Origin: a virus
Taxonomy: Duplodnaviria > Heunggongvirae > Uroviricota > Caudoviricetes
Strand: one strand, 5' to 3'
DNA length: 64,000 nt
Virus record (IMG/VR): IMGVR_UViG_2579778842_000003
Numbering within the stretch: the first letter of the stretch is position 1; each line of letters begins with the position of its first letter. Of the stretch, positions 1 to 64,000 are shown piece by piece. The notes beneath the pieces were generated by a model. It did not search any database, was not told the DNA's origin, and saw only the letters and a program-made list of their open reading frames with translations. Position numbers and translations under genes: made by a program.

Positions 1-435
1 GAAGGTTGCCGACGTGACCCATACATGTGCCCGGCGGGTGTATGGACTGACGGGATTGGTAATACACACGGGGTAACGCCAGGCGTGCGAAAAACCGACC
101 AGCAAATCGCCGCTGATTGGGAAAAGAATATCCTGATCGCTGAACGCTGTATTAATCAGCACTTCCGGGGCAAAGACATGCCCGATAATGCCTTCAGTGC
201 AATGACAAGCGCGGCATTCAATATGGGATGCAATAGCTTACGGACCTACTACAGCAAAGCGCGAGGCATGCGAGTAGAAACGTCCATCCACAAGTGGGCG
301 CAGAAAGGGGAATGGGTGAATATGTGTAACCATCTCCCTGATTTCGTGAACAGTAACGGCGTGCCCCTGCGAGGTTTAAAGATTCGCCGTGAAAAAGAAC
401 GCCAGCTTTGCCTGACGGGACTGGTCAATGAATAA
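1..435 (+). CDS. lyz: T4-type (GH24) phage lysozyme, 5'-truncated by the window edge
   Basis: Reading frame is open from base 1 with no stop before the listed ATG at 25; stop at 433-435. Resembles the C-terminal part of P22 gp19 / T4 e-type lysozymes (DGIGNTHG, conserved core, basic RREKERQL tail). Confidence 0.7.
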   Translation, partial: EGCRRDPYMCPAGVWTDGIGNTHGVTPGVRKTDQQIAADWEKNILIAERCINQHFRGKDMPDNAFSAMTSAAFNMGCNSLRTYYSKARGMRVETSIHKWAQKGEWVNMCNHLPDFVNSNGVPLRGLKIRREKERQLCLTGLVNE

Positions 436-682
436 ACTCCGGCAGCTCCGCCGACTTTCGACAATGAAGTTATCGCTGGCGGCGATAGTTTTTGACTCGA
501 TTTTCATGGCGGTATATGTGCTCAATGAGACGTGGCCACTGGAACCGCTATTGTATGCCGGGCTTCGGCTGTGCCTGACATTTTTGAGCATGGCTGCAAG
601 ATTGATGCAGCAGAAAGAAACCGCTTCAGATTGCCCACGTCGCGCGGTGCGCAAATATATGGCACGCAGACGAAGGCGATAA
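428..682 (+). CDS. small predicted membrane protein overlapping the lysozyme stop (holin-like by position only)
   Basis: ATG at 428 overlaps the lyz stop (ATGAATAA); two hydrophobic stretches (LSLAAIVFDSIFMAVYVL, LLYAGLRLCLTFLSMAARL); followed by the hairpin terminator at 695-721. Confidence 0.35.
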   Translation: MNKLRQLRRLSTMKLSLAAIVFDSIFMAVYVLNETWPLEPLLYAGLRLCLTFLSMAARLMQQKETASDCPRRAVRKYMARRRRR

Positions 683-694
683 TAGTTAACGATA

Positions 695-721
695 ACCCCG
701 GCAGCCGCCGGGGTTATTTTT
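695..721. terminator. rho-independent terminator-like hairpin between convergent genes
   Basis: ACCCCGGC-agcc-GCCGGGGT stem-loop followed by TATTTTT; lies between the + strand lysis genes and the end of the - strand pro-like gene. Confidence 0.5.
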
Positions 722-726
722 GATGG

Positions 727-3457
<2,731 letters not shown>

Positions 3458-3490
3458 TTAATTAGAATAATTCGCATCGTGTTTGAACGG

Positions 3491-3512
3491 AATTTAACAC
3501 TAGTCACTTGTT
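3491..3512 (-). promoter_or_regulatory. P1-type late promoter candidate (AACAAGTGACT element + 5 nt + TAAATT)
   Basis: On the - strand: AACAAGTGACT-AGTGT-TAAATT, about 40 nt upstream of the prt start; the same element recurs upstream of two other structural operons. Confidence 0.4.
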
Positions 3513-3523
3513 AAGGATTACCA

Positions 3524-6500
3524 ATGAACAAGCTATCTATTGGGGTGTTTCGCTGTTCAAGTGTCAGCGAAATATTGAAATACATTAGGGCAATAACATC
3601 TCACCGAGCGCCGATTAAATACGGCGTGGAAAAGGTGGAAGGCAAAAGCTATGACCGACTGCGCCGGGAGGCGAATCAGAAGGCGATAGATTTGCTTAAT
3701 TCACTGGTGGACAGCGCGACACTGACAGATGAACAGCGCCAGATCCTGGCTGGGTACACCGGTGAAGGCGGCATTGGCGGGTCCGTCTCCGAATATTACA
3801 CACCAAAGCCGATCGCTGAAGGTGTCTGGGAGATCATGAAGCTCTACGGCGCGGACGTAGGTAACACTCTGGAACCATCGGCGGGCACCGGCGTTTTTAA
3901 TGAGACAAAACCGGTTGGTACGGTGATGACTGCGACTGAGATCAGCAGTGTTTCCGGTCGTATAAACCAGTTGTTACACCCGGAAGACAGCGTACAGATT
4001 TCCCCGTTCGAACAGCTGGCTATAAGCACACCTAACGATTCATTCGACCATGTTGTGGGTAACGTTCCGTTCGGCGGTCGTGATAACACACGCAACATCG
4101 ATAAGCCTTACGCAGAAGAAACGGACATGGGTTCTTACTTCATGCTCCGCATGCTGGACAAGATAAAGCCAGGCGGATTCATGTGCGTGATTGTGCCGCC
4201 GTCCATTGTTTCAGGTTCAAACATGAAGCGGTTACGCCTGCGCCTATCACGGAAAGCAGAATTTCTTGGTGCCCACCGCTTGCCTACCGGTACTTTTGAC
4301 GCAAACGGGACCAGTACGGTCGTAGATGTGGTGCTGATGCGCAAACATCCGGCAGAGATGGCTGAGAAAATCCCCCTGGTGGATGAAAGCACTCTTGAAT
4401 CAGCAAATGTGCTTTGGCCAACGTTTATTTCTGGCAAGTGGTTTGAAAAGGATGGCCGCCGGTTTGTTCATGGCACCCAAGAAAAGGGCTTCCGGGGGCG
4501 TATTGAGGTTCGTGCCGACGGTCAGATTGATAACCAGGCTCTTAAAGCGAAGCTGATTCATCGTTTCGAAAGCCGTATCGACTGGTCTTTGCTCGATATG
4601 GCTGAACCGTCACCGACCGCAGACGTTGTTGGTGAAGGGGAAATGCGCCTGATTAATGGCGTATGGCAAAAATATGCTGGTGGTCGCTGGATTGAAGCTG
4701 ATGCCGGGAAGGAACTTAAGATCGATGCTGCCAGTTATGGCGCGGATAGCTGGGAGGCTCTTCAGCGTAACCTGACTACAACAGAAGGCCGTCTCGGTAT
4801 GACATTTACCCAGATGGCAAATGTCCGCGATAAGTACACCACATCAATCAGCGACGATATGGTGCAGCTGGTGGACTGGATTAACAGCCAGCCTGAAAAA
4901 TACCGTGAACGCTTGTATCGCGGGGCGATGATTGGCCGGATGTTAATTGAATATCAGGATATGAAGGCCGCCGGGCATAGTGCTGAACAAATCGAACAGC
5001 AGCGCCTTTCTCTGGTATCCCGTTTGCAGGCAGAGATTGACCGTTTTGGTAACCCCGGTCGCGGTCCGATAGCGAAATTATCGGGGAGCGGTGCGCGCGC
5101 CTGGTTTGCTTTCCGTGGTGCAATTAAGCTGGATGGCACTATTTCTGACGAGCTGACAGGAAAACTGGTTACGCATGATTCCAGCGCCAGTTATGACTCC
5201 ACCAGCTATCAGGACACCCTGCGTTATCTCTACAGTGATCTCACTCGCGATCCAATCCAGCTCGATGATTTCCGCCTTGCGTTTACCGGCGAACTGCCAG
5301 CCAGTGATGATGAGTTGCTTAATTTATTGGCCAGCACCCCTGGCATTGCGGTTTCACCGTATGGCGGGATTGTTCCGTTCGCCCGCGCCACCAGCGGCGA
5401 CATTAACGAGATAGTGGCTCCAAAACAGGAATTCCTCGCCACGCTCCCCGACGGTCCAGTAAAGAACAACGTCCTTAATCAGCTGGCAGCGATCGAAGAG
5501 AAGCGCATCAAGACGCCAGCAGAGAATATCCGCTTTAAGCTCAATAGCCGTTGGTTCGACCGTTCCGTCATTCTGGAGTTTTTGCAGGAAAACGGCTATC
5601 CGGATCTGCGCTATGTGCAGTCAGTGCAGCTGGAAGGCGACGAAATGGTTTCTGACACCTATCACGGTGGTGATGGCCTGTTCGTCGGGCACCGATACGG
5701 TGTCGTCCAGCGCAAGGATAAAGAAACAGGCGAGATCCGCTACGAGTGGGACCGTAAATCAGGAGAAAACGCGACCGGGTTCCCGGCACAGCTGGAAAAG
5801 TATCTCAATGGTGCGCGTATCGGTGGCAAAGATAGCGCGACGGCGAACGGCTATCGTGAGCAGATGGCACTGCTTGAGGACCAGTTCAATAAGTGGATCA
5901 AGACGCACGATCGCTACGATGAGCTGGTTGCCAAATACAACGATGTGTTCAATAGCAATATCCCGTATGAACACTCTGGCGATCCGCTTGGGTTGAAGGG
6001 ATTAAGCGGTAAGCGCCAGCCATTTGATTACCAGAATAGCGAGGTGCGCCGACTGTCCGAAGATGGGCGCGGCATCCTGGGCTTCGGTACCGGGCTGGGT
6101 AAAACCACGACCGCGCTGGCGCTTGAGACGTTCAACTATGAGAACGGTCGCTCCACCCGTACTGCTTATGTAGTGCCTAAATCAGTGCTGGAAAACTGGT
6201 ATTACGAAGCAAAAGAATTCCTGAGTGAAGAGGCATTCAGTAACTACCTGTTCGTCGGTCTTGATGTGCTGATGGATGGCGATCAGATTCGCCAGGTGCC
6301 GGTGCTCGATGAGAACGGTAAACCTGTTCTTGGTACTGATGGCACTCCAGTTATGCGCGATGCTCTTAAGCTGGCAGATGAAGCCACTATCACAGCGCGG
6401 ATGAACGCGATCCCGCACTCAAACTACCGTGCAGTCGTGTTTACCAAAGAACAATACGCCCGCATTCCGCTACGTGATGACACCGTAGATGAGCATGCAC

Positions 6501-9500
6501 AAGACATGCTTTATGACTTCGTTGCCGCCGGGCGCGTAGCCAGCGCAATGGATTCCGACTCCCATCGTAAAGAGGCGGCGCGTCGCTGGGTATTGTCGGA
6601 GTATTCAGATACCGGTACCGAAAAAGCAGAGAAGTATCCGTACTTTGAGGATATGGGCTTCGATAGTGTGATCGCCGACGAAGGTCACAACTACCGCAAT
6701 AGCTATAAAAATGGTCGCGAAGCGTCACAACTGGCCTATCTGCCCACCAGCGCGGTGGCGCAATCGGCGCGGGATATGGCAATCAAAAACGCGTACCTGA
6801 TGAAAAAGAATGGCGGGCGCGGGCCGGTTCTCCTGACTGCAACGCCAGTCGTTAACACCCCGATCGATGCATACAACATGCTTTCTCATGTTCTGCCGAA
6901 GGAATACTGGCAGAAGATGGGGATCTACGGTCCTGATGACTTCGTTAAATTCTTCGGCAAGACCAGGCTGGAAACGGTACAGAAAATCAGCGGTGAAGTT
7001 GAAGAAAAAATGGCGCTGGTGGGCTTTGAAAACCTTGATGCGCTGCGCGGTATATTCCATCGCTGGGTAACGCTTAAAACGGCGGAAGACGTTAAGGATA
7101 CCGTGGAGATCCCGGAACTGGACGAACACCAGCAGGATGCACCACTTACTGAAGAACAACTGGCGGCGTATGAAGAATTGCGTCAGCAGGCGGAAGCGGC
7201 GGCCAAAGCCAACAATGGTGTAACGACCTCGGTCAATGAAGACGGCGTGATTGAGCACGAGAAAGCCCGTCCGATCTTCTCAATAATCAGGGATATGGAC
7301 CGCGTATGTACTGACATGGACCTGTACTATCGCCGGATCACCTATCGTTTCCTGCCGGAGTACGCCGATGCGGTGCAGCAGCTGGCGGACAGTTTGCCTA
7401 AACAAGCCACCAGCGAAGACGACGACAGTGATGATTCAATCACGCAGCAATCGCAATACTCCCTGATAGATAAGGGCGAGTTTATTCAGTTGCAGGTTCC
7501 GGAAGCGTTCGAGCAGGAAGTGAATAAGCGCCTGGCCAGGTTTGGCATTGACGAACAGACCGTAACTCACCCCGTTACGCCGAAATACGCGAAGCTGATC
7601 GCCACGCTGAAGGAGTTTTTCCCGGAAGGGAAGCAAATCATCTTCACCGACGAAAAAACGCAGCACCAGAAGCTCAAGCGCATTATCTGCAATGCTCTTA
7701 ACCTTGAACCTTCAAAGGTAGGGATCCTGAATGCTCAGACTGTTGCCGAGGCAGGTAAAACCGGTAAGAAACTGAAAGCGGTTAAACCGCCGAAAGAGTT
7801 ACCGGATGAACCAACAGATGCACAGATAGCGAAATACAACGAGCAAATGGCTCTGTATGACGCCTATATCGCGCAGCAAAATGAAATGTCGTTGGGCGGT
7901 CTGGAAAAGATTGCAGCCGACTTCCAGGAGGGCCGGACTCCGATCATCATCTGCAACAAAAAGGCAGAGGTGGGTATCAACCTGCATCGAGGAACGACTG
8001 ACATCCATCATCTGACGTTGCCATGGACACCAGCCAGTATCGCACAGCGTAACGGTCGCGGTGCTCGAGTTGGCTCCAACCGTGCAAGCGTTCGCGTTCA
8101 CTACTACTGCGGCAAGGGGTCTTTCGATGAATACCGATTGAAGACGCTGAAGCGTAAAGCAGGCTGGATCTCCGATATCCTCCGTTCAGATAAGTCGGAA
8201 ATGGAGAACGCCGACGCCAATGACATGATCGAAATGCAGATGTATACCGCGAAGGATGACGGCGAACGTCTGGCAATGATGCAGGTTCAAATGGATAAGG
8301 CGAAAGCTGCGAAACGCGCTCGCCAGAAAGAACAGGCTACTATCGACCTTCAGAATTACATCAAGGCGCAGCACGCAGCTGGCGAGGATGTGGAGGTACT
8401 TACCGCTGAATTAGAGCGAAGCAAAGCGGAACTTGAAAAGACCACCGCCGAGGTAGCTAAATTCAAACAGGCGGTAATGGCCAAAGCAGCTGATAACGCA
8501 GACTGGAAAGCCCGCTGGGGTAGCGTCCATCACACAGACCGTACGTTGTTAGCACAGTATCGCGCGTCGTTGAAAAGCGCCATTCAGCGCAAGGCTAATA
8601 TCTCTCAGGCCATCTCCCGCTATGAGAAATTATTGAACCGTACTCAGAAGGCCGCGACGGATATCAAACGCCTGCGCCCGCTGGTGGAGGATGCAATAAA
8701 TAAAGGCATTCTGGATGTTGATCCTGATCTGGTTAACCATGCGAATGAGTTCCTTGTTATCGGCGATCGCTCATGGCGTGTAGGCCAATACTACGATTGT
8801 GCCGGTGATATCGTTCGCATTAAGTCGCTGGACTTCGACAGCCAGCGCGCAGACGTGGAGATCATCTTTACCTTAAGAGGCACCAAATCGGGTAACTGGG
8901 ATGTGAAGACGCTGGATAAACAGGTGGATGTAACTCCCGATGAAGATGCTGTTATGCAGAAAATCAGTGGTGGCGTCTCCATCGCCGGGATTAACGACAT
9001 CATTTCCTGTGACGATTTCTACCGTTTCCAGCAGCGCGGCATGATCAAAATCACTGACTCGTACGGCGTTCAGACTACAGAGTCAGGCTATAGCATTGAT
9101 TTTGTTGGTACCTATACGGACCCACTGAAGCATGCGGTTTACCCGGATCGCCGTGACGGCGCGCTGAAGTCGTCAATTGCAAAATGGGTGCTTGGTATGA
9201 TGTCGGAAGGGAATAACCGCCAGATCCGTTCGGCAGAAACATTCCTGGTTGAATTGTTTGGCTCCAATTATGGCGATGTAATCGCGTCATACGGAGATAC
9301 GCTATCCCCTGAAGCAATTCAGGAGAAAATAGCGGATGCGATCGCCAGAATGCCGGAAAAAACAAGCCAGGGGTCTACTCGTAACGGGGATTCTGAACTT
9401 GAAGTCACCAATGCCATTTTCGGTACCAATGAGTTCCGGGCGTCAGATTATGAGATCACCACAGCACAGTTTGGCACCATTGGCATTTACAGCAATAAAG

Positions 9501-10291
9501 ACGAGATCAAGCAGGCAATGGACGCAGCAAGTGCGCGCATTGCAGCAGAACGGAAAGCCAATCTGAATCATGCAGTCGCCGCGCTGACTCAATCGTGGGT
9601 AACAGCAATCAGGGAGGCCGCCACCACAGGAAAAATCACACCGGCAATTGCGGATGTCGTAAACGACGGCTCTAAATTTATGGATGCCTATAAAATGGAT
9701 GCGGTGCAGTTGCCATCAGTCTATGGCCAACTCAGCTATCGCATGACCTACAACCTGGTATCAATGTTTACTGACCTTGCCATCCTTGGGCTGGTGGACC
9801 TTAACGAGGTTACGCCGGAATTACTCAGCATGCGCAAGAATCATGTTGAGATATTGCAGAGAATTAACACGGTTCTTGCCGGGCGCACCGATGAAGAGAA
9901 ACAGGCCGACGCTGATCGGATAAACCTGGCCCTAGGCAACATCACGGAGGAAGAAATTGCCGCCAGAAACGAGAAACAAGAAGAGTTATCATCAATACAG
10001 GGTGATGCCACCAGCATAGCTCAGTCTCTTGGGCTGAATTATCGCGTATCCACCGCCGACCTGAAGATGATGTACGCACCAAAATTCGCCGCTGGCGAGG
10101 TATTTGGGCTTCAGGAAGCCTCCGGCATGAAAGGGGTTCTTTTCCGTGCGAAAGACGCAATCAAGGCGAAATTCGGCGCTCGCTGGTTGCCAGCGAAGGC
10201 GAAGAACAGCGATTTCCCGGGTAACTGGTGGATTATCGAGACAAAACACAACGTGGCGGACGTTCTGGCCGTCATCCAACAATACGCATAA
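3524..10291 (+). CDS. darB: DarB antirestriction protein (N6-adenine methyltransferase-like domain + DExH helicase domain)
   Basis: Single 2255-aa ORF; AdoMet motif I (LEPSAGTGVF), motif IV-like (GNVPFG), Walker A (GFGTGLGKTT), DExH box (VIADEGHNY). Size and position match P1 DarB. Confidence 0.88.
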   Translation: MNKLSIGVFRCSSVSEILKYIRAITSHRAPIKYGVEKVEGKSYDRLRREANQKAIDLLNSLVDSATLTDEQRQILAGYTGEGGIGGSVSEYYTPKPIAEGVWEIMKLYGADVGNTLEPSAGTGVFNETKPVGTVMTATEISSVSGRINQLLHPEDSVQISPFEQLAISTPNDSFDHVVGNVPFGGRDNTRNIDKPYAEETDMGSYFMLRMLDKIKPGGFMCVIVPPSIVSGSNMKRLRLRLSRKAEFLGAHRLPTGTFDANGTSTVVDVVLMRKHPAEMAEKIPLVDESTLESANVLWPTFISGKWFEKDGRRFVHGTQEKGFRGRIEVRADGQIDNQALKAKLIHRFESRIDWSLLDMAEPSPTADVVGEGEMRLINGVWQKYAGGRWIEADAGKELKIDAASYGADSWEALQRNLTTTEGRLGMTFTQMANVRDKYTTSISDDMVQLVDWINSQPEKYRERLYRGAMIGRMLIEYQDMKAAGHSAEQIEQQRLSLVSRLQAEIDRFGNPGRGPIAKLSGSGARAWFAFRGAIKLDGTISDELTGKLVTHDSSASYDSTSYQDTLRYLYSDLTRDPIQLDDFRLAFTGELPASDDELLNLLASTPGIAVSPYGGIVPFARATSGDINEIVAPKQEFLATLPDGPVKNNVLNQLAAIEEKRIKTPAENIRFKLNSRWFDRSVILEFLQENGYPDLRYVQSVQLEGDEMVSDTYHGGDGLFVGHRYGVVQRKDKETGEIRYEWDRKSGENATGFPAQLEKYLNGARIGGKDSATANGYREQMALLEDQFNKWIKTHDRYDELVAKYNDVFNSNIPYEHSGDPLGLKGLSGKRQPFDYQNSEVRRLSEDGRGILGFGTGLGKTTTALALETFNYENGRSTRTAYVVPKSVLENWYYEAKEFLSEEAFSNYLFVGLDVLMDGDQIRQVPVLDENGKPVLGTDGTPVMRDALKLADEATITARMNAIPHSNYRAVVFTKEQYARIPLRDDTVDEHAQDMLYDFVAAGRVASAMDSDSHRKEAARRWVLSEYSDTGTEKAEKYPYFEDMGFDSVIADEGHNYRNSYKNGREASQLAYLPTSAVAQSARDMAIKNAYLMKKNGGRGPVLLTATPVVNTPIDAYNMLSHVLPKEYWQKMGIYGPDDFVKFFGKTRLETVQKISGEVEEKMALVGFENLDALRGIFHRWVTLKTAEDVKDTVEIPELDEHQQDAPLTEEQLAAYEELRQQAEAAAKANNGVTTSVNEDGVIEHEKARPIFSIIRDMDRVCTDMDLYYRRITYRFLPEYADAVQQLADSLPKQATSEDDDSDDSITQQSQYSLIDKGEFIQLQVPEAFEQEVNKRLARFGIDEQTVTHPVTPKYAKLIATLKEFFPEGKQIIFTDEKTQHQKLKRIICNALNLEPSKVGILNAQTVAEAGKTGKKLKAVKPPKELPDEPTDAQIAKYNEQMALYDAYIAQQNEMSLGGLEKIAADFQEGRTPIIICNKKAEVGINLHRGTTDIHHLTLPWTPASIAQRNGRGARVGSNRASVRVHYYCGKGSFDEYRLKTLKRKAGWISDILRSDKSEMENADANDMIEMQMYTAKDDGERLAMMQVQMDKAKAAKRARQKEQATIDLQNYIKAQHAAGEDVEVLTAELERSKAELEKTTAEVAKFKQAVMAKAADNADWKARWGSVHHTDRTLLAQYRASLKSAIQRKANISQAISRYEKLLNRTQKAATDIKRLRPLVEDAINKGILDVDPDLVNHANEFLVIGDRSWRVGQYYDCAGDIVRIKSLDFDSQRADVEIIFTLRGTKSGNWDVKTLDKQVDVTPDEDAVMQKISGGVSIAGINDIISCDDFYRFQQRGMIKITDSYGVQTTESGYSIDFVGTYTDPLKHAVYPDRRDGALKSSIAKWVLGMMSEGNNRQIRSAETFLVELFGSNYGDVIASYGDTLSPEAIQEKIADAIARMPEKTSQGSTRNGDSELEVTNAIFGTNEFRASDYEITTAQFGTIGIYSNKDEIKQAMDAASARIAAERKANLNHAVAALTQSWVTAIREAATTGKITPAIADVVNDGSKFMDAYKMDAVQLPSVYGQLSYRMTYNLVSMFTDLAILGLVDLNEVTPELLSMRKNHVEILQRINTVLAGRTDEEKQADADRINLALGNITEEEIAARNEKQEELSSIQGDATSIAQSLGLNYRVSTADLKMMYAPKFAAGEVFGLQEASGMKGVLFRAKDAIKAKFGARWLPAKAKNSDFPGNWWIIETKHNVADVLAVIQQYA

Positions 10292-10324
10292 CAGGAGCGC
10301 CCGGTTCGCCGGGCGTCGCATAAT

Positions 10325-10765
10325 ATGGCCACATTATCTGATACAATAAAACCGAATAAAACATATCTTGAGGCGGTGCTGCGTACGGCGTTGTTAGGAA
10401 AGACAGAAGACGAATACGTTGATTTCTTCCTGTCAGGGCTACGCGGGCGATTACTGAAAAATCCCCGCCTGTACCGCAGTTATGGCCCATACTGGCCGGA
10501 AATTAAAAAATTATTACTGGAGCGCGGTTATGGTAATTTCGGTCGTCTCGTTGACCGTGACGTTCGCAAAATTTACCGTTATGACCGCCCGGCGCTGACA
10601 CTCATAGCCGCGACGCTCTACAGCCAGGAGCGTTTTGATAATGGTCAGATATACTCAGCCTGGCATTTACTGCCAGTGCCTGAAGAAGTTGACGACCAGG
10701 ACTATGAGTTTGAGTCTTACGATTTGGAAGTTGAAGCCTTGGCACAGGCTGGAGAGAAAACTTGA
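10325..10765 (+). CDS. hypothetical protein (P1 Ulx-like by position and size)
   Basis: 146-aa ORF directly downstream of darB, same strand; P1-like codon usage. Confidence 0.5.
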   Translation: MATLSDTIKPNKTYLEAVLRTALLGKTEDEYVDFFLSGLRGRLLKNPRLYRSYGPYWPEIKKLLLERGYGNFGRLVDRDVRKIYRYDRPALTLIAATLYSQERFDNGQIYSAWHLLPVPEEVDDQDYEFESYDLEVEALAQAGEKT

Positions 10766-11010
10766 AAAAGCGATACTACACAGTAAAGCATGGGACGCTA
10801 CGAGCATTACAAGAGTTTGCTGACAAGCATAACGTTGAGGTGCGCAGGGAAGGGGGAAGTAAAGCTCTGCGTATGTACCGTCCGGATGGGAAATGGCGTA
10901 CGGTCGTCGATTTCAAAACTAACAGCGTTCCCCAGGGCGTCCGTGACCGGGCATTCGAAGAATGGGAGCAGATCATCATAGATAACGCATTGCTCCTGAA
11001 TGCTGATTAA
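10762..11010 (+). CDS. small protein (P1 Lxc/Bof-like by position and size)
   Basis: 82-aa ORF overlapping the previous stop (ATGA-type coupling); followed by a strong terminator hairpin. Confidence 0.45.
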   Translation: MKKRYYTVKHGTLRALQEFADKHNVEVRREGGSKALRMYRPDGKWRTVVDFKTNSVPQGVRDRAFEEWEQIIIDNALLLNAD

Positions 11011-11045
11011 TTTATCGGGCAGTTTTATCTGCCCGATAAATTTTT
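11011..11045. terminator. strong hairpin terminator between convergent lxc-like and SIR2-like genes
   Basis: Perfect 12-bp inverted repeat TTTATCGGGCAG / CTGCCCGATAAA with a 6-nt loop, followed by TTTTT. Confidence 0.55.
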
Positions 11046-11056
11046 ATCGACCACAA

Positions 11057-12364
11057 TTACACTATATTCTTAACTATAAGGTTGGCGTCCTTCAAGGTGC
11101 CTAATGTTTCAATGTGGTTTTTTATCATTAATCTATTTGAGGCAATTATTGCAGGCCATCGTGTTTCCCAAGCTCTGTAAGCATACCAAGAAACTCCCCA
11201 ATTCCTTTCTTTACTCATATGACCCATCGAGTATTCAACTGCGTCTAAATATGTTTTTTCATACTTAGTATTGCTAACCTCTATGATGCTTCCAAAATAT
11301 ATAAGCCATTTTGCCAACTGTTCATATTGCTCCCACGCTCCGTTATTCCTTGTTAACTTTCTCTTTTTTTCTATTATCCTTTCGAAAAGAGAAACGACTT
11401 TATCATCATTCCAATCTAAACCTTCCGATATAATTGATGATATAATTTGATAAAATGAATCCTCTAATTTAAGATATTCATTTTTATAAGTATAAGCCCC
11501 CGAAACAACTTTTCTGATATTTTCGCGCGCTCTTTCAATGATGTCTTTAATGAGAGACATCTTATAACTTAATCGACTAAAGAAACAATCTATTTCTGTA
11601 TTGTCAATTACCCTTATACCAAAGCAATAGAAGTAATAATCCTTCATATCTTGACTTACTTTGTTGCGAGATATCAAAAAGATATTAGAGCACAGGGCAT
11701 TATTTTTCGAAAATTTTTTATAGTCATTTATAATTGCTTTAAGATTTGTGTCGCTTAAAGAATACCCTAATATCGCAACTGTATTTTCATGCAGCATCGT
11801 ACTAAGTTTTCGTGAAAAATAAGTATCGGAATTTATAAATCTGAAGTAATCATCTGAAGTGACAATCATATTTTTTGGCGAATCAATAGAGCCATGAACA
11901 TGATATATTTTCACCTTGGATGGATACTTTGGAATTGGCAGGCCGGGCGTGATAGACTGTACACTTTCATCTCCAACCAAGCATTCAGCCAACTTGTCAT
12001 AATTTGTTGTAATGACACGGAATGAGTTTTTTTGGAAAAAATCTTTTATATTTGATATGTCTTCTCCAAGTTGAATTGGAGATATGATGTCAACAATTTC
12101 ATCATAAATCGACTTACCCTCAATATTGAGCTTCAAAGATAGTATTTGTGCGGCTTCTTCAAGACTCAGTGCTGGTGGTTTATCATCAGGGAATAACGTG
12201 TCTTCCAACTTTTTGGCATTGTGAACTTTGCTGCAAACTTTTTTTAATAGTTCCTTCCACGTTGGAGCTTCACCGTTCGAGACTGCCTTTGAAAAGCCAG
12301 TCCCGGTAAATAGACAAAGCCTGCTTGTAGCGGCAGCGTATGCTAACTCAACATATTCGCTCAT
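11057..12364 (-). CDS. SIR2-family (SIR2_2-like, putative NAD+ hydrolase) protein with uncharacterised C-terminal domain; candidate anti-phage defence gene
   Basis: 435-aa ORF, visibly AT-rich versus flanks. Motifs: LFTGTGFSKAV (GxGxS), VITTNYDKL (TNYD), IYHVHGS...IVTSDDYF. GGAG SD upstream of the ATG. Occupies the slot where P1 carries res/mod. Confidence 0.8.
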   Translation of the reverse strand: MSEYVELAYAAATSRLCLFTGTGFSKAVSNGEAPTWKELLKKVCSKVHNAKKLEDTLFPDDKPPALSLEEAAQILSLKLNIEGKSIYDEIVDIISPIQLGEDISNIKDFFQKNSFRVITTNYDKLAECLVGDESVQSITPGLPIPKYPSKVKIYHVHGSIDSPKNMIVTSDDYFRFINSDTYFSRKLSTMLHENTVAILGYSLSDTNLKAIINDYKKFSKNNALCSNIFLISRNKVSQDMKDYYFYCFGIRVIDNTEIDCFFSRLSYKMSLIKDIIERARENIRKVVSGAYTYKNEYLKLEDSFYQIISSIISEGLDWNDDKVVSLFERIIEKKRKLTRNNGAWEQYEQLAKWLIYFGSIIEVSNTKYEKTYLDAVEYSMGHMSKERNWGVSWYAYRAWETRWPAIIASNRLMIKNHIETLGTLKDANLIVKNIV

Positions 12365-12420
12365 TACTTACTCCATTTACTTATAGTTCTATGGAGAAGT
12401 ATACCCTAATGCATTGACGT

Positions 12421-13089
12421 TTATAGATAATTTCCTTTTCCAGTTAACTCCCCTTTAGGCACCCGTTTTTGTGCCAGTGTTTGGGTTCCGCGAATTATGT
12501 TAATCAGAGGGCTTAGTAACGATGATTCCTGGCGGGCATCAACTTCTCCTGCCATTGCCCTAATGTAGTCGGCGCTTGCAACGTTGTTATATTCCGTTGC
12601 GAAGCAGCATAACAACGTCAGAACGTGCTCTGTCGTTATTTCGCTCCAGTTGATGTTGAAAAATTCATCGCCTTTTTTGTCATGTTCGGAATCGAAGATG
12701 CTTTGGTGAAGGATGTATTTGCCGGATTCCTTGCGCGGTAACTTGATCGCTTTCTGGCGTTCCAATTCCTTGTAAATCTGCATCGCTTCAATCAGTACCG
12801 GTCTGCCGTTCATGAAGGGATCACGCAACCTTACACGCTGGCCAACTCGACCGGTAATAAAGCTGTTTTCCTCTTCCACCAGCACGATAAAACCCTTTTC
12901 CTCTTTTTCTCGCAATTCGCGCAGCAGCTGGAGTTCCATATCGCGGCGGCGTTCAGGGTAGCTGGTCCGCTCAGCCATTATCAGCTCATTGTTGATCCAT
13001 GCGGCAGTCATTGACGCCGGTTTGCCGACGCTCATCGAAACAACGCATATTTTCTTATCCATAGCGCCCCTACAAAAAAGAAAAGCCAC
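12421..13089 (-). CDS. hypothetical protein (P1 Mat-like by position)
   Basis: 222-aa ORF between ref and the SIR2-like gene; alternative start at MDKK (13062). Positional assignment only. Confidence 0.5.
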   Translation of the reverse strand: MAFLFCRGAMDKKICVVSMSVGKPASMTAAWINNELIMAERTSYPERRRDMELQLLRELREKEEKGFIVLVEEENSFITGRVGQRVRLRDPFMNGRPVLIEAMQIYKELERQKAIKLPRKESGKYILHQSIFDSEHDKKGDEFFNINWSEITTEHVLTLLCCFATEYNNVASADYIRAMAGEVDARQESSLLSPLINIIRGTQTLAQKRVPKGELTGKGNYL

Positions 13090-13250
13090 CAGCGGCGGCT
13101 TAGCAATACAACTGAAGGTAGCGCCCGGTACTCAGACTGTGCCGTCCATGGAATATTTGAAAAGGGATCCATCCGTACCGGGCGTGTGATGATTCTGACT
13201 GAAGTCACTTGTCAGTTGTCAATCATTTATCATTAAAAATAATATATTTA

Positions 13251-13811
13251 TTAGTGCATAATGTTTGTCATCTCATAGGCGTCAGCCAGTAACTCCATCT
13301 CTGACTTGTTCAGCAGGGTGAATTCTTTCTTGCCTCCAACCACACCATCGGCATGAACAGGGACCAGCCAGGGGTATTTTGCTCTTACTTCAGTCGGTGC
13401 TGCATGCTGGTGGTGCCATCTACAAAGTGGCAATTGCTTTTTATGACAACCCGGCGCAGTACGACCGGCGATATGGTGCAGAGACACCTCATTAGATATT
13501 ACTCCATGCATATAGCAGGCAATGCAGGGGAGAGTGCCAAGAGCATTGGCGATGCGCCGTTCCTCCGCCGTTGGTGTTCTCCCCTTCAAGCCACGAGATT
13601 TTATTTTTACCGCGCTTTTCCGCGTTTTGCTGGCTGGTGGGCGCTCTTTCTGTTTAGCGATACGGCGGTCGATAGTATCCCGCATTTTCTGATATTGAGA
13701 TTCTCGCCAGACCGGATCAGCCAACTTCTCCCGTTGCCGAGCGATCGCTCGTTCTCTGGCTGCCTTCTGCCACTTGCGGCACTGTTCAATTTTTTGTTCG
13801 ATTGTTTTCAT
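13251..13811 (-). CDS. ref: Ref recombination enhancement function, HNH-type endonuclease
   Basis: 186 aa; basic N-terminus, Cys/His-rich HNH-like core (CIACYMHG...HHIAG...CHKKQLPLCRWHH); C1 operator-like site just upstream. Confidence 0.85.
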   Translation of the reverse strand: MKTIEQKIEQCRKWQKAARERAIARQREKLADPVWRESQYQKMRDTIDRRIAKQKERPPASKTRKSAVKIKSRGLKGRTPTAEERRIANALGTLPCIACYMHGVISNEVSLHHIAGRTAPGCHKKQLPLCRWHHQHAAPTEVRAKYPWLVPVHADGVVGGKKEFTLLNKSEMELLADAYEMTNIMH

Positions 13812-13908
13812 ATGGTCAAAAAAAGGCGGCCTAATGGCCGCCTATGATGTCAAGGAGTGAAGTAATGGCAACGTCTTCGTAGTTGACAAAAACTGCGACT
13901 CAATTATA

Positions 13909-13925
13909 GCAACCAATTAGAGCAA
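13909..13925 (-). promoter_or_regulatory. C1 operator-like site upstream of ref
   Basis: - strand reads ATTGCTCTAATTGGTTG (11/17 contiguous match to ATTGCTCTAATAAATTT). Confidence 0.45.
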
Positions 13926-14057
13926 TTAAAGTTGTTTATTTATCGCGAATCACATTTTTTCACTTCAGTACCTGTGTGCTATACTCCTTCTTGATTGATT
14001 GGATGCGGAATACAAACCCGCTCTTTTGTGCAGCCTGACTCCTTGCCAGGCTTTTTT

Positions 14058-14369
14058 TTATTTCATCATGGAAGCTGTTAACGCTTTGGACCTTGCTGAA
14101 CTGATTGAGAGGGCTTTGTCAACGTGCCCCAAAAATTCGCCAAACTCAGACATCACTTTAGCAAAACCGCGCCGTGCTTCTTCCTCGGTGGCATTCATCA
14201 CGAAATGTTCAGCACCACGCATACTTTTGACAGGGAACGCAACGGATATTGAATCAATATCAGGCATTCTATCGCTCAGCTTTACAGTGACAATGACGGC
14301 TGGCGACTGAATATTAGTGCTTACAGACAGCACTACATATTTTCCGTCGATGTTGAAATCCTTTCTCAT
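14058..14369 (-). CDS. hypothetical small protein downstream of cre (cra-region ORF; strand uncertain)
   Basis: 103-aa ORF preceded by a C1 operator-like site; an overlapping 103-aa ORF exists on the + strand, so strand choice is tentative. Confidence 0.3.
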   Translation of the reverse strand: MRKDFNIDGKYVVLSVSTNIQSPAVIVTVKLSDRMPDIDSISVAFPVKSMRGAEHFVMNATEEEARRGFAKVMSEFGEFLGHVDKALSISSARSKALTASMMK

Positions 14370-14384
14370 ATGTCACCATAAATA

Positions 14385-14401
14385 TCAAAGAATTAGAGCA
14401 A
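14385..14401 (-). promoter_or_regulatory. C1 operator-like site
   Basis: - strand reads ATTGCTCTAATTCTTTG, between the cre 3' end and the small ORF start. Confidence 0.4.
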
Positions 14402-14419
14402 TCATTTACGCGTTAATGG

Positions 14420-15451
14420 CTAATCGCCATCTTCCAGCAGGCGCACCATTGCCCCTGTTTCACTATCCAGGTTACGGATATAGTTCATGACAATATTTAC
14501 GTTGGTCCAGCCACCAGCTTGCATGATCTCCGGTATTGAAACTCCGGCACGGGCCATATCTCGCGCGGCTCCGACACGGGCACTGTGTCCAGACCAGGCC
14601 AGGTACCTCTGGCCAGAGTCATCCTTAGCCCCGTAAATCAATCGGTGAGTTGCTTCAAAAATCCCTTCCAGGGCGCGAGTTGATAGCTGGCTGGTGGGTG
14701 ATGGCGAGGCAACACCATTTTTTCTGACCCGGCAAAACAAGTAGTTATTCGGATCATCAGCCACACCAGAGACAGAAATCCATCGCTCGACCAGTTTAGT
14801 TACCCCCAGGCTAAGTGCCTTCTCTACACCCGCGGTACTAACCAGCGTTTTCGTTCTGCCAATATGGATTAACATTCTCCCACCGTCTGTACGTGAGATA
14901 TCTTTAACCCTGATCCTGGCAATTTCGGCTATACGTAACAGGGTGTTATAAGCGATCCCCAGAAATGCCAGATTACGTATGTCCTGGCAGCGATCGCTAT
15001 TTTCCATGAGTGAACGAACCTGGTCGAAATCAGTGCGTTCGAACGCCAATGCCTGTTTTGCACGTTCACCGGCATCAACGTTTTCTTTTCGAATCCGCCG
15101 CATGACCAGTGAAACAGCATTGCTGTCACTTGGTCGTGGCAGCCCGGACCGACGATGAAGCATGTTTAGCTGGCCCAAATGTTGCTGGATAGTTTTTACT
15201 GCCAGACCGCGCGCCTGAAGATATAGAAGATAATCGCGAACATCTTCAGGTTTTGCGGGAAACCATTTCCGGTTATTCAACTTGCACCATGCCGCCCATG
15301 ACCGGCAAACGGACAGAAGCATTTTCCAGGTATGCTCAGAAAACGCCTGGCGATCCCTGAACATGTCCATCAGGTTCTTGCGAACCTCATCACTCGTTGC
15401 ATCGACCGGCAATGCAGGCAAATTTTGGTGTACGGTCAGTAAATTGGACAT
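14420..15451 (-). CDS. cre: Cre tyrosine site-specific recombinase
   Basis: 343 aa, MSNLLTVHQNLPALPVDATSDEVRKNLMDMFRDRQAF... through ...MVRLLEDGD; near-identical to P1 Cre as recalled; loxP lies about 420 bp upstream. Confidence 0.97.
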   Translation of the reverse strand: MSNLLTVHQNLPALPVDATSDEVRKNLMDMFRDRQAFSEHTWKMLLSVCRSWAAWCKLNNRKWFPAKPEDVRDYLLYLQARGLAVKTIQQHLGQLNMLHRRSGLPRPSDSNAVSLVMRRIRKENVDAGERAKQALAFERTDFDQVRSLMENSDRCQDIRNLAFLGIAYNTLLRIAEIARIRVKDISRTDGGRMLIHIGRTKTLVSTAGVEKALSLGVTKLVERWISVSGVADDPNNYLFCRVRKNGVASPSPTSQLSTRALEGIFEATHRLIYGAKDDSGQRYLAWSGHSARVGAARDMARAGVSIPEIMQAGGWTNVNIVMNYIRNLDSETGAMVRLLEDGD

Positions 15452-15869
15452 TTGACACTCAGATAATGGTTTTAAGTAAAGTGTACAGGATCGGCTCTGC
15501 CTTTACCTGTTTATGGTTCTCGTCATAGAAACGCCAGCGACCGCGCGTGCGTTCTATTTTCTCTTCACCGCGCGATAATGACAGTTGACAACTATCACGA
15601 TCAAACCCTTTTGCCCGCCAGTAACCACGGTTTTTCTCAAGCTCAATATGAGTGGACACTTTAGCAGCTGAATATCCCATTTTTCACCTCTGATTGATTG
15701 GTGGTGCTAAGTGCGCTACGCGAAATCTAGAGCACAAACACTGCCAACATTTCGCAGATTTTACGTAGCGCAACCTTGATCAAATGATCAAGTGATCACT
15801 ATTTGACCTGATAAGGTATTGAACTGTATGGATTTACAGGTAAATTGATCATGTTCAATAACCCCTAAT

Positions 15870-15903
15870 ATAACTTCGTATAATGTATGCTATACGAAGT
15901 TAT
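15870..15903 (+). other. loxP: loxP recombination site (13-bp inverted repeats + 8-bp spacer)
   Basis: Exact ATAACTTCGTATA-ATGTATGC-TATACGAAGTTAT. Confidence 0.97.
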
Positions 15904-15946
15904 TAGGTCTGAAGAGGAGTTTACGTCCAGCTGCGCATAAAAATCA

Positions 15947-15963
15947 ATAATTATTAGAGCAAT
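15947..15963 (-). promoter_or_regulatory. C1 operator (Op99-type region)
   Basis: - strand reads ATTGCTCTAATAATTAT; forms an inverted pair with the operator at 16030-16046. Confidence 0.6.
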
Positions 15964-16029
15964 AAATTTTGAGAGAAAAATCCCACTCCACCAGCCAAAA
16001 ACTGGATTGTTTTTCATAGTTGTTTGACA

Positions 16030-16046
16030 ATTGCTCTAATAAATTA
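16030..16046 (+). promoter_or_regulatory. C1 operator overlapping a promoter (TTGACA at 16024-16029, TATAGT at 16045-16050) directed toward coi-c1
   Basis: ATTGCTCTAATAAATTA on the + strand immediately after a TTGACA -35 hexamer; classic P1 operator-promoter overlap. Confidence 0.65.
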
Positions 16047-16284
16047 TAGTTTTGCCGCCGTTTCGTAATACGACTTTGGATTCACTATTTAATGTGTCTT
16101 CAGCGTTGTAGAGCGGCTCAGAAGGAAATGAGCAAACAGGGAAACCTTATACAACGGCATTACAGCTATGCATTGCTCATCTTACACACAGCGCAATGTT
16201 GTTAGATTACCCCAGCATGGATCATGGGTGAAACAGTAGGTCAGAGCTTCAGGCTCTGTGTTGTCAATACAGTGAGGCATAATT

Positions 16285-16494
16285 ATGGCTTTCATTCCAC
16301 CAACCATCGACGACGTTAGACATTGCTCTAACGCTTTATCTGTAGACCCCGCCGAAACCGACGCTGCCCGCGCCATTGCTGAACACTACTCAAAGATATC
16401 CAATCAGGAGTACCGCATCACCCAAGACGACCTGGATGATCTCACTGACACAATCGAATATCTCATGACCACTAACCAGCCAGACTCACAATAA
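16285..16494 (+). CDS. coi: Coi, C1 inactivator
   Basis: 69-aa ORF immediately upstream of c1 on the same strand; size and position match P1 coi. Confidence 0.75.
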   Translation: MAFIPPTIDDVRHCSNALSVDPAETDAARAIAEHYSKISNQEYRITQDDLDDLTDTIEYLMTTNQPDSQ

Positions 16495-16604
16495 ATGCAC
16501 TAATAAATCTATTATTTTCGTTGGATCCTTCTATAATGGTGGCCAACAACTCCCAGCGTAATCCGCTGTGAGTTGTTGGCCATGTCAATTCTGGAGGAGG
16601 ATCA

Positions 16605-17456
16605 ATGATAAATTATGTCTACGGCGAACAACTGTACCAGGAGTTCGTCAGTTTCAGGGATCTCTTTCTAAAAAAAGCTGTTGCACGCGCCCAACACGTT
16701 GATGCCGCCAGCGACGGTCGTCCTGTTCGCCCGGTTGTCGTTCTGCCGTTCAAAGAAACGGACAGCATTCAAGCTGAAATTGATAAATGGACTTTAATGG
16801 CGCGGGAACTGGAACAGTACCCAGACCTCAATATCCCAAAGACTATTTTATATCCAGTGCCTAACATCCTTCGCGGTGTGCGTAAGGTTACAACTTATCA
16901 GACAGAAGCTGTGAACAGCGTCAACATGACCGCTGGCCGCATTATTCATCTGATTGATAAGGACATTCGCATCCAGAAAAGCGCGGGGATCAATGAGCAC
17001 AGTGCGAAATACATAGAGAACCTGGAAGCAACAAAAGAGCTAATGAAGCAGTACCCGGAGGATGAAAAATTCCGTATGCGTGTACACGGCTTTAGCGAAA
17101 CAATGCTGCGCGTCCATTACATTTCCAGTAGCCCTAACTACAATGATGGTAAATCAGTTAGTTACCATGTGCCGCTGTGTGGTGTGTTTATCTGCGATGA
17201 AACTCTCCGTGATGGAATCATCATCAACGGTGAATTCGAGAAAGCAAAATTTAGCCTTTATGACTCTATAGAACCGATCATCTGCGACCGCTGGCCGCAG
17301 GCAAAAATATATCGCCTGGCAGATATTGAAAATGTAAAAAAACAAATTGCCATCACTCGCGAAGAGAAAAAGGTCAAATCAGCCGCATCAGTTACGCGCA
17401 GCCGTAAAACTAAGAAGGGGCAGCCAGTAAACGACAACCCCGAAAGCGCGCAATAG
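16605..17456 (+). CDS. c1: C1 repressor of lytic functions
   Basis: 283-aa ORF (size of P1 C1), downstream of coi and the Op99-type operators; its cognate operators are scattered through the window. Confidence 0.9.
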   Translation: MINYVYGEQLYQEFVSFRDLFLKKAVARAQHVDAASDGRPVRPVVVLPFKETDSIQAEIDKWTLMARELEQYPDLNIPKTILYPVPNILRGVRKVTTYQTEAVNSVNMTAGRIIHLIDKDIRIQKSAGINEHSAKYIENLEATKELMKQYPEDEKFRMRVHGFSETMLRVHYISSSPNYNDGKSVSYHVPLCGVFICDETLRDGIIINGEFEKAKFSLYDSIEPIICDRWPQAKIYRLADIENVKKQIAITREEKKVKSAASVTRSRKTKKGQPVNDNPESAQ

Positions 17457-17480
17457 TTTCTATCCGGCATGGTCAATGAG

Positions 17481-18965
17481 TTATTCATTAAGCCATGCCA
17501 GAGCTTCATCAACCTGCGCTTCGTCTTCGACGCTAAGCACTTCATCCTGGGGAACATAATCCGCCAGCATAGCGAAACAATATGTATCCCAATGGTCTGG
17601 TGAGTGCAGGTTGAGTTTTTTCTTCATATCCTCCTTACTCATCACCTTCCATTGACCTGCGGAGTTAATCCCTACAGGGATTTTCGACGCTTCCTCAATA
17701 GTTTCATTACCCTTATCCAGTCTCATACGACCAGATTTTACGGCCTCTGCGGCTTGAACGTTGGCATAAGCACGTTTATCAAAGTACAGGCTCTTATCTT
17801 CACGGCTATGCATCTTTTTACCCCAGCGTATACGCTGTACGGTAATACCATAATACTCGTACATCAGATCCGCCGTTGCTTTACCCAGGCCATCGCCGTC
17901 TATCGCTATGGTGATATTTGGGAATCGCTCAGGATTACATTCTGCGAAAATTTTGGCGGCAAGCTGCGTTTCTGTAACGTCTGTGTATTCCAGCATTCGA
18001 TAGTTGATTACACGGCGTTTATTTCGCTGGCCGGACACCATCATGATATTGATAACGGACTTATCCCGTCCCGTACCACCAGCAACGTCCACACATGCAA
18101 GCCAGCCCCATCCTTTTGCAATCTTGACTTTCCGCCTCGTTGCACGTTCAACCTCATCACGTCCAAGAAGGAAGCCATCCTGTGATTTAGGGAATAGGCC
18201 GCGTACCTTAATCATGTACATAGGGTTATCACGCCCGCCGTACTCCGCCAGCTTCATTTTGATAAATGCTGGCGTTACCAGCGGTGATTCCTCACTGTTA
18301 AGCGTGATCGCCGTATAAACGCCATCAGGGTTACCAGGACGCTTGGCCAGTTTATGGTGAGTATCGTAGAAATAGCCGCTTGGGCGTGTAGGCTGTGACA
18401 GTAATAAGATGCGGTTATCCTGTCCGGTAAGAGCACCGGTGATGATACCGAAAGCTCTATCACTGACACCGGAGGCTTCATCGATAATATACAGAAGATG
18501 ATCTGCGTGTTCACCGGCGAGAGCTTCTTCACTTCCCAGACGAAAGCCCTTCGGTACTACAGTCCATACACCTTTACCAGTAACCTCATAGAAAGCGGTT
18601 TCTGTCAGAACAAAATAATCAGCAAGCCATGGAAAACGGCTGGTGGCAGTAGCCCAGTTTATCTTGATGTACTTGAAAATACCGGTCATTACCTGCTGAA
18701 TTTTGTTCGCAACGATAATGGCGCGGGCACCGGGATACATGATTATGAACAACATGATCATGATAGAAGTCATGTCTGATTTCCCGGTACCGTGACCAGA
18801 CGAAACAGATGTCTTGCTACCCTGTTCCTGCACAGACTCAATAATCAGATCCTGCTGCCAGGTAGGTGTTTTGCCGAACAAAACATCAGCGGCCGCAATC
18901 CAGTCATAACGATATAGCGCCACCAGCTCGCGCCAACGTGGATCCGTTACGCAACTTCTGGCCAT
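17481..18965 (-). CDS. pacB: PacB terminase (pacase) large subunit
   Basis: 494-aa ORF directly downstream of pacA, overlapping stop/start; size and order as in P1. Confidence 0.8.
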
Positions 18966-20158
18966 TAATCATCATCCCCGTATAGCTTGCGGGTAACTTC
19001 TTCGTCTTCCTCCTCGTCTTCGTCCAGGTCTTGTTCCAGCCATGGGTCGTTTGATACACCTTCAGTATCAACATCTCCATAACCGCCTGTATCAACGATA
19101 TCGGCGATTTCTTCCCTACGCTGCTCAATCCACAATGCGGCATCGGCGCGGCGGTTGGCGGCCCGTTCTCGCGCAACTTTATCCAGATCTTCAAGAGAAG
19201 GGCCACCGACGGCTGTTTGCCTTTCCTCATCATCGGTATTGGTCTTAGGAGCACGCAGATCGGCTTTGATTTGCTCCAGCATCAGGGGCGGAACTTTCCC
19301 ACCATGCGCCTCGATGAATTCAGCTGCTTCCAGCACTGACCAGTTATTTTCACGCTTTCGTTCGTATGCCAGCTTAACAATGCCAGCTTGCCCCATAGAC
19401 AAAGCGTGCTTTTCCGCCTCCCGGCTTTCTTTTCGATAGTTATTCCGGATGCTGTAAATGGTGTTGATCAGGCTGCTTATCTGCGCGGAACAGCTGTTTA
19501 GCATGCTCGCGATACGGTATTCAGGCGGAGTACCTTCATCATCGTCTTTTTGCTGATCGCGCATTTCCTGCACCAGGCGAATACACGTATCCCTGGCGTT
19601 CTCCAGCATAAGGAGATGAGAAAGAGACTTTTCAAGAAGAGTGGTTTCCAGAACATCGGCCCCGGACCGACGCAACATAGCGCGCGCGGCCTTCCGCGCT
19701 TCAACGTTATCTATCAGGTAATCGCCAGCTTCGAATTCAAAGCGTTCACCATCATCATCCAGGGTGTCGCGTTCCAGGCGATCACGTAAGGTCCGGTGGG
19801 CGCGGGTGATCACGTCATGATCATCTGAACGATCATTTATGCGCTTATTTTGGCGCTTCGCATTCTCGACTGCGGCACTGATAACGGCATTAACTCTCTG
19901 TTTTTCCGCTATTTCAGCCGCAATATGATCACCTGCATGTTGATCATTAGAGTGATCAATGATCATGCTTTTTAGTGGCTTCCTGACTGGCTTATTTGGC
20001 TTGCGGCTGTCCGCAGTCCTGGAGTCTTCTTTGAAGGCACGGAGATAACGACGTGCGGTATTAGGGTTAAGATTAAACTCGGCGGCATACTGTGCGATGG
20101 TGTAACCACCATCTCGCGCCAGGCGAGCAAAATTCTTCTTGTGATCGTCCCAGGTCAC
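18965..20158 (-). CDS. pacA: PacA terminase (pacase) subunit; contains the pac site
   Basis: 397-aa ORF; helix-turn-helix-like N-terminus; the GATC-hexamer pac site lies in its 5' part. Confidence 0.8.
19779..19965. other. pac: pac packaging site: two clusters of (T/C)GATCA hexamers (Dam sites)
   Basis: GATC at 19780, 19808, 19819, 19831 and at 19927, 19942, 19954, 19961; four hexamers on each side of a ~90-bp core, inside pacA. Confidence 0.7.
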
Positions 20159-20243
20159 TTATGCTTCCTTTCGTAAAAACTCTTTTTGACGCGAGGGTAA
20201 CGAAAGTCACATGTCAAAAGGCCCGGAACGGGCAAGCAATCAA

Positions 20244-20696
20244 TCAGATACGTGCGGATGTGGCATTACCGTAATGACGGTGCTGACGGGCCACCTTATT
20301 GAAAAGTTGACGCGCCATTACCCAAGGCTGGTGCTCCCGGCGTTCCTTTTCGTCCTGCGTCATATAGAGTTCGTTCTGGAGTTTTTCATCAAACCGGCGC
20401 GGAGCGCGGCTACGGCGAAAGAATTCAGGATTCAGAGAGTGGATCTGAAATCTACGTGGGCGTGTACTGTCATCAATCAAAACAGACGAATACTTAGACA
20501 CAGCGATAGCCTTTAAGCGCAGATAAACATCGCGCTTATCGACATCCAGATGCGGGTATTCCTTTTCAAGAATTGCTGCGAGTTCTTTCGCTGATAGAAG
20601 AGATTTAGTGCGGATCATGTAATCCGCAATCTCGTACGATGTTATTCGTGAGTGATTTATTTCCATGAAGTGGCGTCCCTGCCAGTTAAGTAACAT
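20244..20696 (-). CDS. lpa: Lpa-like late promoter activator (gene 10 position)
   Basis: 150-aa ORF immediately upstream of pacA with a C1 operator-like site upstream; alternative start at MEINHS (20666). Positional assignment. Confidence 0.55.
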   Translation of the reverse strand: MLLNWQGRHFMEINHSRITSYEIADYMIRTKSLLSAKELAAILEKEYPHLDVDKRDVYLRLKAIAVSKYSSVLIDDSTRPRRFQIHSLNPEFFRRSRAPRRFDEKLQNELYMTQDEKERREHQPWVMARQLFNKVARQHRHYGNATSARI

Positions 20697-20766
20697 CCTG
20701 TCACCTACTGATTAGCCCATGTCAACTAATCAACGTGGAATATAATACCCTCGATTAAAGAAATAG

Positions 20767-20783
20767 CAATACATTAGAGCAAT
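20767..20783 (-). promoter_or_regulatory. C1 operator-like site upstream of lpa
   Basis: - strand reads ATTGCTCTAATGTATTG. Confidence 0.5.
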
Positions 20784-20784
20784 T

Positions 20785-21828
20785 TTATATAACGCTCGAC
20801 GAGTGACTTGTGATAGCGCCGACTCCAAGCGCGTAATCAAAGAACAATCGTTGATGCATCGCCAGCCTACCGTGCGTCTTCTCCCAATTATCGCGGTCAC
20901 GCTCAATATCACGCTGGCATGACTGGCACAGAGGAATTGCGTAAATGTCATGCGCGCATAATCGACTATGACGAACGATATAAGGCGTAATGTGAGCGCC
21001 AGCTCCCGCCGCTCCACACCCACAGCATGGACGGGAAGCAACAAAGTCCATGTACTCAGGTAATTTTAGCGATTGCAGTTTTGGTATTTTGAAATGCGCC
21101 ATGCCAGGGTCGGAGTCAACATCCACAGGGCATACTTTTGCACGCATCGGCGCGGCGCGTTCTTCCATCATCTGAACATATGCTGTAGCGCGATCGTCAT
21201 ACGGGCGAATATCCGCCTCTTTCAGAGGTCCGCTATCCTGCGTTGCGGCTTTCATCTTATTTATTGATATACGGCAAACTTCTTCCGGCATCAGGTGCAT
21301 CATGTTGCGCATGAAAGCCCACCAGCACAGTTCCTGAATACTTAGATCATGGCCATCTGAAAGCCCCATTTCCTGACGGGCGACATCCAGTATCCAGTTA
21401 ACGCGATTATTATGCAGCGTTTCTTTCAGCTCATTAAAACCACGCATCCGGTAATGGTTATCGTGATGCCAGCACAACAACACCGCGCTATTGTCTCGTT
21501 CTGCGTGGACAATATGGTTGTCACACCAGCTACGATCTGCGGCCTGGCATTGCCCCTCTTTCCTGCGCAACCACGCCACCAGCGCGTCAATTCCACCAAT
21601 ACGGCGAAACAGTTCATCGCTGTTAAAAAACGGCTGCAACGCCTCATTTGTTGCCATGGTTTGCTCGGTAACAACGAGGCCGTCTTCCATGTGCTCGATT
21701 AACTCGCGCGGCACCGGCTCCATAATAAATTTACGGCCAGCCTCCACCAGCTTTCTGACCTCCTGATCCACTTTGAACGTGGCGAGGCCAAGCTCTTTCT
21801 GTACAAAGGGAGTAATTACGGCTTTCAC
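20785..21828 (-). CDS. hypothetical Cys/His-rich protein (post-doc region, PdcB-like by position)
   Basis: 347-aa ORF; C-terminal CCGCG...H...C..C..C cluster suggests a metal-binding or HNH-like module. Confidence 0.5.
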
Positions 21829-21855
21829 ATCACACCTTTCATCACTGATTGGGCT

Positions 21856-22035
21856 TTATCTGCTGCCCGGCATTCTCTGTTTAAGCGCAACCATTTCCTG
21901 ACGGCATAACACAGCAATAGCGGTCCTGACTCCAATTTGCTTACCAACCAGGTATTGCTTTACCTTGCGGCGACTCACGCCATCAAGAAGCATCTTTAAC
22001 GCTTCACGGGACAATTTGTTGTATTTGCGTGCCAT
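21856..22035 (-). CDS. small basic protein downstream of doc (PdcA-like by position)
   Basis: ORF 21856..22056 trimmed to the internal Met (MARKYNKL) to avoid overlap with doc. Confidence 0.35.
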   Translation of the reverse strand: MARKYNKLSREALKMLLDGVSRRKVKQYLVGKQIGVRTAIAVLCRQEMVALKQRMPGSR

Positions 22036-22039
22036 TAAT

Positions 22040-22420
22040 CTACTCCGCAGAACCATACAATCTACGTAACGTGTCGGCGACAGAAGATACAGATATCTCT
22101 CCGGTCGCAGCCCCTACGGTAAGGTCTGCCAGTTCAGGTGAATCAAATACCTGCACCCCGTTACGGCGTAGAAATAACAGCGCACTGTTTAGCGCGGTAC
22201 GCTTATTGGCATCATTGAATATATGCCCTCTCGCTGTAGCCACCAGGTAGGTGGCGGAGACTTCGAAAAGGTCGGTGATCTCTTCGTAGGCAACTCTGGC
22301 CTGAACTCTCCCGATAATGGCCTCTGCCCTACCAGGATCTGACATTCCCGGCAGGCCGCCGTAGCGGTTTATATTCGCATCATGAAGCGCAATAAGTTCT
22401 TCCGGTGATATATGCCTCAT
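22040..22420 (-). CDS. doc: Doc toxin (Fic-fold kinase) of the Phd-Doc addiction module
   Basis: 126 aa, [25 protein letters not shown]...; matches P1 Doc as recalled; start overlaps the phd stop by 1 nt. Confidence 0.93.
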
Positions 22421-22641
22421 TATCGGTTAACCAGTTCCTTGTTGGTGGAGTCCAGGGTGTCAAACAGGGATGCAAATTCAGCATCCAGCGCCGCTTTTTT
22501 GTAGGCTTCGAAAGTAGCCTTGCTGACAATTACTGCTGGCTCACGGCCTCTGCGGGTGATTTCAACCTCTTCCCCGGCTTCAACATTGTTGAGCACTTCA
22601 GAAAGGTTGCCGCGCGCGGTACGGAAGTTAATGGATTGCAT
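22420..22641 (-). CDS. phd: Phd antitoxin
   Basis: 73 aa from [32 protein letters not shown]...; start set at the third codon of the listed ORF. Confidence 0.93.
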
Positions 22642-22713
22642 AAACACCTCGTGTACTCGTTATGTGTACACAATTATAAACTTCACAGGCATAAAGCACC
22701 AGCACTTTGCAGC

Positions 22714-23103
22714 TTAAATGACCGGACAATCATCAAACTCTCCACTCCGGGCATCATTGATGACATGAGTGATCACACCAAAAACAGCATTACTACCCGT
22801 GTAACCATCGTCATCTACTGGTAACGCCTCTTTCTTCCCGGTGCTTAAATCCTCCAGGTGCTGGCGCGGATACTTCCTGTATCTCTTTATGCGATATTCA
22901 CCCTCCATAGCGCACACAAGCAGAGAACCATCAACCGGAGTAAGCGAGGAATCAACCACCAGCAAAGCACCCTGCAATATTCCCTCACGGTGATGGCTAT
23001 CAGTTGCCCGCATGAAGTAGGTTGCTGATGGATGCCTGATTAGTTGCTGATCAAGAGAAATTCGGCTTTCAACATAATCCGCCGCAGGAGAAGGGAAGCC
23101 CAT
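22714..23103 (-). CDS. humD: HumD, UmuD-like S24 peptidase-family protein
   Basis: 129-aa ORF upstream of phd-doc; UmuD'-like architecture; position and size as P1 humD. Confidence 0.8.
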   Translation of the reverse strand: MGFPSPAADYVESRISLDQQLIRHPSATYFMRATDSHHREGILQGALLVVDSSLTPVDGSLLVCAMEGEYRIKRYRKYPRQHLEDLSTGKKEALPVDDDGYTGSNAVFGVITHVINDARSGEFDDCPVI

Positions 23104-23550
23104 AGCGTTTTCACCTCAATAATACTGTTCATTTATACAGTATACATTAAAGAGACACCTTTGGTGCAAACGCGTTACGTACATCAACCACCGCTGATGA
23201 TTTTGTGCTCTTTGCTACTATTCATCACCAACGGATCAGCGTAACCTCGTTGCCAATCAGTTAATAAGGAGATGCCGCAGCGACCGGATCATCAACAAGA
23301 AATTGTTGCTGAATTTTCCTCAAGGGATGAGATGAATCTCTTCTCATTAAAGCAGGAAGAAAGGGATCGCGTCGAAGTGTCTCCAACTCTCGACCACAAC
23401 CGGATGAACCTGGCCCAACTCGCCTAGTACAGCAAAGAATTAGAGATGTCTATTGCCCGACTTGAAAACGAAAAAGCCGCTATCCAAGTCCAGCACGAAG
23501 TAGTTCTGAACCGGATTAGAGAAATGCAAAACGATAACAGGGGATTTTGA

Positions 23551-23907
23551 ATGGCTAAAGTCGAGTACCATCGCGATCGCGGTAATTACCTGGAAATATA
23601 CGATCATGAATCTCTTAACGATATCAACGATGCGTTATATGAATACTGTGAAAAAACGAGCATCACAGATGCACCTGATGCATTTGTCGAGCTGCCGGTA
23701 TATCTCCGCGACATCTATGCAATACGAACACCGCCCGTATCGGTGATTCACATTGGCTATGTCCGCCTGTCCATCGAAGAAGATGAAGATCGTTATATCG
23801 TGCGCCACTATACATTGGACAGAAAAGAACTTCCTAATGAATGGAACATGAGTAATTTCTACAACGGTGAATATGGCTTAAAATCCGCTAATAATTTACG
23901 GTCATAA
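23551..23907 (+). CDS. hypothetical protein
   Basis: 118-aa ORF with plausible start context; no recognisable motif. Confidence 0.4.
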   Translation: MAKVEYHRDRGNYLEIYDHESLNDINDALYEYCEKTSITDAPDAFVELPVYLRDIYAIRTPPVSVIHIGYVRLSIEEDEDRYIVRHYTLDRKELPNEWNMSNFYNGEYGLKSANNLRS

Positions 23908-24769
23908 TCTATACAGGCATGTATAACAACAACGAGCCTATTAGCTGTCAACAACATTATTTTCTCAAATAAGAAAAAGCAGAAAACAAATTGTTTAAGA
24001 TCACAAATTGTGGCCTTGATGGAGGAGGGAGGCTTATTGGCTATGGCTAAAAATCAAATTAGACACTTCATGTTGCTGTAGCTCATCAAGATCCGAGGCC
24101 ACAAAACCTTTTCCGAAAAACTTCACAAGTAACTCACTAGCTGCATCATTGTCACCTATTACACGAAAGTCATACGGCAACGTCGCAAGTTGACGATGTA
24201 ATCCTGCTGAGAAAGTCGAATCTAACAGCGCCCAGAATTCCCACCGCAGGATAATACTCGCCTCTTAATACTGTATATATGTTGTTACGATATGTTTTTC
24301 TGTCTCTAAAAAAAGATGTTAATAGAATGCTAACCATTGAAGGGGATAAAAATATACAATTCCAACAAACGTTATTTTTAACAATTTTTTTCTTTGCGTT
24401 GACTTTCCCTGACACCTTGTCTGACCGAAGGTGCGCGAAAGCCACTTTTTCCTTCCTGAGTTATCCACAAAGTTATGCACTTGCAAGAGGGCCATTTTCT
24501 ACATATTGTGGTGGCTAACAGATGAAATGAATGTAGATTAATTGAAGATAAGGAGAAAATTTGAGATGCAATCATGACGTTAATAGATAGGGTCTGCATT
24601 ACAGACCCCACCCGCATCAAGGAATTAGCCGTTCCCTGATGTTTTTCCGAAAACATGTGCCGTAAGCTCACGTTAACGACTTTCATTCACCGAATCCAAC
24701 TATATAGGGGTTGGGTTTCTACGTCAACGTGAGCAAGTGCACCTTTACATTTGACAAGGAACCACCTGA

Positions 24770-24907
24770 ATGAACGCTTTTTTTCAGTTCCTGAGTGCAT
24801 TTTTAGATGCGCCTGTTATTAGCCAGATTCTGGCTATTATCCTCATCATCGTTTTGATTTTGCTTTTAAGGTCAGTAAAAAATGGAATTATGCACTGGCT
24901 TACTTAA
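24770..24907 (+). CDS. small hydrophobic peptide ORF (45 aa) in the AT-rich island; possible small membrane toxin-like peptide
   Basis: ATG at 24770 preceded by AAGGA; MNAFFQFLSAFLDAPVISQILAIILIIVLILLLRSVKNGIMHWLT; not in the ORF track because under 60 aa. Confidence 0.3.
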   Translation: MNAFFQFLSAFLDAPVISQILAIILIIVLILLLRSVKNGIMHWLT

Positions 24908-24982
24908 TGTTTCAGTGAAACATTAAAATATCCTTGATGAGGAAACAATCATTTTCTGTATGTGCTGGTGGGCACCTGTAGT

Positions 24983-25345
24983 TCAGCTTTCGTTGGCATT
25001 TAACTTCGTCTTTGCTTTCTCCACCAGCAACTTCCAGATGCCTATTTCATTAGCAGCCGCCTTGATGGCGGCATAAAAAGCATCTTGCTGATCGTAACGC
25101 TGGATCTGTTTTTTCAGTTTTGCCTCCACCAATTTAATTTCATTACGTGCTTTCTGAATCCGCATCACCGCCCGGTTACGTCTGTTCTTGTATAGCGTGT
25201 TAATCTCTGACAATTGCTTTAATTTACCAGCCTGACTGCGGATTATCGCCTCCCTGGCTTCTGCCGTGCGTCTCATCTGATCTCTTAAGAGTTCACCGTT
25301 TTCGATAATTCTTTCAAGGTGTTTGATGTGATCTGCAACTCTCAT
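24983..25345 (-). CDS. hypothetical coiled-coil protein
   Basis: 120-aa ORF; start of a run of tightly packed, often overlapping - strand ORFs. Confidence 0.5.
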   Translation of the reverse strand: MRVADHIKHLERIIENGELLRDQMRRTAEAREAIIRSQAGKLKQLSEINTLYKNRRNRAVMRIQKARNEIKLVEAKLKKQIQRYDQQDAFYAAIKAAANEIGIWKLLVEKAKTKLNANES

Positions 25346-26016
25346 ACTTCACCCTCGCTTGTATCACCAGCGTCCACCAACGACAATAAAGCCCTGGCCA
25401 TCTTATGAACCAACAGTGCATCAATAATGCCAAGCGTATGCCCCGGCTTAATGTTTAATGCTGCCTCAAGATGACACCTTTCCAGACCGCTTTTCTCGGC
25501 TTGTTTATGATGATATGGCGTAATAACGTCGCCCAAAACACGGCTAATTCTTTCTCGTAATTGCTGGGTGCCAGCACACTTGATCGCTGTATCGTGGAGA
25601 CGGTTAACCAGTTCGCGATAAACATGCGGTTTAATGCGGATACGTTCACCGGTGACGCCCTTTCCTGGCCCTGGCACCGAACTATCCGGAATATCCGGAT
25701 AGTTGCCAGCCTCGTAAGCTACCCGCAGCCAGTGCATGAATGTTTCAGTAGACACACAACCACAGTCCACATCGATTTTTCCGCGTTGCTGTTCCAGCCA
25801 CTGCTCAAAATTCAATCTACACGTATTACTTTCATGTTGCTCTTTTTGTCTTAAGGCCAGCACCTGTTGGGCCAGTTCCAGAACGATACCGGGTGACGCT
25901 AACCTCTCAAATTCCAATAAATAGTTTGCGTCAGGATGACAAGTAGCCTCGCCTGCAAAAAATACCAATTGCTGTAAGTATGCTGTCGTTAGAGTAGTCA
26001 TTTCTTTTTGCGCCAT
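25342..26016 (-). CDS. hypothetical protein
   Basis: 224-aa ORF overlapping the downstream start by 4 nt (coupled). Confidence 0.5.
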   Translation of the reverse strand: MAQKEMTTLTTAYLQQLVFFAGEATCHPDANYLLEFERLASPGIVLELAQQVLALRQKEQHESNTCRLNFEQWLEQQRGKIDVDCGCVSTETFMHWLRVAYEAGNYPDIPDSSVPGPGKGVTGERIRIKPHVYRELVNRLHDTAIKCAGTQQLRERISRVLGDVITPYHHKQAEKSGLERCHLEAALNIKPGHTLGIIDALLVHKMARALLSLVDAGDTSEGEV

Positions 26017-26372
26017 TTCTTTTCACATTCCTTAGTCCATTTTTCAATGTTCATTTTGGCAATATCAGTCATTCCATCACCTAAGAAATACTTTTTCCGG
26101 TACGTCTTGCACTTAAACCACACTACAACAGCCACCAGCCAGAAAATAAAAGGCCATACAGCAATACCAACGACAGCCGCGATAAAGCCCAATAGCCATA
26201 AATGAAGCTCTCCAACTTCTGTTTCCGGCAATATTCTTAAAGAATTAAACAGCAGGCTGAACGAATGGTCGTATGCATTGGCAGTATAAGACATGCAATC
26301 CATATAATTAAAGTCATAGCCTGCGGCTGCCGCCCATAATGGGCGGTCAAGAAAATGTTTTAGTGTCATCAT
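25998..26372 (-). CDS. predicted membrane protein
   Basis: 124-aa ORF with a long hydrophobic segment (LWLLGFIAAVVGIAVWPFIFWLVAVVVWF) and a basic C-terminus. Confidence 0.45.
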   Translation of the reverse strand: MMTLKHFLDRPLWAAAAGYDFNYMDCMSYTANAYDHSFSLLFNSLRILPETEVGELHLWLLGFIAAVVGIAVWPFIFWLVAVVVWFKCKTYRKKYFLGDGMTDIAKMNIEKWTKECEKKWRKKK

Positions 26373-26378
26373 ATAAAT

Positions 26379-26768
26379 TTAAGGTTCAGACCAGTTATCT
26401 TCAATAGCAATGCTTAATCTTTGTAGCCATTCTGCTAATTTCAGCATTGCTTCTCTTTCGCTTAAACCACGAGGAAAATCATCAAGCGAAATTGTTGGCT
26501 TGAATCCCCCGCAATTATCCATTTCAACTGTCAGATTTTGTTCCAGCACGGTATTTCTTACGCGGCTATTGTGCCGGAGCAAATATACTGAGCATGATTT
26601 ATTGGTTTTGTGGTCTAGCTTATATTCGGTAAGTATCATCTGGCTTTTGCCATGATTATTACCTCTCCACATACTTACCTCACTTAATAAAACAACTCCA
26701 TGCGTAGTTGATGATTTTTTCCCACGTAATATAAATCTGCACTCCGGCAGTAAAACCAAAGCCAACAA
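26379..26768 (-). CDS. hypothetical protein
   Basis: 129-aa ORF; start uncertain. Confidence 0.4.
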   Translation of the reverse strand: MLALVLLPECRFILRGKKSSTTHGVVLLSEVSMWRGNNHGKSQMILTEYKLDHKTNKSCSVYLLRHNSRVRNTVLEQNLTVEMDNCGGFKPTISLDDFPRGLSEREAMLKLAEWLQRLSIAIEDNWSEP

Positions 26769-26850
26769 TTGCTGAAAAAATCAAAACATTTACTTTTGAC
26801 ATTATAAACTTTCTCTCGGTGTCGTAGGTGATAGCACCATAATTGATAAT

Positions 26851-27084
26851 TTAGTGAGTTAGCAGTTCCATTTTTTTGATGATTTCCGCATGAGCATCAT
26901 CGTTATCAACACTTAGCTCGTTTAATGCTTCTCGCACTACATCAACTTCTTCAGGCTGAAAGAAGTCGTCGCGGTAATCACCAAATAGAACCGAAACCAG
27001 CCTGCTACCAGCAACATCAAGATTGGCGCTAACAGGTGGCTCTTTGCCATCCTCAAATTCGACTACAAAAGTTAATTTTCCCAT
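26851..27084 (-). CDS. small acidic hypothetical protein
   Basis: 77-aa ORF. Confidence 0.45.
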   Translation of the reverse strand: MGKLTFVVEFEDGKEPPVSANLDVAGSRLVSVLFGDYRDDFFQPEEVDVVREALNELSVDNDDAHAEIIKKMELLTH

Positions 27085-27160
27085 CGTTACCCCCAGAAGA
27101 TAAAAATAGCGGCAATCGCCATAGCTACGCCTACAATCGCAAATGCTTCAGGCCAGCTTA

Positions 27161-27421
27161 TTACCTCACCTCCAGTCTCCATACCGCCTGACCAATCCGG
27201 CTGGCATGGGTATCTTTGGATACTGTTCCATCTTTAGCCAGCTCCATAAGAATTTTGCGCAAATCTGCCGAACGCCATTCTTCATCAGGAAATTCCTTCT
27301 CCATTGCCAACCGCAGATTCCAGGTTGCTATCGTGAATGGATATTCCCCGCCGAGAGCTTTCTCTTGCAGGGCAGCACGGGAACGTATCACCTGCAAAAC
27401 CTTCTCTTTTACATCCATCAT
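27161..27421 (-). CDS. hypothetical protein
   Basis: ORF 27161..27493 trimmed to Met-25 (MMDVKEKV), which abuts the upstream stop. Confidence 0.45.
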   Translation of the reverse strand: MMDVKEKVLQVIRSRAALQEKALGGEYPFTIATWNLRLAMEKEFPDEEWRSADLRKILMELAKDGTVSKDTHASRIGQAVWRLEVR

Positions 27422-28605
27422 TTTGCCTCCTGCGGCGGTTCTGGTAGCGGCATCCAGTGTGATGGTATCCACGACGCACCAGGTATTACCCACCCATCAT
27501 TAGCGTCAGGATGCCCCGGGATGTAAGTCGCCCATTTCATTCGCCAGTCACCTTTCCTGTCAAACTCCCTGGCAACAAGAACGGCTGTTTTGGTATCCGG
27601 CATTCGCTCACTACAGCTTATCCAACTATCCGGAATTACCGGAAAGTTGCGCATTGCGACCTTTAATGCCTCATAGAAGCACTCTTTCAAATTGTTGAAC
27701 TGACACCCATTTAGAGGACCGTGTTCAGTCAGCATGTTGTGTAATTTCCATGCCGCGTCGTTTACTGCGTTGGATGACATGGGAGGCAACTTGTAAGCCT
27801 GGCTTACAGGCTCGGAACCATGAAGAATGGCGGCGCGGCAGGCATCCTCTACGCCCTTAACTGCATCTGCGCAGTAGTTATAGCGATTGCATTCCACTAA
27901 CTTCTGCTTGAGATTTTCAATTGCTTGTGCGACATCAGCCTGTATTGGTGGAACGGCTGTCTGCTGCTCTCGAACGTCATTAGTCGCTATCGGTTCTGCT
28001 GCCAACTGACTGGCATATTTGTTAATGGTAACGATAAGCTCTTGCTCAGCCTCATCCAGACAATCACCGATACCTCGTCTGTCGCCGTCAAAATCATCGA
28101 AATCAGCACGAACTCTGGCAAACTTCAGGATTGCGGACAACACCTCACCAGGAATTACCGGAGAGTTGGTTGACGTTTCCGCAATTTCCCGAAAATTATT
28201 GGTTGACGCATTCGCGTTTTTCCGAAAGTTTCCGGCATGAAGCATAGCCGCGCGGCAGGCGTTCCAGCCTCTCACCTCTGCAATAGCGGCAACAGCATCG
28301 ACCGCGTACATGCTAAGAGGGTTAGGCATTGGTTTTTCTTCCGGTACTACTGGCGCTGGAGGGGCAGTGTAAAGCTGGTGCGTTCCATCAGGTAGCGAGT
28401 GACCCACATACTCACCGACCCCGTCAATACACATGCCCCCATCTTCAACAATGCATTCCGCTACAGGCTCTGCTTCCAGTGATGCCAGCGCAATCCGTGC
28501 CAGCTCTTCCGCTTCTTCTGCTGGCAGTACAACGTTGCTACCAGGTCCGTATGTTTCGCGCCACTCCTTGATTGTCAGCAGTCGCTCTTTGGTAATAGTG
28601 ATCAT
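27418..28605 (-). CDS. hypothetical protein with DUF551-like Trp-rich C-terminal domain
   Basis: 395 aa; C-terminus WISCSERMPDTKTAVLV...HWMPLPEPP resembles the DUF551 family as recalled. Confidence 0.5.
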   Translation of the reverse strand: MITITKERLLTIKEWRETYGPGSNVVLPAEEAEELARIALASLEAEPVAECIVEDGGMCIDGVGEYVGHSLPDGTHQLYTAPPAPVVPEEKPMPNPLSMYAVDAVAAIAEVRGWNACRAAMLHAGNFRKNANASTNNFREIAETSTNSPVIPGEVLSAILKFARVRADFDDFDGDRRGIGDCLDEAEQELIVTINKYASQLAAEPIATNDVREQQTAVPPIQADVAQAIENLKQKLVECNRYNYCADAVKGVEDACRAAILHGSEPVSQAYKLPPMSSNAVNDAAWKLHNMLTEHGPLNGCQFNNLKECFYEALKVAMRNFPVIPDSWISCSERMPDTKTAVLVAREFDRKGDWRMKWATYIPGHPDANDGWVIPGASWIPSHWMPLPEPPQEAK

Positions 28606-29117
28606 GCCGCGTTTCCTTCTTTCTTATTAACAATTACACCGTCATATATTTCATTAAGGTGCCCTCTCAACTCCATGCGCCTTAATGCAGATAACATGTA
28701 ATCGCATTCAACCTGCTTATTCCCAATAAAAGGTTTATCTTCAGGGTTACCCCAACAGCAATTCCCCTTGGGCCATCCATGTACTTTCCGTACTCTTCCG
28801 TTAACAACGTGAAGTAATCCCCAGCCAGGAGGTAAATCCTCAATTGAAATAATTCCCGGCTCACTAATAAAGAATCGCCAGTCGCCCATGCCAAGTGAGG
28901 GATTTTTACGGAAACGCTTTTTTCTATCTGCCAACAAATCAGCACGAGAACACTTCGCCTCTATCAGGCATGATGCTGAATTTCTGAATCCCATAGCATC
29001 TGGCTGTTCTCCGGTACTGGTTACAGCTATAAAGCGGTCATGAAAACAAACCTTGAACCCGTTGCGCTTAAGGAACTTGTACGCAATCTGACAGAGTTCG
29101 CGGTGTGTTAACGCCAT
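28602..29117 (-). CDS. putative PD-(D/E)xK-type nuclease
   Basis: Start at MALTHREL; TGEQPDAMGF ... CLIEAKCS gives a D/E ... PD ... E-x-K pattern. Confidence 0.45.
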   Translation of the reverse strand: MALTHRELCQIAYKFLKRNGFKVCFHDRFIAVTSTGEQPDAMGFRNSASCLIEAKCSRADLLADRKKRFRKNPSLGMGDWRFFISEPGIISIEDLPPGWGLLHVVNGRVRKVHGWPKGNCCWGNPEDKPFIGNKQVECDYMLSALRRMELRGHLNEIYDGVIVNKKEGNAA

Positions 29118-29118
29118 A

Positions 29119-29787
29119 TCACTCTCCTTTGATGCGAATGCCAGCGGCGCGTGGCACATTAACTTCCACGATGCGCACAGTTGGTTTGTACATCTCAATC
29201 GCAGTCAGCCAGTCAGCGCCAGTCATGCGCTTTTCTGCATCGCCATTAGTCCACTTAACCGGTACACCAATAGCCTTCATCGCGATTTCTATTTCCCCGG
29301 CAATGGCGCTTTTTCCGCAACCAGTAAAACCAGATACAACGACCAGAACTTCACCTTTGGCTGGTTTTATTTCCCGCGCTTCCAGTTCTGCTATGCGCTT
29401 ACTTCCATCCGAGATAACACCTTCGTAATACTCACGCTGCTCGTTGAGTTTTGATTTTGCTTCCTCAAGCTCAACTCTCAGCTTCCCTACCGTTAGCGCA
29501 ATATCCTCGTTCTCCTGGTCACGGCGTTTGATGTATTGCTGGTTTCTTTCCCGTTCATCCAGTAGTGCCAGCACGGTTTCTGGTCCGGCCAGAAATTTGA
29601 AGGCGTTGAGCGCATCAATATCCACACCGTAATCTTTAAGTTCCTGTTCACTTAACAAATCATCATCAGCTGGCAACATTAACAGGCGTTCCATTGCTGG
29701 AATTGCACGTTCCGCCGCCTCACGCAGTGCCTGATAGTCAATCTTGCTCACTGGTTGCCTCCTTGGCGGAGTTGCGCTGCGATGCAT
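29119..29787 (-). CDS. coiled-coil protein with C-terminal P-loop (Walker A GFTGCGKS)
   Basis: 222-aa ORF; Walker A motif in the C-terminal third. Confidence 0.5.
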   Translation of the reverse strand: MHRSATPPRRQPVSKIDYQALREAAERAIPAMERLLMLPADDDLLSEQELKDYGVDIDALNAFKFLAGPETVLALLDERERNQQYIKRRDQENEDIALTVGKLRVELEEAKSKLNEQREYYEGVISDGSKRIAELEAREIKPAKGEVLVVVSGFTGCGKSAIAGEIEIAMKAIGVPVKWTNGDAEKRMTGADWLTAIEMYKPTVRIVEVNVPRAAGIRIKGE

Positions 29788-29987
29788 GAAAAAAAAGACT
29801 CCCGAGTGTGACAGTTAAGAGCTGGTGCGAACGCCGCGTTAAGAACGGCGGCATCACAGCCGTCATCAATATAGAGCGCAATTTTTTTCTCCAGGCGCGC
29901 TTTGGCTTCCTGCAACTGCATACCCCGGCACGCACGCGGGATATAATCAGCAATTTGAGCGATAGCTTTTTCGTTCTGTTTAAACAT
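29748..29987 (-). CDS. hypothetical small protein
   Basis: 79-aa ORF overlapping neighbours; weak. Confidence 0.3.
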   Translation of the reverse strand: MFKQNEKAIAQIADYIPRACRGMQLQEAKARLEKKIALYIDDGCDAAVLNAAFAPALNCHTRESFFSCIAAQLRQGGNQ

Positions 29988-30183
29988 GCTTCACCTCGAT
30001 AGGCTTGATGGTGTCTAACAGCAGTCGGCGGCGCGTATTTTCTGCAAAATGGCGGCGCCCAGTTTCTTTGTGGTAAAACTCGTTTTTGCCGACGACCCAC
30101 ATCCGCTCTGTTTGGTGCAGTTTTTTTACCTTCGGGCCATCTTTGGTGATCACGGTACCGGTATGGGTTTTTACGATTGTCAT
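29980..30183 (-). CDS. hypothetical small basic protein
   Basis: 67-aa ORF coupled to the upstream PAPS-reductase-like gene (stop/start overlap). Confidence 0.4.
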   Translation of the reverse strand: MTIVKTHTGTVITKDGPKVKKLHQTERMWVVGKNEFYHKETGRRHFAENTRRRLLLDTIKPIEVKHV

Positions 30184-31058
30184 TCCACTACCTCTTCGAA
30201 TTTCAACTCCAATTGGTCACCCCAGATTTCACATGATTCGGAACACGAACCAGTATCAAACCGCTTGGCCAGCACCATCGCCTGATACAAATTTCTGTAG
30301 TCACTGTCGGCATACATTCTGGCAATCCCGTCAAGCGTCAGGTGGCCACGGTACATAACGTCTTTACCTGTTCTGCGCTGACCATCCCTGACGTGTTTGC
30401 CTGTAACCAGTTCATTAAAAACCCGCATCAGACCTGGTTCGTCTTTACATGCAAGCCCCAGCTTTTGCGTTGACTTTTTGATGCAAAAAACACAGTTCCC
30501 GAGGTGCTCCGGGATTTGCAAATCAAAAGGTTGTTTTCGCCACCACCGGATAACATCCGACTTATCAAAATCTGACAGTTCGGCAAGATACCGGACGCCC
30601 GGTTTCGGTTTCAGCCTACGGGGTTCGTCCGCACGAATACCGAGCCATGTGATGTAATTCCCTCGCCCAAAATGATCATCGCAATATTTCGTGAAAGGGG
30701 TGAGTTTTAGCCTGTCGGTACAGAACGCGCCGCCGATGTATGGCGTACCGTACTTTTTAACCATGTCCATAAACGGTTTAAGCACCGGCATTCGCGTCTG
30801 AATATCCTTTGGTTCCCATTCCGTATAACCATTTGGCTGCCCAAGTTCTGGATTTATATCGACCTGCAACACCGTTAGCGGTACGTTCCAGAACTTCACA
30901 ACCTCACGAATAAAGCGATACGTCAGAGGATGTTCACAGCCGGTATCCATAAAAATGAAATGGACGCTAGCGCCAGCTTTTCGCTGTGCTTCCATCAGAT
31001 GAACGAGATAAGCCGATGTTCGTCCACCTGAAAAGCTGACAACTTGATGCATACTCAC
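30180..31058 (-). CDS. PAPS reductase-like / PP-loop ATP pyrophosphatase family protein
   Basis: 292 aa; N-terminal SFSGGRTSAYL (SGGxDS-type PP-loop). Confidence 0.7.
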   Translation of the reverse strand: MSMHQVVSFSGGRTSAYLVHLMEAQRKAGASVHFIFMDTGCEHPLTYRFIREVVKFWNVPLTVLQVDINPELGQPNGYTEWEPKDIQTRMPVLKPFMDMVKKYGTPYIGGAFCTDRLKLTPFTKYCDDHFGRGNYITWLGIRADEPRRLKPKPGVRYLAELSDFDKSDVIRWWRKQPFDLQIPEHLGNCVFCIKKSTQKLGLACKDEPGLMRVFNELVTGKHVRDGQRRTGKDVMYRGHLTLDGIARMYADSDYRNLYQAMVLAKRFDTGSCSESCEIWGDQLELKFEEVVE

Positions 31059-31061
31059 GGT

Positions 31062-31790
31062 TTATTCCTGAATGCGCTTAAACTCGATTACCCACACCCA
31101 GGGATTAGCGTTCCAGCTTTCTTCACCATAGATGGATTCCCACAGGCGCTGGAACGCAACCTTGGCCATTGCGAAATCCCCCTTGGGAGTAAGGAATGTT
31201 CCCGGGTGATCAGGAAGCAAACTTCCAGCAGGCGGAACGCCCTCATCCCTTGCATCGCATTCGCTGATATCGTTCAACCGCTCAACGCGCACGTTGGTAA
31301 TTTCCAACAGGATGCGTGATGCCCATCGCGGCATGTGAATTGATGGACGCCACCCACCATCAAACTTTTCATTCACTGTGTGAGGTTTCCAGTCGGCATC
31401 ATCTGGTATCGACCATAAACCGTAATCACCAGGCTTTTGCTCACAACTGGCCCGATAAATCCTTGCTGCGTTCTTCTCATCGCCACGACAAAGGTTGTCG
31501 TTCCAGTCCACACTGCAACCATCTTCATTGCCTAATATCGCCCATGTTTCACGAACCCAAATTCGATCGCCGACGATACCAAAGGGGCAATTGAAAACAC
31601 TGCTTACACCATCAGCCCCGTACCACTGAAAACCTGCACCAATTTTTCTAACCATCACTGGTGCTTCTGGACCAACTTCCGCAGGCTGATTTTTCATTAT
31701 CCGCCGCGTCTGCGTTTTCCTTCCTTCGAGGATGGCCCGGACCATCTCATCGTTGAAAATCATGCCGCGCTCTTTCACTTCGCCTTTCAT
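31062..31790 (-). CDS. hypothetical protein, ASCH/PUA-like (tentative)
   Basis: 242 aa; N-terminal MIFNDEMVRAILEGRKTQTRR as in ASCH-like phage proteins as recalled; start may be Met-10. Confidence 0.45.
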   Translation of the reverse strand: MKGEVKERGMIFNDEMVRAILEGRKTQTRRIMKNQPAEVGPEAPVMVRKIGAGFQWYGADGVSSVFNCPFGIVGDRIWVRETWAILGNEDGCSVDWNDNLCRGDEKNAARIYRASCEQKPGDYGLWSIPDDADWKPHTVNEKFDGGWRPSIHMPRWASRILLEITNVRVERLNDISECDARDEGVPPAGSLLPDHPGTFLTPKGDFAMAKVAFQRLWESIYGEESWNANPWVWVIEFKRIQE

Positions 31791-31968
31791 GCATCCCCCT
31801 TACCCATGCGCGACGATGCCGCCAAAAGTGATAGAGAACAGCCAGAAATAGATCGCGGCCATAATGATTTTGAATGCCGTGTTCATATTTTCAGCTCCTG
31901 TGATTGATTGGATACATGCCGCGCCTTGCGGCATGTTTTTATTTTCACTTTCTCTGTTTTAAAAATCA

Positions 31969-31985
31969 AGATTTATTAGAGCAAT
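31969..31985 (-). promoter_or_regulatory. C1 operator upstream of the ASCH-like / PAPS-reductase-like operon
   Basis: - strand reads ATTGCTCTAATAAATCT (15/17 match to consensus). Confidence 0.6.
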
Positions 31986-32491
31986 TATTGTTGATGAAGA
32001 AGCGCATTTTCATACTCCCTGACCATTAACGTAAGCACGCCGTGCCTCCTGAAAACACGCGCCACTTCAATCTTATCTTCCAGCGCGAACGCGATTTTAC
32101 TTAGACCAATTTTCTTAAGGAGATCAATCTTTGCTGGGCCGTCATTTCTGTCATCGGTGGCAGGACGCATAGATAGCAAAGGCTCAGCCCCGTTTGTTAC
32201 GTACTTCCGCAGCCAGGCTCGTGTTTTATCCCTTGCGATCTCACAGCGCCCGGTTACAAACCAGACCGTGTAAACGCTAAATAACTGGCGCACCATATCA
32301 ATAACTGGAGTGATGGGAGTATCGGTGTCACAGGCGAGATTAAACTCGTTCCAGTCCTTTGTTAATGCACCTTTACTTGGTGGCGGAAGCAAATGCAGTC
32401 TGTCTTCAGTTGCCTCTGATATTGTTCCATCAATATCGACTATGACGATATACGGACGTTCCTGGTGTGCATGTTTATTGAAAATACTCAA
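31985..32491 (-). CDS. HAD-superfamily phosphatase-like protein
   Basis: 168 aa; DxDGT motif (IVIVDIDGTI) near the N-terminus. Confidence 0.6.
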   Translation of the reverse strand: MSIFNKHAHQERPYIVIVDIDGTISEATEDRLHLLPPPSKGALTKDWNEFNLACDTDTPITPVIDMVRQLFSVYTVWFVTGRCEIARDKTRAWLRKYVTNGAEPLLSMRPATDDRNDGPAKIDLLKKIGLSKIAFALEDKIEVARVFRRHGVLTLMVREYENALLHQQ

Positions 32492-32563
32492 ATGCCCTCC
32501 TCATTGGATGAAAAAAATGCTGGTGGGCGCACTCCACCAGCATTAAAAGTGACACTGTAACTA

Positions 32564-33826
32564 TCAGCGGACGTAAATAGTGCCGCCGTTCTCTTTTTCC
32601 CATGCATCGCTACGTGCATAGCAAACATCGAGAAGTCTTCTTGCCGCTGTTTCCTCTAAACCCAATTCGACAACCAACTGCTCATGACGGCGGGTAACCA
32701 CATCAAACAGGGTATGCAACCCTTTAGTTGCCAGATCATCAATGAATTCCGGTTCGAACGGCAGCTCTGCATCTGCCAACATAACCTCTTGCGCCCACTC
32801 AACTCGACGGACCAATTCCGGGCGGCGGCTTTCCATCTCTTTACAGATCAATTCATGGAAGAACTCTACCCAACCTTCCGGCTGGAACTCGCGGAAAATT
32901 GCCAACGGCTGGAAGTTTGGCATCAACCATTCGTTGATTCGGATATCAATGGCATAGCCCATGTCGCAGCAGAACTGATAAGCAAAGTCCAGCTTAGAAA
33001 CGATATAAGGACGCTCGTTATTGAACTCTTTAGGCGATGAGATCCCATAAGCCAGGAGGCGCGGGAAGAAGGAGATTTGCCCTAACGTCGGATGAAGTTT
33101 GCTTGCAGGGAAACGGCGCTCAGTAATGCCATACATTTCCTTCTTGAGCGTCGCAAATTTGGCATTCTCATTAACCAGCGCGGTAACCTCTGCTTTTTTA
33201 TTAGCAAATGCCACGCGCGCCTCGCTTGCATCTTTAATAGTTTTTTTGAGCTGTTGGTTAAGGTCGGCGACCTGCTTACGCAGTTCCTGTCGCTCGCTTT
33301 TAGCTTTGTTATAGCGTTTCTCAAGGTTAAAAGGATCAAGTTTCATGATCTCTTTATATTGAGATTTTAGCGTTGAAATCTGTGAGTTCCGCAGTTCAAC
33401 CATCGCGGTCATTTCATTGAGTTTTGTTTCCAGCTCAATGCTTATACGTTCGGCATTATCAGCACGCTGGTTGGCGTCATGCGTCGCATCGTCGATCGCG
33501 TCCTGTTGCTGGCGTTTCAAATGTTCAATTTGCAGCTGAAGCTCTTCAATTTCTTTACCCTTCAGACCGAGATCCAACTGCATATTTTCAGCTGCATCTA
33601 CCAGGGAGTTATGGCTATCAGCTTCTGCGTTATAAACATCAATAAGCTGTGCGTGAAGCATCTCCGCTGACTGAACCGCATTATCAAAAAAACGTGCTGT
33701 GAGGTCATCACAACTAACGCGGCGTTGCGCGGCCCGGATGTTCTGGATAATGGCCGGGATACCGGCATTCAGGACGTCAGGGATAGATACATTTTCGATT
33801 GATTGGTTTTGTGCTGAAGTGCTCAT
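32564..33826 (-). CDS. hypothetical coiled-coil protein
   Basis: 420 aa with a long central coiled-coil-like region. Confidence 0.5.
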   Translation of the reverse strand: MSTSAQNQSIENVSIPDVLNAGIPAIIQNIRAAQRRVSCDDLTARFFDNAVQSAEMLHAQLIDVYNAEADSHNSLVDAAENMQLDLGLKGKEIEELQLQIEHLKRQQQDAIDDATHDANQRADNAERISIELETKLNEMTAMVELRNSQISTLKSQYKEIMKLDPFNLEKRYNKAKSERQELRKQVADLNQQLKKTIKDASEARVAFANKKAEVTALVNENAKFATLKKEMYGITERRFPASKLHPTLGQISFFPRLLAYGISSPKEFNNERPYIVSKLDFAYQFCCDMGYAIDIRINEWLMPNFQPLAIFREFQPEGWVEFFHELICKEMESRRPELVRRVEWAQEVMLADAELPFEPEFIDDLATKGLHTLFDVVTRRHEQLVVELGLEETAARRLLDVCYARSDAWEKENGGTIYVR

Positions 33827-33827
33827 T

Positions 33828-34046
33828 TCAAAGTTCCGTATTAGCTTGTGCTTCGGTCATTTTTCCTAAGTATGAAGGTGGAAGGACTACGCAATTTGTA
33901 TCCAGCCCCTCACCCAGGGCAGCCTGTAAAATTCTGGCTAAGGAGAGTCTCTTGTTGCGATACCGGGTGATGACATGCCTGATATCGCCGGACGGCGTAA
34001 CAAAGGCGATCAGCCAGTAGTGATATTTCCGTCGGAATGGCCACAT
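33828..34046 (-). CDS. hypothetical small protein
   Basis: 72-aa ORF coupled to the upstream gene. Confidence 0.4.
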   Translation of the reverse strand: MWPFRRKYHYWLIAFVTPSGDIRHVITRYRNKRLSLARILQAALGEGLDTNCVVLPPSYLGKMTEAQANTEL

Positions 34047-34060
34047 AGTGCACCTTATGG

Positions 34061-34077
34061 ATTGCTCTAATAAAAAA
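34061..34077 (+). promoter_or_regulatory. C1 operator (one of an inverted pair)
   Basis: ATTGCTCTAATAAAAAA on the + strand. Confidence 0.6.
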
Positions 34078-34109
34078 CGTGATGAGTGTACATCACGTTT
34101 TAAAAATAT

Positions 34110-34126
34110 GGAATTATTAGAGCAAT
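34110..34126 (-). promoter_or_regulatory. C1 operator (second of the inverted pair)
   Basis: - strand reads ATTGCTCTAATAATTCC; the pair lies between two - strand genes. Confidence 0.6.
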
Positions 34127-34127
34127 A

Positions 34128-34829
34128 TTATTCTGATTCTTGCTCAAAAAACGCGCTAATGAGAGGAAGCCAATCCTCTGACACTTCACGCGGTCGCGGT
34201 TTGCCATGGAAGAAGATTATTCGGCAGTCTTTTGGTAATGCCCCATTCCCCCTGGAGTAGCGCGCACTTGCATATTTCGAACCAGGTTCCACAACATCGG
34301 CCTTGTAACTTACAAACCATCCCGGATACAGATCCTGAAATGCTGGTGTATCATCGCCCATAACCTTCCGTAAGAACCCCTGATCACCCCAGCATTCAGT
34401 AGTAACACAATGAGCAATCCAACCTTCCGGATCTTGCCAGAATGCACTCCAGATATGCGCTTTTACACTATTTGGTATCCACAGGGCACCGCTGCCACGA
34501 TATTGTGGATGGTAAAAATCCCTAAGCATGGTGAAGCTGGTTGGTGGATCCTCAAGGATTGGGCGTATATCACCGGCAATAACCGTGTCCAAATCCAGAT
34601 AAAACAGATCATCGGTTATATCCGGTCGGAACAACTCGATTTTCGCCCACCAGCCACGGCACTTTTGCCACTGGTTGATCAATGGGATAACTTTGACGCC
34701 AGGTACATGTAAACGCTTCAGGTCTGTCAGGCAAATAATTTCATAGCCTTTTGGCAGTTGATTAACCAGCCACTGCACATCGGAAGCGTTATAGTCGCCA
34801 CCAGAGCGAAGAACTAAAGCAATCTTCAT
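34128..34829 (-). CDS. hypothetical protein
   Basis: 233-aa ORF coupled to ppp (overlap ATGA). Confidence 0.5.
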
Positions 34830-35518
34830 GCTGCACCATCACCTTTCACTTTCATCAATGTCAGGTTTCCGCAAAATACGGCACCAGTGTCGATATAATG
34901 CTGATTCCAGAATGTCTTCGGGCTTTTCACCGGAGTGTGACCAAAGATAAAACGATCTGCGCCCGAAATTTCGCCACCAATATCATCCATCGAATCACTG
35001 ATACGCTCGCGCGCCCAGACAACGTTGAAAAGCGGCACCTCCTTACCGAATTGATATTCATTATCCGGATAGTCGGCATGGGCTATAACGATAGTTTCTT
35101 GCCCGGTGTTCAACTCAATGATATAGGGCAGTCGTCTTACCAACTCCACCAGCGCCCTGGCTAATATTTCCTGATCAGTGTCCAGCATGAAGAACCATTG
35201 TCCGCCATTCATTAGCCAGTTATTCACGTTGCCATCAGGACTTAACGCATCGAGCATCAACCGCTCATGGTTCCCCATTACTGCCCTGAACCAGGGCATC
35301 TGCAATAGTTCCAGACATTCGACATTTTCAGTACCGCGATCGATAAGGTCGCCGACCGATATCAGTAAATCCTGCGCCGGGTCAAAATCCACACGATGGA
35401 GTTCGGACATCAGTCTGGTGTAGCAACCATGCAGATCACCAACAACCCAGATATTCCTGTATTTGGTACCGTCGATACGGTGATAAATTGTTGGTGCCAT
35501 CATGTATTCTTCAGCCAT
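34826..35518 (-). CDS. ppp: Ser/Thr protein phosphatase, calcineurin-like (P1 Ppp)
   Basis: 230 aa with GDLHG, GDLIDRG and GNHE metallophosphatase motifs. Confidence 0.85.
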
Positions 35519-36126
35519 TCTTTAAGAGTCATCTGCGGAATACCTCCCATTTTCCCGCATGAAACAACGTCAATCTGTTCACGCGCAGACTGGAATAACA
35601 AAGGCAGGTGACTTAGATTTTTTGGCGTGCCGCCGGAGTGAACGCGTGGTTCTTGCGTAGCGTCAACGCCCACCAGGGCGACATGTTTGAATCCGATATG
35701 GAAAGCCAGGTTCAGAGCACCATATGCACTATTGCCGCTGGCAATTTCATTCTCATCTTCACAAAGGCCGAAATGTGCGGACCAGCGCCACGCCCACCAC
35801 TCGGGAGAATTCGTATTTTTTGGCTCCGTGCCGCGTTCAGCCACACGACGGAAGCACAGAACGCCATCTCTGACTTCACGTTCTTTAACATCGGGTAGTG
35901 CCATGCAATAACAAACACCACGGCGACGGCGGCCACGACCAACGCGCCGCATATTGTCTGGCGATGGATCAAGTGTGAAAAAATAAGAAGCGCGGTTAAG
36001 CCAGTCGATGGCCCCATTGACCGCTATAATCGGCACTCCGCGCGGCGCAACAAAGTTTGCGGCGCTTGGGCCACTGCCGACGATAATAACGCGATCACTG
36101 CCTCTAAATTTATTCTTGGGAAACAT
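35500..36126 (-). CDS. hypothetical protein, GSGPS...AVN family (paralogue of next gene)
   Basis: 208 aa; IIVGSGPSA...IIAVNGA and VALVGVD motifs; overlaps the upstream paralogue by about 100 nt. Confidence 0.5.
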
Positions 36127-36686
36127 TGAATTGCACTGCTCCTACTTGCATTCAAAATATGTAAATCTGCGTGTTTTTTGCGGGTATCCAGGAACTGCTG
36201 TTGCCATTTTGAAATAGACACCTGCGTTGGATTCCGTAGTGCTTGAGGGTGCGCGCCATGCCAATGAAGGCCGTTTTGCAGAGAACAGTCATAGCCGACT
36301 AATACCACTACTTCAGCCCCTGATTCAGCAGCCAGACTGATAGCCTGCGCGCCGCTATTTACCCCTTCCGCCGGTCCACAATATCGCCTGTACTCCAACG
36401 AAAATGATTTCGCCGCCGCCAGGTTGGCTGTCACTTTGCGGAATCTCCCTCCCGGTATGGTGGATCCGTATTGCTTCCACCATGACAAATCACCGGCGTA
36501 TAAGGCATAAATGTCATCGAACATCTGCCAGGAATTGTTAACCGCGATGATTGAACAGCCAGTTTTTTCTATAGCAGCACAGTCCTCACGAGTGAGTGAC
36601 GGACCGCTACCGACACAAAAAACAGTCCTAGTCGCCCTGGGTGGTATGTTCATTCTCAGCTGCAAATTCAGCCTCCAGGCGAGCAT
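36024..36686 (-). CDS. hypothetical protein, GSGPS...AVN family (paralogue of previous gene)
   Basis: 220 aa; FCVGSGPSL...IIAVNNS and VVLVGYD motifs. Confidence 0.5.
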   Translation of the reverse strand: MLAWRLNLQLRMNIPPRATRTVFCVGSGPSLTREDCAAIEKTGCSIIAVNNSWQMFDDIYALYAGDLSWWKQYGSTIPGGRFRKVTANLAAAKSFSLEYRRYCGPAEGVNSGAQAISLAAESGAEVVVLVGYDCSLQNGLHWHGAHPQALRNPTQVSISKWQQQFLDTRKKHADLHILNASRSSAIQCFPRINLEAVIALLSSAVAQAPQTLLRRAECRL

Positions 36687-36849
36687 TCATTTCAGCGATT
36701 ACAGGGTCCACTACAGCATCTGTTTCCTGTTCATTACGCGGCATGACCGATGCCAGCGACTCATAATTAACCTTGGATGACACGATTATTCTCCCGATGT
36801 TAAAGTGCACTACCACAAAGAGCGTACATGCACTAATTAATTTATTATT

Positions 36850-37428
36850 TTAAGCAGCATGCAACCACTTATCGCCGTTCAATACATGCTCAATAGCCTC
36901 ACCCTTTTTAAGACTTATGTATTCCAGGATGGCGGTAATCGCTTGTTCTGCACCATACGCAAGAACAACGTAGTAGCCTTCCTCTCTAAGCCTGCGCATC
37001 CAGGCGATCTGCTCTTTCGTCGGGGCTTTACCATTTGGTTCTTTAAGCTCAATTCGCATGCCGTGATAAATACCGCATGCTTTATCGAGACTCATGTCCG
37101 GATAACCTTTTTTCTGCCCTTCAGCCTTCATTTTCCCGGCGGTTGCTTTTGAACGTTTCCCTCCGTTAGGCGTTGCATGCAACAGCTCATAGATGTCAGG
37201 GTGCTTGCGTTCGAAGTAATCAAAAATGAAAACCTGCTCGAAGTGCTCGCAATTTCCGTCGCGCAGGTCTGGGTTCTTTGCAAGTGCTGCAAGTGCCTTC
37301 GCATGTGGAGAAACTTCTTTTACCGGCGCAAGCGATAAGAATGGATCCTTTTTGGTTTTTGGCCTGGACCGCCCCTTATTTCGACGCTCACTAAAAGCCT
37401 GAAACTCTTCCTCAGTAAAGCGCAACAT
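36850..37428 (-). CDS. hypothetical protein, possibly VRR-NUC-like nuclease
   Basis: 192 aa; C-terminal YHGMRIELKEPNGKAPTKEQIAWM pattern; weak. Confidence 0.4.
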   Translation of the reverse strand: MLRFTEEEFQAFSERRNKGRSRPKTKKDPFLSLAPVKEVSPHAKALAALAKNPDLRDGNCEHFEQVFIFDYFERKHPDIYELLHATPNGGKRSKATAGKMKAEGQKKGYPDMSLDKACGIYHGMRIELKEPNGKAPTKEQIAWMRRLREEGYYVVLAYGAEQAITAILEYISLKKGEAIEHVLNGDKWLHAA

Positions 37429-37430
37429 AA

Positions 37431-37676
37431 TCAGTCAAATCCTGCCGGTCGCATGCCATATTTACGCTGTTTTGCGGCCTGCTCTTCCCTGTGCCATTGC
37501 GCACATTCAGCGTCACAATAAATGCCTGATTCAATCGATTCATTGCAGTAACGACACTTCCCTGTAAATACCTGGCTCACGACCTGTGCCTGCTTTCTGA
37601 TGTTATCGATGGCCATGTCTTTGAGAGCTTCTAACTGATTCATGCTCAGCTCTGCATCATCAACACGTTCTGCCAA
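37431..37676 (-). CDS. small Cys-rich protein (putative zinc-binding)
   Basis: 81 aa with CRYCNESIESGIYCDAECAQWH. Confidence 0.45.
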   Translation of the reverse strand: MAERVDDAELSMNQLEALKDMAIDNIRKQAQVVSQVFTGKCRYCNESIESGIYCDAECAQWHREEQAAKQRKYGMRPAGFD

Positions 37677-37732
37677 TTTTGTTTCCTCGTGAAGAACCTA
37701 CTTAAGGGCAGAATGATACATTTCACAATCAA

Positions 37733-37749
37733 AATTGCACTAATAATTT
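37733..37749 (+). promoter_or_regulatory. C1 operator-like site in a divergent intergenic region
   Basis: ATTGCACTAATAATTTT (two mismatches to consensus). Confidence 0.35.
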
Positions 37750-37790
37750 TCTTTTATTGAGTTAAATATTCAACAAATGACTAGCGGTAG

Positions 37791-37812
37791 AATCACCATC
37801 ATCTATTTCTGG
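37791..37812 (+). promoter_or_regulatory. P1-type late promoter candidate upstream of the baseplate/tail operon
   Basis: AACAAATGACT-AGCGG-TAGAAT, 10 nt before the ATG at 37823. Confidence 0.4.
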
Positions 37813-37822
37813 CAGGCTGACT

Positions 37823-38200
37823 ATGGCTACATCAATCACTACAACCCAAAGCACCCGGCAATATCCTCTGTCGCGGTATGACGACCGCAACATAGCCGAT
37901 CCAATACTCAGGGCAGAGCTACGCAAAGAGGTGATGCTTATGTGTGAATCGAACGACAAGAATATGACGATTTATTACGTTCTTCCCGATGAGCAATATC
38001 GCCCGGATTTGCTGGCTTACCGTATGTGGGGCATAGCAGAGCTACGCTGGGTTGTGACGCTCGCCGCCGGGCTTGAGGATGAGTCTCAGGGTATGACTGT
38101 TGGCAAAAAATTAAAACTCCCACCTGCCACCTGGATCCGCGAAATGATTCGCCATTTCCAATACGACGGCCAGGTAATAGGGACATTATCCATTGCGTAA
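37823..38200 (+). CDS. tail/baseplate operon protein (first gene)
   Basis: 125-aa ORF heading a + strand structural cluster; positional. Confidence 0.5.
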   Translation: MATSITTTQSTRQYPLSRYDDRNIADPILRAELRKEVMLMCESNDKNMTIYYVLPDEQYRPDLLAYRMWGIAELRWVVTLAAGLEDESQGMTVGKKLKLPPATWIREMIRHFQYDGQVIGTLSIA

Positions 38201-38209
38201 GGGAAATGA

Positions 38210-39427
38210 ATGCCAACTGAATATGCTCGCGACAACCTTGGTCGCTATCAGACTGATGGATTAAGTGCAAAAGACTTTAACAAGGTCTTCGATCTTATCC
38301 GTAAACAGCAGCGTCAGAATCGGCGAAACGCGCGACGTACACTCACCCCAAGGATTATGGGGATGCGTAACCGCGAACTTGAGGCATTCCTCAGCCTTGG
38401 GAAAAAGAAAGATGGCACCTACTTTACGCCCGAAGATATACGCAGTTTCAACACCTCAAGGCAGGCTCATAAAACCAAATTCAAGAGCACGGTACCCGGC
38501 ATTACCTATGCTCAGCTGGTGGCGCAGTCCACCAGCATTGATATAAAACGCGCTAACAACAAGGTTTCTGATGGCACAGGGATCAAAGCCGCGACATTCC
38601 TCGGGCTAAAACACAACCTTGCATTGATATCTGTTAATGCCTCGGATGAGTCGGTCCACCAGCATCACCGTGTCAGAATTCGATTTGAGGAATGGGATAA
38701 AGCCGTTGAGGAAATTGCTGAAGACGGTGCGAAAAAAGCCCGAATCGCTGCCGATCTCTGCAAGGGCCGGGTATCTTTCGACTGTGATTGTGGACGCCAT
38801 CAATACTGGTATCGTTATATGGCCACTGCTGGTAACTATGCTGTCGCGCCGCCAAAAGAGTATGCATTCCCCAAGATCCGCAACCCTGATCTGACTGGTG
38901 TAGCCTGCAAACATGTGTTGCACGCTATGACGCGTTTTCAGTCTCCCACATGGCACAAGGCCATCATTATTGCCCTGGAAAAAGCAGCTGAACAGGTAGC
39001 CTTCGGCGATGACAAGCGGAAGACAACAACCTATTTCAAAGGCGAACTGGCTAAATCGCTCGCGCGCAACCGGACAACAACGACGGATCAGGCTAAAGCG
39101 GCGCGTGAGTATGAGTTATATCTGAAATCTCAGGATGCATTAGGCAAAAAACTACGCGCCAAAGATAGCGCCACGGACAACGTTCGCCGGTTGTTAAAAA
39201 AAGCTCGCACCACGGCAAACAGGAAGAATGCCGAACTAAAAGCATCGCGGGTGAGGGAAGCCCAGGCTCGCGCTGAAGCCGACGCTCTCAAAAAAGCCCT
39301 GCAAACGCAGGCGAACAACCTCATAAAGTTTTTCATGAGTCAGGGAATGGACAAGGCCGCTGCCACTGCGCAGGCGCGAAGCATTCTTGAGACACAAATT
39401 AACGAAGCCCGTAAACGGAAAGGATAA
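38210..39427 (+). CDS. tail/baseplate operon protein with SWIM-like Cys/His motif
   Basis: 405 aa; CDCGRHQYWY...CKHVLHA; basic coiled-coil C-terminus. Confidence 0.5.
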   Translation: MPTEYARDNLGRYQTDGLSAKDFNKVFDLIRKQQRQNRRNARRTLTPRIMGMRNRELEAFLSLGKKKDGTYFTPEDIRSFNTSRQAHKTKFKSTVPGITYAQLVAQSTSIDIKRANNKVSDGTGIKAATFLGLKHNLALISVNASDESVHQHHRVRIRFEEWDKAVEEIAEDGAKKARIAADLCKGRVSFDCDCGRHQYWYRYMATAGNYAVAPPKEYAFPKIRNPDLTGVACKHVLHAMTRFQSPTWHKAIIIALEKAAEQVAFGDDKRKTTTYFKGELAKSLARNRTTTTDQAKAAREYELYLKSQDALGKKLRAKDSATDNVRRLLKKARTTANRKNAELKASRVREAQARAEADALKKALQTQANNLIKFFMSQGMDKAAATAQARSILETQINEARKRKG

Positions 39428-42574
<3,147 letters not shown>

Positions 42575-42620
42575 GAAAAGCCCGGCGATCGGGCTTTTCT
42601 GTTATGACGGGTTCAATTTT

Positions 42621-43619
42621 TTATCCGTTACCGCGCGACGGTTTCTGCGTGATAAACGTCTCAAGCATCTTTTCCGCAATTGCCGACCAGGTGTGACACT
42701 GGACCTTTTCAGCATTTTTCACGCGATCAACGCGAGCAATAACCTCATCCCAATCAATCCGCGACTTGATAACCATATGGTTCACCAACTCCAGGCGATC
42801 CGGCGGAAGGCAATCGGGCGGAGTTAATATCAACGCTCCACACATTGCCGCCTCAAGAACAGTTAATCCAAGGCTTTCGGGATGCGTAACGATAAAAACG
42901 TCACTCTTACGCAATTCAGCTGCAAATTCGGTTGCTGGCACCGGCGTCCGCCTGTATGGAGTTACCGAAATATTCCCCGGATCAATGGTAACCAATCCGT
43001 CATCAGTCAACGTTCTGGCCTCATACGGAACGGTCAGACGCTGAAGGTTCATAAGGATACTTAAGGAGTGATCAAAACCACTAACATCAAATGCAGCGTG
43101 GTCTACAAAAATACGCAGAATATCGTCTGTTTTGGTTTCCAGATGGAACAGCTCCTGATTCGCTGCCCATCCAACATGTTTGTTAAAACGATTATGACGC
43201 TCTAACCTGCCGGGATTATCCAGGTACCGCCAGGTATCATCGCGGACAGTAAAAGTAATATCGACTGGTGCCGAATCCAGCATAGAACCGTCATATACCT
43301 GGGCTACCCATCCAGAGAATCGGCGACACAGTTGCATGCCTATTTCCCTGGGTACCGTAGTAAAATACCTCAATCCTGGTGCCAAAATGGCCTTCGCAGA
43401 ACATGCGGTCGCAGCAGTCAACACAGCTTCAACATAATCCTCCGGGCTTTCGACGCCAGGGGAATATGGACGATGGTATTGCAATGTTACCCCTGCCTCA
43501 CTAAAGGCGCAGGCCAGGTTATAAGCCCACATTTCCGTATATGTTTTCACATCACTGATAGCTTCAAATTTTCGCCCAATGATCAGGATGTTCATCGGCT
43601 TTTCCTCATTCCATTGCAT
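42621..43619 (-). CDS. GT-B fold glycosyltransferase-like protein (P1 Dbn position, downstream of ban)
   Basis: 332 aa; C-terminal HPESLGLTVLEAAMCGALIL resembles the GT4 E-x7-E motif region. Confidence 0.5.
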   Translation of the reverse strand: MQWNEEKPMNILIIGRKFEAISDVKTYTEMWAYNLACAFSEAGVTLQYHRPYSPGVESPEDYVEAVLTAATACSAKAILAPGLRYFTTVPREIGMQLCRRFSGWVAQVYDGSMLDSAPVDITFTVRDDTWRYLDNPGRLERHNRFNKHVGWAANQELFHLETKTDDILRIFVDHAAFDVSGFDHSLSILMNLQRLTVPYEARTLTDDGLVTIDPGNISVTPYRRTPVPATEFAAELRKSDVFIVTHPESLGLTVLEAAMCGALILTPPDCLPPDRLELVNHMVIKSRIDWDEVIARVDRVKNAEKVQCHTWSAIAEKMLETFITQKPSRGNG

Positions 43620-44989
43620 TAATAATCCTCTTGCCAGTCAGCACCAGCATAGTTATCAAACCGTGAGTATTGGCCGTTAAAAGCCAATCTCACCGTGCCA
43701 ATTGGGCCATTTCGTTGCTTTCCGATAATTACCTCGGCAATGCCCTTCATTTCGCTATCCGGGTGATAAACTTCGTCGCGATACAGAAACATGATCAGGT
43801 CTGCGTCCTGCTCAATTGCTCCTGATTCACGTAAATCTGAATTTACCGGTCGTTTGTCCGCACGCTGTTCAAGCGATCGATTAAGTTGTGACAATGCCAC
43901 CACCGGTACTTGTAATTCCTTCGCCAACGCCTTCAGTGAGCGAGAAATCTCGGCAATTTCCAGCGTTCGGTTATCTTGCAGCTCGGGGACGCGCATAAGT
44001 TGCAGGTAGTCGATCATAATCATGCTCAAACCACCATTTTCTTTATAAACACGACGAGCGCGGGAACGAAGCTCTGTAGGTGTCAGGGCGCTTGAGTCAT
44101 CAATAAAAATATTCTGCTTGTCCAACAGAATACCCATTGCGCCAGAAACCCGCGCCCAATCCTCGTCGTTAAGTTGCCCTGTCCGAATACGAGTCTGATC
44201 AACGCGTGCAAGAGAAGCCAGTGAGCGCATCATCAGCTGGTGGCTCGGCATCTCAAGGCTAAAAACCAATACGGGCTTATCGTTACGAACTGCGGCATTT
44301 TCGACGAGATTCATCGCAAACGTGGTCTTCCCCATAGATGGGCGGGCGGCGACAATGATGAGATCGGACGGCTGAAGCCCTGCCGTCTTCTTATTGAGAT
44401 CGGTAAATCCCGTATCAAGCCCCGTTACACCATCATGTGGTCGCTGAAACAACTCTTCTATGCGAGATACCGTTGCATCGAGAATGCTGGCGATATCTTT
44501 TGGACCACTACCGCTCTTTTGTCGTTTTTCAGCTATTTCAAAAACGCGGCGCTCGGCCATATCTAGCAATTCATTGCTGCCCCTGCCATCCTGCGCATAT
44601 CCAGCTTCGGCTATTTCATTTGCGACGGAAATCATTTCACGAACAACCGCGCGTTCACGAACGATATCCGCATAAGCACAAATATTTGCCGCGCTGGGCG
44701 TGTTCTTTGACATCTCCGCAAGGTACGCAAAACCACCGGCGCGTTCTAATTTACCGTTCTGTTCAAGTGCTTCAGCAAGTGTTATCAAATCAATCGGTTT
44801 GCCATGACTTAATAACCTCTCCATCTCACTGAAAATTTCACGATGAGCACTGGTATAAAAATCATCAGCAACTATACGATCTGCAACTTCATCCCAGCGG
44901 CAGTTATCAAGCATTAAGCCACCAAGTACAGCTTGTTCTGCACTAAGGGAATTTGGCATGGATTCAAGAGGGGATGCAGACATTAGCAC
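43619..44989 (-). CDS. ban: Ban, DnaB-family replicative helicase
   Basis: 456 aa; N-terminal DnaB-like region (AEQAVLGGLMLDN), Walker A (ARPSMGKTTFA), C-terminal RecA-like core. Confidence 0.9.
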   Translation of the reverse strand: MLMSASPLESMPNSLSAEQAVLGGLMLDNCRWDEVADRIVADDFYTSAHREIFSEMERLLSHGKPIDLITLAEALEQNGKLERAGGFAYLAEMSKNTPSAANICAYADIVRERAVVREMISVANEIAEAGYAQDGRGSNELLDMAERRVFEIAEKRQKSGSGPKDIASILDATVSRIEELFQRPHDGVTGLDTGFTDLNKKTAGLQPSDLIIVAARPSMGKTTFAMNLVENAAVRNDKPVLVFSLEMPSHQLMMRSLASLARVDQTRIRTGQLNDEDWARVSGAMGILLDKQNIFIDDSSALTPTELRSRARRVYKENGGLSMIMIDYLQLMRVPELQDNRTLEIAEISRSLKALAKELQVPVVALSQLNRSLEQRADKRPVNSDLRESGAIEQDADLIMFLYRDEVYHPDSEMKGIAEVIIGKQRNGPIGTVRLAFNGQYSRFDNYAGADWQEDY

Positions 44990-45269
44990 TCCACCCAGGC
45001 GTGCTGAATGTCAGATATAATCGGCATACTCAAATCACTCCTAACGATATGAGTCATCACCAGAAAATCAGGATTAATGCGCCGGACTCTTCCCGGCTGT
45101 CACACCGAATCGCCAGGATGGTGAATCCCTTTACCCGAGAAACAACAAACGGTGGCTTGCACATTCCGGCTACCTGGTTCGTTGCCTGAGCTAGGGGCAA
45201 GGTTCCCCCCTTTTAACGTCACCAGACCGCTAACGACGCATGTGCCAGACGCCGTGTTACAACCAAATA

Positions 45270-45345
45270 TGGTGGCCCCTACCGGACTTGAACCGGTGAC
45301 CGTGCGATTATGAGTCGCCAGCTCTAACCACTGAGCTAAAGGGCC
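45270..45345 (-). tRNA. trnI: tRNA-Ile (anticodon CAU, lysidine-type; could formally be Met)
   Basis: 76 nt, GGCCCTTTAGCTCAGTGGTTAGAGC...CTCATAA...GGTTCAAGTCCGGTAGGGGCCACCA; close to E. coli ileX as recalled; cloverleaf folds by hand. Confidence 0.8.
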
Positions 45346-45372
45346 GGATTACTGCCAATTTTGCTTACGCTT

Positions 45373-46200
45373 TTATTTCACCGGAACAAACGGAACAGCG
45401 GTATTACTGGTCATATACTGCGGTAATGTACCGTTCCATTTGTTGATCGCTTCCAACTCCATAACACCGGGGTTCTGGCGCAGAGCTTCACCACGTAAAC
45501 GAATGGCATCAGCTTCGGCCTGGGCTTTTGTGCGAATAGCATCAGCCTGTCCGGCAGCTTCCGCGCGCAGCATGTTGGCCTCTGCTTCACGTTGTTTGAC
45601 CTCTTGCTCGCGTTGCAGGGTTTTTTGGTTTGCCGTGACTTTGGCGTTAATACTGTCAATAACTGTTGGCGGGTATTCTGGCTTACCTACATAAGAGAGG
45701 CTCATCACCTGAATGCCGATTGGCGTCATTTCTTCCTGAATGTCTTTAAGGGCTGCATCAAGCAATTCAGATTTGCCACCGTCGATAAATTTGTCGGTGG
45801 TCATTTTGCTGGCTAACCGGTTCAGAGCATCTGCAACCTTCTGGCGTAGATCGGTATCAGTAATATCATCTACACCTTTGCGATAGGTCTGAAATACCGT
45901 TGTGACTTTTGCTGGATCAACCTTGTAGGCTACGCCGATGTGGTAACCAATGGTTGTTCCGTCGCTCATCTGGAAGCTGAACGGCTCATCGTATGTCTTC
46001 ATTTGCTTAAAGGTCGGGAAGATATAAACTTCAGTATTCAAGCCTGTCCAGTAGCGACCAACGCCAACTACTTCACCGATACCTTTATCATCCCCCAGCT
46101 TATTTACTTTGATCCCTACGTTACCTGGCTCTACCCGATCGCATCCGGTCAGACATAAAGAACCCAAAATAATCGCTGCACTAATCAACGTTTTTTTCAT
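45373..46200 (-). CDS. SPFH/band-7 domain lipoprotein
   Basis: 275 aa; signal peptide and lipobox (LCLTGC); central SPFH-like region and Ala/Glu-rich coiled-coil C-terminus. Confidence 0.6.
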   Translation of the reverse strand: MKKTLISAAIILGSLCLTGCDRVEPGNVGIKVNKLGDDKGIGEVVGVGRYWTGLNTEVYIFPTFKQMKTYDEPFSFQMSDGTTIGYHIGVAYKVDPAKVTTVFQTYRKGVDDITDTDLRQKVADALNRLASKMTTDKFIDGGKSELLDAALKDIQEEMTPIGIQVMSLSYVGKPEYPPTVIDSINAKVTANQKTLQREQEVKQREAEANMLRAEAAGQADAIRTKAQAEADAIRLRGEALRQNPGVMELEAINKWNGTLPQYMTSNTAVPFVPVK

Positions 46201-55193: not shown

Positions 55194-56390
55194 ATGAGTG
55201 ATTCCAGCCAGCTTCACAAGGTTGCTCAAAGAGCAAACAGAATGCTCAATGTTCTGACTGAACAAGTACAGTTGCAAAAGGATGAGCTACACGCGAACGA
55301 GTTTTACCAGGTCTATGCGAAAGCGGCACTGGCAAAATTGCCTCTACTGACTCGAGCGAACGTTGACTATGCCGTAAGTGAAATGGAAGAAAAGGGTTAT
55401 GTTTTCGATAAACGCCCTGCTGGCTCTTCAATGAAATATGCGATGTCAATTCAGAACATCATTGACATATATGAACATCGCGGAGTGCCAAAATACCGGG
55501 ATCGCTACAGCGAAGCGTATGTGATTTTCATCTCCAATCTTAAAGGCGGTGTGTCAAAAACTGTATCGACGGTTTCTCTGGCGCATGCAATGCGTGCCCA
55601 CCCTCATCTTCTGATGGAAGATTTAAGAATTCTGGTTATTGACCTTGATCCGCAATCTTCAGCAACGATGTTTTTAAGCCATAAACACTCTATTGGTATC
55701 GTAAACGCAACATCTGCACAGGCTATGTTGCAGAATGTAAGCCGTGAAGAGCTGTTAGAGGAGTTTATTGTTCCTTCTGTTGTACCTGGGGTTGACGTTA
55801 TGCCTGCGTCGATTGACGATGCCTTTATTGCATCCGATTGGAGAGAGCTGTGCAATGAGCATCTACCGGGTCAGAACATCCATGCAGTCCTGAAAGAAAA
55901 TGTGATTGATAAGCTGAAGAGCGATTATGACTTTATCCTCGTTGATAGTGGTCCTCACCTTGACGCCTTCCTGAAAAATGCTTTGGCCTCGGCCAATATA
56001 CTGTTTACACCTCTGCCGCCTGCAACTGTCGATTTCCACTCATCGCTTAAATACGTTGCCCGCCTTCCTGAGTTGGTAAAACTCATTTCGGATGAAGGCT
56101 GCGAGTGCCAGCTTGCGACTAACATTGGTTTTATGTCCAAGTTGAGTAACAAGGCAGATCATAAGTATTGCCATAGCCTGGCTAAAGAAGTGTTCGGTGG
56201 GGATATGCTCGATGTCGTCCTCCCTCGCCTTGACGGTTTTGAACGTTGCGGCGAGTCTTTTGACACTGTTATTTCAGCTAACCCGGCAACGTATGTTGGT
56301 AGTGCTGATGCATTGAAGAACGCGCGAATTGCCGCGGAAGATTTTGCTAAAGCAGTTTTTGACCGTATTGAATTTATCAGATCTAACTGA
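55194..56390 (+). CDS. parA: ParA partition ATPase
   Basis: 398 aa, MSDSSQLHKVAQRANRMLNVLTEQ...; deviant Walker A (KGGVSKT); matches P1 ParA as recalled. Confidence 0.93.
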   Translation: MSDSSQLHKVAQRANRMLNVLTEQVQLQKDELHANEFYQVYAKAALAKLPLLTRANVDYAVSEMEEKGYVFDKRPAGSSMKYAMSIQNIIDIYEHRGVPKYRDRYSEAYVIFISNLKGGVSKTVSTVSLAHAMRAHPHLLMEDLRILVIDLDPQSSATMFLSHKHSIGIVNATSAQAMLQNVSREELLEEFIVPSVVPGVDVMPASIDDAFIASDWRELCNEHLPGQNIHAVLKENVIDKLKSDYDFILVDSGPHLDAFLKNALASANILFTPLPPATVDFHSSLKYVARLPELVKLISDEGCECQLATNIGFMSKLSNKADHKYCHSLAKEVFGGDMLDVVLPRLDGFERCGESFDTVISANPATYVGSADALKNARIAAEDFAKAVFDRIEFIRSN

Positions 56391-56406
56391 GGAGTAAGAA
56401 ACCCCC

Positions 56407-57408
56407 ATGTCAAAGAAAAACAGACCAACAATTGGGCGAACCCTTAATCCTTCAATATTAAGCGGATTTGATAGTTCTTCAGCCTCTGGCGATCGAGTCG
56501 AGCAGGTATTCAAGTTATCAACTGGTCGCCAGGCCACATTTATTGAAGAGGTAATACCTCCGAACCAGGTAGAAAGCGATACCTTTGTTGATCAGCATAA
56601 CAACGGGCGTGACCAGGCATCTCTTACGCCAAAATCATTAAAAAGTATCCGAAACACTATTAAGCATCAGCAATTTTACCCTGCAATAGGTGTTAGACGG
56701 GCTACAGGGAAAATTGAAATTTTGGATGGTTCCCGGCGTCGAGCTTCTGCCATCTTAGAGAACGTAGGGTTGCGGGTTTTAGTCACGGACCAGGAGATCA
56801 GCGTTCAGGAAGCGCAAAATTTAGCGAAAGACGTTCAGACAGCATTGCAGCACAGCATTCGAGAAATAGGTCTGCGTTTGATGCGAATGAAAAATGATGG
56901 GATGAGTCAGAAGGATATTGCAGCCAAAGAAGGGCTGTCTCAGGCGAAGGTCACGCGTGCTCTCCAGGCAGCGAGTGCTCCGGAAGAATTAGTCGCCCTT
57001 TTCCCTGTTCAGTCGGAATTAACCTTTTCGGACTACAAAACGCTTTGTGCTGTTGGCGACGAAATGGGGAACAAGAATTTAGAGTTTGATCAGCTTATTC
57101 AAAACATATCCCCGGAAATAAACGACATCTTATCCATTGAAGAAATGGCCGAAGATGAAGTTAAAAATAAAATCCTGCGCTTGATAACAAAGGAAGCCTC
57201 ACTACTCACGGATAAAGGTTCTAAAGATAAGTCCGTAGTTACTGAATTATGGAAATTTGAGGACAAGGATCGCTTTGCAAGGAAGCGCGTGAAAGGCCGT
57301 GCATTTTCTTATGAGTTTAATCGACTTTCAAAAGAGCTACAGGAAGAACTCGACAGGATGATTGGGCATATCCTTAGAAAGAGCCTCGATAAAAAGCCGA
57401 AGCCTTAA
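56407..57408 (+). CDS. parB: ParB partition protein
   Basis: 333-aa ORF directly downstream of parA and upstream of parS. Confidence 0.93.
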   Translation: MSKKNRPTIGRTLNPSILSGFDSSSASGDRVEQVFKLSTGRQATFIEEVIPPNQVESDTFVDQHNNGRDQASLTPKSLKSIRNTIKHQQFYPAIGVRRATGKIEILDGSRRRASAILENVGLRVLVTDQEISVQEAQNLAKDVQTALQHSIREIGLRLMRMKNDGMSQKDIAAKEGLSQAKVTRALQAASAPEELVALFPVQSELTFSDYKTLCAVGDEMGNKNLEFDQLIQNISPEINDILSIEEMAEDEVKNKILRLITKEASLLTDKGSKDKSVVTELWKFEDKDRFARKRVKGRAFSYEFNRLSKELQEELDRMIGHILRKSLDKKPKP

Positions 57409-57421
57409 ATTTTCGCCATTC

Positions 57422-57500
57422 AAATTTCACTATTAACCAACTGTTTTTAAAGTAAATCCATCTAAAATTTCAAGGTGAAATCGCCACGATTTCACCTTGG
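57422..57500. promoter_or_regulatory. parS: parS centromere (box A ATTTCAC heptamers and box B TCGCCA)
   Basis: ATTTCAC at 57424-57430; palindromic GTGAAATCGCCACGATTTCAC at 57475-57495; AT-rich segment between them. Confidence 0.8.
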
Positions 57501-57560
57501 ATTTTACCTTCCTCCCCTACTCCCGAAAAAAATAAAAAAATTGCTTGTCACGAGAAAGTC

Positions 57561-57582
57561 AACAAGTGACTTTCAATAAAAT
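57561..57582 (+). promoter_or_regulatory. P1-type late promoter candidate upstream of the major head gene
   Basis: AACAAGTGACT-TTCAA-TAAAAT. Confidence 0.45.
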
Positions 57583-57612
57583 CTCTTCCGAAAAGGGATT
57601 CACACAAGTGCC

Positions 57613-59340
57613 TTGTGTTTAAGGAAGAGTAAATTGAGTAACTTACGCGAATACCAGAATCGTATTGCAGATATCGCAAAACGCTCTAAAGCTGTGCTTG
57701 GCTGGGCAAGCACTGCGCAGTTCGGTACTGATAACCAATTCATTAAAGATGATGCCGCGCGTGCCGCATCTATCCTTGAAGCTGCACGTAAAGACCCGGT
57801 TTTTGCGGGTATCTCTGATAATGCCACCGCTCAAATCGCTACAGCGTGGGCAAGTGCACTGGCTGACTACGCCGCAGCACATAAATCTATGCCGCGTCCG
57901 GAAATTCTGGCCTCCTGCCACCAGACGCTGGAAAACTGCCTGATTGAGTCCACCCGCAATAGCATGGATGCCACTAATAAAGCGATGCTGGAATCCGTCG
58001 CAGCAGAGATGATGAGCGTTTCTGACGGTGTTATGCGTCTGCCTTTATTCCTCGCGATGATCCTGCCTGTTCAGTTGGGGGCAGCTACCGCTGATGCGTG
58101 TACCTTCATTCCGGTTACGCGTGACCAGTCCGACATCTATGAAGTCTTTAACGTGGCAGGTTCCTCTTTTGGTTCTTATGCTGCTGGTGATGTTCTGGAC
58201 ATGCAATCCGTCGGTGTGTACAGCCAATTACGTCGCCGCTATGTGCTGGTGGCAAGCTCCGATGGCACCAGCAAAACCGCAACCTTCAAGATGGAAGACT
58301 TCGAAGGCCAGAATGTACCAATCCGAAAAGGTCGCACTAACATCTACGTTAACCGTATTAAGTCTGTTGTTGATAACGGTTCCGGCAGCCTACTTCACTC
58401 GTTTACTAATGCTGCTGGTGAGCAAATCACTGTTACCTGCTCTCTGAACTACAACATTGGTCAGATTGCCCTGTCGTTCTCCAAAGCGCCGGATAAAGGC
58501 ACTGAGATCGCAATTGAGACGGAAATCAATATTGAAGCCGCTCCTGAGCTGATCCCGCTGATCAACCACGAAATGAAGAAATACACCCTGTTCCCAAGTC
58601 AGTTCGTTATCGCGGCTGAGCACACGGTACAGGCGGCGTATGAAGCACAGCGTGAATTTGGTCTGGACCTGGGTTCCCTACAGTTCCGCACCCTGAAGGA
58701 ATACCTGTCTCATGAACAGGATATGCTGCGTCTTCGCATCATGATCTGGCGCACTCTTGCGACCGACACCTTTGACATCGCTCTGCCGGTTAACCAGTCC
58801 TTTGATGTATGGGCAACCATCATTCGTGGCAAATTACAGACTGTATATCGCGACATTATTGAGCGCGTTAAATCTTCTGGTGCGATGGGGATGTTTGCTG
58901 GTGCTGATGCAGCATCTTTCTTCAAACAGTTGCCGAAGGATTTCTTCCAGCCAGCCGAAGACTATATCCAGACTCCGTATGTTCACTACATCGGTACCCT
59001 GTTCGGTAACGTGAAAGTGTACGAAGTACCTGCTGGTATTTGTAAGAACTTAACGACAGATAACATTCAGTTCAGCTCGATGGATGTGCTGTGCTACGTC
59101 CGTGATGAAAATCCGGGTAAAGCAGGCTTCGTGACTGGTGATGCTGTCCCGGCCATCCCGTTCCAGCATCCAACCACTCCGGCGCTGGTCAACCGTACCA
59201 CGCTGTGGGGTTCGGCTATCAACGATATGCACCCACGCAACGGCGCTGATTACTTCACTCGTGTAACGCTGACAATGGCCAAAAAAGGCGGGCTTAACTT
59301 CATAAGCGGCGACACGATTGATGCCGGTGACTCTGAGTAA
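57613..59340 (+). CDS. major head (capsid) protein, P1 gene 23 position
   Basis: 575-aa ORF with TTG at 57613; a likelier start is TTG at 57634 preceded by AGGAAG. Late promoter upstream; followed by a sheath-like gene. Confidence 0.65.
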   Translation: MCLRKSKLSNLREYQNRIADIAKRSKAVLGWASTAQFGTDNQFIKDDAARAASILEAARKDPVFAGISDNATAQIATAWASALADYAAAHKSMPRPEILASCHQTLENCLIESTRNSMDATNKAMLESVAAEMMSVSDGVMRLPLFLAMILPVQLGAATADACTFIPVTRDQSDIYEVFNVAGSSFGSYAAGDVLDMQSVGVYSQLRRRYVLVASSDGTSKTATFKMEDFEGQNVPIRKGRTNIYVNRIKSVVDNGSGSLLHSFTNAAGEQITVTCSLNYNIGQIALSFSKAPDKGTEIAIETEINIEAAPELIPLINHEMKKYTLFPSQFVIAAEHTVQAAYEAQREFGLDLGSLQFRTLKEYLSHEQDMLRLRIMIWRTLATDTFDIALPVNQSFDVWATIIRGKLQTVYRDIIERVKSSGAMGMFAGADAASFFKQLPKDFFQPAEDYIQTPYVHYIGTLFGNVKVYEVPAGICKNLTTDNIQFSSMDVLCYVRDENPGKAGFVTGDAVPAIPFQHPTTPALVNRTTLWGSAINDMHPRNGADYFTRVTLTMAKKGGLNFISGDTIDAGDSE

Positions 59341-59400
59341 TCAGGGGAAGTTCTCCGTTTAACATAGCGCCCCCGTGCGGGGCGCATAACAGGGAAAGTT

Positions 59401-60990
59401 ATGTCTCAATATTCAATTCAACAGTCATTAGGTAATGCATCCGGCGTCGCGGTTAGCCCGATCAATGCCGATGCGACGTTATCTACCGGTGTTGCATTAA
59501 ATAGCAGCTTGTGGGCTGGTATTGGCGTATTTGCGCGTGGCAAGCCGTTTACTGTTCTTGCGGTTACTGAGTCCAATTACGAAGATGTTCTCGGCGAACC
59601 GCTGAAGCCGTCTTCCGGCTCACAGTTCGAACCAATTCGCCATGTATACGAAGCTATTCAGCAAACGTCTGGTTATGTTGTTCGCGCTGTTCCGGATGAT
59701 GCGAAGTTCCCGATTATTATGTTCGATGAATCAGGCGAACCGGCTTACAGTGCGTTGCCATACGGTTCTAAAATTGAACTTGATAGTGGCGAAGCCTTTG
59801 CTATCTACGTTGATGATGGTGATCCGTGTATTTCACCTACCCGTGAGTTAACCATCGAAACGGCAACAGCGGACAGCGCGGGTAATGAACGCTTCCTCTT
59901 AAAACTGACCCAGACGACTTCGCTCGGCGTGGTAACGACCCTGGAGACACACACTGTGTCTTTGGCGGAAGAAGCGAAAGATGACATGGGCCGCTTGTGT
60001 TATCTGCCTACGGCTCTGGAAGCCCGTTCTAAATATCTGCGCGCGGTTGTTAATGAAGAGCTGATTTCGACAGCGAAAGTAACAAACAAAAAATCGTTGG
60101 CGTTCACTGGCGGTACCAACGGCGATCAGTCGAAAATCTCAACCGCTGCGTACCTGCGTGCGGTGAAAGTGCTGAACAATGCGCCGTACATGTACACCGC
60201 TGTTCTTGGCTTGGGCTGCTATGACAATGCGGCTATCACCGCATTAGGTAAAATCTGTGCAGATCGCCTGATTGATGGCTTCTTTGATGTCAAACCGACA
60301 TTGACGTACACGGAAGCGATCTCTGCTGTTGAAGATACCGGTTTACTTGGTACCGATTATGTAAGCTGTGCTGTCTATCACTACCCGTTCTCCTGCAAAG
60401 ACAAATGGACCCAATCCCGTGTGGTCTTTGGTCTGTCTGGCGTGGCGTATGCGGCGAAAGCTCGTGGCGTCAAGAAAAACTCTGATGTCGGCGGTTGGCA
60501 TTACTCACCGGCTGGTGAAGAACGTGCCGTCATTGCTCGTGCGTCAATTCAACCGCTGTATCCGGAAGATACCCCGGACGAAGAAGCTATGGTCAAGGGC
60601 CGTCTCAATAAAGTATCTGTTGGCACCTCTGGCCAGATGATCATCGACGATGCTTTAACTTGCTGCACGCAGGATAACTATCTGCACTTCCAGCACGTCC
60701 CATCCCTGATGAATGCAATCAGCCGTTTCTTTGTCCAGTTAGCCCGACAGATGAAGCATAGCCCGGACGGTATTACTGCGGCTGGCCTGACTAAAGGGAT
60801 GACCAAACTTTTAGATCGCTTTGTCGCCTCCGGCGCTCTGGTGGCTCCTCGTGATCCTGATGCTGACGGTACAGAACCGTATGTGCTGAAAGTTACGCAG
60901 GCGGAATTCGATAAATGGGAAGTAGTCTGGGCCTGCTGCCCGACTGGCGTAGCCCGTCGTATCCAGGGCGTACCGCTGCTTATTAAGTAA
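59401..60990 (+). CDS. tail sheath protein (P1 gene 22 position)
   Basis: 529-aa ORF downstream of the head gene; size and position typical of a contractile-tail sheath. Confidence 0.6.
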   Translation: MSQYSIQQSLGNASGVAVSPINADATLSTGVALNSSLWAGIGVFARGKPFTVLAVTESNYEDVLGEPLKPSSGSQFEPIRHVYEAIQQTSGYVVRAVPDDAKFPIIMFDESGEPAYSALPYGSKIELDSGEAFAIYVDDGDPCISPTRELTIETATADSAGNERFLLKLTQTTSLGVVTTLETHTVSLAEEAKDDMGRLCYLPTALEARSKYLRAVVNEELISTAKVTNKKSLAFTGGTNGDQSKISTAAYLRAVKVLNNAPYMYTAVLGLGCYDNAAITALGKICADRLIDGFFDVKPTLTYTEAISAVEDTGLLGTDYVSCAVYHYPFSCKDKWTQSRVVFGLSGVAYAAKARGVKKNSDVGGWHYSPAGEERAVIARASIQPLYPEDTPDEEAMVKGRLNKVSVGTSGQMIIDDALTCCTQDNYLHFQHVPSLMNAISRFFVQLARQMKHSPDGITAAGLTKGMTKLLDRFVASGALVAPRDPDADGTEPYVLKVTQAEFDKWEVVWACCPTGVARRIQGVPLLIK

Positions 60991-60999
60991 GGGAATACA

Positions 61000-61815
61000 A
61001 TGAGCAAAAACTTTTTTCAATCCGGGGCATTTTTGGGGAATGGACTGTCCCGTTTCGCTTTGAACTCTGATCCTGTGCAGCTGATGGAGTCTGCCCGAGC
61101 AAGCGCCGAACCGCCAACAGATCCGGTTATTAATAATAATCCGGAACCGGCGGCACAGACTAACGATAACGTTCCATCTGATCCGGCTCCTGAGCAAATC
61201 CTGGAAGAGAAAGACGGTAAAGAATGGACCGTTGAACAGGCGCACCAGATGATTCTGGAAGCTGCAAATCGAAGTGCGATGCAGAATGCGTTGAGTGATG
61301 CGGCCGACGCCGTTTTCGCCTGGGCTGATAGCGGTGATCTGACTTTCGACTCCCTTGATGGTTTCGTTCAGGCTATCGCTGGTATCTCTGATGACGACGA
61401 CTCCGAAGTTACAGAAGAACAGGACGATGCCTATAACGAAGCATGGGCAAATGTTGCTGACTTCCTCGCAGCATGCGGTGTAGATGATGACATGATCGAA
61501 GCACTGGCTGACGATGAAGACGACGACGCTGCTGCTGATGTTGGTGCCTCTATCGCTGGTTTAGATAGCGACGACCGCGACGAACTGGAAGCGGCGTTTG
61601 TTGTTGCTGGCACTTCTGATGAAATGCTGACTGAAGCATTTAAGAAGGTTGTTCGTAACGGTGAGATCAAACTCATCCGTAAACGCCTGCGGAAAAAACG
61701 TCTGACTGCGGCTCAAAAATCGGCGCTGAAAAAAGCGCGTCGAAAAGCCCAGACCGGCGCGGCAAAACTTGCCCGCAAAAAGTCAATGAAACTGCGCCGT
61801 AAGCGCCTTGGCTAA
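61000..61815 (+). CDS. bipartite protein: highly acidic body with strongly basic C-terminal tail
   Basis: 271 aa; Asp/Glu-rich runs (DDDDSEV, DDEDDDAAAD) then KRLRKKRLTAAQKSALKKARRKAQ...RRKRLG. Confidence 0.5.
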   Translation: MSKNFFQSGAFLGNGLSRFALNSDPVQLMESARASAEPPTDPVINNNPEPAAQTNDNVPSDPAPEQILEEKDGKEWTVEQAHQMILEAANRSAMQNALSDAADAVFAWADSGDLTFDSLDGFVQAIAGISDDDDSEVTEEQDDAYNEAWANVADFLAACGVDDDMIEALADDEDDDAAADVGASIAGLDSDDRDELEAAFVVAGTSDEMLTEAFKKVVRNGEIKLIRKRLRKKRLTAAQKSALKKARRKAQTGAAKLARKKSMKLRRKRLG

Positions 61816-61850
61816 AGGAGGAGGCCGGAGAACTCCGGCCTTTAACTTGA

Positions 61851-62432
61851 ATGGCACCTATACCTTATGGGGTTTACAGCCAGGCTGATGGTGTATCGCC
61901 ATTTCTGAAAGTTACTTTAACGAACTCTCAGTACCAGGTTACCGGATATATCAGCCAGGGGGCAGCAATGAACATGGCCCAGAATTGGGAAGCGCCGTTT
62001 ACCGGTATGTCCATGGGGTCTGTTGCTGGTGCTTTCAGTGGTTTTGCGCAGGTTGGTACTGAAACAACGTCGGTGGCCCGTTGGAACAGCTTAATGGTTT
62101 GGGAGGGGGGAACACCGCCGACTTTCACGCTGCCAGTAACTTTCATCGCTTTGTTTGACCCATTCACGGAGGTTTCAGGAGCTATCGCCGCATTGTCAGC
62201 GATGATTAGCCCGGAACTTAAAGATGCCAGTATTGGTGGTCGAATCCCGGAGCGTGTGACGCTAAACATTGGTCGCCGGATCAACATCATTGATGTCGCT
62301 ATCCAGGACATAAGTTTCGATCTCGATGCACCCAGGGACAGCAATGGGCATTTCCTGAAAAACACCGTCAACCTCCAGTTGACCGGTTCTTCGATATATA
62401 ACAGCTCCGATATTGTTCGGGCGTTCCAGTAA
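61851..62432 (+). CDS. virion tail protein (tail tube candidate)
   Basis: 193-aa ORF in the sheath operon; positional. Confidence 0.4.
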   Translation: MAPIPYGVYSQADGVSPFLKVTLTNSQYQVTGYISQGAAMNMAQNWEAPFTGMSMGSVAGAFSGFAQVGTETTSVARWNSLMVWEGGTPPTFTLPVTFIALFDPFTEVSGAIAALSAMISPELKDASIGGRIPERVTLNIGRRINIIDVAIQDISFDLDAPRDSNGHFLKNTVNLQLTGSSIYNSSDIVRAFQ

Positions 62433-62443
62433 AAGGATTTTAT

Positions 62444-62953
62444 ATGGGGCACAATAACACTAAGGGAAACCGTAAATTTATTAAGGGCCGCTATACTGCC
62501 AACGCGGCCAAAGGCGAACGACTGGTATCTTCTGAATTCCAGCTCACTTTTGCAGGCCATGAAGATATCAGCGTACTGGTTCGCACGTCGCAAATTCCTG
62601 AAATGACCCGCGAGGATGTGGAGGACTATGGTCCGAATGGTGTGAAGTTCAACCAGCACGGTCCAATTCGAAACTCTGGGGAAATCCAGGTCCAGTGCGT
62701 GGAGACTATCGAAGGCGATATTCTTCAGTTCATTAAAGATCGCATTGCGGCGAAGGACTATGTTGATATCACGATGGCTGCTACCCCTGAATCCAAATCT
62801 TCCGGGGTTAACGCTGTGACAAAAGCTGCTACAACAATTGAAATGTTGGACTGCAAAATCTACAGTGATGCAATCGACTTTAGTACCGAAGATGTGACTG
62901 CCGCTGTGCGCCCGTCACTTCGTATCGTCTACAACTGGATTGAGTGGGATTAA
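62444..62953 (+). CDS. virion tail protein (tail tube/assembly candidate)
   Basis: 169-aa ORF; followed by a GGGGAGG/CCTCCCC hairpin at 62984-63002. Confidence 0.4.
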   Translation: MGHNNTKGNRKFIKGRYTANAAKGERLVSSEFQLTFAGHEDISVLVRTSQIPEMTREDVEDYGPNGVKFNQHGPIRNSGEIQVQCVETIEGDILQFIKDRIAAKDYVDITMAATPESKSSGVNAVTKAATTIEMLDCKIYSDAIDFSTEDVTAAVRPSLRIVYNWIEWD

Positions 62954-63250
62954 GTGTTATCCCTTGTACTTTTAATCTTCTTCGGGGGAGGTTTACCTCC
63001 CCTTGATACAACCGCATTCCACCGCCTAGCGAATAGAGTAAAATAACATCTTGTAAATACTCTGGTATGAAGTGAGTGTAAACTAACAGTTACCTATTAA
63101 TAAATACTCCTATACTTTTCTACCTTAAATATTTAGTATGCACATGGTTAAATTTATGTAGCGTCAAAGTTTGTGAAGGCAAGATGTCCGTTAATCTTTG
63201 TCGAAGCATATATGGTTCTAGGAAGTATTGGCTTATTTAAGAGGAATGTC

Positions 63251-64000
63251 ATGTTACGTATCAATGATATGAGCAATATTATTGTAGGTATTTACAGCAA
63301 AAAAAATGAAGAAAAATCATTTGAGTATATGTACTCTTATCTGACAAGGAAAACAGCTTATTTAACACGTGAGTTTATTCGTGATGGTAATCAGGATAAA
63401 GAATTATTAAAAAATACCTATATAGAAGCATTGTCTTGGCTTTTTGCAATCTGTGATAAACTTGAAATACAACCACAGGAAGCATTTTATAAAAAATTTC
63501 CTAGTTGCTGTCCTTATTGCTTAGGGGCGCCTTGTTCCTGTTCTCAAACACACAGAAAGCCAGAGAAAATAAGAAGCGCAAAAGGAATTAAAGATGAGCT
63601 TTTCAATAAATATAACGCTATTAAACCTATGCAATTTCCGCCTTATGCGCCACGAATGATTAATGACATCTATCCGTCGAATAGAACCATTTGGTCTACT
63701 TTTGGTGGGTTTTATCATTCATCCAGGTTATTCGAAGAGTTGGGTGAGTTGCAAGAGGCTTATGCTAAATCAATTGAAGATAAAAATTACAACAAAGAAA
63801 ATCTTCATGAAGAGTGTGCTGATATATATGCTTGGTTGTTTTCTTTATGGGGGATTATTTTTAAAGATGATGATCTTGGCGAGGCGTTTGAAAGTTATTA
63901 TCTAAATGGTTGTCCTGTCTGCAATAAAAGAGAATGTGTTTGTGTCAGTTATTCAGGGAAGATTAGTAAAACTGATGAGAAAAGAGCATCATTGGAAAAA
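63251..64000 (+). CDS. AT-rich ORF running off the window end: MazG-like NTP pyrophosphohydrolase-type helices with CxxC/CxC clusters (3'-truncated)
   Basis: Open from ATG 63251 to base 64000 with no stop (absent from the ORF track); LFEELGELQEAYAK and EECADIYAWLFSL match MazG-type EExxE / EExxD helices; Cys clusters CCPYCLGAPCSCS and CPVCNKRECVCV. Confidence 0.5.
   Translation, partial: MLRINDMSNIIVGIYSKKNEEKSFEYMYSYLTRKTAYLTREFIRDGNQDKELLKNTYIEALSWLFAICDKLEIQPQEAFYKKFPSCCPYCLGAPCSCSQTHRKPEKIRSAKGIKDELFNKYNAIKPMQFPPYAPRMINDIYPSNRTIWSTFGGFYHSSRLFEELGELQEAYAKSIEDKNYNKENLHEECADIYAWLFSLWGIIFKDDDLGEAFESYYLNGCPVCNKRECVCVSYSGKISKTDEKRASLEK

Follow-up and report, generated by a model that had tools for sequence, protein, structure and literature searches.

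Which gene follows the tail genes at the end of this P1-type genome, how did it get there, and does it serve the phage or the lysogen that carries it? The preliminary description of the window (the whole stretch of 64,000 nucleotides analysed here) had placed after the tail genes an AT-rich insertion with a long reading frame for a duplicated, cysteine-rich MazG-like protein, and had suggested a horizontally acquired counter-defence or nucleotide-pool factor for the phage. Here we examine the junction with the P1 backbone, the gene, the protein and its relatives, and we evaluate which role fits them best.

Results

The junction with the P1 backbone

The last conserved P1 gene in the window is bplB (62444..62953, plus strand), which belongs to the late operon 23-22-21-pmgG-bplB, is 98% identical to bplB of P1 and constitutes the left anchor of a variable slot. 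The 98% identity to P1 stops at position 62986, within the terminator hairpin that follows bplB, according to the megablast end points. These end points and a five-way alignment of the window with P1, P7, SJ46 and RCS47 locate the recombination junction inside that hairpin, at 62976..63005 (plus strand). The P1 hairpin, AGCTCCTTCGGGAGCT, has a T-run after it; in place of this hairpin the window presents GGGGAGG-TTTA-CCTCCCC, without a T-run. The compositional shift described near 62960 was confirmed: in 300-nt windows the GC content is 0.47-0.53 across genes 23 to bplB (about 0.50 overall), drops to 0.39 at 62900-63199, and lies at 0.29-0.38 between 63050 and the end of the window (about 0.32 overall). 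In the full-length copy of the locus, the AT-rich block extends for ~350 bp beyond the stop codon of the gene, as far as an insertion sequence (IS).

The P1 genes pmgF-rlfB-rlfA are missing at this locus. The horizontal acquisition of a cargo gene at the end of the tail-gene operon is supported. The word "insertion" has to be changed: foreign DNA does follow the tail genes, but it replaces pmgF-rlfB-rlfA instead of being added to them. The AT-rich gene at the end of the window is foreign DNA carried by a P1-type phage-plasmid.

The gene and its expression signals

Downstream of an AT-rich leader (62987..63250, plus strand, GC about 0.31-0.39), the reading frame starts with the ATG at 63251, preceded by AGAGGA, and runs on the plus strand to 64000 as 250 stop-free codons, as had been noticed before. 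The alignment of the homologues starts at the Met encoded at 63251, and the DNA similarity to the copy found in a P2-like phage starts 12 nt upstream of this ATG. Positions 62950-63999 are identical to plasmid NZ_CP091040.1, where the complete gene has 993 nt and encodes 330 aa; the window contains codons 1-250 (63251..64000) and ends ahead of the last 80 codons, the stop and a terminator hairpin that belongs to the gene. In identical P1-like plasmids of E. coli the 330-aa product (WP_000944483.1) is labelled "MazG-like family protein". An IS and a hok/sok addiction module adjoin the gene, which is monocistronic.

The leader gave weak sigma-70-like matches only, with no convincing sigma-70 promoter or P1 late-promoter box, and showed no similarity to the flank of the P2-phage copy. 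No C1 operator was found at the locus, while 12 operator-like sites are present elsewhere in the window. The gene has the same orientation as the late operon, and late read-through expression is possible.

A duplicated protein with two cysteine clusters

The two repeated units reported in the preliminary description were recovered by profile-profile alignment (hhalign) of residues 1-104 with residues 128-236 (probability 94%, E 1e-7, 57 columns), and both end in Cys clusters of identical CxxC-x4-CxC spacing. On this sequence evidence, the 330-aa protein is an internal duplication. Unit 1 (63251..63562, plus strand) is a degenerate MazG-like unit, as judged from this alignment and from site counts: the residues at the positions of the acidic ligands of unit 2 are T32, R33, A36 and T39. 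These positions are not mainly acidic in the family either; position 33 is R or K in 65 of 113 sequences and E in 26.

Unit 2 (63632..63958, plus strand) is an intact MazG-type unit. It contains the acidic motif E162-E163-x2-E166-x2-E169 ... E188-x2-D191 (LFEELGELQEAY ... HEECADIYAW; 63734..63823, plus strand), whose residues are, from the sequence, the expected ligands of Mg2+ and triphosphate. E162, E163, E166, E188 and D191 do not vary in a set of 24 homologues and are 89-94% conserved in the set of 113; E169 is nearly invariant in the 24 and is found in 78 of the 113 (69%).

The first Cys cluster, a presumed zinc knuckle, is C87-x2-C90-x4-C95-x-C97 (CPYCLGAPCSC; 63509..63541, plus strand), invariant in the 24 homologues and present in 109-112 of the 113 (at least 96%). 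The second, C221-x2-C224-x4-C229-x-C231 (CPVCNKRECVC; 63911..63943, plus strand), is conserved in all 113. Both have the CxxC...CxC spacing and the four conserved cysteines of a putative zinc site. The C-terminal tail (aa 237-330) starts at 63959..64000 (plus strand) and continues beyond the window. Four helices are predicted in it (238-259, 262-284, 287-307 and 312-328; pLDDT 62-83 in an AF2 model), and this region of ~90 aa gave generic four-helix-bundle matches only. Apart from this generic tail, no effector domain is recognisable in the P1 and P2 versions.

Assignment to the MazG superfamily

Unit 2 genuinely belongs to the MazG / all-alpha NTP-pyrophosphohydrolase superfamily, at the level of profile and fold only. 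Its motifs, already pointed out in the first description, align residue by residue with those of SSO3215 (1vmg; EEVGEL..EELADV) and AF_0060 (2p06), and the pattern EExxE(x12-28)ExxD is found in unit 2 and not in unit 1. The protein shows the all-alpha helical-bundle fold of the NTP pyrophosphatases, its best structural match being a phage dimeric dUTPase. Similarity to the family, on which the MazG assignment depended, does appear in profile searches: the family profile matches 1vmg with E 1.1e-4, and Pfam MazG (PF03819) is matched at E<=1e-3 by 24 of the 113 family members (best 4e-11). The 330-aa protein alone reaches 14.7 bits (E 0.037) against PF03819, under the gathering threshold of 22 bits. 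Single-sequence searches of Pfam, NCBIfam and PADLOC returned nothing significant, and PHROG 2245, "NTP pyrophosphohydrolase" (E 3.5e-6), was the sole significant single-sequence family match. No DNA-binding family was detected in the 330-aa protein.

With the superfamily (PF03819; SSO3215 1vmg, AF_0060 2p06, YpjD 2gta, E. coli MazG 3cra) the protein shares the helical-bundle fold and the EExxE...ExxD motif, and E. coli MazG likewise has two tandem MazG-type units per chain. It differs in a first unit without any acidic ligand, in the CxxCx4CxC clusters, which are not seen in the aligned regions of the matched PDB proteins, in the additional helical tail, and in being encoded by a rare mobile cargo gene, not a core housekeeping gene. 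The dimeric dUTPases of phages and of Campylobacter and trypanosomes (5myd, 1w2y) have 7-8% sequence identity to it and, unlike it, lack the Cys clusters and the pseudo-domain arrangement.

Distribution and position in mobile elements

The ORF is not conserved at this position across the P1 relatives; the gene is rare. bplB was found in 680 PLSDB plasmids, and 17 of these 680 P1-like plasmids carry the cargo gene, while 97.5% are without it; nor did it occur in the 19 records of P1-type phages in which the bplB region was found. Among 5426 complete E. coli genomes, 19 carry it, always on a plasmid and with at least 99.8% identity. The wider family comprises 28 homologue clusters (32-100% identity, with invariant motifs) and 993 proteins at E<=1e-3 when 1.84 billion representative proteins were searched with its profile, which indicates that the gene is real and under selection. 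The tandem module is spread over many phyla, including Pseudomonadota, Chloroflexota, Acidobacteriota, Patescibacteria and one archaeon.

The interval between bplB and repL is variable: SJ46 and RCS47 carry other cargo there, and in P1 and P7 it is occupied by rlfA/rlfB, with matches to the PADLOC candidate PDC-M04A/B at 1e-95 and 1e-51. These are accessory, defence-candidate genes at the same bplB/pmgF-to-repL position. Their proteins (DUF3800 and a partner) are unrelated to the cargo protein; unlike the cargo gene, they lie on the opposite strand and have a C1 operator in P1, and their link to defence is a candidate label only.

Relatives of the gene occupy comparable places in other temperate elements. 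The P2-like phage copy lies in the S-V inter-operon slot, the place of the non-essential Orf30 in P2; others are at the end of a P2-like prophage or beside a P2-like integrase, and one in a lambdoid early region stands between a DNA methylase gene and the antiterminator Q gene. One relative was observed in a Vibrio filamentous phage, and further ones in chromosomal islets. When homologues (P2 Orf30 included) were sought among 50,697 phage records, the only match was the Vibrio inovirus.

Domain fusions and neighbouring genes

Distant relatives have the tandem module joined to domains of several kinds (TIR, cytidine deaminase, Ser/Thr kinase, GGDEF, CHAT and PNP_UDP_1), and the members fused to TIR and deaminase mostly keep the acidic motif of unit 2. 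GGDEF and kinase domains also occur in ordinary signalling proteins. Some distant loci adjoin genes of type I/IIG/III restriction-modification, DRT, GajB-like, PD-T4-6-like and PDC-S66/S13 systems; these are occurrences in individual loci.

When 270 neighbouring ORFs from 37 loci were compared by all-against-all BLAST, no conserved partner gene emerged, except for one that encodes a 248-aa protein with two transmembrane (TM) segments. This gene immediately follows the homologue in three loci: in Pectobacterium, in a lambdoid prophage of Pantoea type, and beside a P2-like integrase. A tblastn search with the 248-aa protein was negative in the downstream flank of the P1 gene, and it is also missing from the P2 copy; on these grounds we rejected a broken operon of which the P1 gene would be the remaining half. 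Two 75-aa ORFs neighbouring the gene in two loci proved unrelated. P1-type genomes also have a separate small gene, uhr, annotated as NTP pyrophosphohydrolase, in the C1-controlled early dmt operon. The cargo gene is not a paralogue of uhr, since no similarity was observed (E 3.4).

In PADLOC-DB v2.0.0 no model matched the cargo protein, which gave only a chance-level match to the LmuB coiled coil (E 0.015); the TIR-fused relative P0039 matched through its TIR domain alone. The literature yielded nothing specific on WP_000944483 or on the tandem MazG/Cys architecture. A mention of MazG in a paper on EHEC sRNAs was set aside because it concerns only the chromosomal mazEFG operon.

Discussion

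A proposed role in phage exclusion

The variable cargo position and the presence of modules common to immune effectors, which are the general marks of a defence-gene context, coincide in this family. We propose that the cargo gene encodes a single-gene phage-exclusion factor that would sense or hydrolyse nucleotides and would be expressed in the lysogen, a reading to which we give about an even chance of being right. A defence role appears likelier than a counter-defence role because the distant relatives are fused to bacterial immune effector domains. A function that protects the host in the lysogen is further favoured by the occurrence of the family, as cargo, in temperate phages of four unrelated kinds, one of them filamentous, and in chromosomal islets, by the PDC-M04 genes in the P1 slot, and by the existence of a separate uhr. 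For the same reasons, the role as a factor working for the phage, put forward in the preliminary description, is not our leading reading.

The product would be a single-chain pseudo-dimer of the all-alpha NTP-pyrophosphohydrolase (MazG) fold. Its N-terminal unit, which has lost the acidic metal ligands and presents mostly basic residues instead, may be the regulatory or ligand-binding half, and the second unit, with the full set of acidic ligands, may be the catalytic half. A four-Cys knuckle of zinc type would buttress each unit, and the tail of ~90 aa probably serves for oligomerisation or output. Made in the lysogen, the protein would bind and hydrolyse a nucleoside triphosphate. It may thereby remove nucleotides needed by an invading phage, either canonical dNTPs or a phage-specific modified dNTP; or the occupancy or hydrolysis of a phage-derived nucleotide may be the signal that turns on an output, in which case the relatives with TIR, CHAT, PNP, deaminase, kinase or GGDEF domains would respond likewise.

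The logic proposed here, in which an enzyme or sensor acting on (d)NTPs is the effector or the trigger, is shared with several defence systems. Depletion by dCTP deaminase or dGTPase is a nucleotide-centred defence (10.1101/2021.04.26.441389). In the KomB-KomC pair of Kongming, KomB is a protein of the NTP-pyrophosphatase type that reads a nucleotide signal in immunity (PMC13454610), and in PUA-Cal-HAD systems a MazG-like domain replaces the dNTP-depleting effector (10.64898/2026.01.15.699771). MazG-like domains are predicted effectors in PUA-HAD systems, and DefensePredictor flagged MazG domains as predicted, unvalidated defence domains (PMC13092281). Some relatives of the cargo protein carry a cytidine-deaminase domain. 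None of these systems is homologous to the cargo protein over its whole length, and the cargo locus has no PUA, HAD, SIR2 or HD partner.

A broader proposal, which we advance tentatively and regard as rather doubtful, is that the tandem unit with its double zinc knuckle constitutes an unrecognised nucleotide-sensing immune module with interchangeable outputs, and that the P1 gene is a minimal single-gene exclusion device traded by temperate phages. A phage-derived or phage-altered nucleoside triphosphate would be detected and passed on to a TIR, CHAT protease, PNP nucleosidase, deaminase, kinase or GGDEF output; in the P1 and P2 cargo forms the output would be the helical tail, and the subclade of Pantoea, Pectobacterium and the lambdoid prophage would have the two-TM partner protein in addition.

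Alternative explanations

The alternative that survives best, which we nevertheless consider unlikely, is that of a counter-defence enzyme: while P1 infects or is induced, the MazG-like unit would hydrolyse (p)ppGpp or a signalling nucleotide of the immune response and weaken abortive infection. The intact catalytic motif is compatible with it, as is a gene oriented with the late operon and without a clear promoter of its own, and there is a precedent in Atd1, a phage MazG-like pyrophosphatase that depletes (p)ppGpp and rescues phage from TIR effectors (10.1101/2022.06.09.495361). Both proteins are phage-borne MazG-like enzymes; the role of Atd1 in conflict is documented, and that of the cargo protein is proposed. 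Atd1, which acts against defence, is a single catalytic domain of a lytic Pectobacterium phage, encoded beside anti-defence genes, whereas the cargo family has the tandem units, the Zn knuckles and the tail, is carried by temperate elements, and has as neighbours here a late-operon terminator, an IS and hok/sok. Fusion to TIR, CHAT, PNP and deaminase domains, moreover, is unexpected for an inhibitor of such effectors. The members in chromosomal islets and in a filamentous phage, and the rarity of the gene among P1-like elements, also speak against this explanation.

Still less probable, in our view, is an auxiliary nucleotide-pool or house-cleaning enzyme for the replication of the element itself, removing dUTP or oxidised dNTPs, or recycling dNTPs to dNMPs in lytic growth, with no role in conflicts between phages. 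MazG, dimeric dUTPase and enzymes of the HisE type are classically assigned to house-cleaning (Moroz et al. 2005, as cited in PMC9503650), and the best structural match of the protein would agree with it. However, P1-type genomes already have the sequence-unrelated uhr in the dmt operon, the great majority of the P1-like plasmids manage without the cargo gene, and a filamentous phage has little need of such an enzyme; the degenerate first unit, the Cys knuckles, the tail and the effector fusions would be left unexplained.

Least probable of all is that the protein is not primarily an enzyme but a zinc-knuckle regulator binding nucleic acid or protein, or a plasmid-maintenance or toxin-like factor on a MazG-descended helical scaffold: the two four-Cys clusters are indeed the most conserved feature of the family, the first unit is already degenerate and an addiction module and an IS adjoin the gene, but five of the six acidic positions of unit 2 are ~90% conserved (E169 being the exception) down to ~20% identity, which argues for retained catalysis or metal-nucleotide binding, the searches revealed no DNA-binding family, and hok/sok is a separate, self-contained module.

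Significance

Under either a defence or a counter-defence role, the database label "MazG-like family protein" understates the protein. If the counter-defence explanation were true, the protein would represent a new architectural class of phage MazG effectors. If the defence role is true, the gene would be a compact immune factor, a single gene of 1 kb that passes between prophages of the P1, P2, lambda and Inovirus types in Enterobacterales and Vibrio, and the bplB-repL interval of P1-like phage-plasmids would be a cargo slot worth mining. Nucleotide-centred bacterial immunity, which includes dCTP deaminase, dGTPase, Kongming and PUA-Cal-HAD, would then gain a sensor or effector built on an NTP pyrophosphohydrolase, and the P1 gene would give access to a large family, so far undescribed, whose nucleotide-binding core of MazG type is coupled to TIR, CHAT, PNP, deaminase, kinase and GGDEF outputs.

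Junction with P1 and structure of the cargo gene

The element is a P1-type phage-plasmid, read here in the orientation opposite to the P1 reference, and P1 67133-53421 matches window positions 49274-62986 with 98% identity. The last genes of this matching part are 23, 22, 21, pmgG and bplB. Identity to P1, P7, SJ46 and RCS47 extends past the bplB stop codon (window 62953) into the terminator hairpin, where it is lost at about 62976-62986. Beyond the junction the GC content falls from about 0.50 to 0.29-0.38, and an AT-rich leader of 264 nt precedes the ATG of what we call here the cargo gene. The AT-rich insertion that the preliminary description had placed near 62960 is thus borne out, as is the ORF proposed there, which starts at 63251 behind an AGAGGA and stays open for 250 codons up to the window end. 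This ORF could be completed from the E. coli plasmid NZ_CP091040.1 (IncY, P1-like), to which window 62950-63999 is identical and in which the gene measures 993 nt and encodes 330 aa (WP_000944483.1, annotated as 'MazG-like family protein'). Since a hairpin with a 12-bp stem lies 8 nt 3' of its stop codon, the cargo gene is a monocistronic unit.

The gene was found in 17 of the 680 bplB-carrying plasmids of PLSDB. Of 5426 complete E. coli genomes, 19 have it, in every case on a plasmid, and all copies are at least 99.8% identical. The isolates with this lineage come from animals, humans and soil. Such rarity, plasmid location and near identity indicate a recent single acquisition, and that the gene is now spreading with one P1-like lineage.

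A tandem protein of the MazG superfamily

A word-indexed search retrieved 28 clusters of homologues of about 330-350 aa (32-100% identity), and when 1.84 billion representative proteins were searched exhaustively with a profile, 993 scored E<=1e-3, of which 444 reached E<=1e-10 and 101 E<=1e-30. Aligning the profile of residues 1-104 (unit 1) with that of 128-236 (unit 2) revealed a real internal duplication (probability 94%, E 1e-7). In both units an 'IY..N' segment and two long helices are followed by a terminal CxxC-x4-CxC cluster, in keeping with the two Cys-ended repeats first noticed, and each of the eight cysteines is kept in at least 96% of 113 sequences, down to about 20% identity.

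The MazG motifs that had been recognised in the second unit also proved to be sound. Its acidic motif, FEELGE-x2-E ... E-x2-D (E162, E163, E166, E169, E188 and D191), aligns position by position with EEVGEL...EELADV of the MazG-like proteins SSO3215 (solved structure 1vmg, profile E 1.1e-4) and AF_0060 (2p06); five of these positions are 89-94% conserved, and E169 is present in 78 of the 113 family members. The unit 1 counterparts are mostly non-acidic: position 33 (R33 here) has R/K in 65 of 113 sequences and E in 26, and position 59, which is E in the cargo protein, has R/K in 77 of 113. Because the ligand-equivalent positions are not predominantly acidic, unit 1 reads as a conserved pseudo-enzyme half. 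Against the Pfam MazG model (PF03819), the cargo protein alone scores 14.7 bits, under the cut-off of 22, whereas 24 of the 113 relatives match it (best 4e-11); in addition, PHROG 2245 (NTP pyrophosphohydrolase) matches the cargo protein at 3.5e-6. Taken together, the matches of the relatives and of PHROG 2245 make membership in the MazG superfamily well supported, and the protein is predicted to be enzymatically active and to bind zinc. The database label is correct at the superfamily level, so neither a new fold nor a new chemistry is involved.

Relatives, fusions and neighbours

The gene behaves as mobile cargo. A relative with 79% identity is found in a P2-like phage, flanked by the tail genes S and V; in P2 this slot, bounded by the O-operon terminator and the V promoter, is occupied by the non-essential Orf30. 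At the DNA level the P1 and P2 copies resemble each other only in the coding region plus 12 nt upstream. In Providencia, a relative occupies the tail-fibre end of a P2-like prophage; in a lambdoid prophage, another lies in the early region, with a DNA-methylase gene on one side and the antiterminator Q gene on the other; a further one adjoins a P2-like integrase, and Pectobacterium carries one in a small chromosomal islet. A full-length homologue, 29% identical, is encoded by the filamentous Vibrio phage 10N.286.54.E11_PE002A (Tubulavirales, 8 kb; PQ189347.1, 6649-7641), between the Zot-like gene I and a regulator; it is the sole obvious accessory gene of that phage and an unusual cargo for an inovirus. 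On a metagenomic contig (L012, 3155-9029), a relative of 35% identity lies directly downstream of the genes for the large and small subunits of class I ribonucleotide reductase, a single occurrence that ties a homologue to nucleotide metabolism.

A one-genome-per-species scan gave 35 loci in Pseudomonadota, Chloroflexota, Acidobacteriota, Bacteroidota, Planctomycetota, Patescibacteria and one archaeon, and no neighbour common to them was found apart from a protein of about 248 aa. This protein (248-255 aa) is conserved at three loci, where its gene follows the MazG-like gene after 33-75 nt (L007 9080-9826, L011 9077-9823 and L006 9038-9805): in Pectobacterium, in the lambdoid prophage (the protein database lists its MazG-like protein under the name Pantoea agglomerans) and beside the P2-like integrase. 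It has N-terminal and C-terminal transmembrane segments with a coiled-coil middle, gave no match in Pfam or PADLOC, and is absent beside the P1 and P2 versions of the cargo gene. It could be a membrane effector partner.

The main clue comes from distant members, in which the tandem module is fused to TIR (at either end), cytidine/dCMP-deaminase, Ser/Thr protein kinase, GGDEF, CHAT protease or PNP_UDP_1 phosphorylase domains, mostly with the unit 2 acidic motif retained; among the TIR and deaminase fusions are close relatives that match over the full length (E 1e-60 to 1e-72). TIR, CHAT, PNP and deaminase domains belong to the usual effector set of prokaryotic immune systems, and sensor proteins typically have GGDEF domains and kinases as their outputs. 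Furthermore, several ORFs within 3 kb of distant members (n=100) match models of type I, IIG and III restriction-modification, DRT, GajB-like, PD-T4-6-like and PDC-S66/S13 systems; these raw matches are no more than suggestive.

The freely accessible full-text literature yielded no description of the architecture (pseudo-MazG, MazG, double Cys4 and tail), nor any account of four kinds of temperate phage carrying it as cargo or of immune effector domains being fused to it, and PADLOC-DB v2.0.0 (2023 release) and NCBIfam returned nothing for the cargo protein.

Other features of the window

A 5.4-kb segment without P1 counterpart (window 25718-31095) is inserted at one point of P1, coordinate 85182 within pmgT. 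Its products in the identical plasmid are PAPS-reductase-family, ead/Ea22-like, DUF551 and several hypothetical proteins, and parts of it are present in about 730 plasmids. Two shorter stretches gave no megablast match to P1 50-94.8 kb: about 0.9 kb at window 23501-24430, corresponding to the upfO/hot/lxr gap (P1 about 86.5-87.4 kb), and about 1.1 kb at window 45355-46450, in the tciA-tciC region (P1 70.2-70.9 kb). The C1 operator consensus ATTGCTCTAATAAATTT has 12 matches with up to 3 mismatches in the whole window, against 0.44 expected, which fits an intact P1 immunity network; none of them lies within 11 kb of the cargo gene.

Possible function

On comparative grounds, the best explanation that we can propose is that the cargo protein may be a single-gene exclusion factor whose action centres on a nucleoside triphosphate, a reading to which we give an even chance of being right. 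The protein would be produced in the lysogen. In one version it would be an effector stripping nucleotides that an invader needs, and specificity for a phage-modified dNTP would make its constitutive presence tolerable. In the other it would be a sensor, whose nucleotide-bound or hydrolysing state would govern an output, here the helical tail (aa 237-330) and in relatives the fused effector. Immunity offers precedents for proteins of the NTP-pyrophosphatase type: KomB of Kongming responds to dITP (PMC13454610); in PUA-Cal-HAD systems MazG-like domains stand in for the dNTP-depleting effector (10.64898/2026.01.15.699771); there are dCTP deaminases and dGTPases that act in defence (10.1101/2021.04.26.441389); and MazG domains are among the unvalidated predictions of DefensePredictor (PMC13092281).

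The preliminary description had suggested a counter-defence or nucleotide-pool factor. The counter-defence role has a real precedent in Atd1 (10.1101/2022.06.09.495361) and retains some weight because no lysogenic promoter was found at the locus and the gene points the same way as the late operon, but it fits the fusions and the distribution poorly and we consider it unlikely. A plain house-cleaning enzyme is more doubtful still, given that the gene is missing from 97.5% of P1-like plasmids and that P1-type genomes already carry uhr, an unrelated small gene (94 aa; P1 65233-65517, counterpart expected at about 50.9-51.3 kb of the window) annotated in RefSeq as nucleoside triphosphate pyrophosphohydrolase. 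It opens the C1-controlled uhr-hrdC-dmt operon, and an operator match lies at window 51246-51262. Since the sequences of P1 uhr and the cargo protein show no resemblance (E 3.4), two proteins of the NTP-PPase type that are unrelated to each other are probably encoded by the element. A non-enzymatic zinc-knuckle regulator is the least probable reading, since the acidic ligands are conserved.

The bplB-repL interval as a cargo slot

In P1 and P7 the bplB-repL interval contains pmgF and, on the other strand under a C1 operator, rlfB-rlfA; all three genes are absent from the cargo-gene lineage. There the interval holds the 330-aa gene, about 350 bp more of AT-rich DNA, an IS, hokD/sok and a 108-aa ORF, followed by repL. 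In NZ_CP091040.1 the DNA directly downstream of the cargo gene (locus L002, 10295-12662, outside the window) includes the IS, whose DDE_Tnp_1 transposase is 378 aa long, a complete hokD/sok addiction module (113.9 bits against Rfam sok) and the 108-aa ORF, whose product is hydrophobic. The cargo may owe its arrival, or a rearrangement, to this IS. In SJ46 the same place is taken by ORFs of 210 and 83 aa and a Lom-like outer-membrane protein, and in RCS47 by a 198-aa ORF and an IS. With contents that differ among P1/P7, SJ46, RCS47 and the cargo-gene lineage, the interval is a variable cargo slot. The replaced genes rlfB and rlfA (7100-8268 of the P1 reference locus L001) are annotated as 'possibly associated with lytic replication', and rlfA encodes a DUF3800 protein. 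Both match a PADLOC 'phage defence candidate', PDC-M04A/B (E 1e-95 for rlfA and 1e-51 for rlfB), so that the classical P1 genome may itself hold an unrecognised two-gene defence candidate under a C1 operator.
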